DNA from: Planctomycetota bacterium | GTDB lineage: Bacteria; Planctomycetota; UBA8742; UBA2392 | Direction: 5' to 3' | Assembly: GCA_025993795.1 (NCBI GenBank) | Contig: JAMQHL010000020.1 | Coordinates: 12,471 to 76,470 of the forward strand | DNA: 64,000 nt | Shown here: positions 1 to 64,000 of the stretch, piece after piece | Layout of the letters: each line of letters opens with the position of its first letter | How positions within the stretch are numbered: position 1 is the first letter of the stretch | Program-made: the position numbers and the translations under genes | The notes under the pieces: model-generated | Told to the model about the DNA's origin: nothing | Databases searched by the model: none | Seen by the model: the letters and a program-made list of their open reading frames with translations, nothing else

Positions 1-333
1 CAGCGCGCCGCCGCCGATGCTGAACACCTGCCACTGCGCAAGGCGCACGCCGGCGGCATCAAACGCTTCCCACAACATGCCGTTTGGATGAAAGGGCAGG
101 CGCTCGCGCGGCTTCCACTCAATCGTGAAGGCGCGGTTGCCGAACACGCTCTGCATCGCAACGTCACTCAGGTGCCCGCGGCCCGTGGCCGCCAGGCTGG
201 CGTACAGCGTGACCTTGAAGCTTGATGCTCCGGCGTTGCGTTCAAGAAACAGTTCGGCTGCGCGCTTGGGGCCCATGGTGTGGCTGGCGCTGGGCCCGGC
301 ACCGATACGGTAAAGCTCGCGGAGCGATTCCAT
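1..333 (-). CDS. sdaA: L-serine ammonia-lyase (Fe-S dependent serine dehydratase), N-terminal part, runs off left edge
   Basis: Not in ORF track because no stop lies in the window. My reverse translation from ATG at 333 gives MESLRELYRIGAGPSASHTMGPKRAAELF...LYASLAATGRGHLSD...FSIGGGAL. The GPSxSHTxGP and TGxGH motifs are typical of the family. GGAG lies upstream of the ATG. Confidence 0.7.
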   Translation of the reverse strand, partial: MESLRELYRIGAGPSASHTMGPKRAAELFLERNAGASSFKVTLYASLAATGRGHLSDVAMQSVFGNRAFTIEWKPRERLPFHPNGMLWEAFDAAGVRLAQWQVFSIGGGAL

Positions 334-337
334 GGTG

Positions 338-369
338 CAAAACTCCCCGGTCGTTGACCGACCGGGGAG
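338..369 (-). terminator. Rho-independent terminator closing the T6SS array
   Basis: Perfect 11-bp stem (343-353 ctccccggtcg / 359-369 cgaccggggag) with a 5-nt loop, followed on the minus strand by TTTTG. It lies 28 nt downstream of the DUF4150 stop. Confidence 0.7.
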
Positions 370-396
370 CAACGGTATCGCAAAGCCGCACGCCGT

Positions 397-804
397 CTAC
401 GGGGCGATGAGCACCATGACCTGACTTGGGGCGATCTGCGCGCCGGCGGGCATGTTGGCGTTGTTGCCGTTGTGGCCGCAGATTGCAGTAATCGTGCACT
501 GGCCCTTGCCCTCGGTCTTCACCTTCATGCTGGCCTTCTTGAACACGATCTTGCCCTTGAACTGGTTGCTGATCATGCCGCCCAGGCTGCCGGCTTCGTC
601 GCCGCTGGACATGGGGATCTCGCTGCCCATCAGGATCGCCGGCTGGCTCATCACCTTGACCTTGGTGGAAACCTTGGTGGCCTGCATGCACATGCCCAAG
701 TTGGGAAAAGGCGTCGGAATCGGCGGTGCAGGCGGTGCGGGCACCTTGCACACGTCGGGTACGCCCAGGCACTGGCCGCTCATTTTTGTCGATGCTGGAA
801 GCAT
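397..804 (-). CDS. PAAR-like protein, DUF4150 family, no C-terminal toxin extension (135 aa)
   Basis: N-terminus GVPDVCKVPAPPAPPIPTPFPN matches the DUF4150 signature (PDVCKTP...P.PYPN). GAGGA RBS lies before ATG 804. It is the last gene of the vgrG module. Confidence 0.8.
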   Translation of the reverse strand: MLPASTKMSGQCLGVPDVCKVPAPPAPPIPTPFPNLGMCMQATKVSTKVKVMSQPAILMGSEIPMSSGDEAGSLGGMISNQFKGKIVFKKASMKVKTEGKGQCTITAICGHNGNNANMPAGAQIAPSQVMVLIAP

Positions 805-858
805 ACTGTCCTCGCGATCTCTTGTTCAAGCTTCGGTTCGTGTGAGCGAACTGTCTGC

Positions 859-1383
859 CTATCCAAGGTGAATGCGTTCACCGTTCAGGCGCACGTCTTT
901 CTTGGCTTTCACGATGTGCCTTTCGGCGCGCTCGATGTTCGCGCCGTCCACCTGCACTTTGCGACGGCCGGCCTTGATCGACGCGAGGTCTTTCACCCAG
1001 CGCATCGCGTTAGTGACCTTCTCGCTCAGCGTGCGGGCGACAAGTTCATATTTGCCGGCAGTCACCTTTACCTCAGGTGCCTGCATCTCGATACGCTCGC
1101 CACTGCTGAACTGGAAACCACCGCGGGCGTGGAAGTGGGCATTGGCCGGGAAGTGCAGGCTCATGTCCCCCTGCGCATGCAGCACGCCGATGATGTACGC
1201 GGGCGCATCGCCGATCACCAGCACGACGTCGCCCGCCTGCGGCGCGTAGGGAAACGCCAGCGCATTCTGCGCGCTTGTTTCAACGCCTTCCCGCAATACG
1301 GTGATGTCAGCACCTTCGACCTTGTGCACTATGGCCGGCCCCAGCTTGGTGCCCTGCATAGTTTCAGTCACAGTTTCATACAT
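859..1383 (-). CDS. DUF3540-like protein (174 aa)
   Basis: Size, the pattern A..A..Y.P..GD.VLV...A.YIIGVL, and its position between a pentapeptide protein and DUF4150 match the DUF3540 family seen in vgrG islands. AGGAGA RBS is present. Confidence 0.6.
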   Translation of the reverse strand: MYETVTETMQGTKLGPAIVHKVEGADITVLREGVETSAQNALAFPYAPQAGDVVLVIGDAPAYIIGVLHAQGDMSLHFPANAHFHARGGFQFSSGERIEMQAPEVKVTAGKYELVARTLSEKVTNAMRWVKDLASIKAGRRKVQVDGANIERAERHIVKAKKDVRLNGERIHLG

Positions 1384-1404
1384 GGCTCGTCTCCTTGATT
1401 CCGC

Positions 1405-3324
1405 CTACTTCTGCGGCTTCCAGTTCTCTGCCTCAAGCTTGTCGGCATCGGTGCGCTTGACCTGCTTCAGGTTGGCCCTGGCAAAGTTCGCGCCGTCATC
1501 GCGCGAGCCGTGCAAGTCGGCCCCCAGCAGGTCTGCACCGCTGAAATCCGTAAACTGCAGGTTGGCATGGGTGAACATGGCGTACTGAGCGACTGCATTG
1601 GTAAAGCGCGCCTTCTGCGCATTGAGCCGGTCCATGAACGTCTCGCGGATGTCGGTGCCATCGAACTGCGCCTCGGTAGCGTTAGCACCCGGGAAAGCCG
1701 CCATGTGCAGCATCGCACCGCTGAACACCGCACCCTTTACGTTCGCGTTCTCAAAGTTTGCGCCGGTCAACTGCGCCGACTTGAGCACGGCCTTTTCCAG
1801 ATTCGCGTTCTTGAACGCAGCCTGCGTCAGTTCAGACCCCGACAAGTCGATGCCGGCGAGACCCGCGTCTTCGAAATCACAAAGCGTGAAACGCGATTGC
1901 GGCAGTTTCATGCCCGCCATGTTCACTGCGCGAAACTCGCAGCGCTCGTACCTGCCGCCGGCCAAGCCGACTTCGCGCAGGTCGCTGTCAGCAAAGCTAA
2001 CGCCGGTCAACTTCGCGTCTTGAAAGTCTGCACCCTTGAGGACGGCGTCAGACACATTCGACTCGTCCAGGGTCGCGCCGCGAAACGACGCGCCGGTTGC
2101 GTTGGCACCCACCAGTGTGGCACCCGAAAGGTCGGCCTGTGAAAGGTCCGCGCCGGACAGGTCGGCTGTGCTGAAGTCGGCATCGTTCAGTCGCGCACCG
2201 CGCAGCTTGGCACCGCGCAGGTTCGCGCCGTTGAAGTCGGCCCCAATCAGCGAGAAGCCCTCGAAGACAAAGCCCTGCAAGTCCACGCCATCAAACGACG
2301 CGCCGTTCAATGTGCTGCCGCTGAGCTTGAGGCCCTTGACGGTGGCGCCCGAAAACCGCGCGTCGGTCAATTCGCAATTGCTGAGGTCAAACCCGGAAAG
2401 GTCACAGTTCTCCAGCACAGCCGCGCCCAGCTTGACGCCCGCCAGCTTTGTGCCCGCCAGCTTTGCCGCATCGAAGATCGCGCCGGTGCAGTCGCTGCCG
2501 CTGAAGTCAGCGTCGGTCAGGTCTGCGTCGCGAAAGTGGACATCCTGCGCGGCACAGCCTTTAAGGTTCGCGCCCGTCAGCAGCGCACCGCGAAACGTAC
2601 TGCCCTTGAGGGCGCGGTTCGAGAAATCCGCGCCCGTAAGGTTTGCCTCGCCGTAACTGCCGCTGATCGTCGCCGGGAAGTCACGCGCGCCAGCCCAATC
2701 GCTGCTTTCCGCAATCAGGTTCTCCATGCGCGCGCTGGTCAGGGTCGCGCCGCGCAGCGTGGTTGAAATCATGACGGCACCGGTCAGGTTTGCCGATGAA
2801 AGGTTGCAGCCATCCATGACGGCCATGTTCAGGCCCGCATCGGTAAGGTCTGCGCCGCTGAAGTCAGCGTCCTGCAGGTTGCCGGTGTCAAATGACGAGT
2901 TCACAGCCCTGGCACCAGTGAACCTGGCGCCCTGCAGCTGAGCGCCCGTCAACGCGATCTCCGTCAGGTCCGCGTTGCTGAAGTCGGCGCGCGGGGCGCG
3001 TACTCCCGCCATGCCGGCCGCCGACAGATTCGCCTCGTGCAGTTGGGCACCGTCCAGGCTGACATCGGAAAAGACCGCGCCGGCAAGGTTTGCGTTGCGC
3101 AGGTTGCAGCCCTTGAGATTGCAGGACGCGAACAGGGCACCTGACAGGTCCGCGCGCGACAGGTCAGCGCCCTGAAGATTGATACCGATCAAACGCACGC
3201 CCGCAAGCCTGGCGCCCGCCAGCTTCGCCCCCGCGAGGTTGAGACTGTCGACCTGTGCGCCCGCCGGCAGCCCGCCCCCGAGGGCGTGGTCGATGAACGA
3301 CTTGTTGTCAGCAATCTGCGTCAT
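1405..3324 (-). CDS. Pentapeptide-repeat protein, 639 aa, nearly wall-to-wall A(D/N)LxX repeats
   Basis: Translation is continuous 5-residue repeats (ADLSG, ANLTG, AKLAG...), with one break near aa 205-225. The start overlaps the upstream stop as ATGA (3321-3324). Confidence 0.9.
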   Translation of the reverse strand: MTQIADNKSFIDHALGGGLPAGAQVDSLNLAGAKLAGARLAGVRLIGINLQGADLSRADLSGALFASCNLKGCNLRNANLAGAVFSDVSLDGAQLHEANLSAAGMAGVRAPRADFSNADLTEIALTGAQLQGARFTGARAVNSSFDTGNLQDADFSGADLTDAGLNMAVMDGCNLSSANLTGAVMISTTLRGATLTSARMENLIAESSDWAGARDFPATISGSYGEANLTGADFSNRALKGSTFRGALLTGANLKGCAAQDVHFRDADLTDADFSGSDCTGAIFDAAKLAGTKLAGVKLGAAVLENCDLSGFDLSNCELTDARFSGATVKGLKLSGSTLNGASFDGVDLQGFVFEGFSLIGADFNGANLRGAKLRGARLNDADFSTADLSGADLSQADLSGATLVGANATGASFRGATLDESNVSDAVLKGADFQDAKLTGVSFADSDLREVGLAGGRYERCEFRAVNMAGMKLPQSRFTLCDFEDAGLAGIDLSGSELTQAAFKNANLEKAVLKSAQLTGANFENANVKGAVFSGAMLHMAAFPGANATEAQFDGTDIRETFMDRLNAQKARFTNAVAQYAMFTHANLQFTDFSGADLLGADLHGSRDDGANFARANLKQVKRTDADKLEAENWKPQK

Positions 3325-5603
3325 TTTTCCAGCTTGGTCATCTTCAGGTTCGCGCCACCGAAATCGGCGCCCTTGGTCTTGGCGTCAAGGAACTCGGCTG
3401 CGTAGAAGTTCGACGCCACCAGCGACGCGCCGCGCAGGTCAGCCTGCTCGAGCAGCGCCTGGTGAAAGTTTGCGTTGCCGGCCTGGGCGCTGGACAGGTT
3501 GGCTTTGCGCAGCATCGCGCCGGAAAGGTCGGCCCCGAAGAAGCGCGCACCGCTGAGGTCGCTGAACTGGAACTGTGCATCTTTCAGGTTGCATTCGCTG
3601 AAGTCGGCGCCTTTGAGCGTGCTGTTTTCCCACACGCTGCCGGCGCCATTGGCGCCCTTGCACTTCGCGTTCGTGAAGTTGCTTTTCTCGCCGCCGCGGA
3701 AACCGGAAAGATCCGCCTTCTCAAACTTCGCGCCGCTGGCATCAACCTGGTCGAAACCGGAGTCCTTGAGACTTGCCCCGGTGAAATCCGCGCCCTGCAA
3801 CTGCGCGCCGGTGAAGACGCCGGCTTCAAGCTTTGCGCCGGTAAACACGGCGTTGGCAGCCTTGAGACCCGCACATATGGCGTCTTTGCCCTGCGCTCCT
3901 GCAAAACTTGCGCCTTCGGCGACGGCGTCGATCATCATGACATCGTCAAGCTTGGCATTGTCCAGTTTCGCGCCGCTGAGGTCCGCGCCGCTGAAATCAG
4001 CGTCCGTCAGGTCAGCGCCGGTCAGGTCTGCACCTGCCAGCTTGGCGCCGATAAACGACACGCCCTTGAGTTTGGCGCCCGCCAGGTTCGCGCCGCTGAG
4101 TTGCGCATCGTTGAAGTAACAATCCGTCAGGTCGGCACCGGCCAGGTCTTGCGACTCAAGCTCGCTGCCGCTGAAGTCTCCGCCCTGGGCCTCGCGCGAC
4201 TTCAGCAGGCCCATCAGGCCCTTGGTGTCGGTGGGCTTGGGCGCCTTGCCGGACTGTGCCAGCTTCATGGCGGCCTTGACGTCGGGGTCGGCCAGGATGT
4301 CAAGGTCGGCTGCGCTGATGCGTTTGGGCAGCCCCATCTCGGCGGCCAGCGGCGATGCCAGCAGCTTGTCAATCATCGACTTCAGGTCGCCCGGGCTTGC
4401 GGGTTTGGTTGCAGCCTTGGCAATGTTCAGTTCGCTGCCGATGCTGGCCTGCGCTTGAGACTCGGCCTTGGCTGCGTAGCCGTCCACCAGTTTTTCAATC
4501 CCGGAAATCTCGGCTTCCAGTTGCTTGGCGCGCTCAGCGCGGTGCGCCTTGGTTTCAACTTCTTCGGGCGCTTCGTCGCCCTCTTGCAGGGTGTCAAACA
4601 ACGGCACCAGTGCCTCCAGGGGCTGGGCCTTGCCCACGGGCTCGCTGACCACCAGCACATCGCGACACTCAAGCCAATCGCTGTCGCTGACGTCTGCGAT
4701 GCCGCGCCAGACGAGGTACATCTGCGACTTGTCGGCATCGACGTGCAGGGTGTCTAGGTTCATCGGCACTTCGCGAACGCGGGCAGGTTCGCTCTCGTTG
4801 CCTTCGCGCAGCAGCACACGCACACGCAGTCCCGGCAGGCGCGTCTTGAGCACCGCGTGATCCGCGTGAAGATTCGTCAGCTCAACCTCTTCGTCTCCGC
4901 GCAGGAAGCCTTCCAGCTGCTGGTCGGCAGGTGCCGCGTTGAAGTAGGTCCAGTCAAAGTCCTTGGGGAACGCCGGGAAGCGCTCTTTCAGCCACTTGTT
5001 GTCGTAGGTGCCCAGCTTGCCCGTGCGCAACTTCCAGGTGCGGTGAACGGGGCCGAAGCCGGCGGGCTGTGGCTTATCGCCATAGCCGGTAATCAGGCTG
5101 GTCGGCAATTCGATGTTGGGCAGGATGCCGTCTTTGGCACCCTTGCCGGCGGGGTTGGCGCCGTGCTTTGGGCCACCAAAAGCGTTGGCCCATGTCAGCG
5201 GCAGCTTCGTGAACGGCTCAATCTCTCCGACCTTGGCGAACACCATGCCCTTATGCCACACGCGATTGCCGATGCAGGCCAGCGACTTTGACCACCCGCC
5301 GACGCGAAAACTGACCGGGCAGGTCGTGGAGGCCTTGCCGCCGGGCACGTGGCAGGTGCCCGTGAGCAGCAGGTCAGCGCGCGGCTTGAACAGGGCCAGG
5401 TCGGCGTCGTACAGGCATTCCGGCACTTTGGCTTTGCTGAGCACGTCGCCCTCAAGGGCGGGTTGCGGCTCAAGCGGCTGGCACACTCCGCCGTGGACCA
5501 TGTGGAAGGCGGCCTTAACCACAAGGCTGGCCGTGTGGGCCGGGAAGTTGACCCGGCCCATCATCGGCGCGAAAGCAAAGGTTGTGCGGTTGGCGATTTC
5601 CAC
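3321..5603 (-). CDS. DUF2169 N-terminal domain fused to C-terminal pentapeptide repeats (760 aa)
   Basis: The N-terminal ~330 aa (MEIANRTTFAFAP...VVKAAF...) resemble DUF2169 T6SS adaptor proteins. Pentapeptide repeats run from about aa 470 to the end. GTG start has a GAGGGAG RBS, 21 nt after the vgrG stop. Confidence 0.8.
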   Translation of the reverse strand: MEIANRTTFAFAPMMGRVNFPAHTASLVVKAAFHMVHGGVCQPLEPQPALEGDVLSKAKVPECLYDADLALFKPRADLLLTGTCHVPGGKASTTCPVSFRVGGWSKSLACIGNRVWHKGMVFAKVGEIEPFTKLPLTWANAFGGPKHGANPAGKGAKDGILPNIELPTSLITGYGDKPQPAGFGPVHRTWKLRTGKLGTYDNKWLKERFPAFPKDFDWTYFNAAPADQQLEGFLRGDEEVELTNLHADHAVLKTRLPGLRVRVLLREGNESEPARVREVPMNLDTLHVDADKSQMYLVWRGIADVSDSDWLECRDVLVVSEPVGKAQPLEALVPLFDTLQEGDEAPEEVETKAHRAERAKQLEAEISGIEKLVDGYAAKAESQAQASIGSELNIAKAATKPASPGDLKSMIDKLLASPLAAEMGLPKRISAADLDILADPDVKAAMKLAQSGKAPKPTDTKGLMGLLKSREAQGGDFSGSELESQDLAGADLTDCYFNDAQLSGANLAGAKLKGVSFIGAKLAGADLTGADLTDADFSGADLSGAKLDNAKLDDVMMIDAVAEGASFAGAQGKDAICAGLKAANAVFTGAKLEAGVFTGAQLQGADFTGASLKDSGFDQVDASGAKFEKADLSGFRGGEKSNFTNAKCKGANGAGSVWENSTLKGADFSECNLKDAQFQFSDLSGARFFGADLSGAMLRKANLSSAQAGNANFHQALLEQADLRGASLVASNFYAAEFLDAKTKGADFGGANLKMTKLEK

Positions 5604-5624
5604 AAACTCCCTCGTGGTGATGCG

Positions 5625-8027
5625 TTACTTGTACTGGCCGCCGGGCGTGCCCTTGCATTGCAGGTTGCCCATCGACTTGATGGTCATCTGCGGCGCCTTG
5701 AGGCCTATGCCACTGCCGGTGACCTTTTCGCTGGAGCCGCCGTTGACGATCTTGATGCCGGCGGGCGTCATCTCGATCTTGCTGGCGCCGCACTTGAGCA
5801 CCAGCTTGGTCATGGCATCGATTTCGATTTCTCCGGTCAGGGACTCGAGTTTGCAGTTGCCCAGTGCCTGGGCCTCCCACTTCTTGGCGACCTTGAAGGT
5901 CCAGTCGTCTTTGCCGACACTGAACGACTTGGACTTGTCCAGCTTGATACTCTTGCCCCAAGTGGCGGAAACGCCGTCGCCGCGAGTGATGCTGGCCGAC
6001 AAGGCATACGCGGCCTTCAGCTCCGCGCCGACCTGGATGGTCGCGGTTGCCCCGACACTGGTTGCAAATTTGGCGGCGAAGTTGGTGACGTTGTAATCGC
6101 CGATCTTCAGGTCCCAGGATGCCCCGAGCGTCTTGGCTGTGGAGTCACCGGCGATATTTTCTTCTTTCTTGCCGGTGACCTCGATACCCATGTCGCCGCC
6201 GACCTTGATGTTGTATTCGCCGCCCGTGGTCAGGCGCATGCCGTCAGCGTCTTTGGCTTTGCCGTCGGTGCCTTCGCCTGCCGACTTGCCGATGCGGATC
6301 TGGCAGCCGCTGACCTTGGCCTTGAGAATGATGTTCTCATTGCCCTTGTCGATGATGATCTTCTGGTCGTCGGCGCCCGAACTGATTTCAATTTTCTCCG
6401 AGCCGTCGGTGCCGTCGATGAACAGCTTGTTGATCTGGCTGGTGGTGAACAACGAAATCTGCGGCGCGCCCTGTGTGTCGTCCAGAGTGAGCGTGTTGCC
6501 GACAGGCGTGACAATCGTGTTGTGCGTGTGGTTGTGCTGGTGCACGACACTGGTGTTCTGTTCGTTGTAAACGGCGCCGGAGATGATGGGGCGGTCAGGG
6601 TCGCCATCGATGTGGGTGATCAGCACCTCAGCGCCCTTGAGCAGTGGAAAGTGCATTCCCTGGCTTGGACCGGCGTAGCTTTCAGCTTTGCGCACCCAGC
6701 GCGAGGCATTGCCGTCGCCGGCGTCGCCGCGGTCGAGGGGCAGGCGAACCTTGTAGCGGCCCTTGTCATCGATCTGGGCGTAGGGTGTGCCGCCGTCTTC
6801 GCCGTCAATCACGCCGTGCAGCACGCCCTTGATGCTGGGCCAGGCCGTGACGCAGGGCGGACGGAATGTCTTGGATTTCGGTATCGCAAGAAAGGTGTTG
6901 GTGTAAGTCGCGCCGGAAGCGTTGCCGCTGCCCAGTGCCACTGACTGAGTCGCGGTGTGCGCAATCTCGACCAGCAGATACTCCTGGTAGAAGGCGTCAC
7001 TGAGCCCGTTGTTAGTCTTTTCCTTGGCCTCGTCAGGCGCCTTGAGCTTGAAGACCATGCCGGCACGAAAGCCTCGGGCGTCCGCAGTGCCGCGGTACTC
7101 AAGTTCGCGGCAGTTGATTTCCTCGGCGCGGACGTCGGCGAGTTTCTTGCCTTCGCCCTTGTCGCTGTAGTGGTTGTTGAACTCGTAGACCGTGCCGATG
7201 CCCTTGGCGCTGACTGTGGACTTGCAGTCAAGCTTGTCCTTGGGCGTGCGCCAGTTGTAGTCGTTGAGGACGACTTCCTTGGGCAGTTGTTTCTGCGTGC
7301 AGGAAATCGCGGTCACCACTTCTTCCTTGAACCAGTCGTCGGTGACATCTTCTGAGTCCGATCCTTCTTTCTGCGCGTTGTTGCCCTGCTGCGGCTTGTA
7401 CCGGAACTCGTTGTCACCGATCAGCGTGCCGTAGCCCTCAGAGGTGCCGCGGAAGACGACTTTTTCCTCATCGTCGTCCTGGGTGAAGTAGTAGTAGATG
7501 CCTTCGTGCTCAAGCCAGCGGTGGATGAAGTCGAAGTCCGACTCTTCGTACTGCACGATGTACTCGCGCTCTTTGTAGCCGCTGAGTTTGTCGATATCGC
7601 AGGTGACGCCGTATTCGTCGCAGATCTTCTTGACCATGTCGGGCACGGTCGTGTCCTGGAAGATGCGGCTGTTGTGCGACAGCGAGAGCTTCCACAGGCG
7701 CGGCACCAGCAGTGCGCGGTACTGGACGGCATCGAGGTGCCGGCCCGCCTGCTCAATCGACTCGATGATGCCGTGGATTTTGACAGTTGTGGCCGCGCGT
7801 TTGTCGCTGCCGGCCTGTTTGACGCCCTGCTTGATGGCGATGTACGCGGGCTTGTGGATGATCGACTCAAGGTCGATGTCCTTGTCCTCGCTGGCCAGTT
7901 CCAGAAAAAACTGGTAGGGCTTGCTGATGCACTCTGAGCCGGAAAGCGCGGTGATCTCAAGCTTTCCGTCTTCCAGTGCGTCAGAATGAAACTTCATGAC
8001 CTGTGACGCTGCGATTTCCGTTGCCAT
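5625..8027 (-). CDS. vgrG: T6SS spike protein VgrG (TssI)
   Basis: Typical VgrG gp27/gp5-like sequence (FFLELASE..., YIVQYEESDFDFIHRWLEHEGIYYYF, beta-helical C-terminus). I prefer ATG at 8027 (MATEIAAS...) with an AGGAG RBS over the track start at 8114. Confidence 0.93.
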   Translation of the reverse strand: MATEIAASQVMKFHSDALEDGKLEITALSGSECISKPYQFFLELASEDKDIDLESIIHKPAYIAIKQGVKQAGSDKRAATTVKIHGIIESIEQAGRHLDAVQYRALLVPRLWKLSLSHNSRIFQDTTVPDMVKKICDEYGVTCDIDKLSGYKEREYIVQYEESDFDFIHRWLEHEGIYYYFTQDDDEEKVVFRGTSEGYGTLIGDNEFRYKPQQGNNAQKEGSDSEDVTDDWFKEEVVTAISCTQKQLPKEVVLNDYNWRTPKDKLDCKSTVSAKGIGTVYEFNNHYSDKGEGKKLADVRAEEINCRELEYRGTADARGFRAGMVFKLKAPDEAKEKTNNGLSDAFYQEYLLVEIAHTATQSVALGSGNASGATYTNTFLAIPKSKTFRPPCVTAWPSIKGVLHGVIDGEDGGTPYAQIDDKGRYKVRLPLDRGDAGDGNASRWVRKAESYAGPSQGMHFPLLKGAEVLITHIDGDPDRPIISGAVYNEQNTSVVHQHNHTHNTIVTPVGNTLTLDDTQGAPQISLFTTSQINKLFIDGTDGSEKIEISSGADDQKIIIDKGNENIILKAKVSGCQIRIGKSAGEGTDGKAKDADGMRLTTGGEYNIKVGGDMGIEVTGKKEENIAGDSTAKTLGASWDLKIGDYNVTNFAAKFATSVGATATIQVGAELKAAYALSASITRGDGVSATWGKSIKLDKSKSFSVGKDDWTFKVAKKWEAQALGNCKLESLTGEIEIDAMTKLVLKCGASKIEMTPAGIKIVNGGSSEKVTGSGIGLKAPQMTIKSMGNLQCKGTPGGQYK

Positions 8028-8109
8028 GTCTCGTCTCCTGTTTCGAACGTCGCTTGTTCCGAGCAACGTCAGGAAGCATGTCGTACGATTCAATTCTCCA
8101 CGCCAAGGC

Positions 8110-8123
8110 CGCAAAGGCCGCCA
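8110..8123. repeat. Left arm of the inverted repeat bracketing the GxxExxY gene
   Basis: cgcaaaggccgcca is the exact reverse complement of 8543-8556 (tggcggcctttgcg). It is embedded in a 9-nt tandem aaggccgca/aaggccgcc. Confidence 0.8.
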
Positions 8124-8124
8124 T

Positions 8125-8565
8125 TTACTGCTCTTCGGGTAGTCCGTTCACTACCCGCCGAATATTGCCCTTCAGGTGTTCGCAATTGAAGTTGATCAGC
8201 AGGCCGAGCCTCAGGCCGGACAGTTTCAGATATGTGATTACCTGCTTGAAGTGAATCTTGCCGAGTTCATCTACCGACTTGAGTTCAATAAGCACCACAC
8301 CGTTGACTATCACGTCTGCCCGGTAGCCTGCACCGTGCTGCATGCCATCAAACTTCACCGGGATCGAAACTTCACTCTCGACTGCAAAGCCTTGCTTGAT
8401 CAACAGGTAGACCAGCACCGTGCGATACGCGGACTCAAGCAAGCCAGGCCCCAATTCGCTGTGAATGCGATAGGCGCGATTAATGACCTCCCTGGCGATT
8501 CGATCTTCTTCGGTTGTTGCCATGGCAGTTCCTTTGCGTACTTGGCGGCCTTTGCGCGAGATCAT
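8125..8565 (-). CDS. GxxExxY protein (PD-(D/E)XK nuclease-like family), inserted between clpV and vgrG
   Basis: Contains GPGLLESAYRTVL (the GxxExxY motif) and the overall family pattern. The long start ATG at 8565 overlaps the clpV stop as ATGA. An alternative start M15 at 8523 gives a 132-aa protein of typical family length. Confidence 0.8.
   Translation of the reverse strand: MISRKGRQVRKGTAMATTEEDRIAREVINRAYRIHSELGPGLLESAYRTVLVYLLIKQGFAVESEVSIPVKFDGMQHGAGYRADVIVNGVVLIELKSVDELGKIHFKQVITYLKLSGLRLGLLINFNCEHLKGNIRRVVNGLPEEQ
8543..8556. repeat. Right arm of the inverted repeat bracketing the GxxExxY gene
   Basis: tggcggcctttgcg is the reverse complement of 8110-8123. A cctttgcg unit is repeated at 8531-8538 and 8549-8556. 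Confidence 0.8.
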
Positions 8566-11339
8566 GCCCCGAACGCGAATGTAAAGTCACCCGTGTCGCC
8601 AATCCCTACCTTCATGCTTTCGGGCAGGTCTCCTTCACTCATCTTCTGCAGTAACTGCGTGCTCATCTGCGGCAGCAGGTTGCCGCGAATGATGTGGTCG
8701 ATGTTTCGAGCACCGGTTTCAACTTCCTTGCAGCGCTCGGCGATGGCCTCGGTCACCTTGGGATCGAACTTCAGGTCCATTCCATGCGTGGTGTGCATGC
8801 GCTTCACAATCTTGTTCAGCTTCAGGTCCGTGATCATCTTCATCGCTGCCACGTCGATCGTGAAGAACGGCAGAATGCTCATGCGCGCCAGCAGCGCCGG
8901 CTTGAAGTGCGCGCTCAGCACGGGGCGGATCAGGCTGACCAGTTCATTCATGTCGGGCCGGTCGCCGTCGCTGCAAGCCTCGGTGATGATGTCTGTCGCC
9001 AGGTTGCTGGTCAGGAACATCACCGTGTTCTTGAAGTCCACTTCGCGGCCTTCGCCGTCGTTCAGCACGCCCTTGTCAAACACCTGGTAGAACAGGTTCA
9101 TCACGTCCAGGTCGGCCTTCTCAACCTCGTCCAGCAGCACCACGCTGTAGGGGCGCTGCCGCACGGCCTCGGTCAACTGGCCGCCTTCACCATATCCGAC
9201 GTAGCCCGGGGGGCTTCCGATCAGGCGGCTGACCGTGTGCTTCTCCTGGAACTCGGACATGTTCACAGCCGTCATAAAGCGCTCGCCGCCAAACAGCAGG
9301 TCAGCGACCGCAAGCGCTGTTTCCGTCTTGCCGGTACCGCTGGGGCCAACGAACAGGAATACGCCCATCGGCGCTTCCGGGTTACCCAGCCCCGCCTTGG
9401 CTGCGCGCACGCCGGTGGCGATTGCGGTCATGACGTGGTCCTGGCCCTTCACGCGCTTGCGCAGCTCGTCTTCCATGGTCAGAAGCTGTGCGGCCTGGTC
9501 TTTGACCATGTTGCCGACGGGGATGCCGGTCCAGTCGCCGATGACCTTGGCAACGACTTCGCTGGTGACTTCAACGGGCACGAGCGGGTCCTTGCCCTGC
9601 ATGTCGCGCAGGGTCGCCAGTTCTTTCTCGAACATGGCCTTGAGCGCGACCGGGTCGTCCGGCAGGTCGTACCTGGGAGCTTCTTCCTTAGCGTCTTCCT
9701 TCTTCCTGGACTTGGTTTCCCTGGACTTGGTCCTGGTATCCTTGCTTGCCTGCTTGCCCGTCGCTTGCGCTTCCGCCTTCGCGGTTGCTTCGGCGGACGT
9801 GCCGGGCTTCCTGGGCTCCATCAGCTCGTTGAGCCTGGTGCGGACTGCTACTACCTTGTGGGCCTGGTCGCGTTCGCCGATCCAGCGTTTCTTGAATGCT
9901 TCGGCCTTTGTGCCCGTCTCGATGATGCGCTGCTCGATCTCGGCGATTTGCTCGGGGTCGTTGTGGCCGCCGGTCTCGGCGTCGCGCTTGAGCGCCCCCA
10001 GCGTGCGCTTGTCGGTCTCGATGCTGCGTTCAAGGTCTTGCAACTCGGCGGGCTTGGCCAGAAACGCTACCTTCACCCGCGCCGCGGCCGTGTCCACCAG
10101 GTCGATGCCCTTGTCGGGCTGCTGGCGACCGGCAATGTAGCGGCTGCCCATTTCTGCTGCTGCCACCAGTGCTTCGTCGCGGATGACAACGCCGTGGGAC
10201 TTTTCATAGTTGGCGCGCAAGCCGCGCAGCATGACGGTGGTGAGCTCTGGGCTTGGCTCGTCCAGCTTGACCAGCTGGAAGCGGCGGGCGAGCGCGGCGT
10301 CCTTTTCGAAGTACTTCTTGTACTCAGACCACGTAGTAGCAGCGATGGTGCGCAGCTCGCCGCGTGCGAGCGCGGGCTTCAGCAACTGGCCGGCGTCGCC
10401 TGTGCCTGCGGCGCCGCCCGCGCCAATCAACGTGTGCGCTTCGTCAATGAACAGGATGATCGGCTTGGGGCTGGCTTTGATCTCTTCGATCACACCCTTG
10501 AGGCGGTTCTCGAACTCGCCCTTGACCGAGGCGCCGGCTTGCAGCAGGCCGACGTCCAAGCCCACCAGTTCAACGTTGCGCAGCATCTCGGGCACATCGC
10601 CCTCGACGATGCGGATGGCGAGGCCTTCGACAACGGCGCTCTTGCCGACTCCGGGGTCGCCCACGCAGATCGGGTTATTCTTGCGGCGACGGGCCAGGAT
10701 ATCGACCATCTGGCGGATCTCGCGGTCGCGCCCGAACACCGGGTCAAGCTTGCCCTGCCGGGCGCGCTCGGTGAAGTTCTGGCAGAAGCGCTGCAGCGCG
10801 GTGCCGTCTTTGGTCGGCTCCGCGCCGGGGGCACCGGTTGCGGCCTTGGCGGCTGCCGCTGCGGTCTCGGTGCTGCCGCTGACGATCTGCGCGAAGTTGC
10901 GCTTCAACTCCGTCTTGGGGATTTCGCTGAGCACGTCGATGTAGTCGCCGACGGCCAGCCGGCCCGGGCTGTCCAGCAGCGCCTCAAGCAGGTTGCCGCT
11001 GCGAATCTCGCCCTGGCCGTGGTCGATGCTGCCGATGACCCAGCCAATCTGGATCCACTGTGTAAGCGTCGGGCTGAACACGGGGCGGCCGGAATTGCCG
11101 GTCTTGAGCTGGTCAAGGTCGCGCGTCAGGGTCTTCAGCACGCGGCCGGTGTCGATGCTGAACTTGCCAAGAATCTGCTGGATGTCGGCGGCAGGGTCTT
11201 CCACCAGCGCCTGCAGCATATGCTCGACGGTGACTTCATAATTCGTGCGTGACACGCAATTTCCTGCCGCGGCTTCCAGCGCGCGGGTGCAGAAGCGGTT
11301 CAAACGGCTTACCAGCGCCTTGAGATCAACCTCGACCAT
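8562..11339 (-). CDS. clpV: T6SS AAA+ ATPase ClpV (TssH)
   Basis: 925 aa with a ClpV-type N-domain and two Walker A motifs (GDPGVGKSAV, GPSGTGKTETA). Confidence 0.95.
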   Translation of the reverse strand: MVEVDLKALVSRLNRFCTRALEAAAGNCVSRTNYEVTVEHMLQALVEDPAADIQQILGKFSIDTGRVLKTLTRDLDQLKTGNSGRPVFSPTLTQWIQIGWVIGSIDHGQGEIRSGNLLEALLDSPGRLAVGDYIDVLSEIPKTELKRNFAQIVSGSTETAAAAAKAATGAPGAEPTKDGTALQRFCQNFTERARQGKLDPVFGRDREIRQMVDILARRRKNNPICVGDPGVGKSAVVEGLAIRIVEGDVPEMLRNVELVGLDVGLLQAGASVKGEFENRLKGVIEEIKASPKPIILFIDEAHTLIGAGGAAGTGDAGQLLKPALARGELRTIAATTWSEYKKYFEKDAALARRFQLVKLDEPSPELTTVMLRGLRANYEKSHGVVIRDEALVAAAEMGSRYIAGRQQPDKGIDLVDTAAARVKVAFLAKPAELQDLERSIETDKRTLGALKRDAETGGHNDPEQIAEIEQRIIETGTKAEAFKKRWIGERDQAHKVVAVRTRLNELMEPRKPGTSAEATAKAEAQATGKQASKDTRTKSRETKSRKKEDAKEEAPRYDLPDDPVALKAMFEKELATLRDMQGKDPLVPVEVTSEVVAKVIGDWTGIPVGNMVKDQAAQLLTMEDELRKRVKGQDHVMTAIATGVRAAKAGLGNPEAPMGVFLFVGPSGTGKTETALAVADLLFGGERFMTAVNMSEFQEKHTVSRLIGSPPGYVGYGEGGQLTEAVRQRPYSVVLLDEVEKADLDVMNLFYQVFDKGVLNDGEGREVDFKNTVMFLTSNLATDIITEACSDGDRPDMNELVSLIRPVLSAHFKPALLARMSILPFFTIDVAAMKMITDLKLNKIVKRMHTTHGMDLKFDPKVTEAIAERCKEVETGARNIDHIIRGNLLPQMSTQLLQKMSEGDLPESMKVGIGDTGDFTFAFGA

Positions 11340-12354
11340 GTTTCCATCCTTTGAAGCGGAACGTCACGCTGCGGTCTTCGCCGCGGCTCTCGCCAAGCCA
11401 GCTGCACCAGCCAAGGCGAGTTCTAGGGGAATTCAGTTGCGCGCGCGGCACTTCATCGCCGCGCAGAATCAGCGTCAGCTCGTACTCAAGCCCGTCGCTG
11501 TTCAGCATATCGACCAGCTCACGAAGCTGTTCCTGGTCGGGCTCAGTGGGCATCAGCGCCAGGTAGTCGTCCACATGCATCGGGCCCATACGCACTTCAA
11601 AGCTGCCCGAGAGGTCGAACACCTCGCTGCCAAGCATCGCATCGCCACCCAGCGCGCAGTTGCGGACACCCAGTGTGCTGCACTGATCGGCTGGAATCGC
11701 CGCCCAGGCACCCTTGCACTGCTCAATGGCCACGGGACTTTCCGGATAATGCTCCGCCAGCAGCGCCCGAAAACTCTCGGCGCTGCGCGGCTGCTGCGTC
11801 AGAAGCCCGGCATATTCAAGCAACCGGCCCACGGGCAGAGCGCCCTGCGGCATGTGCGCCAGGTCTGCGCCCACCATGGCCAGCAGGCGTCGCGAGAAAT
11901 AGTCGTGGCCCAGCGCGTCGTACTGCACCGTGTGCCGGTACTTTTCCCAGACGCGATAGAACAGGCTGAGCAGGCGGTGGTGGAAAATGTCGATAAAGCC
12001 GCGCACCAGCCCGTCAAGCTCGTCCTCACGCAGGAAGTCTTCGGTGTAATGGCTCGGCAGTGGTGAGCTGGTGCCGTACAGGCCCATGAAGGCTACGTTG
12101 ACGCGGTAGCGCATCGTGCCGTCGGCTTGTTCGATCTCTTCGATGCTCTCGACGTCGCTGAGGGGAAAGTCCATATCCAGCACGGGGCGCAGCCGGATAC
12201 GTTCGCGCTCAGGCGGACCCTGGTGCCCGACGCGAGGGGCGCCGCCGGACATGCCCTGCAACAGACGAACCGCCTGGAAGAACGAGTAGTACCTCGCGTT
12301 CGCAAGCAGGTCTGTCGTTACAGGATCGCGCGTTTGCCAATCCGTGCCGGCCAC
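11326..12354 (-). CDS. tssG: T6SS baseplate protein TssG
   Basis: The N-terminus ...YYSFFQAVRLLQ... is typical of TssG. Position after tssF fits. Confidence 0.9.
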   Translation of the reverse strand: MAGTDWQTRDPVTTDLLANARYYSFFQAVRLLQGMSGGAPRVGHQGPPERERIRLRPVLDMDFPLSDVESIEEIEQADGTMRYRVNVAFMGLYGTSSPLPSHYTEDFLREDELDGLVRGFIDIFHHRLLSLFYRVWEKYRHTVQYDALGHDYFSRRLLAMVGADLAHMPQGALPVGRLLEYAGLLTQQPRSAESFRALLAEHYPESPVAIEQCKGAWAAIPADQCSTLGVRNCALGGDAMLGSEVFDLSGSFEVRMGPMHVDDYLALMPTEPDQEQLRELVDMLNSDGLEYELTLILRGDEVPRAQLNSPRTRLGWCSWLGESRGEDRSVTFRFKGWKHGRG

Positions 12355-14066
12355 TGGAACACCTCTGCGTGTTTTGCGCCCGTCACCTGCAGGCGCGAAT
12401 AAGCATTCAGGCTTACATACTGCGCGAAGAACTCGTTCAGCACAGACGCGAAGAAGAACACTTCGCCGTCACCGCCCAGCAATTCTTCGTCTAGTGTCAG
12501 GTCCACTTCAATGCCGCGCACCGGAAAACCGTCCAGCAGGCGCGACGCAGGCTTGGCTGCCACGGCGCTGATGCCCTCCAGCAACCGCGAGTGTGCCTGC
12601 TCTGTCTGGCGATCGATGCGCGCGCGAAAGTTGTACAGCGAGATCACGGAGCGCAGCGCATCGACACTCAGCAGCGACATGTAGTTCAGCGTCAGGTGCG
12701 AGATCAGACGCCAGTGCAGGTCGTCGCTCATCGGCGGAGGCACGGTGGCAGTCGGTCGTGCGAGATTGCGGTACTTGGCAAAGATTGGGCTGCTCTGGGT
12801 CTTCACCGAGACGTCGCCGGCATCAAGCCGTGTCGGCATCTGGCCGTTGGTTGCCAGCAGCTCGACGCTGACGGTTTCAATACTCGGTCGCGACTCCGGG
12901 TTCTGGGGGTCGATGAAGCTGAGCATCATGTCCGAGCCGTCGCCGGTGACCGATTCCTGGCGCCGCACGTGATAGAATAGCTCGTCGCGGCGCGTGCGAC
13001 GCGCCAGCTTGAACTGGGGCCGAAACTCGATTTCTTTGGCGGTGCCAAGCTCCAGCCCGTACACGCGCTCGACCGCGAATATCTCGTAGTGCCGCGGGTT
13101 CTGGCCCGCCGGGCGCAGCGTGTACTCGGTGCGGCCGCGCTGTACCCGGATCGGGTCGGCGTCGTGCTTGAACAAATTCACAGCCGGCACGCAGTTCAGC
13201 AGGATGTTGGCTTTGCTGACCGGCGGCATGTTTTCGGGCAGGCGCGTGAACTCGAAGTCGACGGTGAACAGCTTCTCGGTTTCAAACCCCACGACGCCGT
13301 CGAGGCCCGAGAGTTCGATGAACATGAACTTCTGCGGTGCCGCAAAGTACTCCTGTAGCAGGCGAAAGCCCTGGAAGCTGGGTCCCGGGCCTGACAGCAC
13401 TGCTTCGCTTTCATCAAAGCCAACGGGCCGGACGGCGCTTGCCGGCAACTCAAACTTGCGCTTGCCATCGGCGCCATCGCCCTGGCGAACAATAACCTTC
13501 TTGAGATAGCGCAGTATGGACACATACAGGCCGCGCGTGACAACCTGCTCACCGGCCAGGAACAACCGCAGGTTGCGAATGCCCAGCTTATCAAGCGGGA
13601 CCTTGCCCGGCGCCTCAAGCCTCAGGCGCAGACGTGCCGGGGCTTCGCGCCGCAGCTCTACATCCCGGACTTCGATCGGCAGCAAGTCAAAGTCATAGCA
13701 GGTGCGAAAGCGGCTGCGGGTGCCGTCCACGGGCGAGCTGTCGATTTCGATGCCGCGGGCGAGGCGCTTGAGCTCGGCGGTGGCTTTGTTGGCGTGGTCA
13801 AACTGAATGATGCAGGTAGACGGGATGGGCCGCAGGTAGTGCGGCTCGATCATCTCCATCAATGCGTGCGTGAACTCCGGCAACTCGTCGTCGAGCTTCT
13901 GGCGCAGCTTCCCGGTAAGGAATGCGAAGCCTTCCAGCATGCGCTCGACGTCGGGGTCGCTGCCGGCCTCGGCGAGAAAGCGGGCGGCTTCCGGGTTCGC
14001 GTCTGCGAACTCGCGCCCCATCTCGCGCAGGAAAACCAACTCGTCCTGGTAATACTTGTTGAACAC
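12318..14066 (-). CDS. tssF: T6SS baseplate protein TssF
   Basis: N-terminus MFNKYYQDELVFLREMGREFADANP is the canonical TssF start. The start codon is GTG. No purine-rich SD lies upstream; CCTCCTG repeats sit there instead. Confidence 0.93.
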   Translation of the reverse strand: MFNKYYQDELVFLREMGREFADANPEAARFLAEAGSDPDVERMLEGFAFLTGKLRQKLDDELPEFTHALMEMIEPHYLRPIPSTCIIQFDHANKATAELKRLARGIEIDSSPVDGTRSRFRTCYDFDLLPIEVRDVELRREAPARLRLRLEAPGKVPLDKLGIRNLRLFLAGEQVVTRGLYVSILRYLKKVIVRQGDGADGKRKFELPASAVRPVGFDESEAVLSGPGPSFQGFRLLQEYFAAPQKFMFIELSGLDGVVGFETEKLFTVDFEFTRLPENMPPVSKANILLNCVPAVNLFKHDADPIRVQRGRTEYTLRPAGQNPRHYEIFAVERVYGLELGTAKEIEFRPQFKLARRTRRDELFYHVRRQESVTGDGSDMMLSFIDPQNPESRPSIETVSVELLATNGQMPTRLDAGDVSVKTQSSPIFAKYRNLARPTATVPPPMSDDLHWRLISHLTLNYMSLLSVDALRSVISLYNFRARIDRQTEQAHSRLLEGISAVAAKPASRLLDGFPVRGIEVDLTLDEELLGGDGEVFFFASVLNEFFAQYVSLNAYSRLQVTGAKHAEVFQWPARIGKRAIL

Positions 14067-14073
14067 GGCAGTT

Positions 14074-14108
14074 CAGGAGGCAGGAAGCAGGAGGCAGGAG
14101 GCAGGAGG
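14074..14108. repeat. Heptamer tandem repeat (CAGGAGG-like x5), arm 1 flanking the four-helix-bundle gene
   Basis: Reads caggagg caggaag caggagg caggagg caggagg on the plus strand. On the minus-strand mRNA it reads CCUCCUG x5 and ends 7 nt before the tssF GTG. Confidence 0.9.
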
Positions 14109-14157
14109 TCCCGGATTCGTATGTTGTCTGGAAGTACGACTTCGGGCCTGCCCGTCC

Positions 14158-14583
14158 CTACTCTTCTTCTTGTGCGTTCTCCCGCCTTTCTTGTTGGGCC
14201 TCTCGCTCGACACTGGCAATCAATCCGCCGAGCATGCGACCAATCTCTTGAAAGCTCTCAATCATTCCGCTCGCAACATCAACTGACATGAACTTCTGGC
14301 GCGCCGCAATCTCTACCGCCGTCTCCACTTCCGCTGCTGAACCGTCTGCGTATCGCAGAAACCGCAGGTAGTCCTGCTTGCGTGACTTGCGGCGATAACC
14401 TTCCGCAATGTTCATGGGCACCGAACTGGCTGCCCGCCGCAGCTGGCTGGTCAGGCCGAGTACTTCTGCGCGAGGAAACCCACGAGTGACTGCATAAACC
14501 TGGTCTGTGGCGTCCATGCCCTTTTGCCACACTTTGAGCCCGCGAAACCCAGCTGCGCCAAGGTTATGCAACTCTCCGCTCAT
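14158..14583 (-). CDS. Four-helix-bundle protein (23S rRNA intervening-sequence / Avd-like family), inserted between tssE and tssF
   Basis: FRGLKVWQKGMDA...FPRAE...LTSQLRRAASSVPMNIAEGYRRKSRKQDYLRFLRYADGSAAEVET matches the family signature. Confidence 0.85.
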   Translation of the reverse strand: MSGELHNLGAAGFRGLKVWQKGMDATDQVYAVTRGFPRAEVLGLTSQLRRAASSVPMNIAEGYRRKSRKQDYLRFLRYADGSAAEVETAVEIAARQKFMSVDVASGMIESFQEIGRMLGGLIASVEREAQQERRENAQEEE

Positions 14584-14591
14584 GGCCTTTC

Positions 14592-14623
14592 CCTGCCTCC
14601 TGCCTCCTGCGACCTGCCTCCTG
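14592..14623. repeat. Heptamer tandem repeat (CCTCCTG-like), arm 2, inverted relative to 14074-14108
   Basis: Reads cctg cctcctg cctcctg cgacctg cctcctg on the plus strand. On the mRNA it reads CAGGAGG-type units ending 8 nt before the four-helix gene ATG and starting 5 nt after the tssE stop. Confidence 0.9.
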
Positions 14624-14628
14624 AGCTC

Positions 14629-15045
14629 CTACGCCAGCAGATTCACATGGCCTGCCGGGTCGAGCAGCGTATCGAAACTCACGTGCGTCCCGTCTTTGCT
14701 CGTCGCCAGCCTGGCGGTGATCTGGAAGCGCACCGCCAGCTTGTTGTCATCGCTTTCAATCTGCATGACCTGCACGTCTTTCAGGCGCGGCTCATAGCGT
14801 TCGATGCACATGCGAATCGCCTTCTGCATCGTGCTTAGAGATTCCGGATATGCCTGGGCGACTTCTGCCGGTGACGCAATGCCGTAGTCCATCTGCGCCG
14901 GGGCCTGGCCGGACCGCGTGTTCAGAATGCGGGCCAGATTGCCAAGGATTGAGCGAAGCAGGGCGCCGGTGTCTTCTTCCAGCGTGTGGCTGCTTACTGC
15001 CTCGGGGTTCCGTAACCGCTCGAACAGAGTTCGTTGCTGAAACAC
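14629..15045 (-). CDS. tssE: T6SS baseplate protein TssE (gp25-like)
   Basis: ...TLFERLRNPE...SILGNLARILNTR...YGI...RMCIERYEPRL... is typical of TssE. The track ORF extends to 15201 and overlaps hcp. I prefer GTG at 15045 (VFQQRTLFERL), but the start is uncertain. Confidence 0.85.
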   Translation of the reverse strand: MFQQRTLFERLRNPEAVSSHTLEEDTGALLRSILGNLARILNTRSGQAPAQMDYGIASPAEVAQAYPESLSTMQKAIRMCIERYEPRLKDVQVMQIESDDNKLAVRFQITARLATSKDGTHVSFDTLLDPAGHVNLLA

Positions 15046-15137
15046 CGCAGATGGCCTTTCGCCGCAAGGGGCGGGCAGGGCTCGCCTGCCGACATGTCGC
15101 CGGCAGGCCACCCAGGAGCCGCCCTTGCAGGCAGTGT

Positions 15138-15617
15138 TTACGCGTCCGGCTTGCTGAAGTCGAAGGTCGTCGGAACCTGTCCACCCGACAGCCACGTCCA
15201 CTCCACGATACGGTAGGCAAAACCGACGTTTTCCATGTGCGAGAAAGTCTCGTTGGACTCGGGGCCGGTGGGCATGTACGGGCGGGCGTAGACGATGCGG
15301 CAGTCCTTGAGCTTGATGCCGAAGTACTTCTCGCTGCCGCCGTCCTTGGGGTTGTCGCGCCAGAACTCAAGCTCGACCTCTCCAATCTTCTTCTTCTTTG
15401 CAAGGGCCTCAAAAATCTTCGGGCTGGCCTTGTCGATTTCCTTCGTCACGAGGCACTCGCCGTGCACCGGCTCGCCACGGCCTTTGTTCTCGCGCATGTC
15501 GAAGGGGTACTTCATCTCGTGGCTGAAGCCGCGAACGTCACACCAGTCGGCATGGTCGCCATCGCTGCTGCTGCCGGGCATATCCGCAATCTTCATGAAC
15601 ACTTTCATGCTGGCCAT
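15138..15617 (-). CDS. hcp: T6SS tube protein Hcp (TssD)
   Basis: 159 aa with Hcp-family features (MKIADMPG..., DKASPKIFEALAKKKKIGEVELEF, ...ENVGFAYRIVEWTW). Confidence 0.92.
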   Translation of the reverse strand: MASMKVFMKIADMPGSSSDGDHADWCDVRGFSHEMKYPFDMRENKGRGEPVHGECLVTKEIDKASPKIFEALAKKKKIGEVELEFWRDNPKDGGSEKYFGIKLKDCRIVYARPYMPTGPESNETFSHMENVGFAYRIVEWTWLSGGQVPTTFDFSKPDA

Positions 15618-15736
15618 GGTTATTCTCCTGGGTTCTAAATCGCCTATTTCTTACAAGTTGATCGATTCTCTTGTCTCGGTTGACTCGTCCGCGACACCAG
15701 AACCTTACCCCGTGGCAAAAATATCGACTAGACACG

Positions 15737-15755
15737 ATTGCAGAAAACTTTCCGG
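15737..15755 (-). promoter_or_regulatory. Candidate sigma-54 (-24/-12) promoter upstream of hcp
   Basis: The minus strand reads cGGaaagttttcTGCAa. GG-to-GC spacing is correct and the -12 TGCA matches. About 8 of 12 consensus positions match. It lies about 120 nt upstream of the hcp ATG in an AT-rich gap. Confidence 0.25.
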
Positions 15756-16004
15756 CATAAAAAACATCAAATTATCGTACACAGTAACTGCACAAAGCTC
15801 ACGAACGTCGGCGGCACGCTGCCAGAAATGCGCCTTCCGGGCTGCTCACAAGTTGCCCGTCTCGGCGCCGCGGTGCATGGGCGGGGCTGAGTTGCGTTGC
15901 GCGGCCCCGCACTTTGCCAGACGTTTGCCGGTCGATCTGATCTTGGTCTGCCGACCCCTTGCCTGTTTTCGTGGGCTTGGGGGCCCTGTCTCCTGCATCG
16001 CCAC

Positions 16005-17483
16005 TTACTTCTTATCGAGCTTGCCAACCAGGCCCAGCGTGAAGAACGCGCCCATGTACTTGAAGTGCGGACGCACCTGCAGGCCGACCTTGTACCAGCC
16101 GGCTTCGCCCGGTACGTCCTCGACGGTGATGTTCGCGCTGCGCAGCGGGCAACGGGAGCGGATGGCGGGGCTGGGGTTGTCGGTGTCGGCGACGTATTGG
16201 CCGATCCATTTGTTCAGTTCGCGGCCCAGGTCTTCTTTTTCCTTCCATGAGCCGATCTGCTCGCGCTGGAGCACCTTGATGTAGTGCGCCAGGCGGTTGA
16301 CGATGAACATGTACGGCAACTGGGTGCCGAGGCGATAGTTCAGTTCGGCATCTTTGCCCTCGGCGCTCTGACCGAAGGTCTTGGGTTTCTGGCAACTGTT
16401 GGCGCTGAAGAAGCATGCGTTGTCGCTGCCCTTGCGCATCGTCAGGCCGATAAAGCCCTCTTCTGACAGTTCATACTCGCGGCGTTCGCTGATCTGCACT
16501 TCGGTCGGGATCTTGGTTTCAACTTCACCCATTGAATCGAACTGGTGCAACGGCAGGTCATCGACGGCGCCGCCGCTTTGCGGGCCTATGATGTTCGGGC
16601 ACCAGCGGTACTTCGCAAAGCTGTCGGTCAGGCGCGTGGCAAATGCGAATGCCGTGTTGCCCCACAGGTAATGCTCGTGGCTGCGCTTGACGTCTTCCTG
16701 GTAGTTGAACGCCTTGACAGGCTTGGTGTCAGGCCCATACGGTAGGCGCAGCAGGAAGCGCGGACAGGTAAGGCCGACGCTGCGGCTGTCTTCTGACTCA
16801 CGGAAACCCTGCCACTTGGTGTATTGCGGGCCTTCCATGATCGACTTGAGGTCTTTCAGGTTGGGCAGGCCGGTGAAGCTGTCGATACCGAAGAACTTGG
16901 GGCCGGCGGCGGCGATGAACGGCGCGTGCGCCATGGTGGCAACGCTGGCGACCTTGCCGAGCAGCGCAACATCCTGCGGGCCGGGGCCGAAGTCATAGTT
17001 GCCGATGATGGCGCCGTAGGGCTCGCCGCCGAAAGTGCCGTACTCGGCAGTGTAGACGTGCTTGTACAGGCCCGATTTGGTCAACTCAGGCGCATCTTCG
17101 AAGTCTTCGAGCAGTTTTCCTTTGCTGACGTTGAGCACCTCGATCTTCACGTTTTCACGGAAGTTGGTGCGGTCGACCAGCAGCTTGAGGCCGCGCCAAG
17201 CGCTTTCCAGTTTCTGGACTTCCGGGTTGTGCAGGATCTCGTCCACCTGGTCGCTGAGCTTCTGGTCCAGCGCCGCGATCATCTGGTCAACGGCGGCTTT
17301 GTCGGCCTTTTTTGCCTTGTCGCCAGCCAGGATTTCCTTGAGGAAGGCCTGTACGCCGAACTTGGCGACTTCGTAGCCGTCGTCGCCGGGGGCCATCTTG
17401 GACTTGGCCATGATTTCATCGAGCAGCGAGCCGTCTTGTGCCTGGGCTTCTGCGGATTGTTTCTGCTGTTCGCCTTCTGCCAT
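16005..17483 (-). CDS. tssC: T6SS contractile sheath large subunit TssC
   Basis: 492 aa with typical VipB/TssC sequence throughout. Confidence 0.95.
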   Translation of the reverse strand: MAEGEQQKQSAEAQAQDGSLLDEIMAKSKMAPGDDGYEVAKFGVQAFLKEILAGDKAKKADKAAVDQMIAALDQKLSDQVDEILHNPEVQKLESAWRGLKLLVDRTNFRENVKIEVLNVSKGKLLEDFEDAPELTKSGLYKHVYTAEYGTFGGEPYGAIIGNYDFGPGPQDVALLGKVASVATMAHAPFIAAAGPKFFGIDSFTGLPNLKDLKSIMEGPQYTKWQGFRESEDSRSVGLTCPRFLLRLPYGPDTKPVKAFNYQEDVKRSHEHYLWGNTAFAFATRLTDSFAKYRWCPNIIGPQSGGAVDDLPLHQFDSMGEVETKIPTEVQISERREYELSEEGFIGLTMRKGSDNACFFSANSCQKPKTFGQSAEGKDAELNYRLGTQLPYMFIVNRLAHYIKVLQREQIGSWKEKEDLGRELNKWIGQYVADTDNPSPAIRSRCPLRSANITVEDVPGEAGWYKVGLQVRPHFKYMGAFFTLGLVGKLDKK

Positions 17484-17563
17484 CGGTACGTCTCCGTTCG
17501 TGGGTTGGCGCCATGGGCGCCCCCCGGCGCTGTCACCGGGGCTGCTGTAGTTCTGGCCCTGGC

Positions 17564-18061
17564 TTAGGCGTCGCCGCCTTCATTGCCGCCGATTTCCTTC
17601 AGGATCTTTTCGCGGGTTGCGTCGTCGCCGATGATCTCCTGGATCTTCTTGCGGAACGCCGGGAAGTTGCCCATCGGGCCCTTCAGCGCTGCCAATGCCT
17701 CGCGCAATGCCAGCATCTTGCTCAACTCCGGCACCTGGCGGGCGACGGCGTCTGGGTCGAAGTCCTTGAGATTCTTGAACTTCAGGTTGGCGGCGATCTC
17801 TTCGCCGTCTTTGCCCGACAGGGTGTTCTTGACGTTGACGCTGAGGTTGATGTTGTGGCTCTTCATCACGTCGTTGAAGTTGTCCTTGTCGATGTTGACG
17901 GGCTTGCGCTCTTCGACAGGGGTCTCTTCATTACCCAGCGTGAAGTCGCCCATCACCAGCAGCTTCAGCGGCAGCTCTTTCTCTTCCTGTGCGCCTCCGG
18001 TCGATGGCTTGTACACAATGTTCACCCGTTCACGCGGGGCGACTGATCCGTCCTTGGCCAT
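17564..18061 (-). CDS. tssB: T6SS contractile sheath small subunit TssB
   Basis: MAKDGSVAPRERVNIVYKP...ELPLKLLVMGDFT is the canonical TssB/VipA N-terminus. Confidence 0.95.
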   Translation of the reverse strand: MAKDGSVAPRERVNIVYKPSTGGAQEEKELPLKLLVMGDFTLGNEETPVEERKPVNIDKDNFNDVMKSHNINLSVNVKNTLSGKDGEEIAANLKFKNLKDFDPDAVARQVPELSKMLALREALAALKGPMGNFPAFRKKIQEIIGDDATREKILKEIGGNEGGDA

Positions 18062-18098
18062 GGCTTACTCCCTGTTTCGTGGCGGGCAGATTCGCCCG

Positions 18099-18950
18099 CT
18101 AACTATGAGTCTCTTCTTTCAACCCAAGCGTTTCCATGATCTGTTTGCGCACGTCGGTGTTCTTGACCAGCTCTGCCAGTACGCTTTCAAGCGGCATGTC
18201 GCCCCACTTCACGGCCCGGTTGACCAGGTAGCTTACAGGGCTGTGCGGCTCGGTCTTGCGCAGATAGTCCGCGACTTCCTTCAACCGCTCAAAAGCAACC
18301 TTGCGGTTGGTGATCGGCCCACTGCCGGCACTCATCATGACAGTGTTCCCCTTGCGACCCGGTGCGGCGGCGCCCCCGCCCTCAACGGCCGGCGATGCGC
18401 CTGCAGACGCGGCGACCTTTGCCGCCAGTGAGCGGCTCAGCGCTGACAGTTTTGGATTCGGTGTTTCCAGTTTGCCGTTTACGTATGCCGCCAGCGCATC
18501 CAGCGTTGCCATGGCAGACTGCAGCACGTCAACTTCGGCGCTCGAAGTCGGCACGCCGTTGTCGAGCATCGGTTGGGCACGGTCGATCAGCCAGTCAATC
18601 GCCGACTCGCGGGCGCGGGGGCGGTCAGGGAACATGCCGCCATCCCAATGCACGCTGCACATCGAGTAAATCACGGCCAGTCCGTCCAGCAGACCCTGCA
18701 GTCCCTGCTGCTGGAACATGCCGTAGGTGTAGTAGGCAGCCACCAGCAGGTCTTTTGACTTGGCTTCGAGGATGCCCTTGGCGAGGTTCACTACCTCGTG
18801 CCATTTGACCTCACCGCCCGCCGGGTTTTCCAGCTTGCCGACCTCGGCTTGCAATTGCTCAAACTCAGGCTCATAGCGCGCGTTCTCTCCCGCAGGCTTT
18901 GAGCCCGGGATGGGGTTTTCCCCAAGCGGATGTGTTACCACGTCTGCCAA
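18099..18950 (-). CDS. tssA: T6SS protein TssA (ImpA N-terminal domain family), short form
   Basis: ImpA_N-like PIPGSKPAGENARYEPEFEQLQAEV... plus a conserved C-terminal HSPVSYLVNRAVKWGDMPL. The start codon is TTG. Confidence 0.8.
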   Translation of the reverse strand: MADVVTHPLGENPIPGSKPAGENARYEPEFEQLQAEVGKLENPAGGEVKWHEVVNLAKGILEAKSKDLLVAAYYTYGMFQQQGLQGLLDGLAVIYSMCSVHWDGGMFPDRPRARESAIDWLIDRAQPMLDNGVPTSSAEVDVLQSAMATLDALAAYVNGKLETPNPKLSALSRSLAAKVAASAGASPAVEGGGAAAPGRKGNTVMMSAGSGPITNRKVAFERLKEVADYLRKTEPHSPVSYLVNRAVKWGDMPLESVLAELVKNTDVRKQIMETLGLKEETHS

Positions 18951-19157
18951 AATTGCTCTCTCGTAACCGGGCCACGAACATTAGCGGTCGCAGGGCCGTA
19001 AATCAAACCCCGGCTCGCGTTGCCGGCCCCGAGCCCGCACAATAATTACAGGTTGCACACTCTACGAAACCGGCGCCAGCAAGCGGTTTCTCTATGCCGC
19101 AGACAGAAACGCCGAGCAACGTATCGACCCTTGCCGCGGAAGTGGCCCTGTCTGGGG

Positions 19158-20096
19158 CTACGCCCGGGTGCGGGGCAATCTCTGCAGCAGGTCGGTGAGC
19201 TTCAGGGACGGGTTGCTCAACAACTCGTCAAATCTTGCCTTGCCGTACTCGATCCAGCGGCCGTCCACGCTGTTGGCATTGGCCAGGTCCCGGATGTTCA
19301 GGCTGTTACGCGTGGGCAGCACGAACGGCAGAAAGTAACGCGGGCTCAACTCGCCCCACGTCAAGCTGAGCCGGGCTGGAAAGTCCCCGCGTGCTACGTT
19401 CCAGTACACGAGTGTCGGCAGCGACTTGCCGTCGGTCAGGCGGCGGGAAAGCTCCAGCCAGAAGGCCGCTTCGCTGTCGAGCTCAGAAAACGGCATACGC
19501 ATCGCGACACTTCCTGACCGCGTGCCCGCGCCCTCCACGGTGCTGCCGATAGCGGCGTATCGCCGGGGGTCGGTCTCGCTGCCAAAGCATGCGCTCCAGT
19601 AGTTGGCGGCGCTGCTGGTGAGCACAAAGCGGGCAAACTCTTTTCTTGCCTCGACCATGTCGGGCTCAAAGCGCAATGACTCAAACGTGCTCAGGAACGT
19701 GTTCAGGTTGATCGCGCTTTCGCTCCATTCCAGCAGTTCGCGCGCACGTGTCAGGAAAGGCCCCATGGCGTTGGGCAGATAGCCAATCTCGGCGCCCATC
19801 GCCCCAGGCTCAATCACTGTGTAGATCAGGAACGGGTAGCGTCGCCCGGCTTTGTCCACGCTGGGCTTGAACAGCCCGGCAATCACGCGCTGGGTACGGG
19901 GCGATGTGTAGATGAAACGCGCCGTCGGTGCGGAATCGAAGGTGCTGTCCCAGCGGGCATCGAGCTCGTTGTAGCCCTGGTAGATGCCTTCCTGGATCCA
20001 GTGGTCGAATTCATTGATCTCGGCGCCGGCCGCGTTGAAGCGGATGAAGTCCCCGTGAAGGGGCAACTTTCCCAGGCAGCCCGAGGGGAATTCCAT
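19158..20096 (-). CDS. tagF: T6SS-associated protein TagF (DUF2094)
   Basis: The N-terminal GCLGKLPLHGDFIRF motif is typical of TagF. The start abuts or overlaps the tssM stop. Confidence 0.85.
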   Translation of the reverse strand: MEFPSGCLGKLPLHGDFIRFNAAGAEINEFDHWIQEGIYQGYNELDARWDSTFDSAPTARFIYTSPRTQRVIAGLFKPSVDKAGRRYPFLIYTVIEPGAMGAEIGYLPNAMGPFLTRARELLEWSESAINLNTFLSTFESLRFEPDMVEARKEFARFVLTSSAANYWSACFGSETDPRRYAAIGSTVEGAGTRSGSVAMRMPFSELDSEAAFWLELSRRLTDGKSLPTLVYWNVARGDFPARLSLTWGELSPRYFLPFVLPTRNSLNIRDLANANSVDGRWIEYGKARFDELLSNPSLKLTDLLQRLPRTRA

Positions 20097-23000
20097 TATT
20101 TGATCACCCCTGTCGCCAGTTTGATCGTGGTGAAGAACCCCTTGGCAAAAGGATTCTCGCCCTTGGCCGCAATCAGCTTGGCGTGCAGCTCAAAGTCCGC
20201 GTTGGTCGGCGCGGGCGCCCGGTACTTCCAGGTCACGAAGTACTCTTTGCGCGTGGTCTGGTCGAGAATCGCGAACGACTGGCTCTTGTCATGCATCGAC
20301 TTGAGAAAACCCCACTCGTCATCCATCATCTTGTCGGCGTCGCCCAGTGTCTTTTCTTCACCGCGCGGTCCGCCGTAGTACAGTTGCACCCAGCCGCCGG
20401 TCCACACGCCCACGCCCTCAAAGTGCGTCCAGACGAAGTCCTTGAACGGCTTGCTGCTGCCCAGCAGCTCGATGTACTGGTCTTTGTTGTTGGCGTCGCG
20501 CCCCACGTAGATGCGCGTCTTGCCCAGCAGGTCGCCGGGGCTGAACAATTGCAGCCGCAGCTTGACGGTGACGCGTTCGTCGGTAGCTGCATCGAACATG
20601 GCCTCTCGGATGGACGATGCATAGCGCTTCATCTCGAGGTATTCCGCCGACGGATCAAGCAGCACGTTGCCGTTGAAGCTGAGCTTGGCAATCGCGGTGA
20701 GCTGCTTGTCGAACGTCCAGAACTTGCCCTTGACCGGGTTGAAAAACTCCGAGACTCGGGCCATCGGCGCGTTGGCCTTGGCGCTGGTGTCGAAGGGGTA
20801 CTTGCCCTTGAAATTCGTGTCCCAGAACTTGACGATTTCGTCCGCCCAGATCTGCCTGACCTCGCCCGCCGATTCAATTCTCAGGCCGGTGTACCCGGCG
20901 TTGATGACGCGCTGCATCAGGTCATTGACCGGTCGCTGCGCGGTCAGGATGCGCGCCGCTTCGCTGCCTGCCTTGGTCGTTTCGGTGGCCAGGGTGCGCG
21001 CGGGTGCCGCCTCTTCGCCGCTGTAGTAGCGCACGCGACCGCTCTTGGTGTTGTTGGCAAACGTGTCGTATGCGCCGTAGTAGGCGTTGAGAATCTTCAG
21101 CGCCTCATCCAGCGTTTTCTGGTCCTGCTCGGTTGCGCCGTCCACGCGCTGGGTTGCCGACATGGTCAGCGCCTTGCGCTCCCATACGCCGCGCACCAGC
21201 GTGCGCAGCGGCGAGTTGCTTTCGCTGGCAAGCGTTGACAGCGCCGAGCGCGCCGTCTCAACCGAAACAAACGCATCCTTGGACGGCTGGATCGTGTTCA
21301 GGAAGTCATCCCACACCTTGACCTGGCGCTGCGAGTGCATGCGATACAGCTCTTCCAGAATCTTCTGCGGATCACTGTCCTCTGGTTTTCGGCCCAGTTC
21401 TTGCAACAGCTTGGAAAGGTCCGTCGCGCGCTCCCTCATGGCCGGCTCGACGTGGCTGGTCCAGGCCGACTGGGTAAACGCGTCCAGAAACGGCAGGTCG
21501 CTGGCATCGCCGGGCGGAATCACCTGTGCCAGCAGCCCCTTGTTGTCCGGCGCAATGTTGTCGAGGCCAATGTCGGTAACTTTGTCCGACGCGTAGCGAA
21601 TGATCGCGTTGTAGGCGTTCGGAATCCAGAAACCTTCCTTCAACTCACTTTGGCATCGCTCATAAAGACGGTTGTCCTTCGCGGAACGAAAGGGGTAGCG
21701 CTGGGGATCGGCCCACGCCATTGCAATGAGTTGCGCGTAAAACTCAAGTTGTTCGCCGCTCAGGGCCTCGATCTGGCTGGCGCTGTCCCCGCTCAGGGGG
21801 CCGGTCCAGCGGTTGTTGCGCTTGTAGACTGTGGCAATCAGGTCCGGCTTGGGCTCAATCTCTCCGGCGATCATGCCGTACACGCGCCACAGGTCGAGCA
21901 TCGTCTGGTAGTCCTGCTCGCTGCGGCTGCTGCGGATGCCGGCCAGGCGCGTGTTCAGCTCCGCCTCAAGGCGGGCGTGGGCCGGCTTGACCAGCAGCGG
22001 CTCGAGCGCGTTGAAATATGACTTTGCGCCGGCTTCAAACATGCGCGAGCGCTGGTCCATACCCCAGTGCCAGTCGAGCCCTGTGCCTTCCTGCCTCGCG
22101 CGCAGAAGCTGAGCGCGCATCGCGTCAAGTGCGCTCAACGACTCCTGCATCTGCTTGTCGGTCGCGTCGCCCGGCAACTCCTTCAGCGCGGCGCCGGCCT
22201 GTTCTATGCCATTGATCGTGCCGCGGCTGTCACTGAACGCCCCCACGGCCCCGAACGTGACCAGCGCGAAAGCGGCGGCGCTGCCCAGTTGCAGGGCGTA
22301 CTTCCAGGCGCGGCGCTTGCGGATCACACGGCTGCTGCTGCGCGCCAGCGTCTTGTCAGGGAACATCACCCGCGTGAACAGGTGATTGATGAAGAAGCTC
22401 TTTTTCTCAAGGCGCTCGTCGAAGCCTTCAGGCGGCGCGCTCATGCCCATGGCTTCGCCCAGCCGCATCATCAGCTGGTCGATCGGCGTGCCCTTCTGTG
22501 TGCCGCTGGTGAAGTAGATGCCGCGCAGTATCGATGACTCCTGGTATGCGTGCGCGCCGAACAACTGGCCGACGAGGTCTTTCATTCTCTCGCGCGCGAG
22601 CATGAACTGGCGCGGGAACAGGTAGATATTCTGCTTCTTGTTCGCCGGTCGCTCAGTCGCCAGCAACTCAAGCTGGCGGGCACGAATGCTGGCCATCATG
22701 CGGTCGCACTGCTCGTCAAACACGGCCGTGTACTGCTTTTCGGGCAGTCGGTAGGCCAGGGTGAAGCCCCAGACCTGCGAGCGCTCGTCCTTGTTGAAGT
22801 CTTCAAAGAACTCGACAAACCCCCGCACCAGGTCGCACTTGGTGAACATGAGGTATACGGGAAACACGGCTTGAAGGCGGGCTGACAGCTCGTCCAGCCG
22901 GTTGCGGATGTCCTTGGCGATCTGGTCAATCTCGGACTGCGTGTTGCGGAACATGTCATCAATACTGACGGCAACAATCGCGCCGTTAATCGGCTTGGTC

Positions 23001-23611
23001 TTGCGCGAGACCCGGATCAGGTCAAGAAAGCTGATCCACTCTTCCTGGTCTTCTGCAACGGTTGTGTAGCGCCCGGCAGTGTCGAGAAGGATGCCGTCTT
23101 CTGTGAACCACCAGTCGCAGTTGCGTGTGCCACCGATGCCGCGCACCTTGGCGCCGCCCTGCACGGGCGGAAAGTTCAGGCCTGACTCCTGCAACGCAGT
23201 GGTTTTGCCGCTGCCGGGGGGGCCGATGATGACGTACCACGGCAGCGTGTACAGCGCGCTCTTGCCGCCCTTGGTCTTTTTCAGGGCGTCAAGCGACTCG
23301 TCGAACTTCTTGTGCAGCGCCGCAACTTCTGACTTCTTGTCGGCGCTGGCGCCGTCCAGATGGGCGCCGCTCTGGGCCTTGAGCTGCTTTTCGATGCGAA
23401 CCGCGCTGCGTACTGCCACGACCTTCTGGGAAATGAACAGGATCACCCACAACCCGACCACGGCCATCGTGATCAGCATGGGCAGGTTCATCCACTCAGC
23501 GTTTTCCCCGCGGGTGTAAAACGCGACGCCCCACACCAGCACGACCAGGAGCAACAGCACGACAATGCTGAAGACCCCTTCTTTCATCAGTGCAGAAAGG
23601 AATGGCCGCAT
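20096..23611 (-). CDS. tssM: T6SS membrane complex protein TssM (IcmF)
   Basis: 1171 aa with N-terminal TM helices, Walker A GPPGSGKTT, and IcmF-like sequence in the remainder. Confidence 0.95.
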   Translation of the reverse strand: MRPFLSALMKEGVFSIVVLLLLVVLVWGVAFYTRGENAEWMNLPMLITMAVVGLWVILFISQKVVAVRSAVRIEKQLKAQSGAHLDGASADKKSEVAALHKKFDESLDALKKTKGGKSALYTLPWYVIIGPPGSGKTTALQESGLNFPPVQGGAKVRGIGGTRNCDWWFTEDGILLDTAGRYTTVAEDQEEWISFLDLIRVSRKTKPINGAIVAVSIDDMFRNTQSEIDQIAKDIRNRLDELSARLQAVFPVYLMFTKCDLVRGFVEFFEDFNKDERSQVWGFTLAYRLPEKQYTAVFDEQCDRMMASIRARQLELLATERPANKKQNIYLFPRQFMLARERMKDLVGQLFGAHAYQESSILRGIYFTSGTQKGTPIDQLMMRLGEAMGMSAPPEGFDERLEKKSFFINHLFTRVMFPDKTLARSSSRVIRKRRAWKYALQLGSAAAFALVTFGAVGAFSDSRGTINGIEQAGAALKELPGDATDKQMQESLSALDAMRAQLLRARQEGTGLDWHWGMDQRSRMFEAGAKSYFNALEPLLVKPAHARLEAELNTRLAGIRSSRSEQDYQTMLDLWRVYGMIAGEIEPKPDLIATVYKRNNRWTGPLSGDSASQIEALSGEQLEFYAQLIAMAWADPQRYPFRSAKDNRLYERCQSELKEGFWIPNAYNAIIRYASDKVTDIGLDNIAPDNKGLLAQVIPPGDASDLPFLDAFTQSAWTSHVEPAMRERATDLSKLLQELGRKPEDSDPQKILEELYRMHSQRQVKVWDDFLNTIQPSKDAFVSVETARSALSTLASESNSPLRTLVRGVWERKALTMSATQRVDGATEQDQKTLDEALKILNAYYGAYDTFANNTKSGRVRYYSGEEAAPARTLATETTKAGSEAARILTAQRPVNDLMQRVINAGYTGLRIESAGEVRQIWADEIVKFWDTNFKGKYPFDTSAKANAPMARVSEFFNPVKGKFWTFDKQLTAIAKLSFNGNVLLDPSAEYLEMKRYASSIREAMFDAATDERVTVKLRLQLFSPGDLLGKTRIYVGRDANNKDQYIELLGSSKPFKDFVWTHFEGVGVWTGGWVQLYYGGPRGEEKTLGDADKMMDDEWGFLKSMHDKSQSFAILDQTTRKEYFVTWKYRAPAPTNADFELHAKLIAAKGENPFAKGFFTTIKLATGVIK

Positions 23612-23679
23612 TGCTTTTCCCCTGGCTGGTTCTGAATTCTGCTCAAATCACAACGTCACAAGGCTTGATGCGGAAGCGT

Positions 23680-24360
23680 TCACTTCCCGACCAGCGAATC
23701 GATCGCAGAGTCCGCCATCAGGTTGGCTGTAAACGCCAGCGCCAGCACCATCAGGATCAGCACGACACCGCACACCACCGGCATCACCCATACCGGCACG
23801 CTTTTCACGAACTTGGGGATGTCGTCAGGCGCCTTCCAGGCCGGCGAAAGCACCTTGGGGTCGCCGGGGGCGCCCTGCTTTATCTCCGAAGCCAGCGTGT
23901 CCATGAGTGTCTTGCGCTCTTCCATGCCGCGCAGGTCTATGTACATGCCCTTGAAGCCATGGGTCAGCGCCAGAAAGTACACGCCCGCCACTTCGCGGGA
24001 CTCGGCGTCGCCGCTTGCGCGCACTGTCTTCAGCTTGGTGTAGAACTCTTCGCCCGCGGCGAAGTCATTGAACAGCTCAAGCTGCAACGGGCTGCCGGCC
24101 CATTCATCTTTCATAGGTGCGCTGCCGGCCAGCACCAGCTCGTCGATATACGCCGTCAGTGCGTACTTGGCGTTGCCGATGTTGTCGGCTTTGTAGCCGC
24201 CGCTGCGCGCAGCGGTCTCAAACTCAGAGAACAACCGCACGACGTTCTGTTTCACGTCTGTCGCCTTGCCCGGGTCTTTGCTTGCCTTGAGTTGAAAGGC
24301 AAACGCAAACACCTCGGCAGCGAGATCGGACAACCTGGGTTTGGGTTCGCCTTCGGCCAT
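23680..24360 (-). CDS. tssL: T6SS membrane complex protein TssL (DotU), no peptidoglycan-binding extension
   Basis: DotU-like cytoplasmic domain (KYALTAYIDELVL) and a single C-terminal TM helix. Confidence 0.9.
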   Translation of the reverse strand: MAEGEPKPRLSDLAAEVFAFAFQLKASKDPGKATDVKQNVVRLFSEFETAARSGGYKADNIGNAKYALTAYIDELVLAGSAPMKDEWAGSPLQLELFNDFAAGEEFYTKLKTVRASGDAESREVAGVYFLALTHGFKGMYIDLRGMEERKTLMDTLASEIKQGAPGDPKVLSPAWKAPDDIPKFVKSVPVWVMPVVCGVVLILMVLALAFTANLMADSAIDSLVGK

Positions 24361-24362
24361 GC

Positions 24363-25718
24363 CTATTCCTTGATTGCCATCAACTCAAGCTTCAGCCCCG
24401 CAAACTCGGGCGGCAGGTAGAACGCCATGCTGCGCGACTCGCGCACTGCATCCCAGTGGTCGCCGGCCTTGTCGATCTGGAAGTAGTTGCGGCCCGGCGC
24501 CACGGGAATCTCGGGCGGGGGTGCCGGCATGTGGCGCACACTGATGCCGCGCAGCGCGGCGGTAATCAACTGGTCCACGCGGTCCTGGCTGCTGATCTTG
24601 AACTTGAGCGGCGCCTCGCGGACCACTTTCTCGGCGGGCACGTCGGCGGCCACCGCAAGGTACAGCGCGCCACCGGCCTCAAGTACCCGTTCATCCTGGA
24701 TGTTGGCGACGAACATGTTGTCGCGCGCCTTCTGCAGCGGAATGTTGGTGCACTTGGTCGGGATGATCGTGTCCAGCAGCTCACGCAGGCGGGCTTCCAG
24801 GCGAGCAAAAGTCCCGGCAAGGTCCTCGTGTGCATAGCCCGGAACGTCCTTGGGGTGGCCCTCGCCGGCGAACGTGTACATGAAGCCACACAGCCGCGCG
24901 AGCTCAATGTACACACGCTCGGGGTGCCAGGTGCCGGTGTTGTACGCGTGCTGCAAGGGTGGAATTGCGCCGTTGACCGTGTGCAGCAGCCAGAAACTGG
25001 CGCTTTCGGCCATGCTGAAACTGGCAAGGCCCGCGCCCCGGTTGCGGCGCTGGCGTGCGAACTCGGTGCTCTTGGTGGCGAGAATTTCCAGAATCTTGCG
25101 CAGCGTGCCCATCAGGCGCCCGCTGCCGCCGATCGCAAGCAGGGGCGGCACATAGGTTTCGGCCAGTGTAAAGCCGCCCGTGCTGGTGCGTCCCAGCTCG
25201 GCGATCTTGACCGATGCGTGGTTATCAAGCGACTCACCGTCAAACAGAATACGCAAGTGCGTTGACGCCACGCTGATCTCGCGTTTGGCGCCCTGGCCGT
25301 TGTCGTCGCGAATTTCAAGGCTGCGGCCGAGGTAGCGCGTGGGCCTGCCGTCGTGAAAGCCTCCCGGGCTCTGGGCCACGCCCTGGTCGGGGATGATCGG
25401 CGCGGCCAGAAACACTCCCAGGCGCTCGCGCTCGGCGGTGTAGTGTTCGGAAATGCTGCGGGATGCCGGCGCGTCGTCTGTGCCGGGCACGTCAACTACC
25501 AGGCCGTCGGGCAGAATCGCAGCGACGCGCGAGATGCTGAACTCGCCGTTGGCGAGGCCCTCTTCATGGATGGCAAGGTCGCGCACACCAAAACCCAGCG
25601 GAGACAACGCTCGAATGCGTTGCTGCACAAGGTTCTCGATGTACCGGTCCCATTGCTGGAAATGCTGCGGGGTCAGGAACATCCCCTCGGTCCACAGCAC
25701 TCTCTGTTGGTACTCCAT
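24363..25718 (-). CDS. tssK: T6SS baseplate protein TssK
   Basis: N-terminus RVLWTEGMFLTPQHFQQWDRY is the canonical TssK motif. Confidence 0.95.
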   Translation of the reverse strand: MEYQQRVLWTEGMFLTPQHFQQWDRYIENLVQQRIRALSPLGFGVRDLAIHEEGLANGEFSISRVAAILPDGLVVDVPGTDDAPASRSISEHYTAERERLGVFLAAPIIPDQGVAQSPGGFHDGRPTRYLGRSLEIRDDNGQGAKREISVASTHLRILFDGESLDNHASVKIAELGRTSTGGFTLAETYVPPLLAIGGSGRLMGTLRKILEILATKSTEFARQRRNRGAGLASFSMAESASFWLLHTVNGAIPPLQHAYNTGTWHPERVYIELARLCGFMYTFAGEGHPKDVPGYAHEDLAGTFARLEARLRELLDTIIPTKCTNIPLQKARDNMFVANIQDERVLEAGGALYLAVAADVPAEKVVREAPLKFKISSQDRVDQLITAALRGISVRHMPAPPPEIPVAPGRNYFQIDKAGDHWDAVRESRSMAFYLPPEFAGLKLELMAIKE

Positions 25719-25754
25719 AATCGCCCGCTTTCGTAATGCCGGCTGTGTGCGCCG

Positions 25755-26216
25755 CTACCGCTTGATCTCGATGTGATAGCCGGTGATGCGGAAGATCACG
25801 TCATCCGCTTCTTCCAGAGTCACAACCACGTGGCGCTTTCCCGCGGTGTCGCTGTTTGTCATCAGCGCCAGCACGCCGATGAACTTGGTCTCGGCGTTCA
25901 GCGGGTCGATCACGACTTTGGTACCGCCCTCGGTGGCGTTGGGCTTCTGGGGATAGACCGGGTCGGCGTTTTTCACCGACAGCAGGTCGCCGCCCAGGGT
26001 TTCTTCAGCTTTGTCCCAGATGTCCTCGGTGACGGCCTGTTCGAACTTGGTCTTGTCCCTTAACTCGTAGATCCGGACCTCAACGACGCGAGAATCGCTG
26101 CTGCCATCGGCCAGGTTCACGGGCTCGACGGCCTGCAACTTCATGGTCACGGAAGTTGTCGTACACCCGAACAACATCAGTGCCAGTGCTGCACACGTTA
26201 TCGCAAGAATCTTCAT
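25755..26216 (-). CDS. tssJ: T6SS outer-membrane lipoprotein TssJ
   Basis: Signal peptide with lipobox LFGC, 153 aa, and an EVRIYELRD motif typical of TssJ. Confidence 0.85.
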   Translation of the reverse strand: MKILAITCAALALMLFGCTTTSVTMKLQAVEPVNLADGSSDSRVVEVRIYELRDKTKFEQAVTEDIWDKAEETLGGDLLSVKNADPVYPQKPNATEGGTKVVIDPLNAETKFIGVLALMTNSDTAGKRHVVVTLEEADDVIFRITGYHIEIKR

Positions 26217-26234
26217 GACACGGCTCCCTGCTGG

Positions 26235-27194
26235 TTAGTCCTTCGCGTCGCTTGATACGTCATCGTGCGAGAAAATATAGCCCTTGCGTATGCTTGGGTA
26301 GATCAACTCGTTGAAGAGTTTGCTGCTCTCGGCAAACGTATTGCCGTAAAGCTCGGTATACCTCTTCCAGGCTTTCTTGCCCGTGCCTGCCGCCTCTTCA
26401 ATCGCTGCCGGGTCCAGCTTGGCCTGCAGGTCATGGATGAACTGCTGCAAACCCGCCAGCATGCCCATCTGGTGCTTGACCATGTCTGTGAAGGCATCGC
26501 GCAGGGTTTCACGGATGCTTTCGATGTCTCGTTCTTCACGCCAGTCCAGCAGGAAATTGGCGATCGTGCTGATGTCCTGCATCTTCTTCAGCGGGTTCAG
26601 TGAGTGCGCGAACAACTGCGTGACCGGCGCGCTGAACTGGTCCTGGAATTCGGCACGGCCGCGCAAGGCCTTGCCCATCCATTCCATTGCGACTTCCAGG
26701 GTAAGTTGAAGCATCGCCTTGAAGCGCCGGATCTCGCCCACGTTTTCAAAGTTCGCCTCGCCGACAAAATAGCGCGAAAGGTCTTTCAACGCGGCGTGCG
26801 ACATCGCCTGCATGCTGCTGTGGCTGCCCGTGCTTGACGACGCCGGCTCAGGCGTAGATGTGACCCGGGTGGCGCGAAGCGGCGTGGCTTGGCGCTTGAA
26901 GTGAAAAACAATGCCCGCCGAGAGGATGCGGGTGCCATCGGACACCCGGAAATCAGTGCCCGCATCGTGCTTCTTGCCGTCAACGGCGAAGCCTTCGGTA
27001 CCAAGGTCCACGAAGTAATAGCCTTCGCGGCGTTTTTCAAGGCGTGCGTGCTGCTCTTTCAGCTCCATGACCACGACGTCGGATTCGGGCGCGCTGCCGA
27101 ACACGATGCCCCTGGAACGGGCGTCTTTGCCAAATATGTGTTCACCAAGCATGGTGTCGGTGCCCGCACGCGAAACCGCGACTACCAAAGCCAT
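26235..27194 (-). CDS. tagH: FHA-domain protein, TagH/Fha-like (paralog 2)
   Basis: N-terminal FHA-like region (HARLEKRREGYYFVDLGTEG). The C-terminal domain is paralogous to that of 27284-28378. Confidence 0.7.
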   Translation of the reverse strand: MALVVAVSRAGTDTMLGEHIFGKDARSRGIVFGSAPESDVVVMELKEQHARLEKRREGYYFVDLGTEGFAVDGKKHDAGTDFRVSDGTRILSAGIVFHFKRQATPLRATRVTSTPEPASSSTGSHSSMQAMSHAALKDLSRYFVGEANFENVGEIRRFKAMLQLTLEVAMEWMGKALRGRAEFQDQFSAPVTQLFAHSLNPLKKMQDISTIANFLLDWREERDIESIRETLRDAFTDMVKHQMGMLAGLQQFIHDLQAKLDPAAIEEAAGTGKKAWKRYTELYGNTFAESSKLFNELIYPSIRKGYIFSHDDVSSDAKD

Positions 27195-27283
27195 TGCCTA
27201 TCCCGAAGTAAGTGAAGCGCCGCAGTTTGGGGACACCGCGCGACAAGGTCAAGCGGCGTGATCTGTGCGATTCAGACGACGCG

Positions 27284-28378
27284 CTACTCGGCGTCGTCGC
27301 GGTGCAGGTTGGCTGCACTCTGGGCTGCGGCCTCCGCCACGACCTCGGCGCGTTTGGCAAGTTCTGCCGCGCTGGCCAGAATCTTTGTCTTTTCCCGGTG
27401 AGACAGCAGATACCCCTTTTGCAGGTTGGGGTAGATCATCTCGTTGAACATCTTGCTGCTCTCAGCCAGAAATTCGCTGTACGTGCTCAGGTACTCGTGC
27501 CACGCCAGCTTGCCCGGGCTCAGACGCCCCAGCAGCCCCGCCTTTTCCTTGGACTTCTCTTCGATCTTCAACGGGTCAAGCCGCTTCACGATGGCGTCGA
27601 GCACCTGCTGCATGCCAGCCAGCAGGCCCATCTGGTGCTGGGCAATATCCTTGGTGGCGCGCTCAAGGCTGTCTTTGACCTCGTGCAACGGCGGCTGCAG
27701 CTTCCAGTCCACGGGAAAGCGCTTGAACTGGGCAAGTTCCTGCTTTGACTTCATGGGGTTGGCTTCGCGCTGGAACGCCATGGTGACGCTGGCGTCGAAT
27801 TCGCCCTCGAACTGCTTGCGCTGCGACAGCGCGCTGAACAGCCCCTCAAGCAGGATGTCGAGGCTCATGCGGATCATCTCGCCGAACAGCTTGACCTGTT
27901 CGGGCGACGTGAACTCGCCCTCGCCCACGAAGAACTTCGAGACCGCCTGCAATGACTCCAGCGCCGCCCTTTCGCGCGGGTCAGAGCCAACTGCCGGCAC
28001 GCGGCCGCTGGTGTTGTTGCCCTTGCGAATGGCGTCCTGCTTGTCTTCGGCGCGCTCGTCCAGCACCACGCGGATGACTTCCAGCTCGACGGTGCCCATC
28101 TTGATTACGTCGGTTTCGTTCAGCGGGTGGGTGCTGCCGGGCGGAACAATGGCGTCGTTCAGCAGGGTGCCGTTACGCGAGCCCAGATCGACCAGAAGGT
28201 AACCGCCTTCGCGACGCTCAAGCCGGACATGCTGGCGCGAGACCCGAACTTCGTCGCCGGGCAGGACGAGGTCGCACTCCGGCGAGCGGCCGACCAGGAT
28301 TTTGCTGCGCGTGAAGGTGTGCTCGGAAACCTCCGTGGTGCTGCCGCGCGGCACTCGAACCACGATACGGATGGGCAT
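27284..28378 (-). CDS. tagH: FHA-domain protein, TagH/Fha-like (paralog 1), first gene of the T6SS array
   Basis: Clear FHA domain (ILVGRSPECDLVLPGDEVRVSRQHVRLERREGGYLLVDLGSRNGTLLND). The C-terminal domain is shared with the next gene. Confidence 0.8.
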   Translation of the reverse strand: MPIRIVVRVPRGSTTEVSEHTFTRSKILVGRSPECDLVLPGDEVRVSRQHVRLERREGGYLLVDLGSRNGTLLNDAIVPPGSTHPLNETDVIKMGTVELEVIRVVLDERAEDKQDAIRKGNNTSGRVPAVGSDPRERAALESLQAVSKFFVGEGEFTSPEQVKLFGEMIRMSLDILLEGLFSALSQRKQFEGEFDASVTMAFQREANPMKSKQELAQFKRFPVDWKLQPPLHEVKDSLERATKDIAQHQMGLLAGMQQVLDAIVKRLDPLKIEEKSKEKAGLLGRLSPGKLAWHEYLSTYSEFLAESSKMFNEMIYPNLQKGYLLSHREKTKILASAAELAKRAEVVAEAAAQSAANLHRDDAE

Positions 28379-28399
28379 CAGCAGGCTTCCGCTAGTGTA

Positions 28400-28430
28400 A
28401 ACACAGCATTCATAGTGCGTTGGCTGTGTT
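28400..28430. promoter_or_regulatory. Inverted repeat (candidate operator) 22-52 nt upstream of the first T6SS gene
   Basis: aacacagc (28400-28407) and gctgtgtt (28423-28430) form a perfect 8-bp inverted repeat with a 15-nt spacer. On the minus strand a TTGACG hexamer (28432-28437) lies directly upstream. Confidence 0.35.
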
Positions 28431-28577
28431 ACCCGTCAAGCACGGTCCGCGAGCCTGAGGATACCACAGCGATGGAACACTTGGACGGCGGGAGACTTGC
28501 AAACATGCGCCGGGAGACGATGAAGGCTGTCGCCCAGCCGGATATAGTTCTTTTTGCAATATTCTGGAGCACCCCAA

Positions 28578-28739
28578 ATGGCGCGCGAGAAACCCAAGTT
28601 CAAAGACAAGTTTCGCCACCAGCCGACACCGGGTGACGTGCGTTGCGACTGTGGGGCTTTGCTGTTCAAGGCTTTGGGGCCAGTTGTCCTTGAGGTTAAG
28701 TGCCGGCGCTGTGGTTCCACTTGGCAATTTCGACCTTGA
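28578..28739 (+). CDS. Mu Com-like zinc-ribbon protein (53 aa)
   Basis: VRCDCGALLFKALGPVVLEVKCRRCGSTW matches the Com pattern (C.xC..LLFKA......IEIKCPRCG). GGAG lies about 9 nt before ATG 28578. The track ORF starts earlier, at TTG 28554. Confidence 0.6.
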   Translation: MAREKPKFKDKFRHQPTPGDVRCDCGALLFKALGPVVLEVKCRRCGSTWQFRP

Positions 28740-28763
28740 CTGTAATCTTTCAAAATGTAATAT
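28736..28763 (+). promoter_or_regulatory. Near-consensus sigma-70 promoter (TTGACT-N16-TAATAT)
   Basis: TTGACT at 28736-28741 and TAATAT at 28758-28763, in an AT-rich patch. It overlaps the Com-like stop codon and lies 58 nt upstream of ATG 28821. Confidence 0.5.
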
Positions 28764-28820
28764 GCATAAATCTGAGGCCGGAACCTCTCGAAGGTCGGAG
28801 CCCTACCCGACCGAGGTCCC

Positions 28821-29168
28821 ATGCATTGCGACAAATGCCCCCTGCGGGCCAACTGCACCCAGCCCTGCGAAGCTGTTGAAACAATGCTTCCCGACGAGCA
28901 ACACGGCCGCATCCACGGCCTGCATCGCAAGGATGCGGCAGACTATGCTCGCTACCTTGCCAGCGAAATCCAGGCTGCGCGCGCCCTTACTGACTATCGT
29001 TCGATACTGCGCGGCCGCATGCAGGCTGTGTTCGACCTGACCTACATCCACGCGATGCCGCAAGAGGAAATTGCGCGGCACCTCGGCATCGGGCGCCGTG
29101 CGGTCAGCCATTACCTGGTGCGTGCCCGCCGCAAGATCTCCGAGCACATTTTTGGCCGCAGGTGCTAG
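28821..29168 (+). CDS. Stand-alone sigma-70 region-4-like HTH protein with an N-terminal four-Cys cluster (115 aa)
   Basis: The C-terminal half LTYIHAMPQEEIARHLGIGRRAVSHYLVRARRKI is a sigma region 4 / LuxR-type HTH. The N-terminus is C-x2-C-x5-C-x3-C. A GAGG RBS is present. Confidence 0.6.
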   Translation: MHCDKCPLRANCTQPCEAVETMLPDEQHGRIHGLHRKDAADYARYLASEIQAARALTDYRSILRGRMQAVFDLTYIHAMPQEEIARHLGIGRRAVSHYLVRARRKISEHIFGRRC

Positions 29169-29178
29169 ATTCCCAAAT

Positions 29179-29643
29179 ATGGAAAAGCAGATCGCTGACA
29201 CTGTGCGCAGCATGGGCATCTTTGTGGGATCAACCGCCTTCATGGTGGCGGCTTTCGGCATTGCCGGCGCTGTCTACGGCCCAGTCGGCGAGGTCGGAGG
29301 CGACCTCGTTAACATCATCCGTTATGGACAACTGGCGTTGGCAGTGATGGCGGCTGTACAGGCCTCCGTCATGAACCGGGCCGTCACGGCAAAGCTTGAC
29401 CTGGCAGAAACGATGGAAGCCAAACTGGCCACGTACAAAGCCCGGACCATCATCGTGGTTGCCAGTGTCGAGGCCGCGGCCCTGTTTGCCGGCATTGCGG
29501 TGCTGTTGACGGGCCTGCAAGCGCTGATGCTTCCGGCGTTTGTGCTGTTTGGCGTGGTGGTGGCCATGACGTTCCCGACGCAGGCAAGGGTCAGAAAGGC
29601 GCTGTCCGACGCTACGCCTGCTGGGAAAGACCGTTATGCGTGA
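29179..29643 (+). CDS. Small integral membrane protein (about 4 TM helices), unknown function
   Basis: Internal ATG at 29179 follows the stop of the upstream gene. Hydrophobic segments alternate with short loops. The track ORF start at 29071 overlaps the previous gene in another frame. Confidence 0.5.
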   Translation: MEKQIADTVRSMGIFVGSTAFMVAAFGIAGAVYGPVGEVGGDLVNIIRYGQLALAVMAAVQASVMNRAVTAKLDLAETMEAKLATYKARTIIVVASVEAAALFAGIAVLLTGLQALMLPAFVLFGVVVAMTFPTQARVRKALSDATPAGKDRYA

Positions 29644-29714
29644 TGCTGTTTCCGGGTTGCGGTTTGTCGCCCGATGCTGCACAAGGCTGGCATTGGACCC
29701 TGCGAAAGGAACCC

Positions 29715-30047
29715 ATGACCGGCGAGATTGTGTTTGCGATGTACCGGCCCTATGCCGCGACTTCACGCAAGGCCATGCTGGAGTTGATCCAGCAGCATAA
29801 CACCACGCTGCGCGTCGAAGAGCTGATCACCGACCGACCCGCGATTCTGGCCGAAGCCGAAGACGGAACCTTCATCGAGATTTTTGAATGGAAGCCGGGC
29901 GCGGCCCAGAAAGCCCACGATCACAAAGCCGTCCAGAAACTCTGGAAGCGCATGGAAGAGCTGGGTGAGTTTTCGGCGCTGATCAGCCTGGCGGAATCCG
30001 AAAAGCCGTTCCCGCACTTCAAGCCCGTAGACGGCGTGGTGACCTAG
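29715..30047 (+). CDS. Hypothetical protein, possibly dimeric alpha/beta-barrel (ABM-like), 110 aa
   Basis: AAAGGAA RBS before ATG 29715. The segment IEIFEWKPGAAQKAHDHKAVQKLW is reminiscent of ABM-domain proteins. The assignment is weak. Confidence 0.35.
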   Translation: MTGEIVFAMYRPYAATSRKAMLELIQQHNTTLRVEELITDRPAILAEAEDGTFIEIFEWKPGAAQKAHDHKAVQKLWKRMEELGEFSALISLAESEKPFPHFKPVDGVVT

Positions 30048-31360
30048 TCGCGTTTGCGCTGGTGCTCAGCCATGCGCTCAAGCATGTCGCGCAGCATGCG
30101 CTTGAACTGGCGCATGGCTTCAGGGTCTTCTTCAAGAGCCTGCTCGAACTCTTTGATCATGCGCAGCTCATTGACTGCGATGTCGTCTTCGGTTGTGCCC
30201 TCGCCCAAGATGTCGGCGATGCGCGCAAAGGCCTCAATCTCTTTTTCGCCGGCTTCTTCGAAGAAGCCGTGCTTGAGCAGCAGCTTCAGGATGTACGAGT
30301 GCTTGGCGCGTTCATCGGGGCGTGAAAGCACGCCCTTGAGCAGCTTGTCCCACTGCCCCCACTGTTCACTGGTGATTTCGTCAAAGCGCTTGCCCAGCAG
30401 GTTCTTCAGTTCCAGCTTGATTGCGTCGGCGCGGCCGTCGATGACCCATGCCTCCAGTCCCGCGTCTTCACAGGCGGCGACACTTACGCCGTTGTCACGA
30501 ATCGTGGCGCACTGCCGGTAGCCGACTGCCATCTCGCCGACCGTTGCGCCGCCGTAGCTTGGAGACGCGACATAGCCTTCGGGCGTGCTGCGCAGGCTCA
30601 AACCACCCCGATCAACGCTGACCTTGACCTGGTCAACCTTGCTGCGCACCTTCGTCTGCGCCCAGCTTTCGAGGTAGATGTCGCCGTCCATCGGCTCAAC
30701 GTCGGGCACGCCATCGGCGTCGACATCCGAAAGCCGCACGCGCGCACCCTTCTGCAACACCACTGCACCCTTGCCCAACTGCAAGGTGGCGTGTGAATCG
30801 GCTGGGGCCCGCACTTGCGCGGGCAAGGAAAGCTGGCCGTCCATGCCGCGATTGCGGGTTACGTTTCCGCCGGCGTCCGTGAATTCGATCTCGCCGCTGC
30901 TGACCGCCACAACCCGGGCCATGGGTGTTTCCACCACCGGGCCCGTCTTGTCGTCAGGGGACACCGCACCGTGATCCCCCTTGTCGTGGTCGGCGACATA
31001 CGGCTTCGCTTCCGGCACGCCAGCTTCGTTGAACACCACTGCGGTAATGCCGGTGCCCAACGCAAGCAGCACCGCTGCCGCGGCAATCCACGGCGTCCAG
31101 CGCCGGGTCGGCAACTGGATAACCGGCGCCTCGACTTCGCGCAAAACCCTTTCACGAAAGTCCGCAGGCAGCCGGAAGCTGTCCGAAAGCAAAGCCACCA
31201 TGCTGTGCACGGGCCGCAGGCGCGCCTGAAATGCGCGCAATTCGGGGTCTGCCTCAAGGGCAGAGTCAAGCTGCGTGCGCTCAGCAGGCGACAGGTCGCC
31301 GTCCAGACTGCGCGAGCAAAGCAGCTCAAGTTCTTCGCGGTTATGGTTTGTTTCCGGCAT
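30044..31360 (-). CDS. Anti-sigma factor, single TM helix, large extracytoplasmic domain (438 aa)
   Basis: N-terminal anti-sigma-like helix region, TM helix WTPWIAAAAVLLALGTGITAVVF, and position directly downstream of the ECF sigma gene. Confidence 0.7.
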   Translation of the reverse strand: MPETNHNREELELLCSRSLDGDLSPAERTQLDSALEADPELRAFQARLRPVHSMVALLSDSFRLPADFRERVLREVEAPVIQLPTRRWTPWIAAAAVLLALGTGITAVVFNEAGVPEAKPYVADHDKGDHGAVSPDDKTGPVVETPMARVVAVSSGEIEFTDAGGNVTRNRGMDGQLSLPAQVRAPADSHATLQLGKGAVVLQKGARVRLSDVDADGVPDVEPMDGDIYLESWAQTKVRSKVDQVKVSVDRGGLSLRSTPEGYVASPSYGGATVGEMAVGYRQCATIRDNGVSVAACEDAGLEAWVIDGRADAIKLELKNLLGKRFDEITSEQWGQWDKLLKGVLSRPDERAKHSYILKLLLKHGFFEEAGEKEIEAFARIADILGEGTTEDDIAVNELRMIKEFEQALEEDPEAMRQFKRMLRDMLERMAEHQRKRD

Positions 31361-31397
31361 GGCGATCTGTCCTCGAACCCGGACTCATGGTCCGCAA

Positions 31398-31946
31398 CTA
31401 GTCATTGCCGGGATCAAAATCTTTCAGCTTTTCTGAAAGTGCCTTCCTTGCACGCAGCAGAATCATGTGAACAGCCCCCTCGGAAACCCCCAACTCCTCG
31501 CCAATGGCTTTACCACGCTGTTTGTCGAAGTAATGCATCATCAGGGCGGTGCGGTAATTATCCGGCAGGTCGTCGATCGCCTGGCGCACGGCATTCAGCT
31601 GTTCGTTGCTGGCAAGCGCCCCCAAGCCATCTTCCCGACCGTCCTGGGCACCCTGCAGCAGGTCGATGTTCGCGATCTCTTTCTTGCGCCGGCGTAGCAG
31701 ATTGATGCCGATGCCGATCACCCAGGAGCGGAAACTGGCCGGCTTTTCCAGCCTGGAAAGTGTCGTAAATGCCGTAACAAAAGCGTCTTGCGTAACTTCC
31801 TGCGCCCGGCCGGGGTCGCCACACCGGGACAGCAGATGGCCAAACACGCCATCCTGGTAACGCTCCATCAGCGCCGCGAAAGATTCACGGTCGCCGCGGC
31901 AGGCTTTGCCGACCAGCGTGGCAGTTTCGGGTTGGAAATCACCCAT
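31398..31946 (-). CDS. ECF-type RNA polymerase sigma factor (182 aa)
   Basis: Region 2 (AQEVTQDAFVTAF) and region 4 (LPDNYRTALMMHYFDKQRGKAIGEELGVSEGAVHMILLRARKAL). I use internal ATG 31946; the track ORF extends to 32252. Confidence 0.85.
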   Translation of the reverse strand: MGDFQPETATLVGKACRGDRESFAALMERYQDGVFGHLLSRCGDPGRAQEVTQDAFVTAFTTLSRLEKPASFRSWVIGIGINLLRRRKKEIANIDLLQGAQDGREDGLGALASNEQLNAVRQAIDDLPDNYRTALMMHYFDKQRGKAIGEELGVSEGAVHMILLRARKALSEKLKDFDPGND

Positions 31947-32067
31947 GGGCGCTTCTGGTCCCCGGACTGGTGGGTTGCTCACGCCTTCTAGCAGACGGGC
32001 GGACTTCGGCAAACCCGACGCCAGCCGAGCCAGGCCGCAGAATAAGTTGGAAGGGAATGGAAAAGCT

Positions 32068-32092
32068 GACGGCTCTTCCCCCGTCAACTTCC
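32068..32092 (-). promoter_or_regulatory. Candidate ECF-type promoter (GGAAGTT-N-CGTC) upstream of the ECF sigma gene
   Basis: The minus strand reads GGAAGTTgacgggggaagagcCGTCA, with GAAG-N16-CGTC spacing. It lies about 125 nt upstream of ATG 31946. Confidence 0.3.
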
Positions 32093-32153
32093 TCGGATAC
32101 GCCAATGCCCCGGTGGTGATTCGTGCGGCCTGACTTGCTATCTTTGCTTGCCC

Positions 32154-32684
32154 ATGCGACAGGCTGCGATGCTTACTGCCACAGAACCATCTTCCGCACA
32201 GGCGCCCGCTGAAATCCCAGTGGACGCCCCTGAGCGCGCACCGCGCATGCATCTGCGGGTAGAGACCCTGAAAAGCCGCTTCCCGTCACCGTGGGAGATG
32301 TACTCGTTGTTCCTGCTCACGGGCGCAGCGATTTATATTCCGCTGTCGTTCGTCACCCGCTGGCTGCCGCCGGTCCACAGCCCGCTGCGCTATCTCGGCA
32401 CGGCCTGCCCGTTCTGTGGCGGCACACGGGCGGTAACTGCGCTGTTTGTCGGACAGCCGCTGCTGGCACTGAAATACAACCCCCTGGCAATCGGGTTTCT
32501 GGCCTTTCTGGTCTGGGGCGCGTTCAGCTGGTTCGCACTGGTGCTGCCCCGCCGCAAGCGCGTGGTGCTTGTCGCGACAAAACAACAGCGGCGCATGCTT
32601 TGGGCGGCATTTGTGCTGGCCTGTCTTGCGAACTGGGCATACATAGTCTGGTCCGGCATGTACGAAGTGCCGCTGGTTCTCTGA
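32154..32684 (+). CDS. DUF2752 family membrane protein
   Basis: The CPFCGGTRA motif followed by TM helices is typical of DUF2752. The start is uncertain: TTG 32148, ATG 32154 or ATG 32247. Confidence 0.7.
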   Translation: MRQAAMLTATEPSSAQAPAEIPVDAPERAPRMHLRVETLKSRFPSPWEMYSLFLLTGAAIYIPLSFVTRWLPPVHSPLRYLGTACPFCGGTRAVTALFVGQPLLALKYNPLAIGFLAFLVWGAFSWFALVLPRRKRVVLVATKQQRRMLWAAFVLACLANWAYIVWSGMYEVPLVL

Positions 32685-32697
32685 TCATCATCCCGGG

Positions 32698-33969
32698 TTG
32701 AAAATCGTGGCTGAACTGGCCTACACCGTACTCGCACGTAAATACCGCCCGCGGACATTTTCCGACCTCGTGGGCCAGCCGCACATCGTTACGGCGTTGA
32801 GCAACGCAATCACCACCAACCGCGTGGCGCAGGCGTTTCTGCTGACCGGCTCGCGTGGCACCGGCAAGACAACCACGGCGCGGCTGCTGGCCAGCGCGCT
32901 GAACTGCCCCAACCGCAAAGGGGCCGAGCCCTGCGGCGAGTGCGCAAGCTGCATGGATATCACCAATGGCGAAGATCTGGACGTGACCGAGATGGACGCC
33001 GCAAGCAACAGCCGCGTTGACGACATTCGTGACCGCCTCGCATCGGTTTCAACACGACCGGCGCGTGGGCGCTATCGCGTGTTCATCATTGACGAAGTAC
33101 ACATGCTTTCGACCAGCGCGTTCAACGCCCTGCTCAAGACCGTCGAAGAGCCGCCGGCGCACGTGAAGTTCATCCTGGCGACGACGAACCCCGAGAAGAT
33201 CCCCGAGACAATTCTGTCGCGCTGCCAGCGTTACGATTTCCGGCGCGTGACGATGAACGAGATCGTCACCCGGCTTGAAGAGATCTGCGCCGCAGAGAGC
33301 GCAACCCCCGGCCAAGGCCTGCTGCGGGCCGTCGCCGAGATGGTTGAGGGCGGCATGCGCGACGCGCTTTCGCGTCTGGACCAACTGTTCGCGTTCTGCG
33401 GGCTTGCGCCGAAACTCGAAGATGCCGAGCGCGTTTTCGGTCTCGTCAGCCGTCCCAAGCTGCTGACACTGCTGGAAGCGCTTGTTGCCGGAGATGCCAA
33501 GGCGGGCATCCTGTTCGCTGAAGAAGTGTTCGACAGCGGCAAGGATGTTGCCGAGGTGCTGGCGAGCTTGGTGTCGCTGACCCGCACGCTACTGATGGTC
33601 GCCGCCAGCGGTGGTGACAGCATGGGGCTGGATGTGCCTTCAGACGAGCTGCCGCGTCTCAAGACTGTGGCGGATCGCTTTGGCATACATGGACTTGTGT
33701 ACGTCGCCGAACTGTTGACCGACTGCCGAAACCGCGTGCGCCGGGCCGCCTTTCCGCGCGTGGTTGTAGAGACAACACTGGTCAAGCTGGCACTGGTAGG
33801 CCGTCTGGAATCTTTAGAGAATCTTCTGTCACGCCTGGATTCAGCCGCAGACGTGCCCGTAACGCGAGTAGAGTCACCTGTGGCTGAAGACGCGCCCGGG
33901 AAGCGCGAAATGAGCGAAAAGGAGCAGGCGGCGGTAGATGCACTCAAACGTAAGTTCGGTGCGCGTTAG
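32698..33969 (+). CDS. dnaX: DNA polymerase III subunit gamma/tau (short form, 423 aa)
   Basis: ARKYRPRTFSDLVGQPH...LLTGSRGTGKTTTARLLA...CGECASC...FIIDEVHMLS. Confidence 0.93.
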   Translation: MKIVAELAYTVLARKYRPRTFSDLVGQPHIVTALSNAITTNRVAQAFLLTGSRGTGKTTTARLLASALNCPNRKGAEPCGECASCMDITNGEDLDVTEMDAASNSRVDDIRDRLASVSTRPARGRYRVFIIDEVHMLSTSAFNALLKTVEEPPAHVKFILATTNPEKIPETILSRCQRYDFRRVTMNEIVTRLEEICAAESATPGQGLLRAVAEMVEGGMRDALSRLDQLFAFCGLAPKLEDAERVFGLVSRPKLLTLLEALVAGDAKAGILFAEEVFDSGKDVAEVLASLVSLTRTLLMVAASGGDSMGLDVPSDELPRLKTVADRFGIHGLVYVAELLTDCRNRVRRAAFPRVVVETTLVKLALVGRLESLENLLSRLDSAADVPVTRVESPVAEDAPGKREMSEKEQAAVDALKRKFGAR

Positions 33970-34049
33970 GCAAAATTGACGACATATCCAGTCTTGTCTT
34001 GCGAATGGTTAACCAGTCATTTATATGTTTTGGCACTCCGGGAGAGGTC

Positions 34050-34370
34050 ATGGCAGGTCTAGGTAACTTCAGCGATCTAATGAAGCAGGCCCAGCGCATG
34101 CAACGCGACATGGGCAAAATTCAGGAAGAGTTGAAAGAGCGCTACGTTGAGGGCTCGGCAGGCGACGGCTTGATCAAGGTCATCTGCTCAGGTGCTACCG
34201 AACTGGTGAAAATTGAGATTTCGAAAGACGCCGTAGACATGGACGACCTTTCGCTTCTCGAAGACCTGGTGATCGCCGCAGTGAATGCCGGCATGAAAAA
34301 AGCCGAGGAACTGCGCCAGGCAGAGATGGCCAAGGTGACCGGAGGCATGAGTTTCCCCGGGATGTTTTGA
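34050..34370 (+). CDS. ybaB: Nucleoid-associated protein YbaB/EbfC
   Basis: NFSDLMKQAQRMQRDMGKIQEEL...GDGLIKV...DLVIAAVN. GGAGAGG RBS before ATG 34050. Confidence 0.9.
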   Translation: MAGLGNFSDLMKQAQRMQRDMGKIQEELKERYVEGSAGDGLIKVICSGATELVKIEISKDAVDMDDLSLLEDLVIAAVNAGMKKAEELRQAEMAKVTGGMSFPGMF

Positions 34371-34447
34371 CCTCATCGGGAAGGACAGCCACGGCTGGTT
34401 CGTTCACGATGAGGGCGTATTCGTTGGCCCCCGAAAGGAATCCTGAG

Positions 34448-35137
34448 ATGCACGCCACTGAGATGCTGAAAGAAATCCCGCTGTTCAAAGGCCTTTCCGA
34501 CGACACGCTTTCCAGGCTTGAGTCCGCCGCGAGCGTCAAGCGCCTGGAAGACGGCGAAGTGTACCTGGCCGCCGGCCAGCCACCGCGCGCCTTCTGTGTC
34601 GTGCTTTCTGGCCAACTCAAATTCTACCGCGTAAACAAAGCCGGCAAGGAGCAGGTATTCGGGTATGCCCGGCCCCAGGATGTGTTTGGACTCACCAGCC
34701 TGACCGACCCACATAAGGCGTCGCATGTCGATTGCCAGGCGCGCATCACCACAGAGGTGATCGAGATCGAGCTGCCGGTGATTCGCGAGGTGATGCACCG
34801 CGAGCCCGCACTTGCCGTGGCGATTCTCAAAGAGCAGAGCAAGCGTTACTCCAGCATGCTCGACCTGGTTGACCAGCTCAGCCTGAAAGACGCCCACAAC
34901 CGGCTTGCAAAGTGGCTGGACAGCTGGATCGTGCTCAACCACGCCGACTCGGGCGAGAATGAACTGATGATCGTGCTGCCCTACACGCAAAGCGAAATCG
35001 CCGCGCAGATCGGCACCGTGCGTGAAGTGGTCAGCCGCGGTTTCAGCCGCATGGAAAAAGACGGCATCCTCAAGGCCAGCGGCAAGCGCGTGACGATTCT
35101 GTCGCGCAAGCGCCTGCGCCAGATGTCAGAGAGTTAA
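34448..35137 (+). CDS. Crp/Fnr family transcriptional regulator
   Basis: cNMP-binding-like N-domain (LKEIPLFKGLSDDTL...) and a C-terminal HTH (QSEIAAQIGTVREVVSRGFSRMEKDGIL). Confidence 0.85.
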   Translation: MHATEMLKEIPLFKGLSDDTLSRLESAASVKRLEDGEVYLAAGQPPRAFCVVLSGQLKFYRVNKAGKEQVFGYARPQDVFGLTSLTDPHKASHVDCQARITTEVIEIELPVIREVMHREPALAVAILKEQSKRYSSMLDLVDQLSLKDAHNRLAKWLDSWIVLNHADSGENELMIVLPYTQSEIAAQIGTVREVVSRGFSRMEKDGILKASGKRVTILSRKRLRQMSES

Positions 35138-35156
35138 GCCAACCGTGATCGCTCAC

Positions 35157-35196
35157 GCACACGGGCCGGGGGAAACCCCGGCCCGTGTGCTTTCGT
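35157..35196. terminator. Strong bidirectional hairpin terminator between convergent crp-like and batA-like genes
   Basis: Perfect 15-bp stem (35157-35171 / 35176-35190) with a GAAA tetraloop, followed by tttcgt. Confidence 0.75.
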
Positions 35197-35204
35197 ACAG
35201 GCGG

Positions 35205-37100
35205 CTATTCCAGAACACCCACAAGCCACAGCGACCACTCGATCACCAGCAGTCCCAGCGCAAGCCACAGCAGCAGGCCGGGCAACCAGTCGCGCAGGTC
35301 AAACGGTGCGTCAGGCGGCCCGAAGGCGGCGGTTGGTATTGCCGCCACGCGAGTAAAGGGCAGCGTTTGCTCCATGGGGTCGCTCCAGATGATTGTGAAC
35401 GGTTCGCGATCGACCCAACCCACATGCAGGTTCCAGCGCCCCGGCTGCATCGGTGCTGTCCAGTTGACGATGCCATCCGGCCCGCGCACCAGGCGCGAAC
35501 CCGGACCGCGGTAAGCGCCTTTCCATGCAGCATCGGCCGTATCAGGCGAGATCGTGAAGAAATCCTTCACGTTTCCGCTTGCGTTCACCGCCACCGGCTC
35601 GCCGGCGGGTACCAGGGGCGGAATGCGCGGCTCTTCAAGTTTCTGCACGGCCTCAAGCCAGCGCAGGATCAGCAGCAGACCCGACCGGTCCTGTAGCAGC
35701 GTGCTTTCATGCGGTACGAACCCGCTGTACAGAATTTCTTGCGGAGTGCGCTGCACCCCCACCAGCACGCCGCCGTCAATGTGGCGTGTCAGGGCGCTCA
35801 AGCTTGTCCGGACCAGCGGCCTGGCCTCGCGGGCCGAAATCAGCGAGAGGTCGGGTACTTCAAAGCCCACGTCTGTCGCATCCACCGGGGCGCGCAGGTT
35901 CGGCTCGGCACGCACCGGGGCCCCCACGTCGCCGGCATCTCCGCCCACACCCAAGAGCATGACTGCACGGGCCTGGTACTTCTCCGGCAATACCCGGTCG
36001 GCAACCAGCAGGTCGGCGCTGACCTCGTCTGTGCCGGGTACGGGGTGCGTCGCCAATTCGCGCCCGGGCAAGAAGCTGCGCAGCGCCTGCAACAGAAACG
36101 GGTTGGCTTCGCCGTCTGTGGCCGGGTAGCAGACCGCCACGCCCCCGATGCGTGCCCGCGGGGCGAGAAACGAGACTTCATCGTCGTCTGGCAAAGCATC
36201 GCCGCCGTCGGTGCTGATGCGGACTCCGTTGGCGCCCGTGATCGGCGGCAGCTCAACGCGGCGACCGCGCAACTCAACCTGCGTGCCCACGCGCACAACC
36301 GGGTCGCGCCCGCTTAACGTGGCGGCCTCGACCACCCCGCCATGCGTGTCATTCGGCGCCGGCGGCGTATAGCGCGCGGCAATCAGCGCGTCATTGTCGG
36401 CGGGCCCGCCGAACGTCTCGTAGACCAGCGGCGTGCCGCCAAGGTCAAGCGCATTCCCGAATGCGGACAATTCCGGAGCCGGCTTGGGCTGCAATTCAAG
36501 CCGTTCATCGCCAAGCCAGATCACCAGCTTACGCGGCGCGGGGCGGTCGGGCATGCCCGGCGGCGGCGCCAGGGAATCCACGGCAGTTGCCAGCGCGCGC
36601 AGATCTGGACGCGCGAAGTCTGTGGGCGGGGGCGGGCCCGGCTCGGCACCTGTGGCGCGCCAGTCACCCAGCAGCGGCTGGCCGTGCTTGAAGTGGGCCA
36701 GCACGGCACGGTCGTTCTCGCCCATAGCCGCCAGTAGCTCGCGGGCACGCACCTGTGCCAGTTCGCGACGCGTAATTTCACCGTGCTTGGCCCGCATGCT
36801 GACACTGTTGTCCTGCACGATCACAAGCAACAGCGGCCCCGGCAGCTCGTCCGGAGGGCGCTGCAAGCCGGTTGCGAACAGCACAGTCGAGGCCAGCATG
36901 GTGGTCGCAATCAGCAGCGTCAGCACCGTGCGCAGCAGGCGCTTCCAGGCGGGCGGCAGCACGCGCGCCGCCACGCGGTCCCACAATGCCGCGTGAGTCA
37001 CGCGCTGCCGGCGATAGCGACGCGCCAACAGCCACGCGACGTAGAACACCGCCAGCAGCAGGAACAGCCACAACCATTGCTCGCGCGCGAACTCAAGCAT
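35205..37100 (-). CDS. BatA-like protein (aerotolerance-regulator N-terminal domain, VWA-like, C-terminal TM)
   Basis: The N-terminal pattern MLEFAREQWLWLFLLLAVFYVAWLLARRYRRQR is typical of the BatA_N domain. 631 aa with a C-terminal TM helix. Confidence 0.7.
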   Translation of the reverse strand: MLEFAREQWLWLFLLLAVFYVAWLLARRYRRQRVTHAALWDRVAARVLPPAWKRLLRTVLTLLIATTMLASTVLFATGLQRPPDELPGPLLLVIVQDNSVSMRAKHGEITRRELAQVRARELLAAMGENDRAVLAHFKHGQPLLGDWRATGAEPGPPPPTDFARPDLRALATAVDSLAPPPGMPDRPAPRKLVIWLGDERLELQPKPAPELSAFGNALDLGGTPLVYETFGGPADNDALIAARYTPPAPNDTHGGVVEAATLSGRDPVVRVGTQVELRGRRVELPPITGANGVRISTDGGDALPDDDEVSFLAPRARIGGVAVCYPATDGEANPFLLQALRSFLPGRELATHPVPGTDEVSADLLVADRVLPEKYQARAVMLLGVGGDAGDVGAPVRAEPNLRAPVDATDVGFEVPDLSLISAREARPLVRTSLSALTRHIDGGVLVGVQRTPQEILYSGFVPHESTLLQDRSGLLLILRWLEAVQKLEEPRIPPLVPAGEPVAVNASGNVKDFFTISPDTADAAWKGAYRGPGSRLVRGPDGIVNWTAPMQPGRWNLHVGWVDREPFTIIWSDPMEQTLPFTRVAAIPTAAFGPPDAPFDLRDWLPGLLLWLALGLLVIEWSLWLVGVLE

Positions 37101-37203
37101 CGAGGCATGCTAGCAGCGACACGCCCCATTGGCTCGCCGCCATTCGCTTGCGCGATTGTGTGAACCGGCCTGTCAGGCGGGAACGGCGATACACGTCGAA
37201 ACC

Positions 37204-37231
37204 GCGTTCCGGGTTCTGCGTTCCGGGTTCT
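37204..37231. repeat. Tandem 14-nt (2 x 7) repeat gcgttccgggttct x2
   Basis: Read directly from the sequence, in the divergent intergenic region between the batA-like gene and ORF 37451. Confidence 0.85.
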
Positions 37232-37347
37232 GGGCACGAGGTGACAGATTGTTCTGCCCCACCACATTCGCGGGCGACGCTGGCGTCGCCCCGACCTGCG
37301 AATTCTGAAAATTCTTTCGCGCGCGCAAGTCGCTTTGTCGGCTGCAC

Positions 37348-37382
37348 TTCCTGCTTCCTGCGGCCTGCGTCCTGCCTCCCGC
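37348..37382. repeat. Degenerate heptamer tandem repeat (YYCCTGC x5), related to the CCTCCTG arm at 14592-14623
   Basis: Reads ttcctgc ttcctgc ggcctgc gtcctgc ctcccgc. No inverted partner arm is recognised nearby. Confidence 0.75.
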
Positions 37383-37450
37383 CACGAGAATCCTGTGTCC
37401 GCGGGTTCCTGGGGTTAAGGGGCAAGCATTGACCCCGGAGAACCCGAACC

Positions 37451-38311
37451 ATGGACCCAACCATCGACACCATCATCCGCGACCTGCTGCACGACCTCGA
37501 CGCCGCAAGCCTCGACGACTCCGTCGAAGCCGCCCGCGCGCCGCAACTTCTTGCCAAGCGCGAATCCGACGCCGCGCGGGCTGCCTACGACGCGGGCAAG
37601 ACACCGCCCGCATTCCGGGTCAGCGACAAAGTGGTCCTCAGCGCGATGGGCCGTGAGTGGATGTTTCGCGACCTGCGCTTGCACATCACAATGTTGACGC
37701 GTCAAATCACGAACACGCTGCTGGGCGACAAGTCGCCGTATAAGGACGACGTGTTGCTCAAGCTGATGGGCGACGTGAACCACATGCATCGCATCATGGA
37801 AATCCGCAACGCGATCGCCGACTTTGCGCAACCCGAGCGCATGCGCCTTCGTAAGGCAGCTCTGACAAGCAGACCCAAGCCCTCCGGCACCGCCATGCAG
37901 CGGCCGCAGTCGCCGCGGGGCGCGAGCACATATCGCGATCTTCGCCGGCACCAGGAAATGATGGGTGAATCGGTGAAGCACTGGCCGCCGGAACAGCCTG
38001 CGCCCGAGCCTGCGCCCGAGCCAGCGGCCGAGCCTTCGGTCGCGACGCAACCGAAGTACGTAGACGGCGCGACTGCCGCTGCCTACGAAGCCGAACACGA
38101 TGCATGGTTGCGCGACTTCAAGCATTGGGGCGAGAGCGGCCGCAAAGGCCCCGCGCCGAAGTTTCCGCTGCGCGTGCTGGAGTCCATGCGGATTACCGCG
38201 AAACACGAACCCCGCACCGCACTGGTCGTGCGCGACCTGGAGGAAAGACTGAAACGGTATGACGCCATGCCGCAGAGCCCGGAGGTCTCTGCCCCCGGCG
38301 CGGTCGGCTGA
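37451..38311 (+). CDS. Hypothetical protein (286 aa) with a PAPEPAPEPAAEP linker
   Basis: Strong GC3 bias and normal amino-acid composition, whereas the overlapping antisense ORF 37415-38362 is Arg-rich junk. No family recognised. Confidence 0.6.
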   Translation: MDPTIDTIIRDLLHDLDAASLDDSVEAARAPQLLAKRESDAARAAYDAGKTPPAFRVSDKVVLSAMGREWMFRDLRLHITMLTRQITNTLLGDKSPYKDDVLLKLMGDVNHMHRIMEIRNAIADFAQPERMRLRKAALTSRPKPSGTAMQRPQSPRGASTYRDLRRHQEMMGESVKHWPPEQPAPEPAPEPAAEPSVATQPKYVDGATAAAYEAEHDAWLRDFKHWGESGRKGPAPKFPLRVLESMRITAKHEPRTALVVRDLEERLKRYDAMPQSPEVSAPGAVG

Positions 38312-38317
38312 GCAATG

Positions 38318-38338
38318 GCACGGGTGCCCCACCCGTGC
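38318..38338. terminator. Hairpin between convergent genes (9-bp stem, no clear T-tract)
   Basis: gcacgggtg ccc cacccgtgc, located 7 nt after the stop of ORF 37451-38311. Confidence 0.4.
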
Positions 38339-38433
38339 GCGCCGGCCAGTTGCCTGCACCACTCACTCCGCATGCGGAGCGCGTGGCAATTTAAAGATGG
38401 CGCAGAGAACTGAATCGCCATTCGCGGTGCTCG

Positions 38434-39312
38434 CTAGCCCTTTACGATGCCGGTGCGCATCAGGTCTACCATCAGGGGCTCGATTGGGTCGGCGCTGTCG
38501 ATCTCTATCAGCCCGGCGCCCAGCGCGGTGACTGCCCGCCGTGTGCCCTCGCGCCAGGCCGCGAGTTCTTCGCGGTACGCTTCAAGCACGCGTTCATCGA
38601 CACGCAGCTTCACGTCGTGCGCGCCTACCGGCTGCAAGCGCGTAAAGCCTTTCAGCGCCGGATTCACTTCTTCGGCTGCGTGTACGCAGATCGCCACTGC
38701 GCGCGCGCCGGCGCGCCGGGCGTCGCTGAGCAGGCTGAGCGAGGCTTCGCGGTTCTGGAAGTCGCCCGCCAGCACCAGCACGCTGTCGCGGCCTCGTGTC
38801 TCAAACAGTCCCCGGGCCGCGGGCTTGAACGCAGCTTCTGACACCTGCATCGCAGAGAATACCTGCAACAGGCGGGCTTCCCCGGTGCCGTCGAACACTT
38901 CGGGCTTGGCGTCGGACAGGCGGCAGGCAAGCACGCGCTCTGCCCCGGATAGGGCAACCAGGCCAACGGCAGCCAGCGCCCGGCGTGCCGCCAGCCACTT
39001 GTCGTGCGCGCCGAAGCGCATGGTCGCGGAATCGTCGGCGACCAGCAGCACGCGCAACTGCCCGGGCAACTCGAAGAGCTTCAGGAACATCTGGCCAAGC
39101 CGGCCGTACACATTCCAGTCCACGCGCCGCAGGTCGTCGCCGTGCACGTATGCGCGGTGTGCGCCGAACTCCTGCCCCGCGCCGAATTGCCGTGAAAGCC
39201 GCTCGCCACGCGCACCGCCGCGCTGCACACGGCCCGCGGCAAGCCGCAGGTTGCGAATGCGGGCAAGGGTCGCGTCATCGAAAAGTGGCTCAGGCATTGG
39301 ATTGCAGGGCAA
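38434..39312 (-). CDS. DUF58 domain protein (MoxR/BatA-system associated)
   Basis: GAGQEFGAHRAYVHGDDLRRVDWNVYGRLGQMFLKLF is the DUF58 signature. Confidence 0.85.
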   Translation of the reverse strand: MPCNPMPEPLFDDATLARIRNLRLAAGRVQRGGARGERLSRQFGAGQEFGAHRAYVHGDDLRRVDWNVYGRLGQMFLKLFELPGQLRVLLVADDSATMRFGAHDKWLAARRALAAVGLVALSGAERVLACRLSDAKPEVFDGTGEARLLQVFSAMQVSEAAFKPAARGLFETRGRDSVLVLAGDFQNREASLSLLSDARRAGARAVAICVHAAEEVNPALKGFTRLQPVGAHDVKLRVDERVLEAYREELAAWREGTRRAVTALGAGLIEIDSADPIEPLMVDLMRTGIVKG

Positions 39313-39331
39313 CGAGAGGTTTCTTGTCCTG

Positions 39332-39700
39332 TCAGCTTCCCCTGTCCCTCTTCAGTTTGTCGATTTCGGCAATTCGCTTGCGCGCGCTCAGCGCCTGCAT
39401 GATCACGAAAAGCAGCAACACGGCCCACACCGCGCCGTTGGCGATCCACAGGCTGGTCAGCGAGGCGGCATAGCTGTCACGCTCCTGGGCCAGGCGCTTC
39501 TCCATCTCGGCGCGGTACTCAGCTTCGAGCTGCTTGCGCAACTCGGTTTCGCTTGCCGGCGGAACGACCGGCCCGCGCTCAACGGGCGGGCTGTCCCCCA
39601 ACGGCTTGAGCGATTCGGACTTGCTGTCGGCAACTACAGCCCCGCACAGAAGCACCAGCGTGCACAGGACTGCCAACCATGTTCCCAAAGCCTGCCTCAC
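39332..39700 (-). CDS. Membrane protein with a CcmD-like C-terminal TM segment (122 aa)
   Basis: GTG start overlaps the ccmC stop as GTGA (39697-39700). It has an N-terminal signal/TM, a coiled-coil-like middle, and a C-terminal LWIANGAVWAVLLLFVIMQALSARKRIAEIDKLKR that resembles CcmD. The track ORF extension to 40156 overlaps ccmC and is rejected. Confidence 0.4.
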   Translation of the reverse strand: MRQALGTWLAVLCTLVLLCGAVVADSKSESLKPLGDSPPVERGPVVPPASETELRKQLEAEYRAEMEKRLAQERDSYAASLTSLWIANGAVWAVLLLFVIMQALSARKRIAEIDKLKRDRGS

Positions 39701-40437
39701 GCCGCTCTCTCCTGCGCCATGCGCTGCCCCAGCCGGTTCCAGCAATAGCGCAGAGCCACAAGGCTTACCAGCGCCAGCATAACGCCGATGGTCGCCACCT
39801 GTTTTGTCGTCGCGATTTCCGGCGCGCTCAGCAGATCGCTGAAACTCCTGGGGTGGCTGGTCTGCCCGATCTCGATGGCTTTGCTGACAAGCGGATACAG
39901 CGGGCCAAGCAGTATGCCGTAGACGGCCGTCATCATCGCGCGCTGCTTGTCGGTGTCCATGGCACGGCGTAACACCAGAAGCGCCGCAAAGGCCAGCCAC
40001 AGGATCAACATCGTGGTAAGGCGCGGCTCCCAGTTCCAGCCGCTGCCGATGCGCCCGCTGCCCCATGCATAGTCGGCCCAGAAGGTGCCGGTCAGCAGGA
40101 CAATTGCGCCGGTTGCAAGGCCGACTTCCGATGCACTGACAATCAGCGCCTGCCACGCGTCTTTACGCGTCAACAGCCATGCGATTCCACCAACCGCAGC
40201 GAGCGTGCAGCACAGTGCGGTTGTGTATGCCGCCGGCAGGTGGATGAAGAATATGCGATAGCTTTCATACAGGTTGATCGTGCTGCCGCTGTCGGGCGTG
40301 ACCACATACAGCGTGCCCGCCGAGATCTGGACCGGCGTGTAGAAGTACGACAGATACAGCGTGATCTCGACGCCAATCAGGCCCAGGGCCGAAAGGGCCA
40401 GCGTGATAAGCGGAGCGTTGGAGGTTCCTGGGGTCAT
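39697..40437 (-). CDS. ccmC: Heme exporter protein CcmC
   Basis: Trp-rich motif FWADYAWGS...GWNWEPRLTT with a multi-TM profile. I use ATG 40437 (MTPGTSNAPLITL...). Confidence 0.85.
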   Translation of the reverse strand: MTPGTSNAPLITLALSALGLIGVEITLYLSYFYTPVQISAGTLYVVTPDSGSTINLYESYRIFFIHLPAAYTTALCCTLAAVGGIAWLLTRKDAWQALIVSASEVGLATGAIVLLTGTFWADYAWGSGRIGSGWNWEPRLTTMLILWLAFAALLVLRRAMDTDKQRAMMTAVYGILLGPLYPLVSKAIEIGQTSHPRSFSDLLSAPEIATTKQVATIGVMLALVSLVALRYCWNRLGQRMAQERAA

Positions 40438-40451
40438 GGGTCTTGGCCGGC

Positions 40452-41150
40452 CTATCCCTCGTTCAACTTGCCAAACAGCAGAAGGCCCAGCGCCAGAAAC
40501 ATAGCGTCGCACACGCCCAGCAACAACACATAGGGCCAGGCCTCTGCGGCGCCACTGCCCGTGTGCAGCGCCTCAGTCGCACCGGTCGCAGCCAGAAACA
40601 CCGGGACCGTGACCGGCAGCAGCGCAATCGTCAGCAAGGCCTCGCCGCCGCGCAGGCGCCCCGTGGCCGATGCCAGCAGCACACCCAGCGCCAGAATGCC
40701 AACGTCGGCCATCAGCACCACGGCAAGCATCAGTGGTTGCGAGAAGAAGTCAAACTTCAGCATCGGCACAGCCAGCAGCACCAACAGGGCCTGCGTGATC
40801 ACCAGCCACACCAGCGTTGAGGCCAGCCGCACCAGGTAGACCAGGGCGGGGTCAAAGGGAAGCAGCATCAGCGCCGAAAAGAAGTTCTTGTTGCGGTCAG
40901 CCGCGGCCGCGCGGTTCAGCCCGACGACAGCGGCAAACCATGTGCACACCCACAGTGCAGCCAGCACGAAGCGCCGGAAGGTTTCATCGAGCGCCAACCC
41001 CTTAACGCCCAGGCCGAAGATCACAACACACAGCATCGCAAACAGGCCCATGCTGGTGATGAGCGTTTTCGTGCGCAGCTCGACGGTGAACTCGCGGCGG
41101 AGAAGGGCGACGAACGCGGGCAGGGCGGCAGGACGGGCAGTCTCGGTCAC
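40452..41150 (-). CDS. ccmB: Heme exporter protein CcmB
   Basis: FVALLRREFTVELRTKTLITSMGLF aligns with the CcmB N-terminus, with a multi-TM profile. The start is uncertain: I use GTG 41150, because the track start TTG 41207 reads through the heptamer repeat. Confidence 0.75.
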   Translation of the reverse strand: MTETARPAALPAFVALLRREFTVELRTKTLITSMGLFAMLCVVIFGLGVKGLALDETFRRFVLAALWVCTWFAAVVGLNRAAAADRNKNFFSALMLLPFDPALVYLVRLASTLVWLVITQALLVLLAVPMLKFDFFSQPLMLAVVLMADVGILALGVLLASATGRLRGGEALLTIALLPVTVPVFLAATGATEALHTGSGAAEAWPYVLLLGVCDAMFLALGLLLFGKLNEG

Positions 41151-41179
41151 AACACCACCGCAGGTCTCGGGGACCGCAG

Positions 41180-41256
41180 TGACCAATGACCAATGACCAA
41201 TGACCAATGGGACTTCGCCAGGTGCTCACTGGTAACTGGTATCTGGATCTTGGTCA
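41180..41256. repeat. Inverted pair of heptamer tandem repeats with no cargo gene: (TGACCAA)x4, 21-nt spacer, degenerate (YTGGTMW)x4
   Basis: 41180-41207 is tgaccaa x4, perfect. 41229-41256 is ctggtaa ctggtat ctggatc ttggtca, which is degenerate TTGGTCA units in the opposite orientation. Confidence 0.85.
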
Positions 41257-41289
41257 TTTGCTGCTCAACCAGCGATCAAGTCGCGTCGT

Positions 41290-42645
41290 TTATTCGTCCA
41301 GCAGGCCGTACTGCTTTCGTTTCTCCCACAGGTTCTTGCGGCTGATGCCGAGAATCTGGGCAGCTTCTTCAATCCTGCCGTCGGTCAATTTCAGCACATT
41401 GGTGATGTGGGCAGTCTCAGCGGCGGCGACCACGTCCTTGAGCATGCGGCGGTCGTCGCCCGGTGTCGCTGCGCCCTGGGGCAGCTCGGCTGTGTAATCA
41501 CGCAGGAAGTGCTCTTTTTTCAGCACACCGCCCGCTTTTCCGAACGCGATCGCGCGCTGCACGCTGTGTTGAAGTTCGCGCACGTTGCCCGGCCAGGGGT
41601 AGACCACCAGGGCTGTCATCGCCTCGGGATCGACCTTCAACTCGCGATCGGGGCAGTAGCGCTTGATGAAATGCTCGACAAGGATCGGGATGTCGCCCTC
41701 GCGCTGTCGCAGCGGCGGCACGTGCAGGTCAATCACATTCAGACGGTGGTAAAGGTCGCGGCGGAAGTCGCCGGTCTCAACGCGCTTGAGCAGGTCAACC
41801 TTGGTGCTGGCGATGACGCGGATGTTGACCTTGATTGGCTTGTCAGCGCCGAGGCGCTCAATTTCGCGCTCCTGCAGCACGCGCAGCAGCTTGGCCTGGG
41901 TATCGACGGGCATGTCGTCGATGTCGTCAAGGTAGATGGTGCCGCCGTCGGCTTGCTCAAAACGGCCAATGCGCCGCGAGGTGGCGCCGGTGTAAGCTCC
42001 GGTCTCATGGCCGAAAAGCTCGTCTTCCAGCAGGTTGACGTTGCTGACGTGGCACGCCACCTTGATCAGCGGGCCCTTCGCGCGCGCACTGTACTGGTGC
42101 AGCACAGTCGCGATCACTTCTTTGCCCGTGCCGTTCTCTCCCTGCACCAGCACGCTGAAGTCGCTTTCTGCAACCGTCTTGATGTCCTCATACAACCGCT
42201 TCATCTGCGGGCTGCTGCCCACCATCTGGTCAATCTTGAACTCGGTTCTGACTTCCTGGACAAGCTGTTCGTACTTGCGGCCGGTGGTCTGGCCTTCGCC
42301 ATAGTTGTTGACCAGCAGCACCACGCGTTCGTTGTTGAACGGCTTTTCGATTACATCCTTGGCGCCCAGCCGCACCGCTTCCATGGCGCGGTCCACGGTT
42401 GCGTTGCCGGTGATCATGATAGCGATGACGTCGGGTACCTGCTCGCGCGCGAAACGCAGCAGGCTGATGCCGTCCACCTTGGGCATGACCAGGTCAGTGA
42501 TCATGCAGTCAAAGCGGGCCTTCTTGAGTTCGCGAATCGCCTGCTCGCCGTCTTCAACGGCAACGACCTCGTGTCCTGCGTCTTCCAGGTCTTCGGCAAG
42601 CGTCAGGCGGATGCCGCGTTCATCGTCAGCCAGCAATATGCGCAT
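41290..42645 (-). CDS. Sigma-54-dependent response regulator (NtrC family)
   Basis: Receiver domain (MRILLADDE...DCMITDLVMPKVDG), AAA+ sigma-54 activator domain (GENGTGKE, GAYTGA variant of the GAFTGA loop), and a C-terminal Fis-type HTH. I use ATG 42645. Confidence 0.9.
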   Translation of the reverse strand: MRILLADDERGIRLTLAEDLEDAGHEVVAVEDGEQAIRELKKARFDCMITDLVMPKVDGISLLRFAREQVPDVIAIMITGNATVDRAMEAVRLGAKDVIEKPFNNERVVLLVNNYGEGQTTGRKYEQLVQEVRTEFKIDQMVGSSPQMKRLYEDIKTVAESDFSVLVQGENGTGKEVIATVLHQYSARAKGPLIKVACHVSNVNLLEDELFGHETGAYTGATSRRIGRFEQADGGTIYLDDIDDMPVDTQAKLLRVLQEREIERLGADKPIKVNIRVIASTKVDLLKRVETGDFRRDLYHRLNVIDLHVPPLRQREGDIPILVEHFIKRYCPDRELKVDPEAMTALVVYPWPGNVRELQHSVQRAIAFGKAGGVLKKEHFLRDYTAELPQGAATPGDDRRMLKDVVAAAETAHITNVLKLTDGRIEEAAQILGISRKNLWEKRKQYGLLDE

Positions 42646-42785
42646 GTGTAGCGTCCGTGGTTTCCTGTCCCCGGTGCAGGGTCGAGTCGCCTCATTATCA
42701 ATGGCATTGCGGATAACGCGAGGGGCAAACCCGCGCCACGACAATCAGACGGCGCGCAGGGTCAGAGCTCCGCCGGCCCGCCCGC

Positions 42786-43271
42786 CTATGGGTAGAACTT
42801 GAACAACCACTTGCCGCCATGCAGCACAATCTCAAGCGAACGCGTCGTGCCAGAGTGGTTCTGCCGCGGCTCTTTGATTGTCATCGTGGCTTCTACGATG
42901 AACCTGCCGTCCTTTTCGACAATCGGCTTGGTCTCGACCAGCCACTCACCCTTGGCGTCACGGATCTTCTTGAAGCCGCCGGTGAAACGTTCTTCCGCGA
43001 GCTTCTTGTGGTCGGGGTGAAACAGGTCCAGCACGGCTTTCTCGTTCAGGTCGCGAAACGCCTTGACCAGCGCCGCAACCTGCGTATCGCGCTTGCCGCT
43101 GTCGCTGGCGCCTGCGGGATCGTTTGTGCCGGAGTGTGAATTGCCGGCCGGGGCTTCATTGGACGACGCACCTGAGCCGGAGTTGCCGCCTGCACCACCA
43201 CCGCCGCCGTTGGCACCACAACCCGCAAGCAGAAGTAGAACAAGGCAAAGCGTAGCGGCATGTCGTTTCAT
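42786..43271 (-). CDS. Lipoprotein with Gly/Ser-rich linker and small alpha+beta domain (paralog B)
   Basis: Signal peptide with lipobox LLAGC, then a G/S/N-rich linker. The C-terminal domain is similar to that of 43377-43838. Confidence 0.7.
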   Translation of the reverse strand: MKRHAATLCLVLLLLAGCGANGGGGGAGGNSGSGASSNEAPAGNSHSGTNDPAGASDSGKRDTQVAALVKAFRDLNEKAVLDLFHPDHKKLAEERFTGGFKKIRDAKGEWLVETKPIVEKDGRFIVEATMTIKEPRQNHSGTTRSLEIVLHGGKWLFKFYP

Positions 43272-43325
43272 GGAACTGGCCTCCAGCGTTTGAATCAGCG
43301 CCAGCATAGCCAGTCGGCCAGCCAA

Positions 43326-43360
43326 GGCAAAACAATCGGGACCGGCTTCGCGCCGGTCCC
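43326..43360 (-). terminator. Rho-independent terminator after lipoprotein paralog A
   Basis: 9-bp stem gggaccggc / gccggtccc (43338-43360) with a 5-nt loop, followed on the minus strand by GATTGTTTTG. Confidence 0.6.
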
Positions 43361-43376
43361 GTATGAGTCTGCGCTG

Positions 43377-43838
43377 CTAGCGCTGGAAACTCAGGTAGTA
43401 CTTGCCGTCCTTTTCGATGATTGCCAGCTTCGGGCTCTCTTCTTCCGACTGGCCATCCTTGTCGGTAATGGTCATTGGGAAGGTGGCAATGAACTTGCCA
43501 TCCGTCTCTTCGATCGTTGGGGTCTTGGCCTCGACCGTGAAGCCTTCGGTTTTCATCTCGCGCCATCCCTTGCCGATGCGCTTGTCTGCGTTCGCCTGCT
43601 CTTCGGGCAAGAACAGTTCCTTCAGGGCCTCGTCGTCCATGGCCTCCGCTGCGGCAGCCATTTTGTTCGCCACGGCCTGGCGTTCTTCGGCCGGGGTCTT
43701 GGGCTTGTCGGCCTCCTTGGTAGAGCCACTGCCACTGCCACTGCCACTGCTGCTGCTGGCGTTGTTCCCTCCGCCGCAAGCGGACAGGCCAAACATAGCG
43801 ATCAATACTGCGCACATCACAGCAAAACGGGTCTTCAT
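43377..43838 (-). CDS. Lipoprotein with Ser/Gly-rich linker (paralog A)
   Basis: Signal peptide with lipobox LSAC, an SSSSGSGSGSGS linker, and a C-terminal ...IIEKDGKYYLSFQR resembling ...VLHGGKWLFKFYP of paralog B. Confidence 0.7.
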   Translation of the reverse strand: MKTRFAVMCAVLIAMFGLSACGGGNNASSSSGSGSGSGSTKEADKPKTPAEERQAVANKMAAAAEAMDDEALKELFLPEEQANADKRIGKGWREMKTEGFTVEAKTPTIEETDGKFIATFPMTITDKDGQSEEESPKLAIIEKDGKYYLSFQR

Positions 43839-43900
43839 GTTGGTTTCCTTTTCCAGAAGTTGATCGTGAGCGCGGACAACATAGGGCCGCAAAGGCCGCG

Positions 43901-43937
43901 GTCAAACCAAAAGGGCGGCCTTGTTGGTGCCGCCCTT
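43901..43937 (-). terminator. Rho-independent terminator after the peroxiredoxin gene
   Basis: 9-bp stem aagggcggc / gccgccctt (43911-43937), followed on the minus strand by TTTTGGTTTG. Confidence 0.65.
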
Positions 43938-43956
43938 GTTTCCGAGTACGGTCCTT

Positions 43957-44610
43957 CTACAGGGACTTCTTGTTGAGGTAAAAGTCGATCTGTTCGTACT
44001 CTTTGTGACTCTGGCGCTCGGCCACGTCCTTGACCGTCTTGGGTGGCGGCACGATGACCTTGTCGCCGGGCTTCCAGTTGACTGGCGCCGCGACACTGTG
44101 CTTGTCGGTGGTCTGCAGAGCCTGGACCAGCCGTACGACTTCGTCGATATTGCGGCCCACGTTCAGCGGGTAGTAGATGATCGCCCGCACCGTCTGTTTG
44201 GGGTCAATCACGAACACCGCGCGCACCGTGGCGGTCTGGCTTTCGTTGGGGTGCAGCAGCCCGAACTTCTGGGCCACGGCGGTGTTCAGGTCTGCAATCA
44301 GCGGATAGTTGATTTCGACATCGAGGATCTTCTTCAGGTTCTCGCGCCACGCGAGGTGGCTGTGAATGCTGTCGATGCTCAGCCCGATCAGCTTGGTGTT
44401 CAAGGCGTCGAACTCTTTGCTGCGGCGCGCGAACTCGGTGAGTTCCGTGCTGCAAACAGGCGTAAAGTCGGCGGGGTGGCTGAACAGGACCGCCCACTTG
44501 TCGCCCTTCCACTCGCTGAATTTGAGGTTGCCTTCGGTGGTGATGGATTCGAAGTCTGGCGCTTTGTCGCCGATGCGGGGTATCCCGCGATAATCGGTTG
44601 CTTCGGTCAT
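43957..44610 (-). CDS. 1-Cys peroxiredoxin (Prx6-like)
   Basis: WAVLFSHPADFTPVCSTEL active-site motif and a Prx6-type C-terminal extension. GGAGAAGAGG RBS before ATG 44610. Confidence 0.9.
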   Translation of the reverse strand: MTEATDYRGIPRIGDKAPDFESITTEGNLKFSEWKGDKWAVLFSHPADFTPVCSTELTEFARRSKEFDALNTKLIGLSIDSIHSHLAWRENLKKILDVEINYPLIADLNTAVAQKFGLLHPNESQTATVRAVFVIDPKQTVRAIIYYPLNVGRNIDEVVRLVQALQTTDKHSVAAPVNWKPGDKVIVPPPKTVKDVAERQSHKEYEQIDFYLNKKSL

Positions 44611-44723
44611 GGCCTCTTCTCCGGTTTGGCGGACGTGCCGCCGACAGTTAGGCACGCATCAGTTTCTGGACTCGCATGTGATCAGGTACATCGCATTCGC
44701 ATGTTGCCCCCCGCATGTGACAG

Positions 44724-44760
44724 GTAAAACAAAACGCCCGGGCCATTTCGACCCGGGCGT
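44724..44760 (-). terminator. Rho-independent terminator after rpmA
   Basis: 9-bp stem acgcccggg / cccgggcgt (44734-44760), followed on the minus strand by TTTTGTTTTAC. Confidence 0.7.
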
Positions 44761-44781
44761 GATGATCGTACCAAGTTCAGG

Positions 44782-45033
44782 CTATGCAGCGGGTTGGACG
44801 TTCACCTTTTTCCGGGTCTTTCCCGAGAAACACATGGTGCCGTCGCACAGGGCGAACAACGTGAAGTCGCGACCCATCCCGACGTTCTTGCCGGGGTGGA
44901 AGCGCGTGCCCTTCTGGCGAATCAGGATGTTGCCGGCGCGGACAAACTCACCGCCCGCGCGCTTGAGGCCCCGGTACTTGGGGTTGCTGTCGCGCCCGTT
45001 TGCTGTGCTGCCGCCGCCTTTTTTGTGTGCCAT
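44782..45033 (-). CDS. rpmA: 50S ribosomal protein L27
   Basis: [48 protein letters not shown]. Confidence 0.97.
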
Positions 45034-45084
45034 GGCTTTTTCCCGCTTATGCAGACGACGTGTTCGTCGCCCACTTTCCTTTGA

Positions 45085-45399
45085 TTACCCTTTGATGTCC
45101 GTAACCTTGACCAGTGTGTGGCGCTGGCGATGACCGCGCTTGCGTTTGCTGTTGGCTTTGCGGCGGCGGTATGTGAAGGCGATGGTCTTCTTGTCCTTCA
45201 CTTCGCTGATCACTTCCACTTCAACGCTCGCGCCTGCAACCTTCGGCGCGCCGACCTTCACGCTGTCACCGTTAGCAACCAGCAGCACGTCGCTCAGCGT
45301 GATCTTGCTGCCGGGCTTCTGTTCAAGCCGGTCAAGCTTGAACTCCATCCCCTTCTCAAGGCGGTACTGGCGCCCACCGTCGGCAATGATTGCGTACAT
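45085..45399 (-). CDS. rplU: 50S ribosomal protein L21
   Basis: MYAIIADGGRQYRLEKG...KKTIAFTYRRRKANSKRKRGHRQ. I use ATG 45399. Confidence 0.95.
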   Translation of the reverse strand: MYAIIADGGRQYRLEKGMEFKLDRLEQKPGSKITLSDVLLVANGDSVKVGAPKVAGASVEVEVISEVKDKKTIAFTYRRRKANSKRKRGHRQRHTLVKVTDIKG

Positions 45400-45554
45400 G
45401 ACTTCTCTTTCTGTGCGACTTTCGGTAGACGCCGGGGGCGGCAATGCCGCGCTAAGCCCAGCGCCTGAACCGGGCCAAAAACAGTACCCACGGAATCCAC
45501 AAGGTCAAGCGGTCGACGCTAAATTCTCCGGCTGGACAGGTAGGCGCACGACTG

Positions 45555-47057
45555 TCAGGCAGAACCGGAACTCACTTCGTCCCAGCGTTGGCGCAGCCGC
45601 TGGGCGCCTCTGCCGTCGTTTAGTTTCTCGTATGCCTCAAGGGCTCGCGTGAAATGCGCGTCAGCTTGGCCGTTTACGCCCTGCACGCGCAGCCACACTG
45701 CGTAGTGGCCCCGAAAATCCGCTTCCTGGTCGAGTTGCCCCGCCTGCTCCAGCAATGCAAGCGCGGACGTGTAAGCCTCGTCGGCCTGCCTGGCGCGTGC
45801 AGTTGCCGCATATACATCAGCCAGCGCACCCAGGGCAACGCCCTCAGATGCCCGCTCACGCAGTGCGCTGAAGACTGACAACGCGTTCAGCAGCGTGGGC
45901 TCCGCGACTGTGAATTGCTTCAGCCGGCAGTGCAGCAGCCCCAGGTTCAGCAGTGCAATGCCCTCCCAGAAGCGGTCGCTGGCGTCGCACAGGGCGCTGA
46001 TGGCAGTGGCATACGCCTCAATGGCGGCATCGTGTCGGCCTGCGGCAGACATCAGCATGGCACGATTGGCAAGGCCTACTGCATTGGCGCGCAGGTCGCC
46101 GCACTGACGCGCCAACTCAAGGGCGCGCAGGTTTTCGCGGTCAGCGTCCTCAAAGCGCCGCCAATCGCGATACAGGGCAGCCAGATTGCCGGTAAGCGTC
46201 GCCTCAAGCTGCAGGTCGTTACAGCTGCGGGCAATCTGCAGGCCCTCGTGATATGCGGCTTCGGCCTCTTCGCGGCGCCCCGCGTCTTTCAGCACGTTGG
46301 CAAGATTGTTCACCGTTGAGCCTTCGCCCTTTCGGTCCCCCGCAGTGCGCTGTACGGCTCGCGCCTCGCGCATGCGGACAAGGGTATCTTCGGGGCGGCT
46401 TGTGCTGCGGTGCAGCTGCGCCAGGTTGCTGAGCGCCAACCCTTCACCGCTGCGATTGCCTGCTTCACGAAAAGCAGCAAGCGCGCGCTCGACCCAGGGC
46501 AGCGCCAATGCCGGCCCGGAAGTCTGGGCGCAGGTGATGCCTATGCCGCGCAGCGCGTGACCCGCTTCGTTGCGCAACCCCTCGGCCGAGGCAAGGCTCA
46601 GCGCCTGCTCAAACCGCTCACGCGAAGCTTCAAGCGACCCGCTATGCGCCATAAGCTGGCCGGCCTCAAGCAGCGCGCTTGTACGAACAATGGTGCTGGC
46701 TGCGGCGTGGCCCGCGACGCGGTCCCACAATGCCACTGCTTCGCGATTCCAGTATCGTCCCTTGGCGTGTCGCGCGGCGAGCTCAAGGAAACGCAGCTCA
46801 CGCTCTGCCAGCGCCCGCAGCTCACGCAAGTTGGTCGTGGACCGCAGCGCCTGTGCCGACCGCAGATGGTCAGCCAGGTCGGCCGCCACGGCCTCAATCT
46901 CGGCCGCGCCGAAGGCGGCCTCTACCACATCGACTACCAGGGAGTGCAGCCTCGCACGGTCATACGGCGTCTGTAGTGTATACGCCGCATCACGCAACAG
47001 CGCATGGCAGAAGAGGTATGCAACTTCAGCATGCATGGCGCGCAGTCTATCAGCCAA
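45555..47057 (-). CDS. TPR-repeat protein, probably the C-terminal remnant of a STAND/AAA-TPR regulator
   Basis: Multiple TPR-like units (ALxNLAxxY/H...G..eeA). The ORF opens directly in a FCHALLRDAAY-type motif, which normally follows an NTPase domain. Confidence 0.6.
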   Translation of the reverse strand: MADRLRAMHAEVAYLFCHALLRDAAYTLQTPYDRARLHSLVVDVVEAAFGAAEIEAVAADLADHLRSAQALRSTTNLRELRALAERELRFLELAARHAKGRYWNREAVALWDRVAGHAAASTIVRTSALLEAGQLMAHSGSLEASRERFEQALSLASAEGLRNEAGHALRGIGITCAQTSGPALALPWVERALAAFREAGNRSGEGLALSNLAQLHRSTSRPEDTLVRMREARAVQRTAGDRKGEGSTVNNLANVLKDAGRREEAEAAYHEGLQIARSCNDLQLEATLTGNLAALYRDWRRFEDADRENLRALELARQCGDLRANAVGLANRAMLMSAAGRHDAAIEAYATAISALCDASDRFWEGIALLNLGLLHCRLKQFTVAEPTLLNALSVFSALRERASEGVALGALADVYAATARARQADEAYTSALALLEQAGQLDQEADFRGHYAVWLRVQGVNGQADAHFTRALEAYEKLNDGRGAQRLRQRWDEVSSGSA

Positions 47058-47134
47058 GGCAGGTCTGGCACGGTTCTTCCCAAAGGACTGTTTCCCTTGC
47101 GGGCCTTATCGCTAAGTTGCATGCGGAGGCGTTC

Positions 47135-48106
47135 ATGTTCCACAAAGATATGCAGTACCGGCCGATGGGTCGCAGCGGGTTGAAACTCAGCGCAATCAGC
47201 CTGGGTGGTTGGACGACCTATGGTGCCAGCGTCAAGGCCGAAGACACGGTCAAGGCAATCATCACGCACGCCTATGAGCAGGGTGTGAACTTTTTCGACA
47301 TCAGCGACATCTACGAAAAAGGCGAAGCTGAACGCGCCATGGGCAGGGTCTTTGCCGACTTGCCCAGGCATGAACTGGTCATCAGTACCAAGTGCTACTG
47401 GCCAATGAGCGACGACGTCAACGACAAGGGACTCAGCCGCAAGCACATCATCGAGAGCATCGAAAAGTCGCTCAAGCGCATCGGCACCGAATACGTCGAC
47501 ATCTACTTCTGCCATCGCCCCGACGCCGAAACACCGGTAGAAGAAACCGCGCTCGCGATGGACCAGCTCGTGCGCCAGGGAAAGGTACTGTACTGGGGCA
47601 CGAGCGAGTTTGACGGAGACACAATTCGCGCCGCCCACCAGTCGGCACGCGAGTGGCTGGCACACCCGCCCCGCGTCGAACAGCCCCAGCTGAATCTGCT
47701 CTCACGCAGGCGCTTCCATACAGACGTTCAGCCAACAGCAGAGCAGACGGGCATGGGGCTGGTGACGTGGAGCCCCCTGGCAAGCGGCCTGCTCAGCGGC
47801 AAGTACGACGACGAGCTGCCGGAGGGCACCAGGCTGTGGCGCAGCGAAAACCTGCGTAACGCATACCTGACGGACGACGCCAAGGATCGCGTGAAGAAGT
47901 TCAAGACGGTGGCCGACGAACTTGGTGTTACCCGGGCACAGTTGGCAATTGCCTGGTGCCTTGCGCAGCGGGGCGTGAGCAGCGTGATTACTGGCGCGAC
48001 CAGGCTGGAACAGCTCAAGGCCAACCTGGACGCGTTGAAGGTGCGGATCACAGAAGAAGTGTTCAGGAAGCTCGACGAGATTTTCCCTCCCAGCCTGGGC
48101 CAGTGA
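47135..48106 (+). CDS. Aldo/keto reductase
   Basis: YRPMGRSGLKLSAISLGGW...FFDISDIYEKGEAE...DIYFCHRPD...VLYWGTSEF. GGAGG RBS 6 nt before ATG 47135. The track extension back to 46679 is rejected. Confidence 0.9.
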   Translation: MFHKDMQYRPMGRSGLKLSAISLGGWTTYGASVKAEDTVKAIITHAYEQGVNFFDISDIYEKGEAERAMGRVFADLPRHELVISTKCYWPMSDDVNDKGLSRKHIIESIEKSLKRIGTEYVDIYFCHRPDAETPVEETALAMDQLVRQGKVLYWGTSEFDGDTIRAAHQSAREWLAHPPRVEQPQLNLLSRRRFHTDVQPTAEQTGMGLVTWSPLASGLLSGKYDDELPEGTRLWRSENLRNAYLTDDAKDRVKKFKTVADELGVTRAQLAIAWCLAQRGVSSVITGATRLEQLKANLDALKVRITEEVFRKLDEIFPPSLGQ

Positions 48107-48148
48107 CACGCCCTTACGCCTGCAACAAGGTCCCGTTAACGTCGCGCC

Positions 48149-48640
48149 ATGGCCAAGGCAGGAAAAACGGACAAGTCCGAGTCGGATGGGCGCAGGGTCG
48201 TGGCGACCAACCGACGTGCATTCCACGACTACCACGTCATGGACCGATTCGAGGCAGGGTTGAAGTTGCTGGGCGCCGAGGTCAAGTCGCTGCGCGCGGG
48301 CCACTGTGTAATCAGCGACGCCTACGCCATGGTCGACCGCAAGAAGTACGCGGCCTGGTTGTTCAACCTGCAGATCCCGGAATGGAATGCCGGCAACCAG
48401 ATCGAGCATCATGAACCCAAACGCAAGCGGGTGCTGCTGCTGCACAAGCGTGAGATACTGCGCATGCGGCAGACGTTGAAAGAACAAGGCCTGACGCTGA
48501 TTCCGTTGAGCGTCTACTTCCGGAACGGTTTTGCGAAGATCGAGCTGGGCGTGTGCAAGGGCAAGAAACTCTATGACAAGCGGGAATCACTGAAAGAGAA
48601 GCAGGCCAAGCGCGAGATTGCCCGGCGCGTCAAACATTGA
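48149..48640 (+). CDS. smpB: SsrA-binding protein SmpB
   Basis: NRRAFHDYHVMDRFEAGLKLLGAEVKSLR...LLLHKREI...KGKKLYDKRE. Confidence 0.95.
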   Translation: MAKAGKTDKSESDGRRVVATNRRAFHDYHVMDRFEAGLKLLGAEVKSLRAGHCVISDAYAMVDRKKYAAWLFNLQIPEWNAGNQIEHHEPKRKRVLLLHKREILRMRQTLKEQGLTLIPLSVYFRNGFAKIELGVCKGKKLYDKRESLKEKQAKREIARRVKH

Positions 48641-48679
48641 TGGGGTAGAATGATGGATCAGCAAAGCTGAGGGACGTAC

Positions 48680-49147
48680 ATGAGCGACGAACCGACCAAG
48701 AAGTGGTCATTCAAGATCGCCGACTTCGACCGCTACCTGCGGGCAAGCGACGCTGTGCCGTCACGTTTTCCGCTGCAATCCTGCAGCCTGGGTGTGTACG
48801 CCGAGCCCCTGGGCAGCGGGCAGCCGCGCCGTGCCAACCTTTACGATGTTACCGTGTTTCGCCAGTGCGATGCCGCCACACCGGTGCTGATGCGGTTGTG
48901 CGCAACGGGCGAAGTGCTGCACAGCGTCAGCCTTGAGCTGGTGGCCGAGAAAGACGGCACCGAAGTTTTTCGCATGAGCGTTGAGATGATCAACGCAACG
49001 ATCAGCTCGGTCTATCCGAACGGTGCTGACATGGCGCCGGGCTTCGGCATGACCGAAAGCATTTCTTTCCAATACGAGAAGCTGCGGGTGATCGCCGTTG
49101 AGGGCGAAAAGAAGGGCAGCGCGGACCTTACGCCACAACGCCCTTGA
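48680..49147 (+). CDS. Divergent Hcp-like protein (orphan T6SS tube-family paralog)
   Basis: By eye, RRANLYDVTVFRQCDAATPVLMRLCATGEVLHSVSLELV...MTESISFQYEKLRV aligns with the Hcp core (..V.DLSFTKYIDKSTPNLMMACSSGKHYP.AKL.I...LTE.V.L.F..V.V). GAGGGA RBS, 39 nt after smpB. Confidence 0.6.
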   Translation: MSDEPTKKWSFKIADFDRYLRASDAVPSRFPLQSCSLGVYAEPLGSGQPRRANLYDVTVFRQCDAATPVLMRLCATGEVLHSVSLELVAEKDGTEVFRMSVEMINATISSVYPNGADMAPGFGMTESISFQYEKLRVIAVEGEKKGSADLTPQRP

Positions 49148-49619
49148 TGCCGCCCTTGATGCGTTGATACGCCGCAGCATACGGCTCGCCATTGCGGGGG
49201 TCGGCGACGCGCGGGGCAATCTGGAGCAGCGGCCACAGCACGAACTCGCGCTCATGCATGCGCGGGTGCGGAACCTGCAATCCTTCTTCATTTATAATCG
49301 CGCTGCCATAGAGCAGCAGGTCGAGGTCAATAGTGCGGGGCGCGTTGCGCGCTGTTCGTTGGCGGCCAAGGCTCCGCTCTATGACCAGCAGGGCATCCAG
49401 CAGTTGCCGTGCGGACAGACTCGTCTCGACAAGGGCTGCCGAGTTCAAGAACTCGCCGGCCCCCTGTGGCGAATCCACGGGAGCGCTGGCCATCAGGTCC
49501 GACGCCCGCACCAGGCGGGTATCCGGCAACTGTCCGATTGACCGCAGGGCTTCCTGAATCACGGCTTGCCGGTCCCCGAGGTTGCTGCCAAGCGCAATTG
49601 CGGCAATCACAGGTTCCAT
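49128..49619 (-). CDS. folK: 2-amino-4-hydroxy-6-hydroxymethyldihydropteridine diphosphokinase (HPPK)
   Basis: IALGSNLGDR...PRTIDLDLLLYG...LQVPHPRMHEREFVLWPL. I use ATG 49619. Confidence 0.9.
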   Translation of the reverse strand: MEPVIAAIALGSNLGDRQAVIQEALRSIGQLPDTRLVRASDLMASAPVDSPQGAGEFLNSAALVETSLSARQLLDALLVIERSLGRQRTARNAPRTIDLDLLLYGSAIINEEGLQVPHPRMHEREFVLWPLLQIAPRVADPRNGEPYAAAYQRIKGGIKGVVA

Positions 49620-49762
49620 GAACGCGAGCGTACAGTGCCGTCCGACCATCGCCATGGGCGGCTGTGGGCGTTTTGTTTCGCATTTCACGGGGGGATAGCG
49701 TTTAATATACGGGCCGGGACAGGATGTGCTGTGCGCATCCTCAACAGCATCAAGGTGATACC

Positions 49763-52138
49763 ATGCGAGGACAGGTGCCCATCTGGGCGCTTGCCATCCT
49801 CGGCTTGTGTCTGATTGCGTGCGGCCCTTGTCGTGCGCAGGGCGGGGCGGTGGCGGGCGAAGAACGCCTGCAACTGCAGCCTGAAGAGGGCAGCCCGTTC
49901 GCCGAGGAAGTCAAGCAACTCCAGGCTGCCGCCGACCAGGCGGCGCGCCGACTTGCGTTTGGCGCCATCCTGAACAAGGCTGCCGACCAGAAACGCGACC
50001 CGGACCCGCTGCTCAGCATTCTGAAGAACAAGAAGCCTGAAGACGTGTTCAAGGACCTGCTTGAATACGTCCGCGACAACGAACCTGCGCGCCATGCGTG
50101 CTTCATACCGGCACTCGTGCTGGCAGCAAACGACCCCGGCGACAACGCGCGCATCGCGGGCGAAGCCGTTGTCGCTTACAAGCGCGCTGCGCTTTCCGTG
50201 ATCACCACAATGCTGAAGTCTGATGTCGCCGGCGAACGCGTCGCCGCGGCCGCCAGCGCAGGCCGCCGCATCGGCGGCGCGGCCGGCGCCGCCAAGCTGA
50301 TTCCGCCGCTGGTCGAGGCACTTGGGCGCAAGGAGACCGAGCTGAGTACAGTGGCCATGCGCAGCCTTTCGCGACTGGCGCTGCTGAACCACAAGACTGT
50401 AGAAGAGTGGACGACCTGGCTGGATGGCAAGTCCGAACTCGACCTGATCGTCGAGATCGCGGACCGCGAGAACGAGGCCCGGCGCAAAGCCGAAGAAGAC
50501 CGCTCGCGCATTGAGAAAGAGTTGCTGGAAGTGCTGCTGGAGCGCATGCGCAAAGATGAACGCGGCGACGTGAACGCGCTGGTCATCAGACTGAAAGAAG
50601 CCAAGTACCTGCTGGTGCGACTTGAAGCCGTGAAGCTGCTGAAAGAGATCCTGAAGCCCAGTTTGACAGACGACGCGGCGAAAGCGCCGATAGAGGCCTT
50701 GGGCAAGGTGCTCAACGCGGCAACTGAGCCGGAAGAGCTGCGCAAGAGTTGCGCCAATGCCCTGGCTGAATGCGGCAAGCCAGCGCTTGCATTTCCGTTC
50801 ATTGATCAGTGCCTGGCGGCCAACGGCATCAGCTCAGACCTCAGGCTTGAACTCGTGCGCGGCCTGAACTCGCCGCTGGCCGCAACGCGGCTGACCGAGT
50901 TGCTGCGAGCGGAACTGGATGGGGTTGAGGCGCGCAGCAACACATTGCTCGAAACCCTGATCACGCAAGCACGCAGTGTGATCGCCGACACCGACCAGTC
51001 CGAAGCCGCACGGGCCATCATTGCCGAGCTTGACCGGCTGCTGACACTGACCGCTGACAAGCTCGCCGGCACACTGGAGGCCCCGGCCCGCAAGCGCTAC
51101 GCCGACCTGGCGGTGCGGGCGTGCGACACGCTAGCCTACCTGGCGCGCCTTCGCAACGTAGACATTGTCGCCTGCACGGCATCGCTTGTCCGGTTAGGTT
51201 GCACCGAGATTCCGTCCACCGACCAGGAGCGCGTATCGCTTGGCGCGCTTTCGACACTGCGCGAAGCCATCCCCAAAAGCAAAGACGCCGCAGTGATTGA
51301 GTCGCTTTCCAGGCCGCCCCTCTCCGAGAAACTGAGCGCCCTGTACACACGCCTTCTGGGCGGCCCGGAGACTTCTGTGCAGGTCCTGATCAAGCTGATC
51401 CAGGTGTATCAGGAAATGAGCGTCGCACCTGAGCCAGCCGCTGAGTTGCAGCGGCGGCTGCTGGAGCGTGCCCGCAGCACCGAGGCCGTGCTTCCGGATA
51501 ACCCCGACGACCCGCGCACTCTTCGCGACGCACTGCGCTCGTTGCTTGCACGCCTGAACAAATCCAGCGCCGAGCATGCTGCCCTGCTGAAAGAACTGTT
51601 TGGCACGCAGTACGGGGACAAGGATGTTCTGGGCTATCTTCAGGCACTCAGGGGCACTCGCGTTGAAGCCATCAACATGGCATTCCAGCCGATGGTCGAG
51701 ACGCATGCGGTACGGATTGCGCTGATCATCGTGGCGCTGGAGCAGTCCAAGTCCTGGAGCAGCGACGAGTCGGCAGCCCGGGAGTACCAGGTGTTCCGTG
51801 GCGGCCTGACAGCAGCGGTGAAGGGCGAGTTCGGGCGCAGCGTTTCCAGCGCGCTCAAGAACGGCCTGCCGGAAGACGAGAAAGCGCGCTTGACGGCCGG
51901 CGCCACCGGAGCCCTGCGCGACCTGTGGATGCCGGTCGCGCTCGAAAAGCTGCGCGAGAATGCGGAACAGAACAGTAACCGTGACACCGTCAGCGAAATC
52001 CTGCTCAGTGCGCTGAAGCAGGCGCACCCCGGCAAGTACGACAACTTCGCGCTGGTCGGTCAGCCCAAAGAGGCGTTCACCAAAGCCCTGGACGAGATCT
52101 CCAAGCAGATGAAAAATGACGGCTACGCGCTGCCCTGA
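49763..52138 (+). CDS. Large secreted alpha-helical (HEAT/ARM-like) repeat protein, unknown function
   Basis: Signal peptide MRGQVPIWALAILGLCLIACGPCRAQG, then about 760 aa of Leu/Ala/Glu/Arg-rich sequence that looks helical-repeat-like. No catalytic motif recognised. Confidence 0.55.
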   Translation: MRGQVPIWALAILGLCLIACGPCRAQGGAVAGEERLQLQPEEGSPFAEEVKQLQAAADQAARRLAFGAILNKAADQKRDPDPLLSILKNKKPEDVFKDLLEYVRDNEPARHACFIPALVLAANDPGDNARIAGEAVVAYKRAALSVITTMLKSDVAGERVAAAASAGRRIGGAAGAAKLIPPLVEALGRKETELSTVAMRSLSRLALLNHKTVEEWTTWLDGKSELDLIVEIADRENEARRKAEEDRSRIEKELLEVLLERMRKDERGDVNALVIRLKEAKYLLVRLEAVKLLKEILKPSLTDDAAKAPIEALGKVLNAATEPEELRKSCANALAECGKPALAFPFIDQCLAANGISSDLRLELVRGLNSPLAATRLTELLRAELDGVEARSNTLLETLITQARSVIADTDQSEAARAIIAELDRLLTLTADKLAGTLEAPARKRYADLAVRACDTLAYLARLRNVDIVACTASLVRLGCTEIPSTDQERVSLGALSTLREAIPKSKDAAVIESLSRPPLSEKLSALYTRLLGGPETSVQVLIKLIQVYQEMSVAPEPAAELQRRLLERARSTEAVLPDNPDDPRTLRDALRSLLARLNKSSAEHAALLKELFGTQYGDKDVLGYLQALRGTRVEAINMAFQPMVETHAVRIALIIVALEQSKSWSSDESAAREYQVFRGGLTAAVKGEFGRSVSSALKNGLPEDEKARLTAGATGALRDLWMPVALEKLRENAEQNSNRDTVSEILLSALKQAHPGKYDNFALVGQPKEAFTKALDEISKQMKNDGYALP

Positions 52139-52310
52139 ATCACGGGGGGGGGTGCGCCGGGGCGTGACCGGCGCCAATGGACCGGTCAAGGTCGGACCCC
52201 ATGTTTCGCCCCCGGGCCTGCGATCTCGTGACGGATTTGAGCCTCTTCTACTGGCACTCCGGCGGTGCGTTGCTATCTATCTTCGTCCGAATGCAGCGCC
52301 CGAGGATTCC

Positions 52311-54128
<1,818 letters not shown>

Positions 54129-54216
54129 TCCGGACCAATCCGGTCCGGGGACTACCCACGTTTGTGTTGCTACAGTCACGACTGCCAGCCCCTTGAAATA
54201 GGGCTTGGTAGCCGTC

Positions 54217-54237
54217 CGTCCATGATGGACGCTTTTT
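54217..54237 (+). terminator. Rho-independent terminator after lepA
   Basis: The palindrome cgtccatgatggacg is followed by cttttt. Confidence 0.6.
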
Positions 54238-54246
54238 GAGCACAAC

Positions 54247-54276
54247 TTGAACGTAGGGGCTTTATCCCCCTATTAC
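54247..54276 (+). promoter_or_regulatory. Candidate sigma-70 promoter for the cytochrome/ACIII operon (TTGAAC-N18-TATTAC)
   Basis: Hexamers at 54247-54252 and 54271-54276, in an AT-rich patch about 150 nt upstream of GTG 54427. Confidence 0.3.
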
Positions 54277-54426
54277 ACCTTTATATACAACCATCTCCGC
54301 GGGGGCCGGGTTGAGTCTGACCCGGGCGGATTCTCAACCGGCGAAGCAGTGCAATTCGTGCGACGGGGCGCTCAGCGGCCTCGCGTTGTCTTTACCGGTG
54401 GCGAACCGGCGGCAGGAGAAGTGTAA

Positions 54427-55674
54427 GTGCGGCGTGTGACCAGTTTGGTTTTCTTCGGCTTGGCGGCAGCGCTCTGCACCGTCGTTGGTTTCGGTGTCTT
54501 TGCGACGACCGCCGATGCGCAGGCAATGCCGGTGCCCGAGGCCGAGCTTCCGGATGGCGTAAAAAACGCCGGCCAGTTCGCACCGGTCGGATGGTCACCC
54601 GGTCAGCCGCATCCCGGCGAAAAGCTGTGGGCAACCTGCGCCGCCTGCCACACCCTTTCCACCAAGAAGACGGTCGGGCCCGGTTTCGCGGGAATGTACG
54701 AGCGCGTGGCGGCGACCGGGTTTGAGGGCAAAGCGGTCCAGCAACGCCTCCTTGAGTTCATCAAAGACGTCAAGGGCGTGAAGGACCCCTACTTCATCGA
54801 GATGCAGAAGAAGGAAGGCCCCACGCCGAACGTCGATATGACGCCTCGCGGCGGGTTGGCCGACACGATTACCGACCGCCAGATCCTGGATCTGATTGAC
54901 TACATTCTTCGCAACCGGGTTCTCGACTTCGACGAAGACGCATACATGAAGAAGGTTCGCCTGGGGCGCGAGTTCGTCAGCGGGGCCCGCCACTTCAGCA
55001 ACGGCGGCCCGTCCTGTATCGGTTGCCACACCGTGGGCGCCGATGACGAACTGCGGGGCGGCAACGTCGGCGGAAACATCTCGCACACGCTGGTTGCCGC
55101 GCGCACCAACGGCGGCGACGAAAAAGACATGTACGCACAGGGGCTGTTCAACCTGCTGTCGGGCGAGGAAGCGCCGCGCATGCACCGCTACTATCGCGAC
55201 GGAGTCGGCCACCTCACCGATTCCGAGCTGGAAGCCGTGACGGCGTTCTTTGACTACCAGTTGCGGCAAGTAGGTACTGAGCGTGAGTCGAACTACCTGC
55301 CGATCTTCGCGCTGCTGCTGGCGGCACTGCTCATCCTGCTGATGGAACCAGGCCTTTACGCCAACCTGTTTGCCAAGCAAGAGAAGGAGTTCGTGGACGG
55401 CCCATACAAGCCCGAAGAGCACCATGACGACGGGCCCGCACCCCAAGCGCCAAAGACAGAAGCGCCCGAGCAGCCAAAGCCGGAAGAGGCGAAGGCAGTG
55501 ACACCGGCAGCACCCGCGGCAACGGCGCCATCTACGACCGCAGAAGAAGCTAAGCCAGAGGCGCCCGCAGATGCGACTGGAACTGCTGGCGGCGAAGAGA
55601 AGACAGAAGAGAAGACAACAGAAGAGAAGACAGAAGAGAAGACTGACGAACAGAGCGGCGAGAAGAAAGAGTAG
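54427..55674 (+). CDS. Membrane-anchored dihaem c-type cytochrome with an acidic EEKT-repeat tail
   Basis: Signal peptide, two CxxCH motifs (CAACH, CIGCH), TM helix LPIFALLLAALLILLM, and a C-terminal Pro/Glu/Lys-rich tail (EEKTEEKTTEEKTEEKT). AGGAGAAG RBS before the GTG start. Confidence 0.8.
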   Translation: MRRVTSLVFFGLAAALCTVVGFGVFATTADAQAMPVPEAELPDGVKNAGQFAPVGWSPGQPHPGEKLWATCAACHTLSTKKTVGPGFAGMYERVAATGFEGKAVQQRLLEFIKDVKGVKDPYFIEMQKKEGPTPNVDMTPRGGLADTITDRQILDLIDYILRNRVLDFDEDAYMKKVRLGREFVSGARHFSNGGPSCIGCHTVGADDELRGGNVGGNISHTLVAARTNGGDEKDMYAQGLFNLLSGEEAPRMHRYYRDGVGHLTDSELEAVTAFFDYQLRQVGTERESNYLPIFALLLAALLILLMEPGLYANLFAKQEKEFVDGPYKPEEHHDDGPAPQAPKTEAPEQPKPEEAKAVTPAAPAATAPSTTAEEAKPEAPADATGTAGGEEKTEEKTTEEKTEEKTDEQSGEKKE

Positions 55675-55691
55675 CAGCAAGGGTAGCGGAC

Positions 55692-56498
55692 ATGGACGAC
55701 CCGTCAGGTGGATTGTTCCGTTGGTGGCCACAGCAGACGCTGGAAGACGTCGCGCGTCTGGTGGACCCGTTGCTGAACCTGTTGCTGTTGCTTGTTCCTT
55801 ACCTGTCTGTTGCAGCCCTGCTTGGCAGCCCGGTGTTTGTGGCGATGTGGCTGCGCATGGAAAAGACCAGGGGCCCCCGCTTCACGGACGGACAGGAGCG
55901 CAAGCTGCGCTCGGTGCCGCTGTCGCTGGGCGTCTGGGGCTTGGTGACGCTGCATTTCTGCATGATCGTTTCGCCGCGGATGACGCAGGCGATTGCCAGC
56001 AGCAGCATCGCGCGCGACATTCTTGAGGTCCTGGTGATGGGCTTGGCGTTCTTCACCACCTTCGGCATCCTGAACCTGATCTTGCGCTTTGTGACTGAGC
56101 CCAAGATCCGCCGCAAGTTCAACCTGCTTGACCTGGCCATCATCGGCCACGTCATGGGCGCGCTGGGCGTTGGTCTGTTCGCCTGGGCGACCGTGCGCCA
56201 CGCCAGCGTCTGGACCGCCACCGTGGCCTGGCAGCACTGGGTGGAATCACTCACGTTCAGCCAGGGGGCCGACCCGGCGATCAACAGCCTTCCGACGATC
56301 GCCAAACTGCACGTGATCATGGGCTCGCTGGCGTTTGCCATCATGTGCCAGAGCCGAGTGATCACCCTGATGCTGATACCGCGCCCGAGGTTCTGGCGCT
56401 TTGACAGCCTGACCGGCAACAAGCACAACAAGCTCGCCGCCGGCGGTGCGGTTGCATTGATGTACGGCGTAAGCGCCGATGAGAAAGCGAAACACTAG
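55692..56498 (+). CDS. NarI-like (nitrate reductase gamma / DsrM-type) membrane cytochrome b
   Basis: About 5 TM helices with conserved His. The C-terminal WQHWVESLTFSQGA...IAKLHVIMGSLAFAIMCQSRVITLMLIP parallels NarI W.QS..TF.GGA...IFRLHLVLGMTLF...FSRLIH. Confidence 0.6.
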   Translation: MDDPSGGLFRWWPQQTLEDVARLVDPLLNLLLLLVPYLSVAALLGSPVFVAMWLRMEKTRGPRFTDGQERKLRSVPLSLGVWGLVTLHFCMIVSPRMTQAIASSSIARDILEVLVMGLAFFTTFGILNLILRFVTEPKIRRKFNLLDLAIIGHVMGALGVGLFAWATVRHASVWTATVAWQHWVESLTFSQGADPAINSLPTIAKLHVIMGSLAFAIMCQSRVITLMLIPRPRFWRFDSLTGNKHNKLAAGGAVALMYGVSADEKAKH

Positions 56499-56500
56499 AG

Positions 56501-57091
56501 ATGAACGCGAAGCTCGCGATCCTTTTCCTTATGCTCACCATCGGTACCGCGATGCCGGTGCTGCTGGGCATTCGCCACACCTTCGACATCCAGTTGCCGA
56601 ACCTGCACACCGGGTACCAGCCCGAACAGCCAATCCCCTACAGCCACCGGCTGCATGCCGGCTACTTGAACATCGACTGCCAATACTGCCATACAGCCGC
56701 CGACCAAGGCCGGCACGCCGGCGTGCCAAACCTGCAGACGTGCATGAACTGCCACAACACCGTCAAGGGGAACACCACCGAGAGCAAAGAGCGCATTGCG
56801 CTGCTCGCATCCAAGTTTGCGGACGGCACAGGCGTTGAGTGGAAGAGGGTGCATAACAATCCTGATTTCGTGTACTTCAACCACATGGCACATGTGCGCA
56901 TCGCCAGGAATGGCGAGGGCTTCACGTGCCAGGAGTGCCACGGCGCCGTCGAAAACGAGGGCGTTGCGAAACAGCAGGAGATTCTGTCCATGGGCTGGTG
57001 CTTGAACTGCCACCGCACATGGAATGAAGAGTACAAGAAACAGGGCTGGGAACCGGCAGCACCGCTGAACTGCGATGCCTGCCATCGCTAG
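56501..57091 (+). CDS. actA: Alternative Complex III pentahaem cytochrome c subunit ActA
   Basis: Five CxxCH motifs (CQYCH, CMNCH, CQECH, CLNCH, CDACH), an N-terminal TM anchor, and position before actB. Confidence 0.85.
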   Translation: MNAKLAILFLMLTIGTAMPVLLGIRHTFDIQLPNLHTGYQPEQPIPYSHRLHAGYLNIDCQYCHTAADQGRHAGVPNLQTCMNCHNTVKGNTTESKERIALLASKFADGTGVEWKRVHNNPDFVYFNHMAHVRIARNGEGFTCQECHGAVENEGVAKQQEILSMGWCLNCHRTWNEEYKKQGWEPAAPLNCDACHR

Positions 57092-57123
57092 CGCGTAGTG
57101 CTTTTGAGTTGCACAGGGAATGC

Positions 57124-60108
<2,985 letters not shown>

Positions 60109-60142
60109 ACCGCAGCACGAGCATCGGACCGAGTAAGGTTTT

Positions 60143-61555
60143 ATGGCGCACCACTATTCAGAACTTCGCATGCCGCTTGTCCACGGTGGCAAGACCATGC
60201 ACGACATCACGAATGATGTCTGCGGGTCAATTGAGGGCAAGCCGTCGATGCTTTGGTGGGTCGGCTGGATGGTCTCCGGGCTGGTCGCGTTGATGGGCGT
60301 GCTGACCATCGCCTATCAGGTCTACAAGGGCATCGGCACATGGGGCCTGAACAAGACAGTCGGTTGGGGCTTTGACATCACGAACTTCGTGTTCTGGATC
60401 GGCATCGGCCATGCAGGCACGCTGATCAGCGCTGTGCTGTTCCTGTTCCGGCAGAAGTGGCGCACGAGTATCAACCGCTCTGCCGAGGCCATGACGCTGT
60501 TTGCCGTGATGTGCGCGGGTTTGTTCCCGGTGATTCACATGGGCCGGCCCTGGATTGGCTTTCTGTGGGCAGCGCCTTACCCCAACCTGCGCGGGCCGCT
60601 GTGGGTGAACATTCGCAGCCCGCTGTTGTGGGACGTGTTTGCGATCAGCACGTACTTCTCGATCTCGGCGGTGTTCTGGTTCATCGGGTTGATCCCTGAC
60701 GTTGCGACGGTACGCGACCGCGCCAAACACTGGGCCCGCAAGTTCTTCTACGGCACGCTGAGCATGGGCTGGCGCGGGTCGGTGCGGCACTGGAACCACT
60801 ACGAAACCACGTACATGATTTTTGCGGGTTTGGCCACGCCACTTGTGTTCAGCGTCCACACCATCGTGTCGATGGACTTCGCCACGTCGGTGCTGCCTGG
60901 CTGGCATACCACGATCTTCCCGCCTTACTTCGTTGCGGGCGCGATTTTCTCGGGCTTCGCGATGGTGCTGACGCTGCTGCTGATCGCCCGCGAGACGATG
61001 AACCTGAAGCAATACATCACGCAAGACCATCTCGAGAACATGGGCAAGGTGATCATCCTGACGGGCAGCATGGTGGGCCTGGCTTACGGCACCGAGATGT
61101 TCATGGCCTGGTACAGCGGCAGCATGTACGAGCAGTACGCTTTCATCAACCGCGCGACCGGGCCGTTTGCCTGGAGCTACTGGATCATGGTCAGCTGCAA
61201 TGTGATCAGCCCACAGACCCTGTGGTTCCGCAAGCTGCGCCGCAGCCCGATTTTCCTGTTCATCATGAGTATCTTCGTGAACATCGGCATGTGGTTTGAG
61301 CGCTTCGTGATCATCGTGACCAGCCTGCACCGCGACTACCTGCCAAGCAGCTGGGCGCACTACTATCCTACGCACATCGAGGTCATGGAGCTGATCGGCA
61401 GCTTCGGCATCTTCTTCTTCCTGTTCTTCTGCTTCATTCGCCTGCTGCCGGGCATTGCGTTCGGCGAAGTCAAGGGCGTGATGAAGATGGGGCAGAAGCA
61501 CAAACATGACGACAAGCCCACCAGAGAAGCCCCCGCGGAGGTGAGCCATGTCTGA
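60143..61555 (+). CDS. actC: Alternative Complex III quinol-interacting membrane subunit ActC (NrfD/PsrC-like)
   Basis: 470 aa polytopic NrfD-like membrane protein directly after actB. Confidence 0.88.
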   Translation: MAHHYSELRMPLVHGGKTMHDITNDVCGSIEGKPSMLWWVGWMVSGLVALMGVLTIAYQVYKGIGTWGLNKTVGWGFDITNFVFWIGIGHAGTLISAVLFLFRQKWRTSINRSAEAMTLFAVMCAGLFPVIHMGRPWIGFLWAAPYPNLRGPLWVNIRSPLLWDVFAISTYFSISAVFWFIGLIPDVATVRDRAKHWARKFFYGTLSMGWRGSVRHWNHYETTYMIFAGLATPLVFSVHTIVSMDFATSVLPGWHTTIFPPYFVAGAIFSGFAMVLTLLLIARETMNLKQYITQDHLENMGKVIILTGSMVGLAYGTEMFMAWYSGSMYEQYAFINRATGPFAWSYWIMVSCNVISPQTLWFRKLRRSPIFLFIMSIFVNIGMWFERFVIIVTSLHRDYLPSSWAHYYPTHIEVMELIGSFGIFFFLFFCFIRLLPGIAFGEVKGVMKMGQKHKHDDKPTREAPAEVSHV

Positions 61556-62108
61556 CGAAGAGAACAATCTCTTCTTCGGCGTCTTCACCGACGAGGACGA
61601 CTGCCTTGAGGCCACAAAGGCCTGCACCGAAGCCAACTTCACGTACCACGACGTGATCGCACCCTATGCCGTCCACGGCCTTGACCGCGCCATGGGCCTG
61701 CCTTTCAGCAAGATCACCTGGGTGACCTTTCTGTGCGGCACGATGGGTTGCGCGCTTTCATTCCTGGGCATGGCGTACATGTCGCACTGGGACTGGCCGC
61801 TCAACATCGGTGGCAAGGAAACGCTGCCGATACCGGCCCTGATCCCGATCATGTTTGAACTGACGGTGCTGTTCGGCGGCGTGTGCACGATGCTGGCCCT
61901 GTTCGTCTTCTGCTTCCTGTATCCCGGCAAGCAGGCGCGGCTTTTCCATGCGCGCCAGACTGACGACCGGTTCGTGATCGTGCTGGAAATGGATGAAGAC
62001 TTCATCGAAGCCAGGGCCCGTGAGATTTTCACCGCCAACCACGCAGAGGACATCCGCGAAGTGGACGCTGACTACGACATCAACAGCGGCCCGGAGGGGG
62101 CGGCATAA
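61548..62108 (+). CDS. actD: Alternative Complex III subunit ActD (DUF3341)
   Basis: FGVF..ED...A......A.....DV..PY.VHGLD motif with two TM helices. It overlaps the actC end by 8 nt. Confidence 0.85.
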   Translation: MSDEENNLFFGVFTDEDDCLEATKACTEANFTYHDVIAPYAVHGLDRAMGLPFSKITWVTFLCGTMGCALSFLGMAYMSHWDWPLNIGGKETLPIPALIPIMFELTVLFGGVCTMLALFVFCFLYPGKQARLFHARQTDDRFVIVLEMDEDFIEARAREIFTANHAEDIREVDADYDINSGPEGAA

Positions 62109-62812
62109 TGCAGAAAGCCTTCGACAAAGTCGTGGACGCACAAGTGCAGGCGATCAAAGTCGCGCACGACTTCGTGGCACGGAACGAGAAAAAACAGCCC
62201 GCCCGGGTCTGGATCGGCGCCGGCGTGCTGATCGGTGCCATTGTCACCGGCCTGGTTGCGGGCTTCGTGCTGCGCGACTTCGGAAAGCGCAACTTCGAAT
62301 ACATGCCCGACATGGCCTACAGCAAGGCGTGGGAAAGCCAGCAGATGCACCATTACCCCGAATGGAACACCCATCCGCTGCCCAACCCGATTGAGCAATG
62401 GGGCACCGCGGACATGCCGCCGCCCGACGGCACCTACTACCGGGGACAGCAGTGGCTGGACATTCCAGCCGGCGAAGCAGGCCGCGAGCAGTCCCGCCAA
62501 CTGGCCAACCCGTACGCCGGCAGAACCGGGGCTGAGCGCGAGGCGCTGCTGACCCGCGGTAAGCGCCTGTTCCGGATGAACTGCGAGGCCTGCCACAGCG
62601 TTGATGGCGTCGGCAGCGCGCCCGTCACCCAGTTCGGCATCGGGGCGCCGGCGATCAACAATGCGGCGGTCCGCGATCGACTTACTGACGGGCAGCTCTT
62701 TCACACGATTACGTATGGCTTTAACACGATGCCGGCGCACGCCAGCCACGTTGACTACGATGACCGCTGGAAGATCGTCGTGTACCTGCGCTCGTTGCAG
62801 GAGGGCAGGTAG
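62108..62812 (+). CDS. actE: Alternative Complex III monohaem cytochrome c subunit ActE
   Basis: N-terminal TM helix and a single CEACH haem motif. TAATG overlap with the actD stop. Confidence 0.85.
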   Translation: MQKAFDKVVDAQVQAIKVAHDFVARNEKKQPARVWIGAGVLIGAIVTGLVAGFVLRDFGKRNFEYMPDMAYSKAWESQQMHHYPEWNTHPLPNPIEQWGTADMPPPDGTYYRGQQWLDIPAGEAGREQSRQLANPYAGRTGAEREALLTRGKRLFRMNCEACHSVDGVGSAPVTQFGIGAPAINNAAVRDRLTDGQLFHTITYGFNTMPAHASHVDYDDRWKIVVYLRSLQEGR

Positions 62813-64000
62813 ATGGCAACCGTGACCGTCATGGACGAGCCCGAACACTTCAGCTTTCCTGTGCTCGCCAAGCTGGCCAGCATCGGGATGATGGGCGTCG
62901 GCCTCATCGCGTTCGGCCTGACCTGGATTGGCGGCGTTGAGCTGGCGATGACCGGCTGGGTGATCGCGGCTTGGTACTGCCTTGGTTTTCCGCTGTTTGC
63001 CACGGTGTTCCTGGCGATGTCGCACCTTTCCAGCAGCGGTTGGCACGTCGTCATCAAGCGTGTGCCCGAGGCGATGACCCGCTATCTGCCGGTTGCCGCA
63101 GCTACGTTTGTAGTGGTCGCGCTTGCGGCGATGTTCAGCGATTTCTACGAATGGTCGCACCCGGTTGACCACGGCGACCTGCACAGCGAGCTGATTCTTG
63201 GCAAGGCCGCATGGATGAACCCGAGTTCATTCGTGATCCGCATGGCGATTTATTTCGGCATCTGGATCGCGGCGTCATGGGCGCTGGTGCGCGCATCGCG
63301 CAAACAGGATATCGATGGCGACGTCAAGCACACCAGCACCGGCCGCAGAATCGCCGCGCCCTACGCCGCACTGTTCGCGATCACCGTTACCTTCTCAAGT
63401 GTCGACTACATCATGAGCGTTGAGCCGACGTGGTTCAGCACCATGTTCGGCGTGTACCAGTTCGCCGGTATCATGGAGAGCGGGTTTGCGATGCTGGCCC
63501 TGCTGCTGATCTTCCTGCGGCAGACCGGCTATCTGCGCAAGTCAGTCAACGAGAATCACTACCACAATGTCGGCATCTGGCTGCTTGCGGCAGCCACTTT
63601 CTGGGCCTACATCTGGTTCTGCCAGTTCCTGCTGATCTGGTACTCGAACATCCCCGAGGAAACGCAGCACTACCTGGCGCGATGGGAGGGACCGTGGTTC
63701 TGGGTCGCGTTCGGTTTGAATCCGCTGCTCAACTGGGTCATCCCGTTCCTGATTCTGTTGCCGCGGCCGAACAAGCGCAGCCCGAAGATGCTGGGGATCG
63801 CGGCCTGCATCGCGCTGGGCGGGCGCTTCATTGACCTGTGGCAGCTTGTTGCACCACGCACGCACCCCGTGGATGGCATCCCGCATGCCGCAAACGATGT
63901 GTGGACCGTCGTTGTCGGCGGCACCCTGATCGGCGTGCTGGGCCTGTTCCTGTTCGTTACGCTCAAGGCGCTGGAGAAGGCGCCGCTGCTGGCCAAGAAG
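62813..64000 (+). CDS. actF: Alternative Complex III membrane subunit ActF (NrfD-like), runs off right edge
   Basis: Not in the track because no stop lies in the window. ATG 62813 directly follows the actE TAG. My translation MATVTVMDEPEHFSFPVLAKLASIGMMGVG...WFSTMFGVYQFAG...LLIWYSNIPEE is polytopic and typical of ActF. Confidence 0.8.
   Translation, partial: MATVTVMDEPEHFSFPVLAKLASIGMMGVGLIAFGLTWIGGVELAMTGWVIAAWYCLGFPLFATVFLAMSHLSSSGWHVVIKRVPEAMTRYLPVAAATFVVVALAAMFSDFYEWSHPVDHGDLHSELILGKAAWMNPSSFVIRMAIYFGIWIAASWALVRASRKQDIDGDVKHTSTGRRIAAPYAALFAITVTFSSVDYIMSVEPTWFSTMFGVYQFAGIMESGFAMLALLLIFLRQTGYLRKSVNENHYHNVGIWLLAAATFWAYIWFCQFLLIWYSNIPEETQHYLARWEGPWFWVAFGLNPLLNWVIPFLILLPRPNKRSPKMLGIAACIALGGRFIDLWQLVAPRTHPVDGIPHAANDVWTVVVGGTLIGVLGLFLFVTLKALEKAPLLAKK

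Follow-up and report, generated by a model that had tools for sequence, protein, structure and literature searches.

The window, a 64,000-nucleotide stretch of Planctomycetota bacterium DNA (GCA_025993795.1 JAMQHL010000020.1:12471-76470), carries a T6SS operon on its minus strand, and at the 3′ end of this operon vgrG is followed by four genes, tvpAB, tvpB, tvpC, and a paar-like gene (Table 1). In the order of transcription, the operon comprises two FHA genes, tssJ, tssK, tssL, tssM, tagF, tssA, tssB, tssC, hcp, tssE, an inserted IVS-protein gene, tssF, tssG, and clpV. Apart from two small inserted genes, all open reading frames of at least 90 aa between 0.4 and 28.4 kb encode core or accessory T6SS components by Pfam. 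A single vgrG was found in the cluster, which ends at paar because the next gene, directly downstream, encodes a serine dehydratase.

Table 1. Genes of the vgrG-proximal module and of the surrounding T6SS cluster, in window coordinates.
Feature	Position	Strand	Basis
vgrG, 800 aa	5625..8027	-	Pfam, NCBIfam, PDB matches
tvpAB / tagAB, 760 aa, DUF2169 + pentapeptide-repeat (PPR) fusion	3321..5603	-	Pfam
tvpB / tagB, 639 aa, stand-alone PPR protein	1405..3324	-	Pfam, register count
tvpC / tagC, 174 aa, DUF3540	859..1383	-	Pfam, AlphaFold2
paar-like / tagD / Paar1, 135 aa, DUF4150 = "PIPY" domain	397..804	-	Pfam, alignment
Rest of T6SS operon	8562..28378	-	Pfam scans, ORFs
Inserted gene, PDDEXK_3/GxxExxY	8125-8565		Pfam
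Inserted gene, 23S-rRNA-IVS four-helix protein	14158-14583		Pfam

The genes of the module are tightly coupled. Read from the sequence, tvpAB begins at a GTG 21 nt beyond the vgrG stop codon, with a GAGGGAG ribosome-binding site in between; tvpAB and tvpB overlap in an ATGA at 3321-3324, and gaps of 21 nt and 54 nt separate tvpB from tvpC and tvpC from paar. The GC3 of the module genes (0.75-0.81) supports real genes. An earlier sequence-only reading had described this gene order with the same coordinates and spacings, and had assigned DUF2169, Pentapeptide, DUF3540, and DUF4150 domains to the four proteins; the sequence bears out the former and Pfam profile searches the latter. Its estimate of about 900 residues of pentapeptide repeat was fair, since the register count places approximately 820 residues in register within a PPR region of approximately 930 residues divided between the two proteins.

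The start of vgrG at 8027 (ATG, 800 aa) is backed by the lengths of its orthologues (785-800 aa). VgrG matches Phage_GPD (8e-66) and Phage_base_V in Pfam, with weak DUF2345 and Gp5_trimer_C matches, and scores 324 bits against the NCBIfam TssI/VgrG model. Residues 24-530 match PDB structures of VgrG, and the N-terminal approximately 530 aa thus correspond to a standard gp27/gp5 VgrG. The remaining approximately 270 aa form an extended, beta-prism-like spike region ending in KGTPGGQYK, with a C-terminus that is invariant across 8 orthologues and a hydrophilic stretch of 26 last residues (GRAVY -0.70). Searched against the PDB as a profile, the C-terminal 290 aa matched only VgrG, gp5, and phiKZ spike segments, and neither this search nor Pfam detected a toxin domain in the tail. 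The length of the protein falls in the range typical of Class III Tvp-linked VgrGs (700-800 aa), and the extra length appears to be beta-prism rather than toxin domain.

TvpAB combines a DUF2169 domain (residues 23-300, DNA 4704-5537; 4e-87, 292.7 bits against a Pfam cut-off of 25) with a C-terminal PPR domain of approximately 290 aa (residues ~471-760, DNA 3324-4193; Pentapeptide 1.5e-46) that holds 51 in-register pentads, the two being joined by a linker (residues ~301-470) with no Pfam match; the Pentapeptide model matches extend over residues ~475-760. A phmmer search paired TvpAB with 8VTH, a crystal structure of DUF2169 (E 1.3e-18), placing Y200 and W204 opposite F and W in the GTFDDNW loop of that structure. 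W204 is conserved in at least 90% of the orthologues, and position 200 is Y in 8 of 11. Because F209 and W213 of the Vibrio DUF2169 protein were shown to contact PIPY (PMC11883445), we infer from the alignment that Y200 and W204 would be the corresponding contact residues. TvpB consists of 113 pentads in three register-continuous blocks (Pentapeptide 1e-109, 357.6 bits, 17 stretches) and matches pentapeptide-repeat structures in the PDB.

TvpC is a DUF3540 rather than a DUF6484 protein (2e-21, 77.1 bits against a Pfam cut-off of 27.9), as in Class III modules, and phmmer recovered 733 clusters of its family among 1.84 billion representatives. An AlphaFold2 monomer model (pLDDT 93) shows an OB-like barrel at residues 14-69, followed by approximately 105 extended residues, with no gp27 domain. 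The best Foldseek matches were to OB-fold domains, and the sole full-length alignments were to the central spikes of R2 pyocin and phage Mu; all were weak, none reaching E <= 0.001. Profile comparison with hhalign found no sequence similarity between TvpC and the window's own VgrG. The model is thus weakly suggestive of a VgrG-mimic fold, and TvpC is proposed as a trimeric VgrG-like template for a pre-complex. The sequence-only reading had given DUF3540 no role; in the published scheme it is the key VgrG-mimicking template. The PAAR-like protein is filled by its Tox-PAAR-like (DUF4150) domain (2.5e-28, 98.8 bits, residues 12-116 of 135), with no C-terminal effector extension or toxin domain by Pfam. 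Alignment with 13 orthologues shows that the Planctomycetota proteins all end right after the domain and reveals a conserved P-x-P-x-P-(F/Y)-P-N motif, which here reads PIPTPFPN, with PTPF as the PIPY equivalent and invariant prolines.

Nine Planctomycetota MAG loci keep the order clpV-vgrG-tvpAB-tvpB-tvpC-paar-sdaA, even at a TvpC identity as low as 53%. Within the module, TvpB evolves fastest, sharing 41-89% identity with its orthologues. Word- and pattern-based searches returned relatives only from Planctomycetota, Myxococcota, and metagenomes, and no match in the plasmid collection. A profile scan of the open reading frames of at least 90 aa between 0.4 and 28.4 kb revealed no recognisable toxin or immunity gene, and no DUF3192 (Vai1-type immunity) match was seen among the Pfam-scanned open reading frames, which include most of the large ones in the window.

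All four defining domain types and a long VgrG are present in the canonical order, and vgrG-tvpAB-tvpB-tvpC-paar within a T6SS cluster is the arrangement that characterises Class III. Judged by Pfam models and the domain definitions of the published papers, the five-gene set is very probably a Class III Tvp accessory system (Monlezun, Earl & Coulthurst, EMBO J 2026; PMC13373197), a module also known as tagAB-tagB-tagC-tagD and as DUF2169 "synteny type C" (Sachar 2025; PMC11883445). Synteny type C accounts for approximately 37% of DUF2169 genes (PMC11883445), and Planctomycetota are already among the phyla bearing TvpA (PMC13373197); this Planctomycetota bacterium is a further host of an already described T6SS spike-cap chaperone module. 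The sequence-only reading was right that the arrangement recurs in vgrG islands, and its statement that the cluster holds no toxin or immunity gene stands as far as profiles reach. Its remark that experiments had yet to establish the role of the arrangement no longer holds; relevant studies are, among others, those of Hopf 2014, Kim 2021 (PMC8747328), Sachar 2025 (PMC11883445), and Monlezun 2026 (PMC13373197).

The domain identities, gene order, loop and motif alignments, lack of a detectable toxin domain, and nine-genome conservation were computed here, and the mechanism is carried over from work on Serratia marcescens and Burkholderia. In Serratia, TvpAB, TvpB, TvpC, and Paar1 are all needed for firing with VgrG1-Paar1, and assembly takes place first on TvpC, a DUF3540 VgrG mimic whose place VgrG1 then takes; the evidence comprises genetic requirement, pull-downs, a TvpC pre-complex, and non-secretion, with TvpAB and TvpB never detected in secretomes in which VgrG1 is secreted, while the hand-over from TvpC to VgrG1 was inferred, not observed (PMC13373197). 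In Burkholderia, TagAB, TagB, TagC, and TagD are needed for Hcp secretion or sheath assembly (PMC6335564, PMC13584744), and mutants of the module genes were also studied in B. glumae (PMC8747328). By analogy with these organisms, the small DUF4150/PIPY tip protein would have hydrophobic patches and be unable to seat unaided on VgrG. It would be gripped by the DUF2169 domain of TvpAB and enclosed by the TvpAB PPR domain and the all-PPR TvpB, acting as a sleeve and seat belt. This cap would be assembled first on a trimer of TvpC, imitating the OB-fold and beta-prism of VgrG without the gp27 hub, and TvpC would then be swapped for the long-prism VgrG, allowing the Hcp tube and sheath to polymerise, while the Tvp proteins would remain inside the cell. 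The complexes, the hand-over, and the retention in the cell are thus all expected by extension from other organisms. A further role of the bulky PPR cap is probably to fill the part of the baseplate cavity that is left empty by the lack of a toxin on the PAAR protein, where effector domains would otherwise sit.

The sequence-only reading had left two alternatives for the PPR proteins, either delivered cargo that mimics DNA or a rigid extension or chaperone sleeve of the spike. The chaperone sleeve was essentially right and matches the published mechanism; the DNA-mimic cargo is disfavoured. As spike-borne cargo, the PPR proteins would reach target cells as effectors, either DNA mimics of the Qnr/MfpA kind or PipB2-like proteins directed at the host, and the cluster indeed holds no other recognisable toxin. 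Both PPR regions are acidic like DNA mimics (TvpB, pI 4.8; PPR domain of TvpAB, pI 4.5), but this acidity may equally be explained by complementarity to the basic PAAR-like protein (pI 9.4) and TvpC (pI 8.9). The models for Qnr, MfpA, PipB, and PipB2 were also matched in part; however, compared to the curated cut-offs of the NCBIfam equivalogs, TvpB scored lower for Qnr (170.3 against 240), MfpA (130.5 against 360), PipB2 (239.9 against 354), and PipB (178.9 against 274), as did TvpAB for Qnr (71) and MfpA (54), and the matches stem solely from the repeat that these proteins have in common. No immunity gene adjoins the module, no secretion of TvpAB or TvpB was ever detected in Serratia (PMC13373197), and TagAB-5 is required for Hcp secretion itself and described as a non-effector (PMC6335564). 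Together, these results make delivery of the PPR proteins as effectors extremely unlikely.

We regard it as very unlikely that the PPR proteins form a permanent extension or sheath of the spike, fired with VgrG-PAAR instead of being left behind as chaperones. Approximately 164 pentads could give a rigid beta-helix of roughly 200 Å, and in Serratia the PPR proteins co-purify with VgrG1 and Paar1 and their release step was not directly observed (PMC13373197). Nevertheless, they are absent from Serratia secretomes despite VgrG1 secretion, and in the predicted Serratia complex the tip lies enclosed, which would leave a piercing device blunt (PMC13373197). TvpB is also the fastest-diverging component here, unlike a load-bearing part of the spike such as VgrG or PAAR. 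The rigid extension of the sequence-only reading is not what the published data point to, as the proteins are thought to depart before firing. The DUF2169 chaperone set might also work without a TvpC hand-over, with TvpC acting as an independent short spike or as a regulator competing with VgrG. The indirect status of the Serratia hand-over and the interaction of TvpC with TssK in a two-hybrid assay (PMC13373197) would agree with this, as would the shorter TvpC found here (174 aa) and its weak fold match to spikes. Yet TvpC cannot nucleate an Hcp tube because it is without a gp27 domain, in Serratia the VgrG1 complex needs TvpC to form and activity is lost when the TvpC interfaces carry point mutations (PMC13373197), and tvpC adjoins paar in every related locus examined; we consider an independent role of TvpC decidedly unlikely. 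The retained chaperone cap, handed over from TvpC to VgrG, remains our preferred reading.

Qnr, MfpA, and AlbG resemble the PPR proteins in their right-handed quadrilateral beta-helix repeat and in their acidic surface composition. These three are gyrase-acting dimers of approximately 200 aa, whereas here approximately 900 repeat residues are divided between two proteins encoded in a T6SS operon, one of which is fused to a PAAR chaperone. The Class I and II Tvp systems, equivalent to DUF2169 synteny types B and A (Agrobacterium Tap2-Tde2, P. aeruginosa PA0096-PA0098-Tse7, and V. parahaemolyticus VP1398-VP1415), have in common with this module a DUF2169 chaperone gripping DUF4150/PIPY, and the aromatic loop of the putative contact and the proline motif are conserved. 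In contrast to the module described here, their DUF2169 proteins consist of a single domain, they lack PPR proteins, their PAAR-like domains are fused to toxins, and they have DUF6484 or no TvpC in place of DUF3540 (PMC11883445, PMC13373197).

Compared by domain, TvpAB/TvpB/TvpC/Paar1 and VgrG1 of Serratia marcescens Db10 agree with the present module in all five protein types and in their order, and VgrG1 has 786 aa against 800 aa here (PMC13373197). The host phylum differs (Pseudomonadota for Serratia), and so do several local features. [quoted passage not shown] The VgrG C-terminus is hydrophobic in Serratia VgrG1 and hydrophilic here. In B. glumae (bglu_2g07420/07410), TagAB has 878 aa and TagB 356 aa (PMC8747328), compared to 760 and 639 aa here, and the repeat mass is therefore shifted from the fusion to the stand-alone protein. 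With TvpC shorter and TvpB nearly twice the B. glumae length, the geometry of the cap may differ. Burkholderia VgrG-5 carries a C-terminal fusogenic effector domain (PMC13373197), none being detectable in the window's VgrG. These local differences from the Serratia and Burkholderia modules are minor. [quoted passage not shown]

The region at 397-8027 contains five genes, all co-directional on the minus strand, and reading of the sequence bore out the genes, coordinates and junction spacings called earlier from the sequence alone. A 21-nt gap separates vgrG from tvpAB, which starts with a GTG preceded by a GAGGGAG ribosome-binding site; tvpAB and tvpB share an ATGA stop/start overlap, and gaps of 21 nt and 54 nt follow between tvpB and tvpC and between tvpC and paar. 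The start of vgrG was set at the ATG at 8027 (the longest ORF reaches a TTG at 8114) because orthologues measure 785-800 aa. GC3 is 0.75-0.81 in all five genes. Using Pfam, the profile check that the sequence-only reading had proposed, we confirmed every one of its domain calls, including a DUF4150 (PAAR-like) protein without a C-terminal extension: the domain covers residues 12-116 of 135, and the protein stops straight after it. A simple register count gave 51 pentads in the tvpAB product and 113 in that of tvpB, each in three blocks, with ~820 in-register residues within the ~930 residues of pentapeptide-repeat (PPR) region in the two proteins.

Features of the window, with strand and supporting match or context
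Feature	Position	Strand	Match or context
Serine dehydratase (sdaA)	1-372	-	~24 nt downstream of paar, same orientation
paar, 135 aa	397-804	-	Pfam Tox-PAAR-like/DUF4150 2.5e-28
tvpC, 174 aa	859-1383	-	Pfam DUF3540 2e-21
tvpB, 639 aa	1405-3324	-	Pfam Pentapeptide 1e-109, 17 stretches
tvpAB, 760 aa	3321-5603	-	Pfam DUF2169 4e-87 (residues 23-300), Pentapeptide 1.5e-46
vgrG	5625-8027	-	Pfam Phage_GPD 8e-66, Phage_base_V
VgrG C-terminal nonapeptide KGTPGGQYK	5625-5654	-	end of vgrG
PDDEXK_3/GxxExxY-family gene, 146 aa	8125-8565	-	between clpV and vgrG
23S rRNA-intervening sequence protein, 141 aa	14158-14583	-	between tssF and tssE; four-helix bundle, weak bAvd-like match
Two tandem FHA-domain paralogues (TagH/Fha-like)	26235-28378	-	T6SS_FHA_C; open the operon
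Small sigma-70 region-4 HTH ORF	28821-29168		divergent side of T6SS operon
Putative membrane protein	29071-29643		divergent side; by translation only
Anti-sigma factor	30044-31360		divergent side
ECF sigma factor	31398-32252		divergent side
Sigma-54 enhancer-binding response regulator	41290-42744		
Orphan second Hcp, 155 aa	48680-49147	+	T6SS_HCP 2e-13; adjoins smpB, 20 kb from cluster
804-aa protein	49724-52138	+	no Pfam match
Alternative complex III-like respiratory gene set	54427-64000	+	unrelated to module

The module forms the 3′ end of a complete T6SS operon, which runs from 28378 down to 397 in the order two FHA, TssJ, TssK, TssL, TssM, TagF, TssA, TssB, TssC, Hcp, TssE, TssF, TssG, ClpV and the module. 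The T6SS cluster ends at paar, since the next gene encodes a serine dehydratase; all nine related genomes have sdaA in the same place, so that it may be transcribed together with the operon. Two small non-T6SS genes, of the PDDEXK_3/GxxExxY and 23S rRNA-intervening sequence families, interrupt the operon. At its start the PDDEXK_3 gene shares 4 nt with the stop of clpV, and it has a GC3 of 0.64 compared to ~0.8 in its neighbours. None of the nine related Planctomycetota loci has it, and there ~60 nt separate clpV from vgrG; the gene looks recently inserted. Its lower GC3 and absence from the relatives, together with the small size of this GxxExxY-family ORF and the lack of a partner gene, make it an unlikely nuclease effector. 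On the divergent side of the operon (28633-32252), the sigma-70 HTH, membrane protein, anti-sigma and ECF sigma genes are, with the sigma-54 regulator, candidates for regulating the cluster. We considered whether three small unannotated ORFs on that side (28.6-30.0 kb) form an effector/immunity pair and rejected this, because an alternative frame encoding a sigma-70 region-4 HTH protein and the adjoining anti-sigma/ECF sigma pair give the region a regulatory look. The respiratory gene set at the far end comprises multihaem cytochromes, a molybdopterin/Fe-S subunit, NrfD-like and ActD subunits and cytochrome c proteins.

Judged by domain content and gene order, the module is best classed as a new, distant Planctomycetota member of a well-described T6SS accessory module. 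The Burkholderia names for the same arrangement are tagAB, tagB, tagC and tagD (Shalom 2007, as cited in later papers). In a classification of DUF2169 neighbourhoods (Sachar et al., JBC 2025, PMC11883445), synteny type C (a DUF2169+PPR fusion, a PPR gene, DUF3540, VgrG and DUF4150) accounts for ~37% of DUF2169 genes; the same work solved a DUF2169 structure and found that DUF2169 binds the hydrophobic "PIPY" patch of DUF4150 domains and that VgrG export needs DUF2169. The Class III Tvp set was studied in Serratia marcescens (Monlezun, Earl & Coulthurst, EMBO J 2026, PMC13373197), where TvpAB (DUF2169+PPR), TvpB (PPR), TvpC (DUF3540) and Paar1 (DUF4150) are each needed for VgrG1-dependent killing and, without VgrG2, for Hcp secretion. 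Serratia VgrG1 pulled down TvpAB, TvpB and Paar1 but not TvpC, TvpC pulled down the same three but not VgrG1, and the VgrG1 complex failed to form without TvpC (PMC13373197). [quoted passage not shown] In Burkholderia, Hcp-5 secretion requires TagAB-5, which is described as a non-effector (PMC6335564), sheath assembly requires all of TagAB, TagB, TagC and TagD (PMC13584744), and in B. glumae attenuation follows whether the DUF2169 part, the PPR part or the stand-alone PPR gene is mutated (PMC8747328). The view that the role of this arrangement had not been established experimentally is therefore out of date, since it has been worked out in Serratia and Burkholderia (PMC13373197, PMC6335564), and by analogy with the published Class III work the proposed chaperone sleeve would be essentially right.

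Comparison with solved structures was carried out for the individual proteins. The N-terminal half of TvpAB matches the DUF2169 crystal structure 8VTH (E 1.3e-18). Its loop GTYDNKW aligns with the Vibrio loop GTFDDNW, placing Y200 and W204 opposite an F and a W that are probably, from the alignment, the PIPY-contacting F209 and W213. Conservation of W204 is 90% or higher, and 8 of 11 orthologues carry Y at position 200. The PAAR-like protein carries the motif P-I-P-T-P-F-P-N, whose prolines are invariant across 14 orthologues, with PTPF as the PIPY equivalent. Residues 1 to ~530 of VgrG match solved VgrG structures; a profile of its last 290 residues from eight orthologues found only VgrG, gp5 and phiKZ spike segments in the PDB, and Pfam gave only weak DUF2345 and Gp5_trimer_C matches. 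The C-terminal nonapeptide KGTPGGQYK is identical in eight Planctomycetota orthologues, down to 45% tail identity, and presumably forms the surface receiving the PAAR-like cone. The conserved C-terminus of TvpC, RIHLG, differs from it.

We used AlphaFold2 with a 123-sequence alignment to model the TvpC monomer. The model (pLDDT 93.2) has a five-stranded barrel at residues 14-69, while residues 70-174 are confidently placed and extended, the appearance that prism strands would have without their trimer partners. Foldseek searches of the PDB and BFVD, limited by the monomer model in which the C-terminal half is an extended chain, gave only weak matches to OB-fold and to spike or baseplate proteins: the best local matches were OB-fold domains (RsgA, HypC), and full-length alignments were to the R2 pyocin and phage Mu spikes only, none of either reaching E <= 0.001. 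The model is thus consistent with a VgrG-mimic fold, which stays a prediction. With hhalign, the 123-sequence DUF3540 profile showed no detectable similarity to VgrG residues 400-800 (probability 0.5%), so any mimicry of VgrG by TvpC would be structural only.

The closest relatives of TvpC are in Planctomycetota MAGs, at 94% identity (JADZFR01) and 93% (JADJRK01/GCA_016712285.1). Nine Planctomycetota loci keep the order TssG-ClpV-VgrG-TvpAB-TvpB-TvpC-PAAR-SdaA, with identities to the window of 78-97% for ClpV, 41-96% for VgrG, 52-92% for TvpAB, 41-89% for TvpB, 53-94% for TvpC and 54-98% for PAAR. Sizes are stable (TvpAB 756-773 aa, TvpB 618-641, TvpC 170-174 and PAAR 135-136), although in some cases the longest ORF overestimates the length. 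Together, these results indicate that the module is a vertically inherited, selected unit within this clade. At 50% identity, the DUF3540 family amounts to 733 clusters within a set of 1.84 billion representatives. A tblastn search with TvpC found no match among 72,556 plasmids, a locus search with the TvpC alignment returned Planctomycetota and one Polyangiaceae locus only, and a profile search of a 5.8-billion-protein set returned mostly metagenome proteins. A TvpB of ~580-690 aa is also present in other environmental DUF3540 loci.

Some of the compared loci vary around the spike. Two related loci, L003 and L009, carry two vgrG each, in tandem ahead of tvpAB (L003 742-5783). In the related MAG locus L009 (2711-5734) the vgrG adjoining tvpAB extends ~225 aa past the end of other VgrGs, with no Pfam match there, and is possibly an evolved VgrG with a C-terminal domain of no recognised family. 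In three metagenome or MAG loci with DUF3540 that are more distantly related, with short VgrGs (475-490 aa) nearby, the gene after DUF3540 encodes a PAAR-like + Peptidase_S41 fusion of 353-364 aa (L002 2697-3770, L014 8592-9653, L015 8578-9672). [quoted passage not shown]

The sequence-only reading had recognised no toxin domain or immunity gene, and the Pfam, NCBIfam and PDB searches agree. Beyond the two small inserts, no toxin or immunity signature was seen in the other cluster ORFs of at least 90 aa. Nothing toxin-like was found by Pfam at E <= 1 in the C-terminal 290 aa of VgrG and the TvpAB linker (residues 331-471), by NCBIfam in all five module proteins, or by PDB searches with the VgrG tail (as a profile), PAAR and the N-terminal half of TvpAB. 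The alternative that the PPR proteins are themselves the delivered cargo, as a DNA-mimic effector, could draw on the acidity of both PPR regions (pI 4.5-4.8) and on partial matches to the Qnr, MfpA, PipB and PipB2 models. However, all these scores fall under the curated cut-offs, so that only the repeat is held in common, and the basic character of the enclosed partners (PAAR pI 9.4, TvpC pI 8.9) would explain the acidity more simply. Given also the published non-secretion of TvpAB and TvpB and their requirement for firing in Serratia (PMC13373197), we consider this cargo reading highly improbable. Elsewhere in the window, the 804-aa protein lies ~600 bp downstream of the orphan hcp, past an opposite-strand HPPK gene, and might be Hcp-linked cargo or unrelated.

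The window's cluster has only one vgrG, and two relatives carry two in tandem. If the Tvp-capped, toxin-less VgrG-PAAR is the only spike of the T6SS in this clade, the cap would belong to the obligatory core of the machinery, with altered geometry, and would not serve as an adaptor for an alternative spike. The altered geometry would follow from a TvpB belt almost twice the Burkholderia length around a TvpC template ~40 aa shorter than that of Serratia. In that case killing would have to come from cargo, either carried by Hcp or unrecognised, or from the spike working as a mechanical or membrane toxin in its own right; an even more daring variant has part of the PPR cap leaving with the spike. 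We regard the obligatory cap as unlikely, and favour the spike-assembly accessory described for the Class III sets. The names tvpAB, tvpB, tvpC and paar (tagAB-D) can accordingly be given to the four "hypothetical", "pentapeptide repeat" and "DUF" genes, which can be regarded as accessories of spike assembly, not effectors. Significance beyond annotation is little. The locus contributes a deep-branching example from outside the proteobacteria, in which a Planctomycetota clade has conserved the complete Class III set.

Compared to the studied systems, the window differs in several respects. Serratia has a DUF3192 (Vai1) immunity gene and a second gene between vgrG and tvpAB, whereas the window has neither, and the Serratia VgrG tail is hydrophobic while the last 26 residues of the window's VgrG are hydrophilic (GRAVY -0.70). 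A Serratia-type "VgrG1-associated toxin" is therefore not evident in the window, and a Vai1-type immunity gene and hydrophobic VgrG tail are not general Class III features. In Serratia TvpC, residue 210 lies near the tip (PMC13373197); because the window's TvpC has 174 aa, its template prism is probably shorter. The repeat mass is also split differently, B. glumae having a TagAB of 878 aa and a TagB of 356 aa against 760 aa and 639 aa for TvpAB and TvpB, a partition that could help define the essential cap features if the complexes were modelled or reconstituted. The gene table of Burkholderia T6SS-5 gives the block tssB...clpV-vgrG-tagAB-tagB-tagC-tagD in the same order as in the window (PMC6335564).

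Follow-up and report, generated by a model that had tools for sequence, protein, structure and literature searches.

In the 64,000-nt stretch of DNA analysed here (the window), a gene for a 141-aa four-helix-bundle (4HB) protein (14158..14583, minus strand) is located between tssE and tssF of a T6SS operon. The upstream cistron, tssE (GPW_gp25; 14629..15045, minus strand), ends in a stop codon at 14629-14631, and the downstream cistron, tssF (TssF/TssG; 12318..14066, minus strand), begins with GTG. The 4HB gene is bracketed by two arms on the same strand. As read in the mRNA, the 5′ arm (14592..14627) consists of AGCUC and about 4.6 heptamers of the (CAGGAGG) type, the second of which is the variant CAGGUCG, and the 3′ arm (14070..14108) consists of five heptamers of the (CCUCCUG) type, including a variant unit CUUCCUG, followed by AACU. 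Tandem Repeats Finder detected 5.0 copies of CAGGAGG at 14074-14108 and 4.6 copies of a 7-mer at 14592-14623, in agreement with an earlier note on this DNA, which had described inverted (CAGGAGG)/(CCTCCTG) heptamers around the 141-aa gene. The arms form an inverted repeat (14070-14105/14592-14627) of 36 nt with 92% complementarity. The 14-mer CAGGAGGCAGGAGG, with up to two mismatches, is present in nine copies in the window against 0.71 expected, and none of 100 shuffles attained nine. The unit fits a CAGNNGN core and is arranged as head-to-tail intergenic 7-mers, as in known heptanucleotide tandem repeats.

The whole cassette (14070-14627, 558 nt) has the orientation of the T6SS operon, and a promoter would not fit. 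When the spacings given in the earlier note were re-read from the sequence, they were found as claimed: 5 nt from the tssE stop to the 5′ arm, 8 nt from the 5′ arm to the 4HB ATG, and 7 nt from the 3′ arm to the tssF GTG. A purine-rich SD is absent directly 5′ of tssF, as had also been claimed, and the sole SD-like sequence available to the 4HB gene lies within the 5′ arm. No Rfam family was matched in this region or in the window as a whole, and no target-site duplication was visible at the arm ends. Only one other CAGGAGG-type array occurs in the window, a solo array at 37347-37381; the arrays at 37.2-37.4 kb were considered as a second cassette and rejected, having no convincing inverted partner or cargo. 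Elsewhere in the window, a cargo-less hairpin is located at 41180-41256.

The 141-aa ORF matched PF05635 (E 4.6e-32, 110.8 bits; curated cut-off 33.8) and TIGR02436 (E 1.8e-31, 108.6 bits; curated cut-off 24), and resembled PDB 2GSC (XCC0516; E 2.5e-18), so that its assignment to the four-helix-bundle family of 23S rRNA intervening sequences (IVS) was upheld. To our knowledge, no recombinase or nuclease domain has ever been recognised in this family. PADLOC returned no defence-family match for the protein, and enzymatic annotation was likewise absent. The RxxxSxxxNxxE motif described for the family (PMC3936711) is present, with R50, S54, N58 and E61 invariant or nearly so (alignment A1). Comparison with the orthologue at locus L014 gave a dN/dS of 0.166, indicating that the gene is subject to purifying selection. 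The dS of the 4HB gene equals that of the adjoining genes, which points to vertical descent since the window and L014 diverged. Carriage by phages was rejected, with only four 4HB matches in a collection of 2.9 million viral contigs; all four are also flanked by heptamers.

When 14050-14650 (minus strand) was folded, the arms were paired at minimum free energy (z -2.85), confirming the proposal that they could pair and enclose the ORF. The potential stem is about 36 bp long, at about -80 kcal/mol; the arm duplex alone was calculated at -81.6 kcal/mol, and shuffled arms gave -42 ± 5. The base of this stem would bring the tssE stop, 5 nt away on one side, beside the SD-less tssF GTG, 7 nt away on the other. 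An additional 12-bp imperfect hairpin noted in the cassette 3′ UTR (14110..14146, minus strand) does occur in the fold, but its stability did not exceed that of shuffles (z -0.31), and it was rejected as a meaningful structure on this ground; it carries two substitutions relative to L014. The arms, by comparison, differ from those of L014 at one of about 75 nt, at a neighbouring-gene dS of 0.2-0.44 (about 0.3). Heptamer copy number is unchanged and the 3′ arm is identical. One position is A:U in the window and C:G in L016, with an intermediate C:U in L014, that is, a compensatory change. These comparisons indicate that the arms are under constraint.

Strand asymmetry showed no mark of selection on RNA. 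Mismatches that would form G-U in the sense transcript numbered 50 against 36 in the antisense (p 0.16), and the sense hairpin was the more stable in 21 loci and the antisense in 18; these tests gave no signal and have low power, because the arms are nearly perfect. Since sense hairpins are not stabler than antisense ones, pairing at the DNA level could matter equally. A "G-rich arm first" polarity was seen in 29 cassettes versus 7 (p 3e-4) and in 13 cargo-less hairpins versus 2. Its interpretation as an orientation to transcription was rejected: an inverted repeat is identical on both strands, so the polarity belongs to the type of repeat and not to the transcribed strand. The bias is compatible with avoidance of an exposed C-rich Rho-loading segment, for which it is not diagnostic.

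A scan of metagenome contigs with TssE only had yielded zero confirmed matches and was replaced by a collection of related T6SS loci gathered by TssC alignment. The 4HB gene was found in none of 80 such loci (TssC 68-88% identical), and a T6SS-specific role was rejected on this ground. Among close relatives, two slots are occupied differently: slot A (tssC|hcp) holds the gene in L014 and L016, whereas in the window it has been lost, by an untidy replacement and not an excision, and slot B (tssE|tssF) holds the gene in the window and in L014, with L016 having the arms alone. The 4HB paralogues of slots A and B are 68-72% identical, and the slot-A orthologues 75%. The earlier note had held that its model would be weakened if related genomes carried the repeats between tssE and tssF with no cargo gene, and this proved to be so. 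In L016, CAGGNGG/CCTNCTG arms at tssE|tssF, of the unit type seen in the window, enclose no gene; L097 has TAGGTTG x5/CCTACNA x4 with a 19-bp perfect stem (z -4.8) and L099 has CAAAATT x4, both cargo-less, and further cargo-less repeat-armed hairpins occupy this junction in L135, L119/L130 and L137. The arms are thus independent of the cargo. Across the window, L016 and L097, the arm sequences at this slot diverge and their complementarity persists; the tssF start is GTG, TTG and ATG, respectively. L097 also carries GTTGTCR arrays around tssB. In 17 of 39 related loci the tssE-tssF spacer is 24 nt or shorter and hairpin-free, showing that the operon does not need a hairpin.

The association of arms with the gene was clear when the family was surveyed as a whole, using 78 homologous 4HB loci from many phyla and 630 neighbouring genes as controls. 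A flank complementarity score of at least 14 was obtained for 50% of the 4HB genes versus 0.3% of the neighbours, an enrichment of about 150-fold. The arms are tandem heptamers almost without exception, and the 7-nt periodicity has two maxima, one at -40 relative to the start codon and one at +20 relative to the stop codon, with a flat profile outside them. The unit on the downstream side reverse-complements that on the upstream side in 24 of 28 loci, compared with 6.6% of cross-locus pairs. Variant units are mirrored across the two arms (61/65 in L036, 31/32 in L050). The units themselves differ by cassette (AGTAGCC, GGCAATG, ATGGTGA, CGGCAGT and others), which limits the SD-like/anti-SD-like character emphasised in the earlier note to the lineage of the window. 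They differ even among copies within one contig (L087, L044), and a single genome-wide arm sequence was accordingly rejected. The arms nevertheless share a core, CAGTNGY, with an information content of 4.52 bits versus 2.87 ± 0.14 in shuffles; its CAGT part is far weaker in arrays away from 4HB genes. The requirement for an RNA stem alone leaves the strict 7-nt periodicity and this core unexplained. We found no description of 4HB genes enclosed by inverted heptamer arms in the literature searched.

In essential multi-subunit operons, homologous cassettes fit tightly into the junctions between cistrons. In 62 of 73 loci the gene upstream shares the strand of the cassette, and in 47 of 70 the genes on both sides are co-directional; the gap between the upstream stop and the 5′ arm has a median of 3 nt, and that between the 3′ arm and the downstream start a median of 11.5 nt. 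Host operons include nuoC|nuoD, por, macB, cas6|cas4, accB/acc and nrd. At the nuoC|nuoD slot, L025 and L085 have different arm sequences with complementarity kept. Xanthomonas has GGGAATC x4 between bccP/XCC0517 and XCC0516, the gene for the 4HB protein in PDB 2GSC, whose start the array overlaps; on Nostoc, Calothrix and Anabaena plasmids, 4HB genes likewise have heptamer-repeat flanks. Downstream start codons are miscalled across arrays, for example that of cas4 in Anabaena sp. 90. Insertion into operons probably also explains the "guilt by association" roles given to the 4HB family, such as one in CRISPR-Cas, which would be artefacts. For annotation, the consequences are start codons to be corrected and function calls by operon neighbour that probably mislead.

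As a whole, these observations led us to favour, with about even confidence, the view that the cassette at 14070-14627 is the mRNA-operon counterpart of an ORF-bearing 23S rRNA IVS, looped out by pairing of its arms. Pairing would take place in the polycistronic transcript, and the host cistrons tssE and tssF would remain translationally coupled despite the cassette, with ribosomes that terminate at the tssE stop melting the stem base and unmasking the tssF start. Because the 5′ arm carries its sole SD-like sequence, the 4HB gene would be translated only from molecules in which that arm is unpaired. By analogy with the rRNA elements, the long, near-perfect dsRNA stem would probably be cleaved by RNase III. 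The cassette would then be no T6SS component but a passenger that is inherited vertically and tolerated, and that carries its own insulator. The earlier proposal of an IVS-like cassette in an mRNA operon is partly supported in that a real bounded unit with IVS anatomy recurs across the family, and is narrowed in that its SD-like arms are bound to one lineage. Besides the missing strand asymmetry and the unexplained periodicity and core, further points speak against this reading. Once formed, the stem would cover the tssF start, and an RNase III cut would leave tssF without an SD; moreover, since arms persist cargo-free in relatives, they may be owned by the host operon or by a separate repeat system.

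Two other explanations were weighed. One, which we consider rather unlikely, is a DNA-level mobile element of the foldback/MITE/REPIN-RAYT type, with the arms as terminal repeats, the 4HB protein as a trans-acting mobility or maintenance factor and the cargo-less hairpins as non-autonomous copies. Cargo-less hairpins of the same unit type do occur near the armed gene (L050, L069, L083, L091, L065), a core at fixed 7-nt spacing suggests a sequence-specific binding factor, pairing has no strand asymmetry, and occupancy of slots A and B varies among the window, L014 and L016. The family, however, has no recognised recombinase or nuclease domain, and enzymatic or PADLOC annotation is absent; target-site duplications are not evident; copies within a genome differ in their arms (L087, L044), unlike transposase-driven terminal repeats; and the matching dS values, the untidy loss from slot A and the scarcity of matches in viral contigs all fit poorly with mobility. 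The other explanation, on which we are also doubtful, holds that a repeat-built hairpin serving mRNA stability, processing or coupling in the operon of this T6SS lineage is older, and that the 4HB gene came into its loop later as a passenger, copied for example from the tssC|hcp cassette by recombination between the similar arms. It would account for the cargo-less hairpins at tssE|tssF in the relatives' loci named above (L016, L097, L099, L135, L119/L130, L137), for the arrays around tssB in L097, for the hairpin at 41180-41256 in the window, and for paralogues slightly less identical than the slot-A orthologues. It does not sit well with the 17 hairpin-free loci, and it leaves unexplained both the link between gene and arms across unrelated operons (50% vs 0.3%) and the much weaker CAGT core away from 4HB genes.

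Two further explanations fared worse. Retention of the gene in the operon in the window, L014 and 10 or more metagenome contigs, its purifying selection and the second copy in the operons of L014 and L016 would suit a functional T6SS accessory or regulator, with the repeats acting as a strong ribosome-binding site and a 3′ structure; given its absence from all 80 related T6SS loci, the occurrence of homologous cassettes in nuo, por, macB, cas, acc and nrd operons and the arms of most cassettes, which are not SD-like, we judge this very improbable. Functionless repeats produced by chance or replication slippage are effectively refuted. In many bacteria heptanucleotides outnumber all other long simple-sequence repeats, and polymerase slippage has been proposed as their origin (Mrazek 2007, as cited in PMC4692102 and PMC4679880), but against this explanation stand the nine copies of the 14-mer with 0.71 expected, variant units mirrored between arms, unchanged copy number with one substitution at a dS of about 0.3, and the enrichment of complementary flanks at 4HB genes by about 150-fold.

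The protein encoded in 23S rRNA IVS has been known since 1993, and over-represented heptanucleotide tandem repeats since 1990. The function of the former and the purpose of the latter, in cyanobacteria, Xanthomonas and others, are possibly one puzzle. We tentatively suggest, while thinking it unlikely, that a pentameric, toroidal 4HB protein might bind the tandem heptamers sequence-specifically in the manner of TRAP, one CAGTNGY-type unit per subunit and 4-5 units per array, and that the protein and its arrays would together constitute a widespread and hitherto unrecognised class of operon-embedded elements, the arm-only hairpins being non-autonomous members. If true, heptamer binding would be a function for the IVS-encoded protein, and the protein would be a molecular partner for the STRR, GGGAATC and TAACTGA repeats. 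Because the cassettes are bracketed by repeats at about 150-fold enrichment and fit tightly into operons, both questions are directly testable in culturable strains, such as Xanthomonas campestris ATCC 33913 (accB|XCC0516), Pseudaminobacter salicylatoxidans DSM 6986 (nuoC|4HB|nuoD), Nostoc and Anabaena.

Several known systems resemble the cassette in part. The window arms are intergenic tandem 7-mers like the heptanucleotide repeats (cyanobacterial STRR, Xanthomonas GGGAATC, Beggiatoa/cyanobacterial TAACTGA). STRR1 and STRR3 contain the CAGT core, which is also present in the reverse complement of TAACTGA. X. campestris pv. campestris has 70 cases of convergent inverted heptamer pairs, with arrays of mostly about four units (PMC4692102), and heptanucleotide repeats adjoin start codons (PMC4679880); they have been interpreted as G-quadruplex or regulator-binding elements (PMC4692102, PMC4679880). 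No link between such repeats and a 4HB/IVS protein gene was found in the literature searched. Avd, the DGR accessory protein, shares a homologous four-helix-bundle fold and assembles as a pentamer (PMC10053308). The window protein matched the Avd models PF22296 (E 8e-7) and NF033474 (E 2e-7), but its scores fall below the curated cut-offs; for NF033474 it reached 31.2 of the 80 bits required. Neither a reverse transcriptase nor template/variable repeats were present near the cassette, and the called genes within about 6 kb all belong to the T6SS; with the sub-cut-off score and these neighbours, identity as a DGR Avd was rejected.

Neisseria Correia elements, REP/BIME and ERIC are likewise intercistronic, co-transcribed inverted-repeat hairpins, and RNase III acts on Correia hairpins. 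Inverted REP sequences flank RAYT genes and are also dispersed as cargo-less hairpins. MITE, REP and REPIN-RAYT repeats, however, are conserved in sequence genome-wide and have known or suspected transposases, whereas arms of the window type are cassette-specific and built of heptamers, and enclose a protein without recognised catalytic activity. Eukaryotic Foldback elements have long terminal inverted repeats of short tandem subrepeats, with a loop that is empty or coding; they are kilobase-scale and mobilised by transposase, and homology to the window cassette is not implied. The closest likeness in our preferred reading is to the 23S rRNA IVS (Leptospira, Coxiella, Brucella; S23p ORF), which shares with the cassette the PF05635 protein family, a sense-oriented ORF inside the host transcript and an enclosing terminal inverted-repeat stem. 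RNase III cleaves the Leptospira IVS. That of Coxiella, with a 28-bp terminal inverted-repeat stem around its S23p ORF, is likewise cut by this enzyme, and IVS occur both with and without an ORF (PMC4990558). The IVS are 428-444 nt long (PMC4990558) versus 558 nt for the window cassette, and lie in helix 9, 25 or 45 of 23S rRNA instead of at the tssE-tssF junction; a 23S rRNA context was rejected from this location and from the absence of a 23S motif in all 96 loci. The window cassette also differs in having arms of tandem heptamers, and its ORF is maintained by purifying selection, whereas the Coxiella IVS ORF is decaying and untranslated.

The minus-strand T6SS operon of the window reads tssB, tssC, hcp, tssE, a 141-aa ORF, tssF, tssG and clpV. 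The 141-aa ORF (14158–14583, minus strand) matched PF05635 (E 4.6e-32), TIGR02436 (E 1.8e-31) and, among solved structures, Xanthomonas XCC0516 (2GSC; E 2.5e-18), thereby bearing out the four-helix-bundle (4HB) gene that an earlier note had placed between tssE and tssF; its profile score fell below the DGR Avd cut-off. Tandem Repeats Finder detected CAGGAGG ×5.0 at 14074–14108 and a 7-mer ×4.6 at 14592–14623, and the two flanks form an inverted repeat (14070–14105 and 14592–14627; 36 nt, 92% complementary). An arm 14-mer occurred 9 times in the window, where 0.71 occurrences were expected. Re-reading of the sequence gave the same spacings as the earlier note, namely 5 nt from the tssE stop codon to the 5′ arm, 8 nt from that arm to the 4HB ATG and 7 nt from the 3′ arm to the GTG start codon of tssF, which indeed lacks a Shine-Dalgarno (SD) sequence. 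The pairing of the arms that it had proposed was recovered in the minimum-free-energy fold of the whole cassette region; the arm duplex alone (12 bp, a 2×2 internal loop and about 20 bp) had an energy of −81.6 kcal/mol, and shuffled arms gave −42 ± 5. The additional small hairpin in the 3′ UTR of the cassette exists, but its stability does not exceed chance, and no Rfam family was found in the cassette region or the window. The armed 4HB cassette is a real feature of this operon.

The cassette idea held well beyond this locus. We sampled 80 loci carrying 4HB relatives 40–56% identical from GTDB species genomes, including Acidobacteriota, Planctomycetota, Chloroflexota, Alpha-, Delta- and Gammaproteobacteria and Omnitrophota, and scored the complementarity of the 100 nt upstream to the 160 nt downstream of each gene. 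The median score was 13.5 for 4HB loci and 7 for cross-locus pairs, with 31 of 78 loci above the 99th percentile of this control; scores of at least 14 were reached by 50% of the 78 4HB genes and by 0.3% of 630 genes that neighbour them in these loci. Lag-7 autocorrelation of the flanks was 0.37, compared with about 0.26 at other lags, and the 7-nt periodicity metaprofile, otherwise flat over ±2 kb, showed sharp peaks at −40 relative to the start codon and +20 relative to the stop codon. Period-7 arrays, usually 4–5 units long, numbered 257 in 1.38 Mb, versus 15–40 for periods 5, 8, 10 and 11. The unit varies from cassette to cassette, even within one contig (AGTAGCC, AGTGGTC, GGCAATG, ATGGTGA, CGGCAGT, AGGCACT and others), and in 24 of 28 loci (6.6% in the control) the upstream unit recurred downstream in reverse-complement form. 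The units share a core, C-A-G-T-N-G-Y, with an information content of 4.52 bits (2.87 ± 0.14 in shuffles; reached by none of 200), which is weak in arrays away from 4HB genes. The window unit CAGGAGG agrees with this core. The SD/anti-SD framing of the earlier note describes the arms of the window but is incidental to this lineage; the units of other cassettes differ. None of the 96 fetched loci lay in a 23S gene. These data show a bounded, conserved, operon-embedded cassette, with inverted heptamer arms as a trait of the family.

The host operons are mutually unrelated and mostly encode multi-subunit machines, among them pyruvate:ferredoxin oxidoreductase subunits, macB|macB, cas6|cas4 in Anabaena sp. 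90 and nuoC|nuoD in two Hyphomicrobiales. The 4HB gene shared its direction with the upstream neighbour in 62 of 73 loci and with both neighbours in 47 of 70. The median gap was 3 nt from the upstream stop to the 5′ arm and 11.5 nt from the 3′ arm to the downstream start, so that the window gaps of 5 and 7 nt are typical. The nuoC|nuoD slot is occupied in Pseudaminobacter salicylatoxidans DSM 6986 (L025, 5920–6425) and in a Hyphomicrobiales MAG (L085, 5190–5705) by cassettes with wholly unlike units (ATGGTGA and CGGCAGT, respectively), the arms being complementary within each; in the former, the array contains both the stop codon of nuoC and the ATG of the 4HB gene. Further examples, in which the repeats are plain to see in named RefSeq/GenBank records, are Nostoc edaphicum pNe_5 (AGTAGGG ×8 and CCCTACT ×5) and Calothrix brevissima plasmid1 (GGGTGTA ×4 and CTACACC ×4). 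Rehm et al. 2015 list, in their supplementary table, a GGGAATC ×4 array 6 nt from bccP (XCC0517) that overlaps the start of XCC0516, the protein whose structure defines the 4HB family; the authors did not draw the tie between array and family. In Anabaena sp. 90 pANA02 (NC_019429.1, ~44220–44265), the annotated cas4 start lies upstream of the 3′ arm CTGTCAC ×4, and cas4 probably starts in fact at the ATG some 5 nt past the array, which suggests that genes downstream of 4HB cassettes are systematically assigned wrong start codons.

An identical cassette, arms included, was present on at least 10 metagenome contigs. The closely related MAG GCA_020849795.1 (“Planctomycetes bacterium”, L014; host proteins 97–99% identical to those of the window) carries the tssE|tssF cassette and a second 4HB cassette at tssC|hcp, whose arms have the same type of unit. 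In the window–L014 comparison, the 4HB gene had a dN/dS of 0.166 and a dS of 0.31, and the T6SS genes a dN/dS of 0.025–0.038 and a dS of 0.21–0.44; these rates indicate that the 4HB gene is functional and was inherited vertically along with the operon. Divergence amounted to 1 difference in about 75 positions for the core arms and 2 in 91 for the cassette 3′ UTR, both far below synonymous sites. At one arm position the window has A:U and a more distant relative, L016 (75–88% identity of host proteins), has C:G, with the intermediate C:U in L014. L016 has a 4HB cassette at tssC|hcp, and at tssE|tssF only CAGGNGG/CCTNCTG arms, which fold around a loop of about 85 nt; arms without a cargo gene in relatives, which the earlier note had counted against its model, do occur. 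The tssC–hcp spacer of the window (15618–16004) contains a 5′-arm stub of two units, GCAGGAGACAGGG (15984–15996), which shares homology with that arm in the tssC|hcp cassettes of L014 and L016; it is followed by about 170 nt of GC-rich, unrelated sequence, after which homology to L014 resumes at TGTGCAGTT. This spacer is the site of a lost second cassette. Identity was 68–72% among 4HB paralogues and 75% among tssC|hcp orthologues. Because filled, arms-only and stub states differ among the window, L014 and L016, the cargo is gained and lost over a short timescale, and the arms can persist.

Among 80 related metagenomic T6SS loci (TssC 68–88% identical), none had a 4HB gene. Their tssE–tssF spacer ranged from 2 to 276 nt (≤24 nt in 17 of 39), and at least 6 carried repeat-armed hairpins there without cargo, such as CAAAATT ×4 in L099 and, in L097, TAGGTTG ×5 with CCTACNA ×4 (perfect 19-bp stem, z −4.8). 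L097, the closest cargo-less T6SS relative, also has GTTGTCR and GACAACT arrays on either side of tssB (2718–3396), with a hairpin on the upstream side of that gene and a third array in the tssB–tssC spacer. Since arrays bracket tssB, heptamer arrays can flank ordinary operon genes too. About 25 cargo-less inverted heptamer hairpins were found at other sites in the fetched loci, 14 of 22 between co-directional genes. One at 41180–41256 of the window (perfect TGACCAA ×4.3, 18-nt loop, ACTGGTA/CTGGTAT-type units) lies in the spacer of the minus-strand ORFs 40452–41207 and 41290–42744 and folds on either strand (z about −2.5); its TGACCAA unit, when reverse-complemented, is the cyanobacterial STRR2 unit TTGGTCA. 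Direct heptamer-type arrays at 37202–37232 (CGGGTTC-type), 37347–37381 (CTTCCTG/CGTCCTG-type, complementary to the unit of the T6SS arms) and 37442–37468 (GAACCCG-type) occupy the divergent intergenic region of ORFs 35205–37100 (minus) and 37451–38311 (plus), and had no clear inverted partner or cargo. Period-24 (×1.9) and period-12 (GAAGAGAAGACA ×3.9) tandem repeats were detected by Tandem Repeats Finder at 55442–55643.

We favour, with about even confidence, the reading that the arms pair in the polycistronic T6SS transcript, as in the homologous IVS of pre-23S rRNA, where RNase III cuts a terminal stem of 28 bp (PMC4990558); RNase III processing of the window stem is plausible. The stem would also keep the interrupted host cistrons coupled, as the tight stop–stem–start geometry, here and family-wide, suggests: a ribosome terminating 3–5 nt ahead of the stem would have to melt its base, freeing the start region of the downstream gene, and for the SD-less tssF of the window no other route to translation is evident. 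Translation of the 4HB gene should compete with stem formation, since its only SD-like sequence sits in the 5′ arm. Selection on the sense strand was tested in two ways across 4HB cassettes, each time with a negative outcome, and the G-rich-first polarity of the arms carries no evidential weight, inverted repeats being strand-symmetric.

The 7-nt periodicity and the shared CAGT core exceed what a bare stem requirement explains, and point to a sequence-specific partner or a common route of origin for the arrays. These features keep alive a DNA-level mobile element, which we consider unlikely, and a hairpin owned by the host operon with the 4HB gene as passenger, a reading that we likewise find doubtful. 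A bolder idea, likewise doubtful, is that each subunit of the pentameric 4HB toroid (Lin 2006, as cited in PMC4990558) binds a single heptamer.

No link between 4HB, S23p or IVS proteins and heptamer repeats was found in the full-text literature, although database family descriptions or subscription journals may hold one. Heptamer repeats themselves are known (STRR; GGGAATC, convergent pairs included; TAACTGA), and a 4HB gene within cas operons has been noted before and taken as a functional association (PMC3936711). Compared with the 23S rRNA IVS, the cassette is an IVS-like element, but one that resides in mRNA operons and is built on heptanucleotide repeats.
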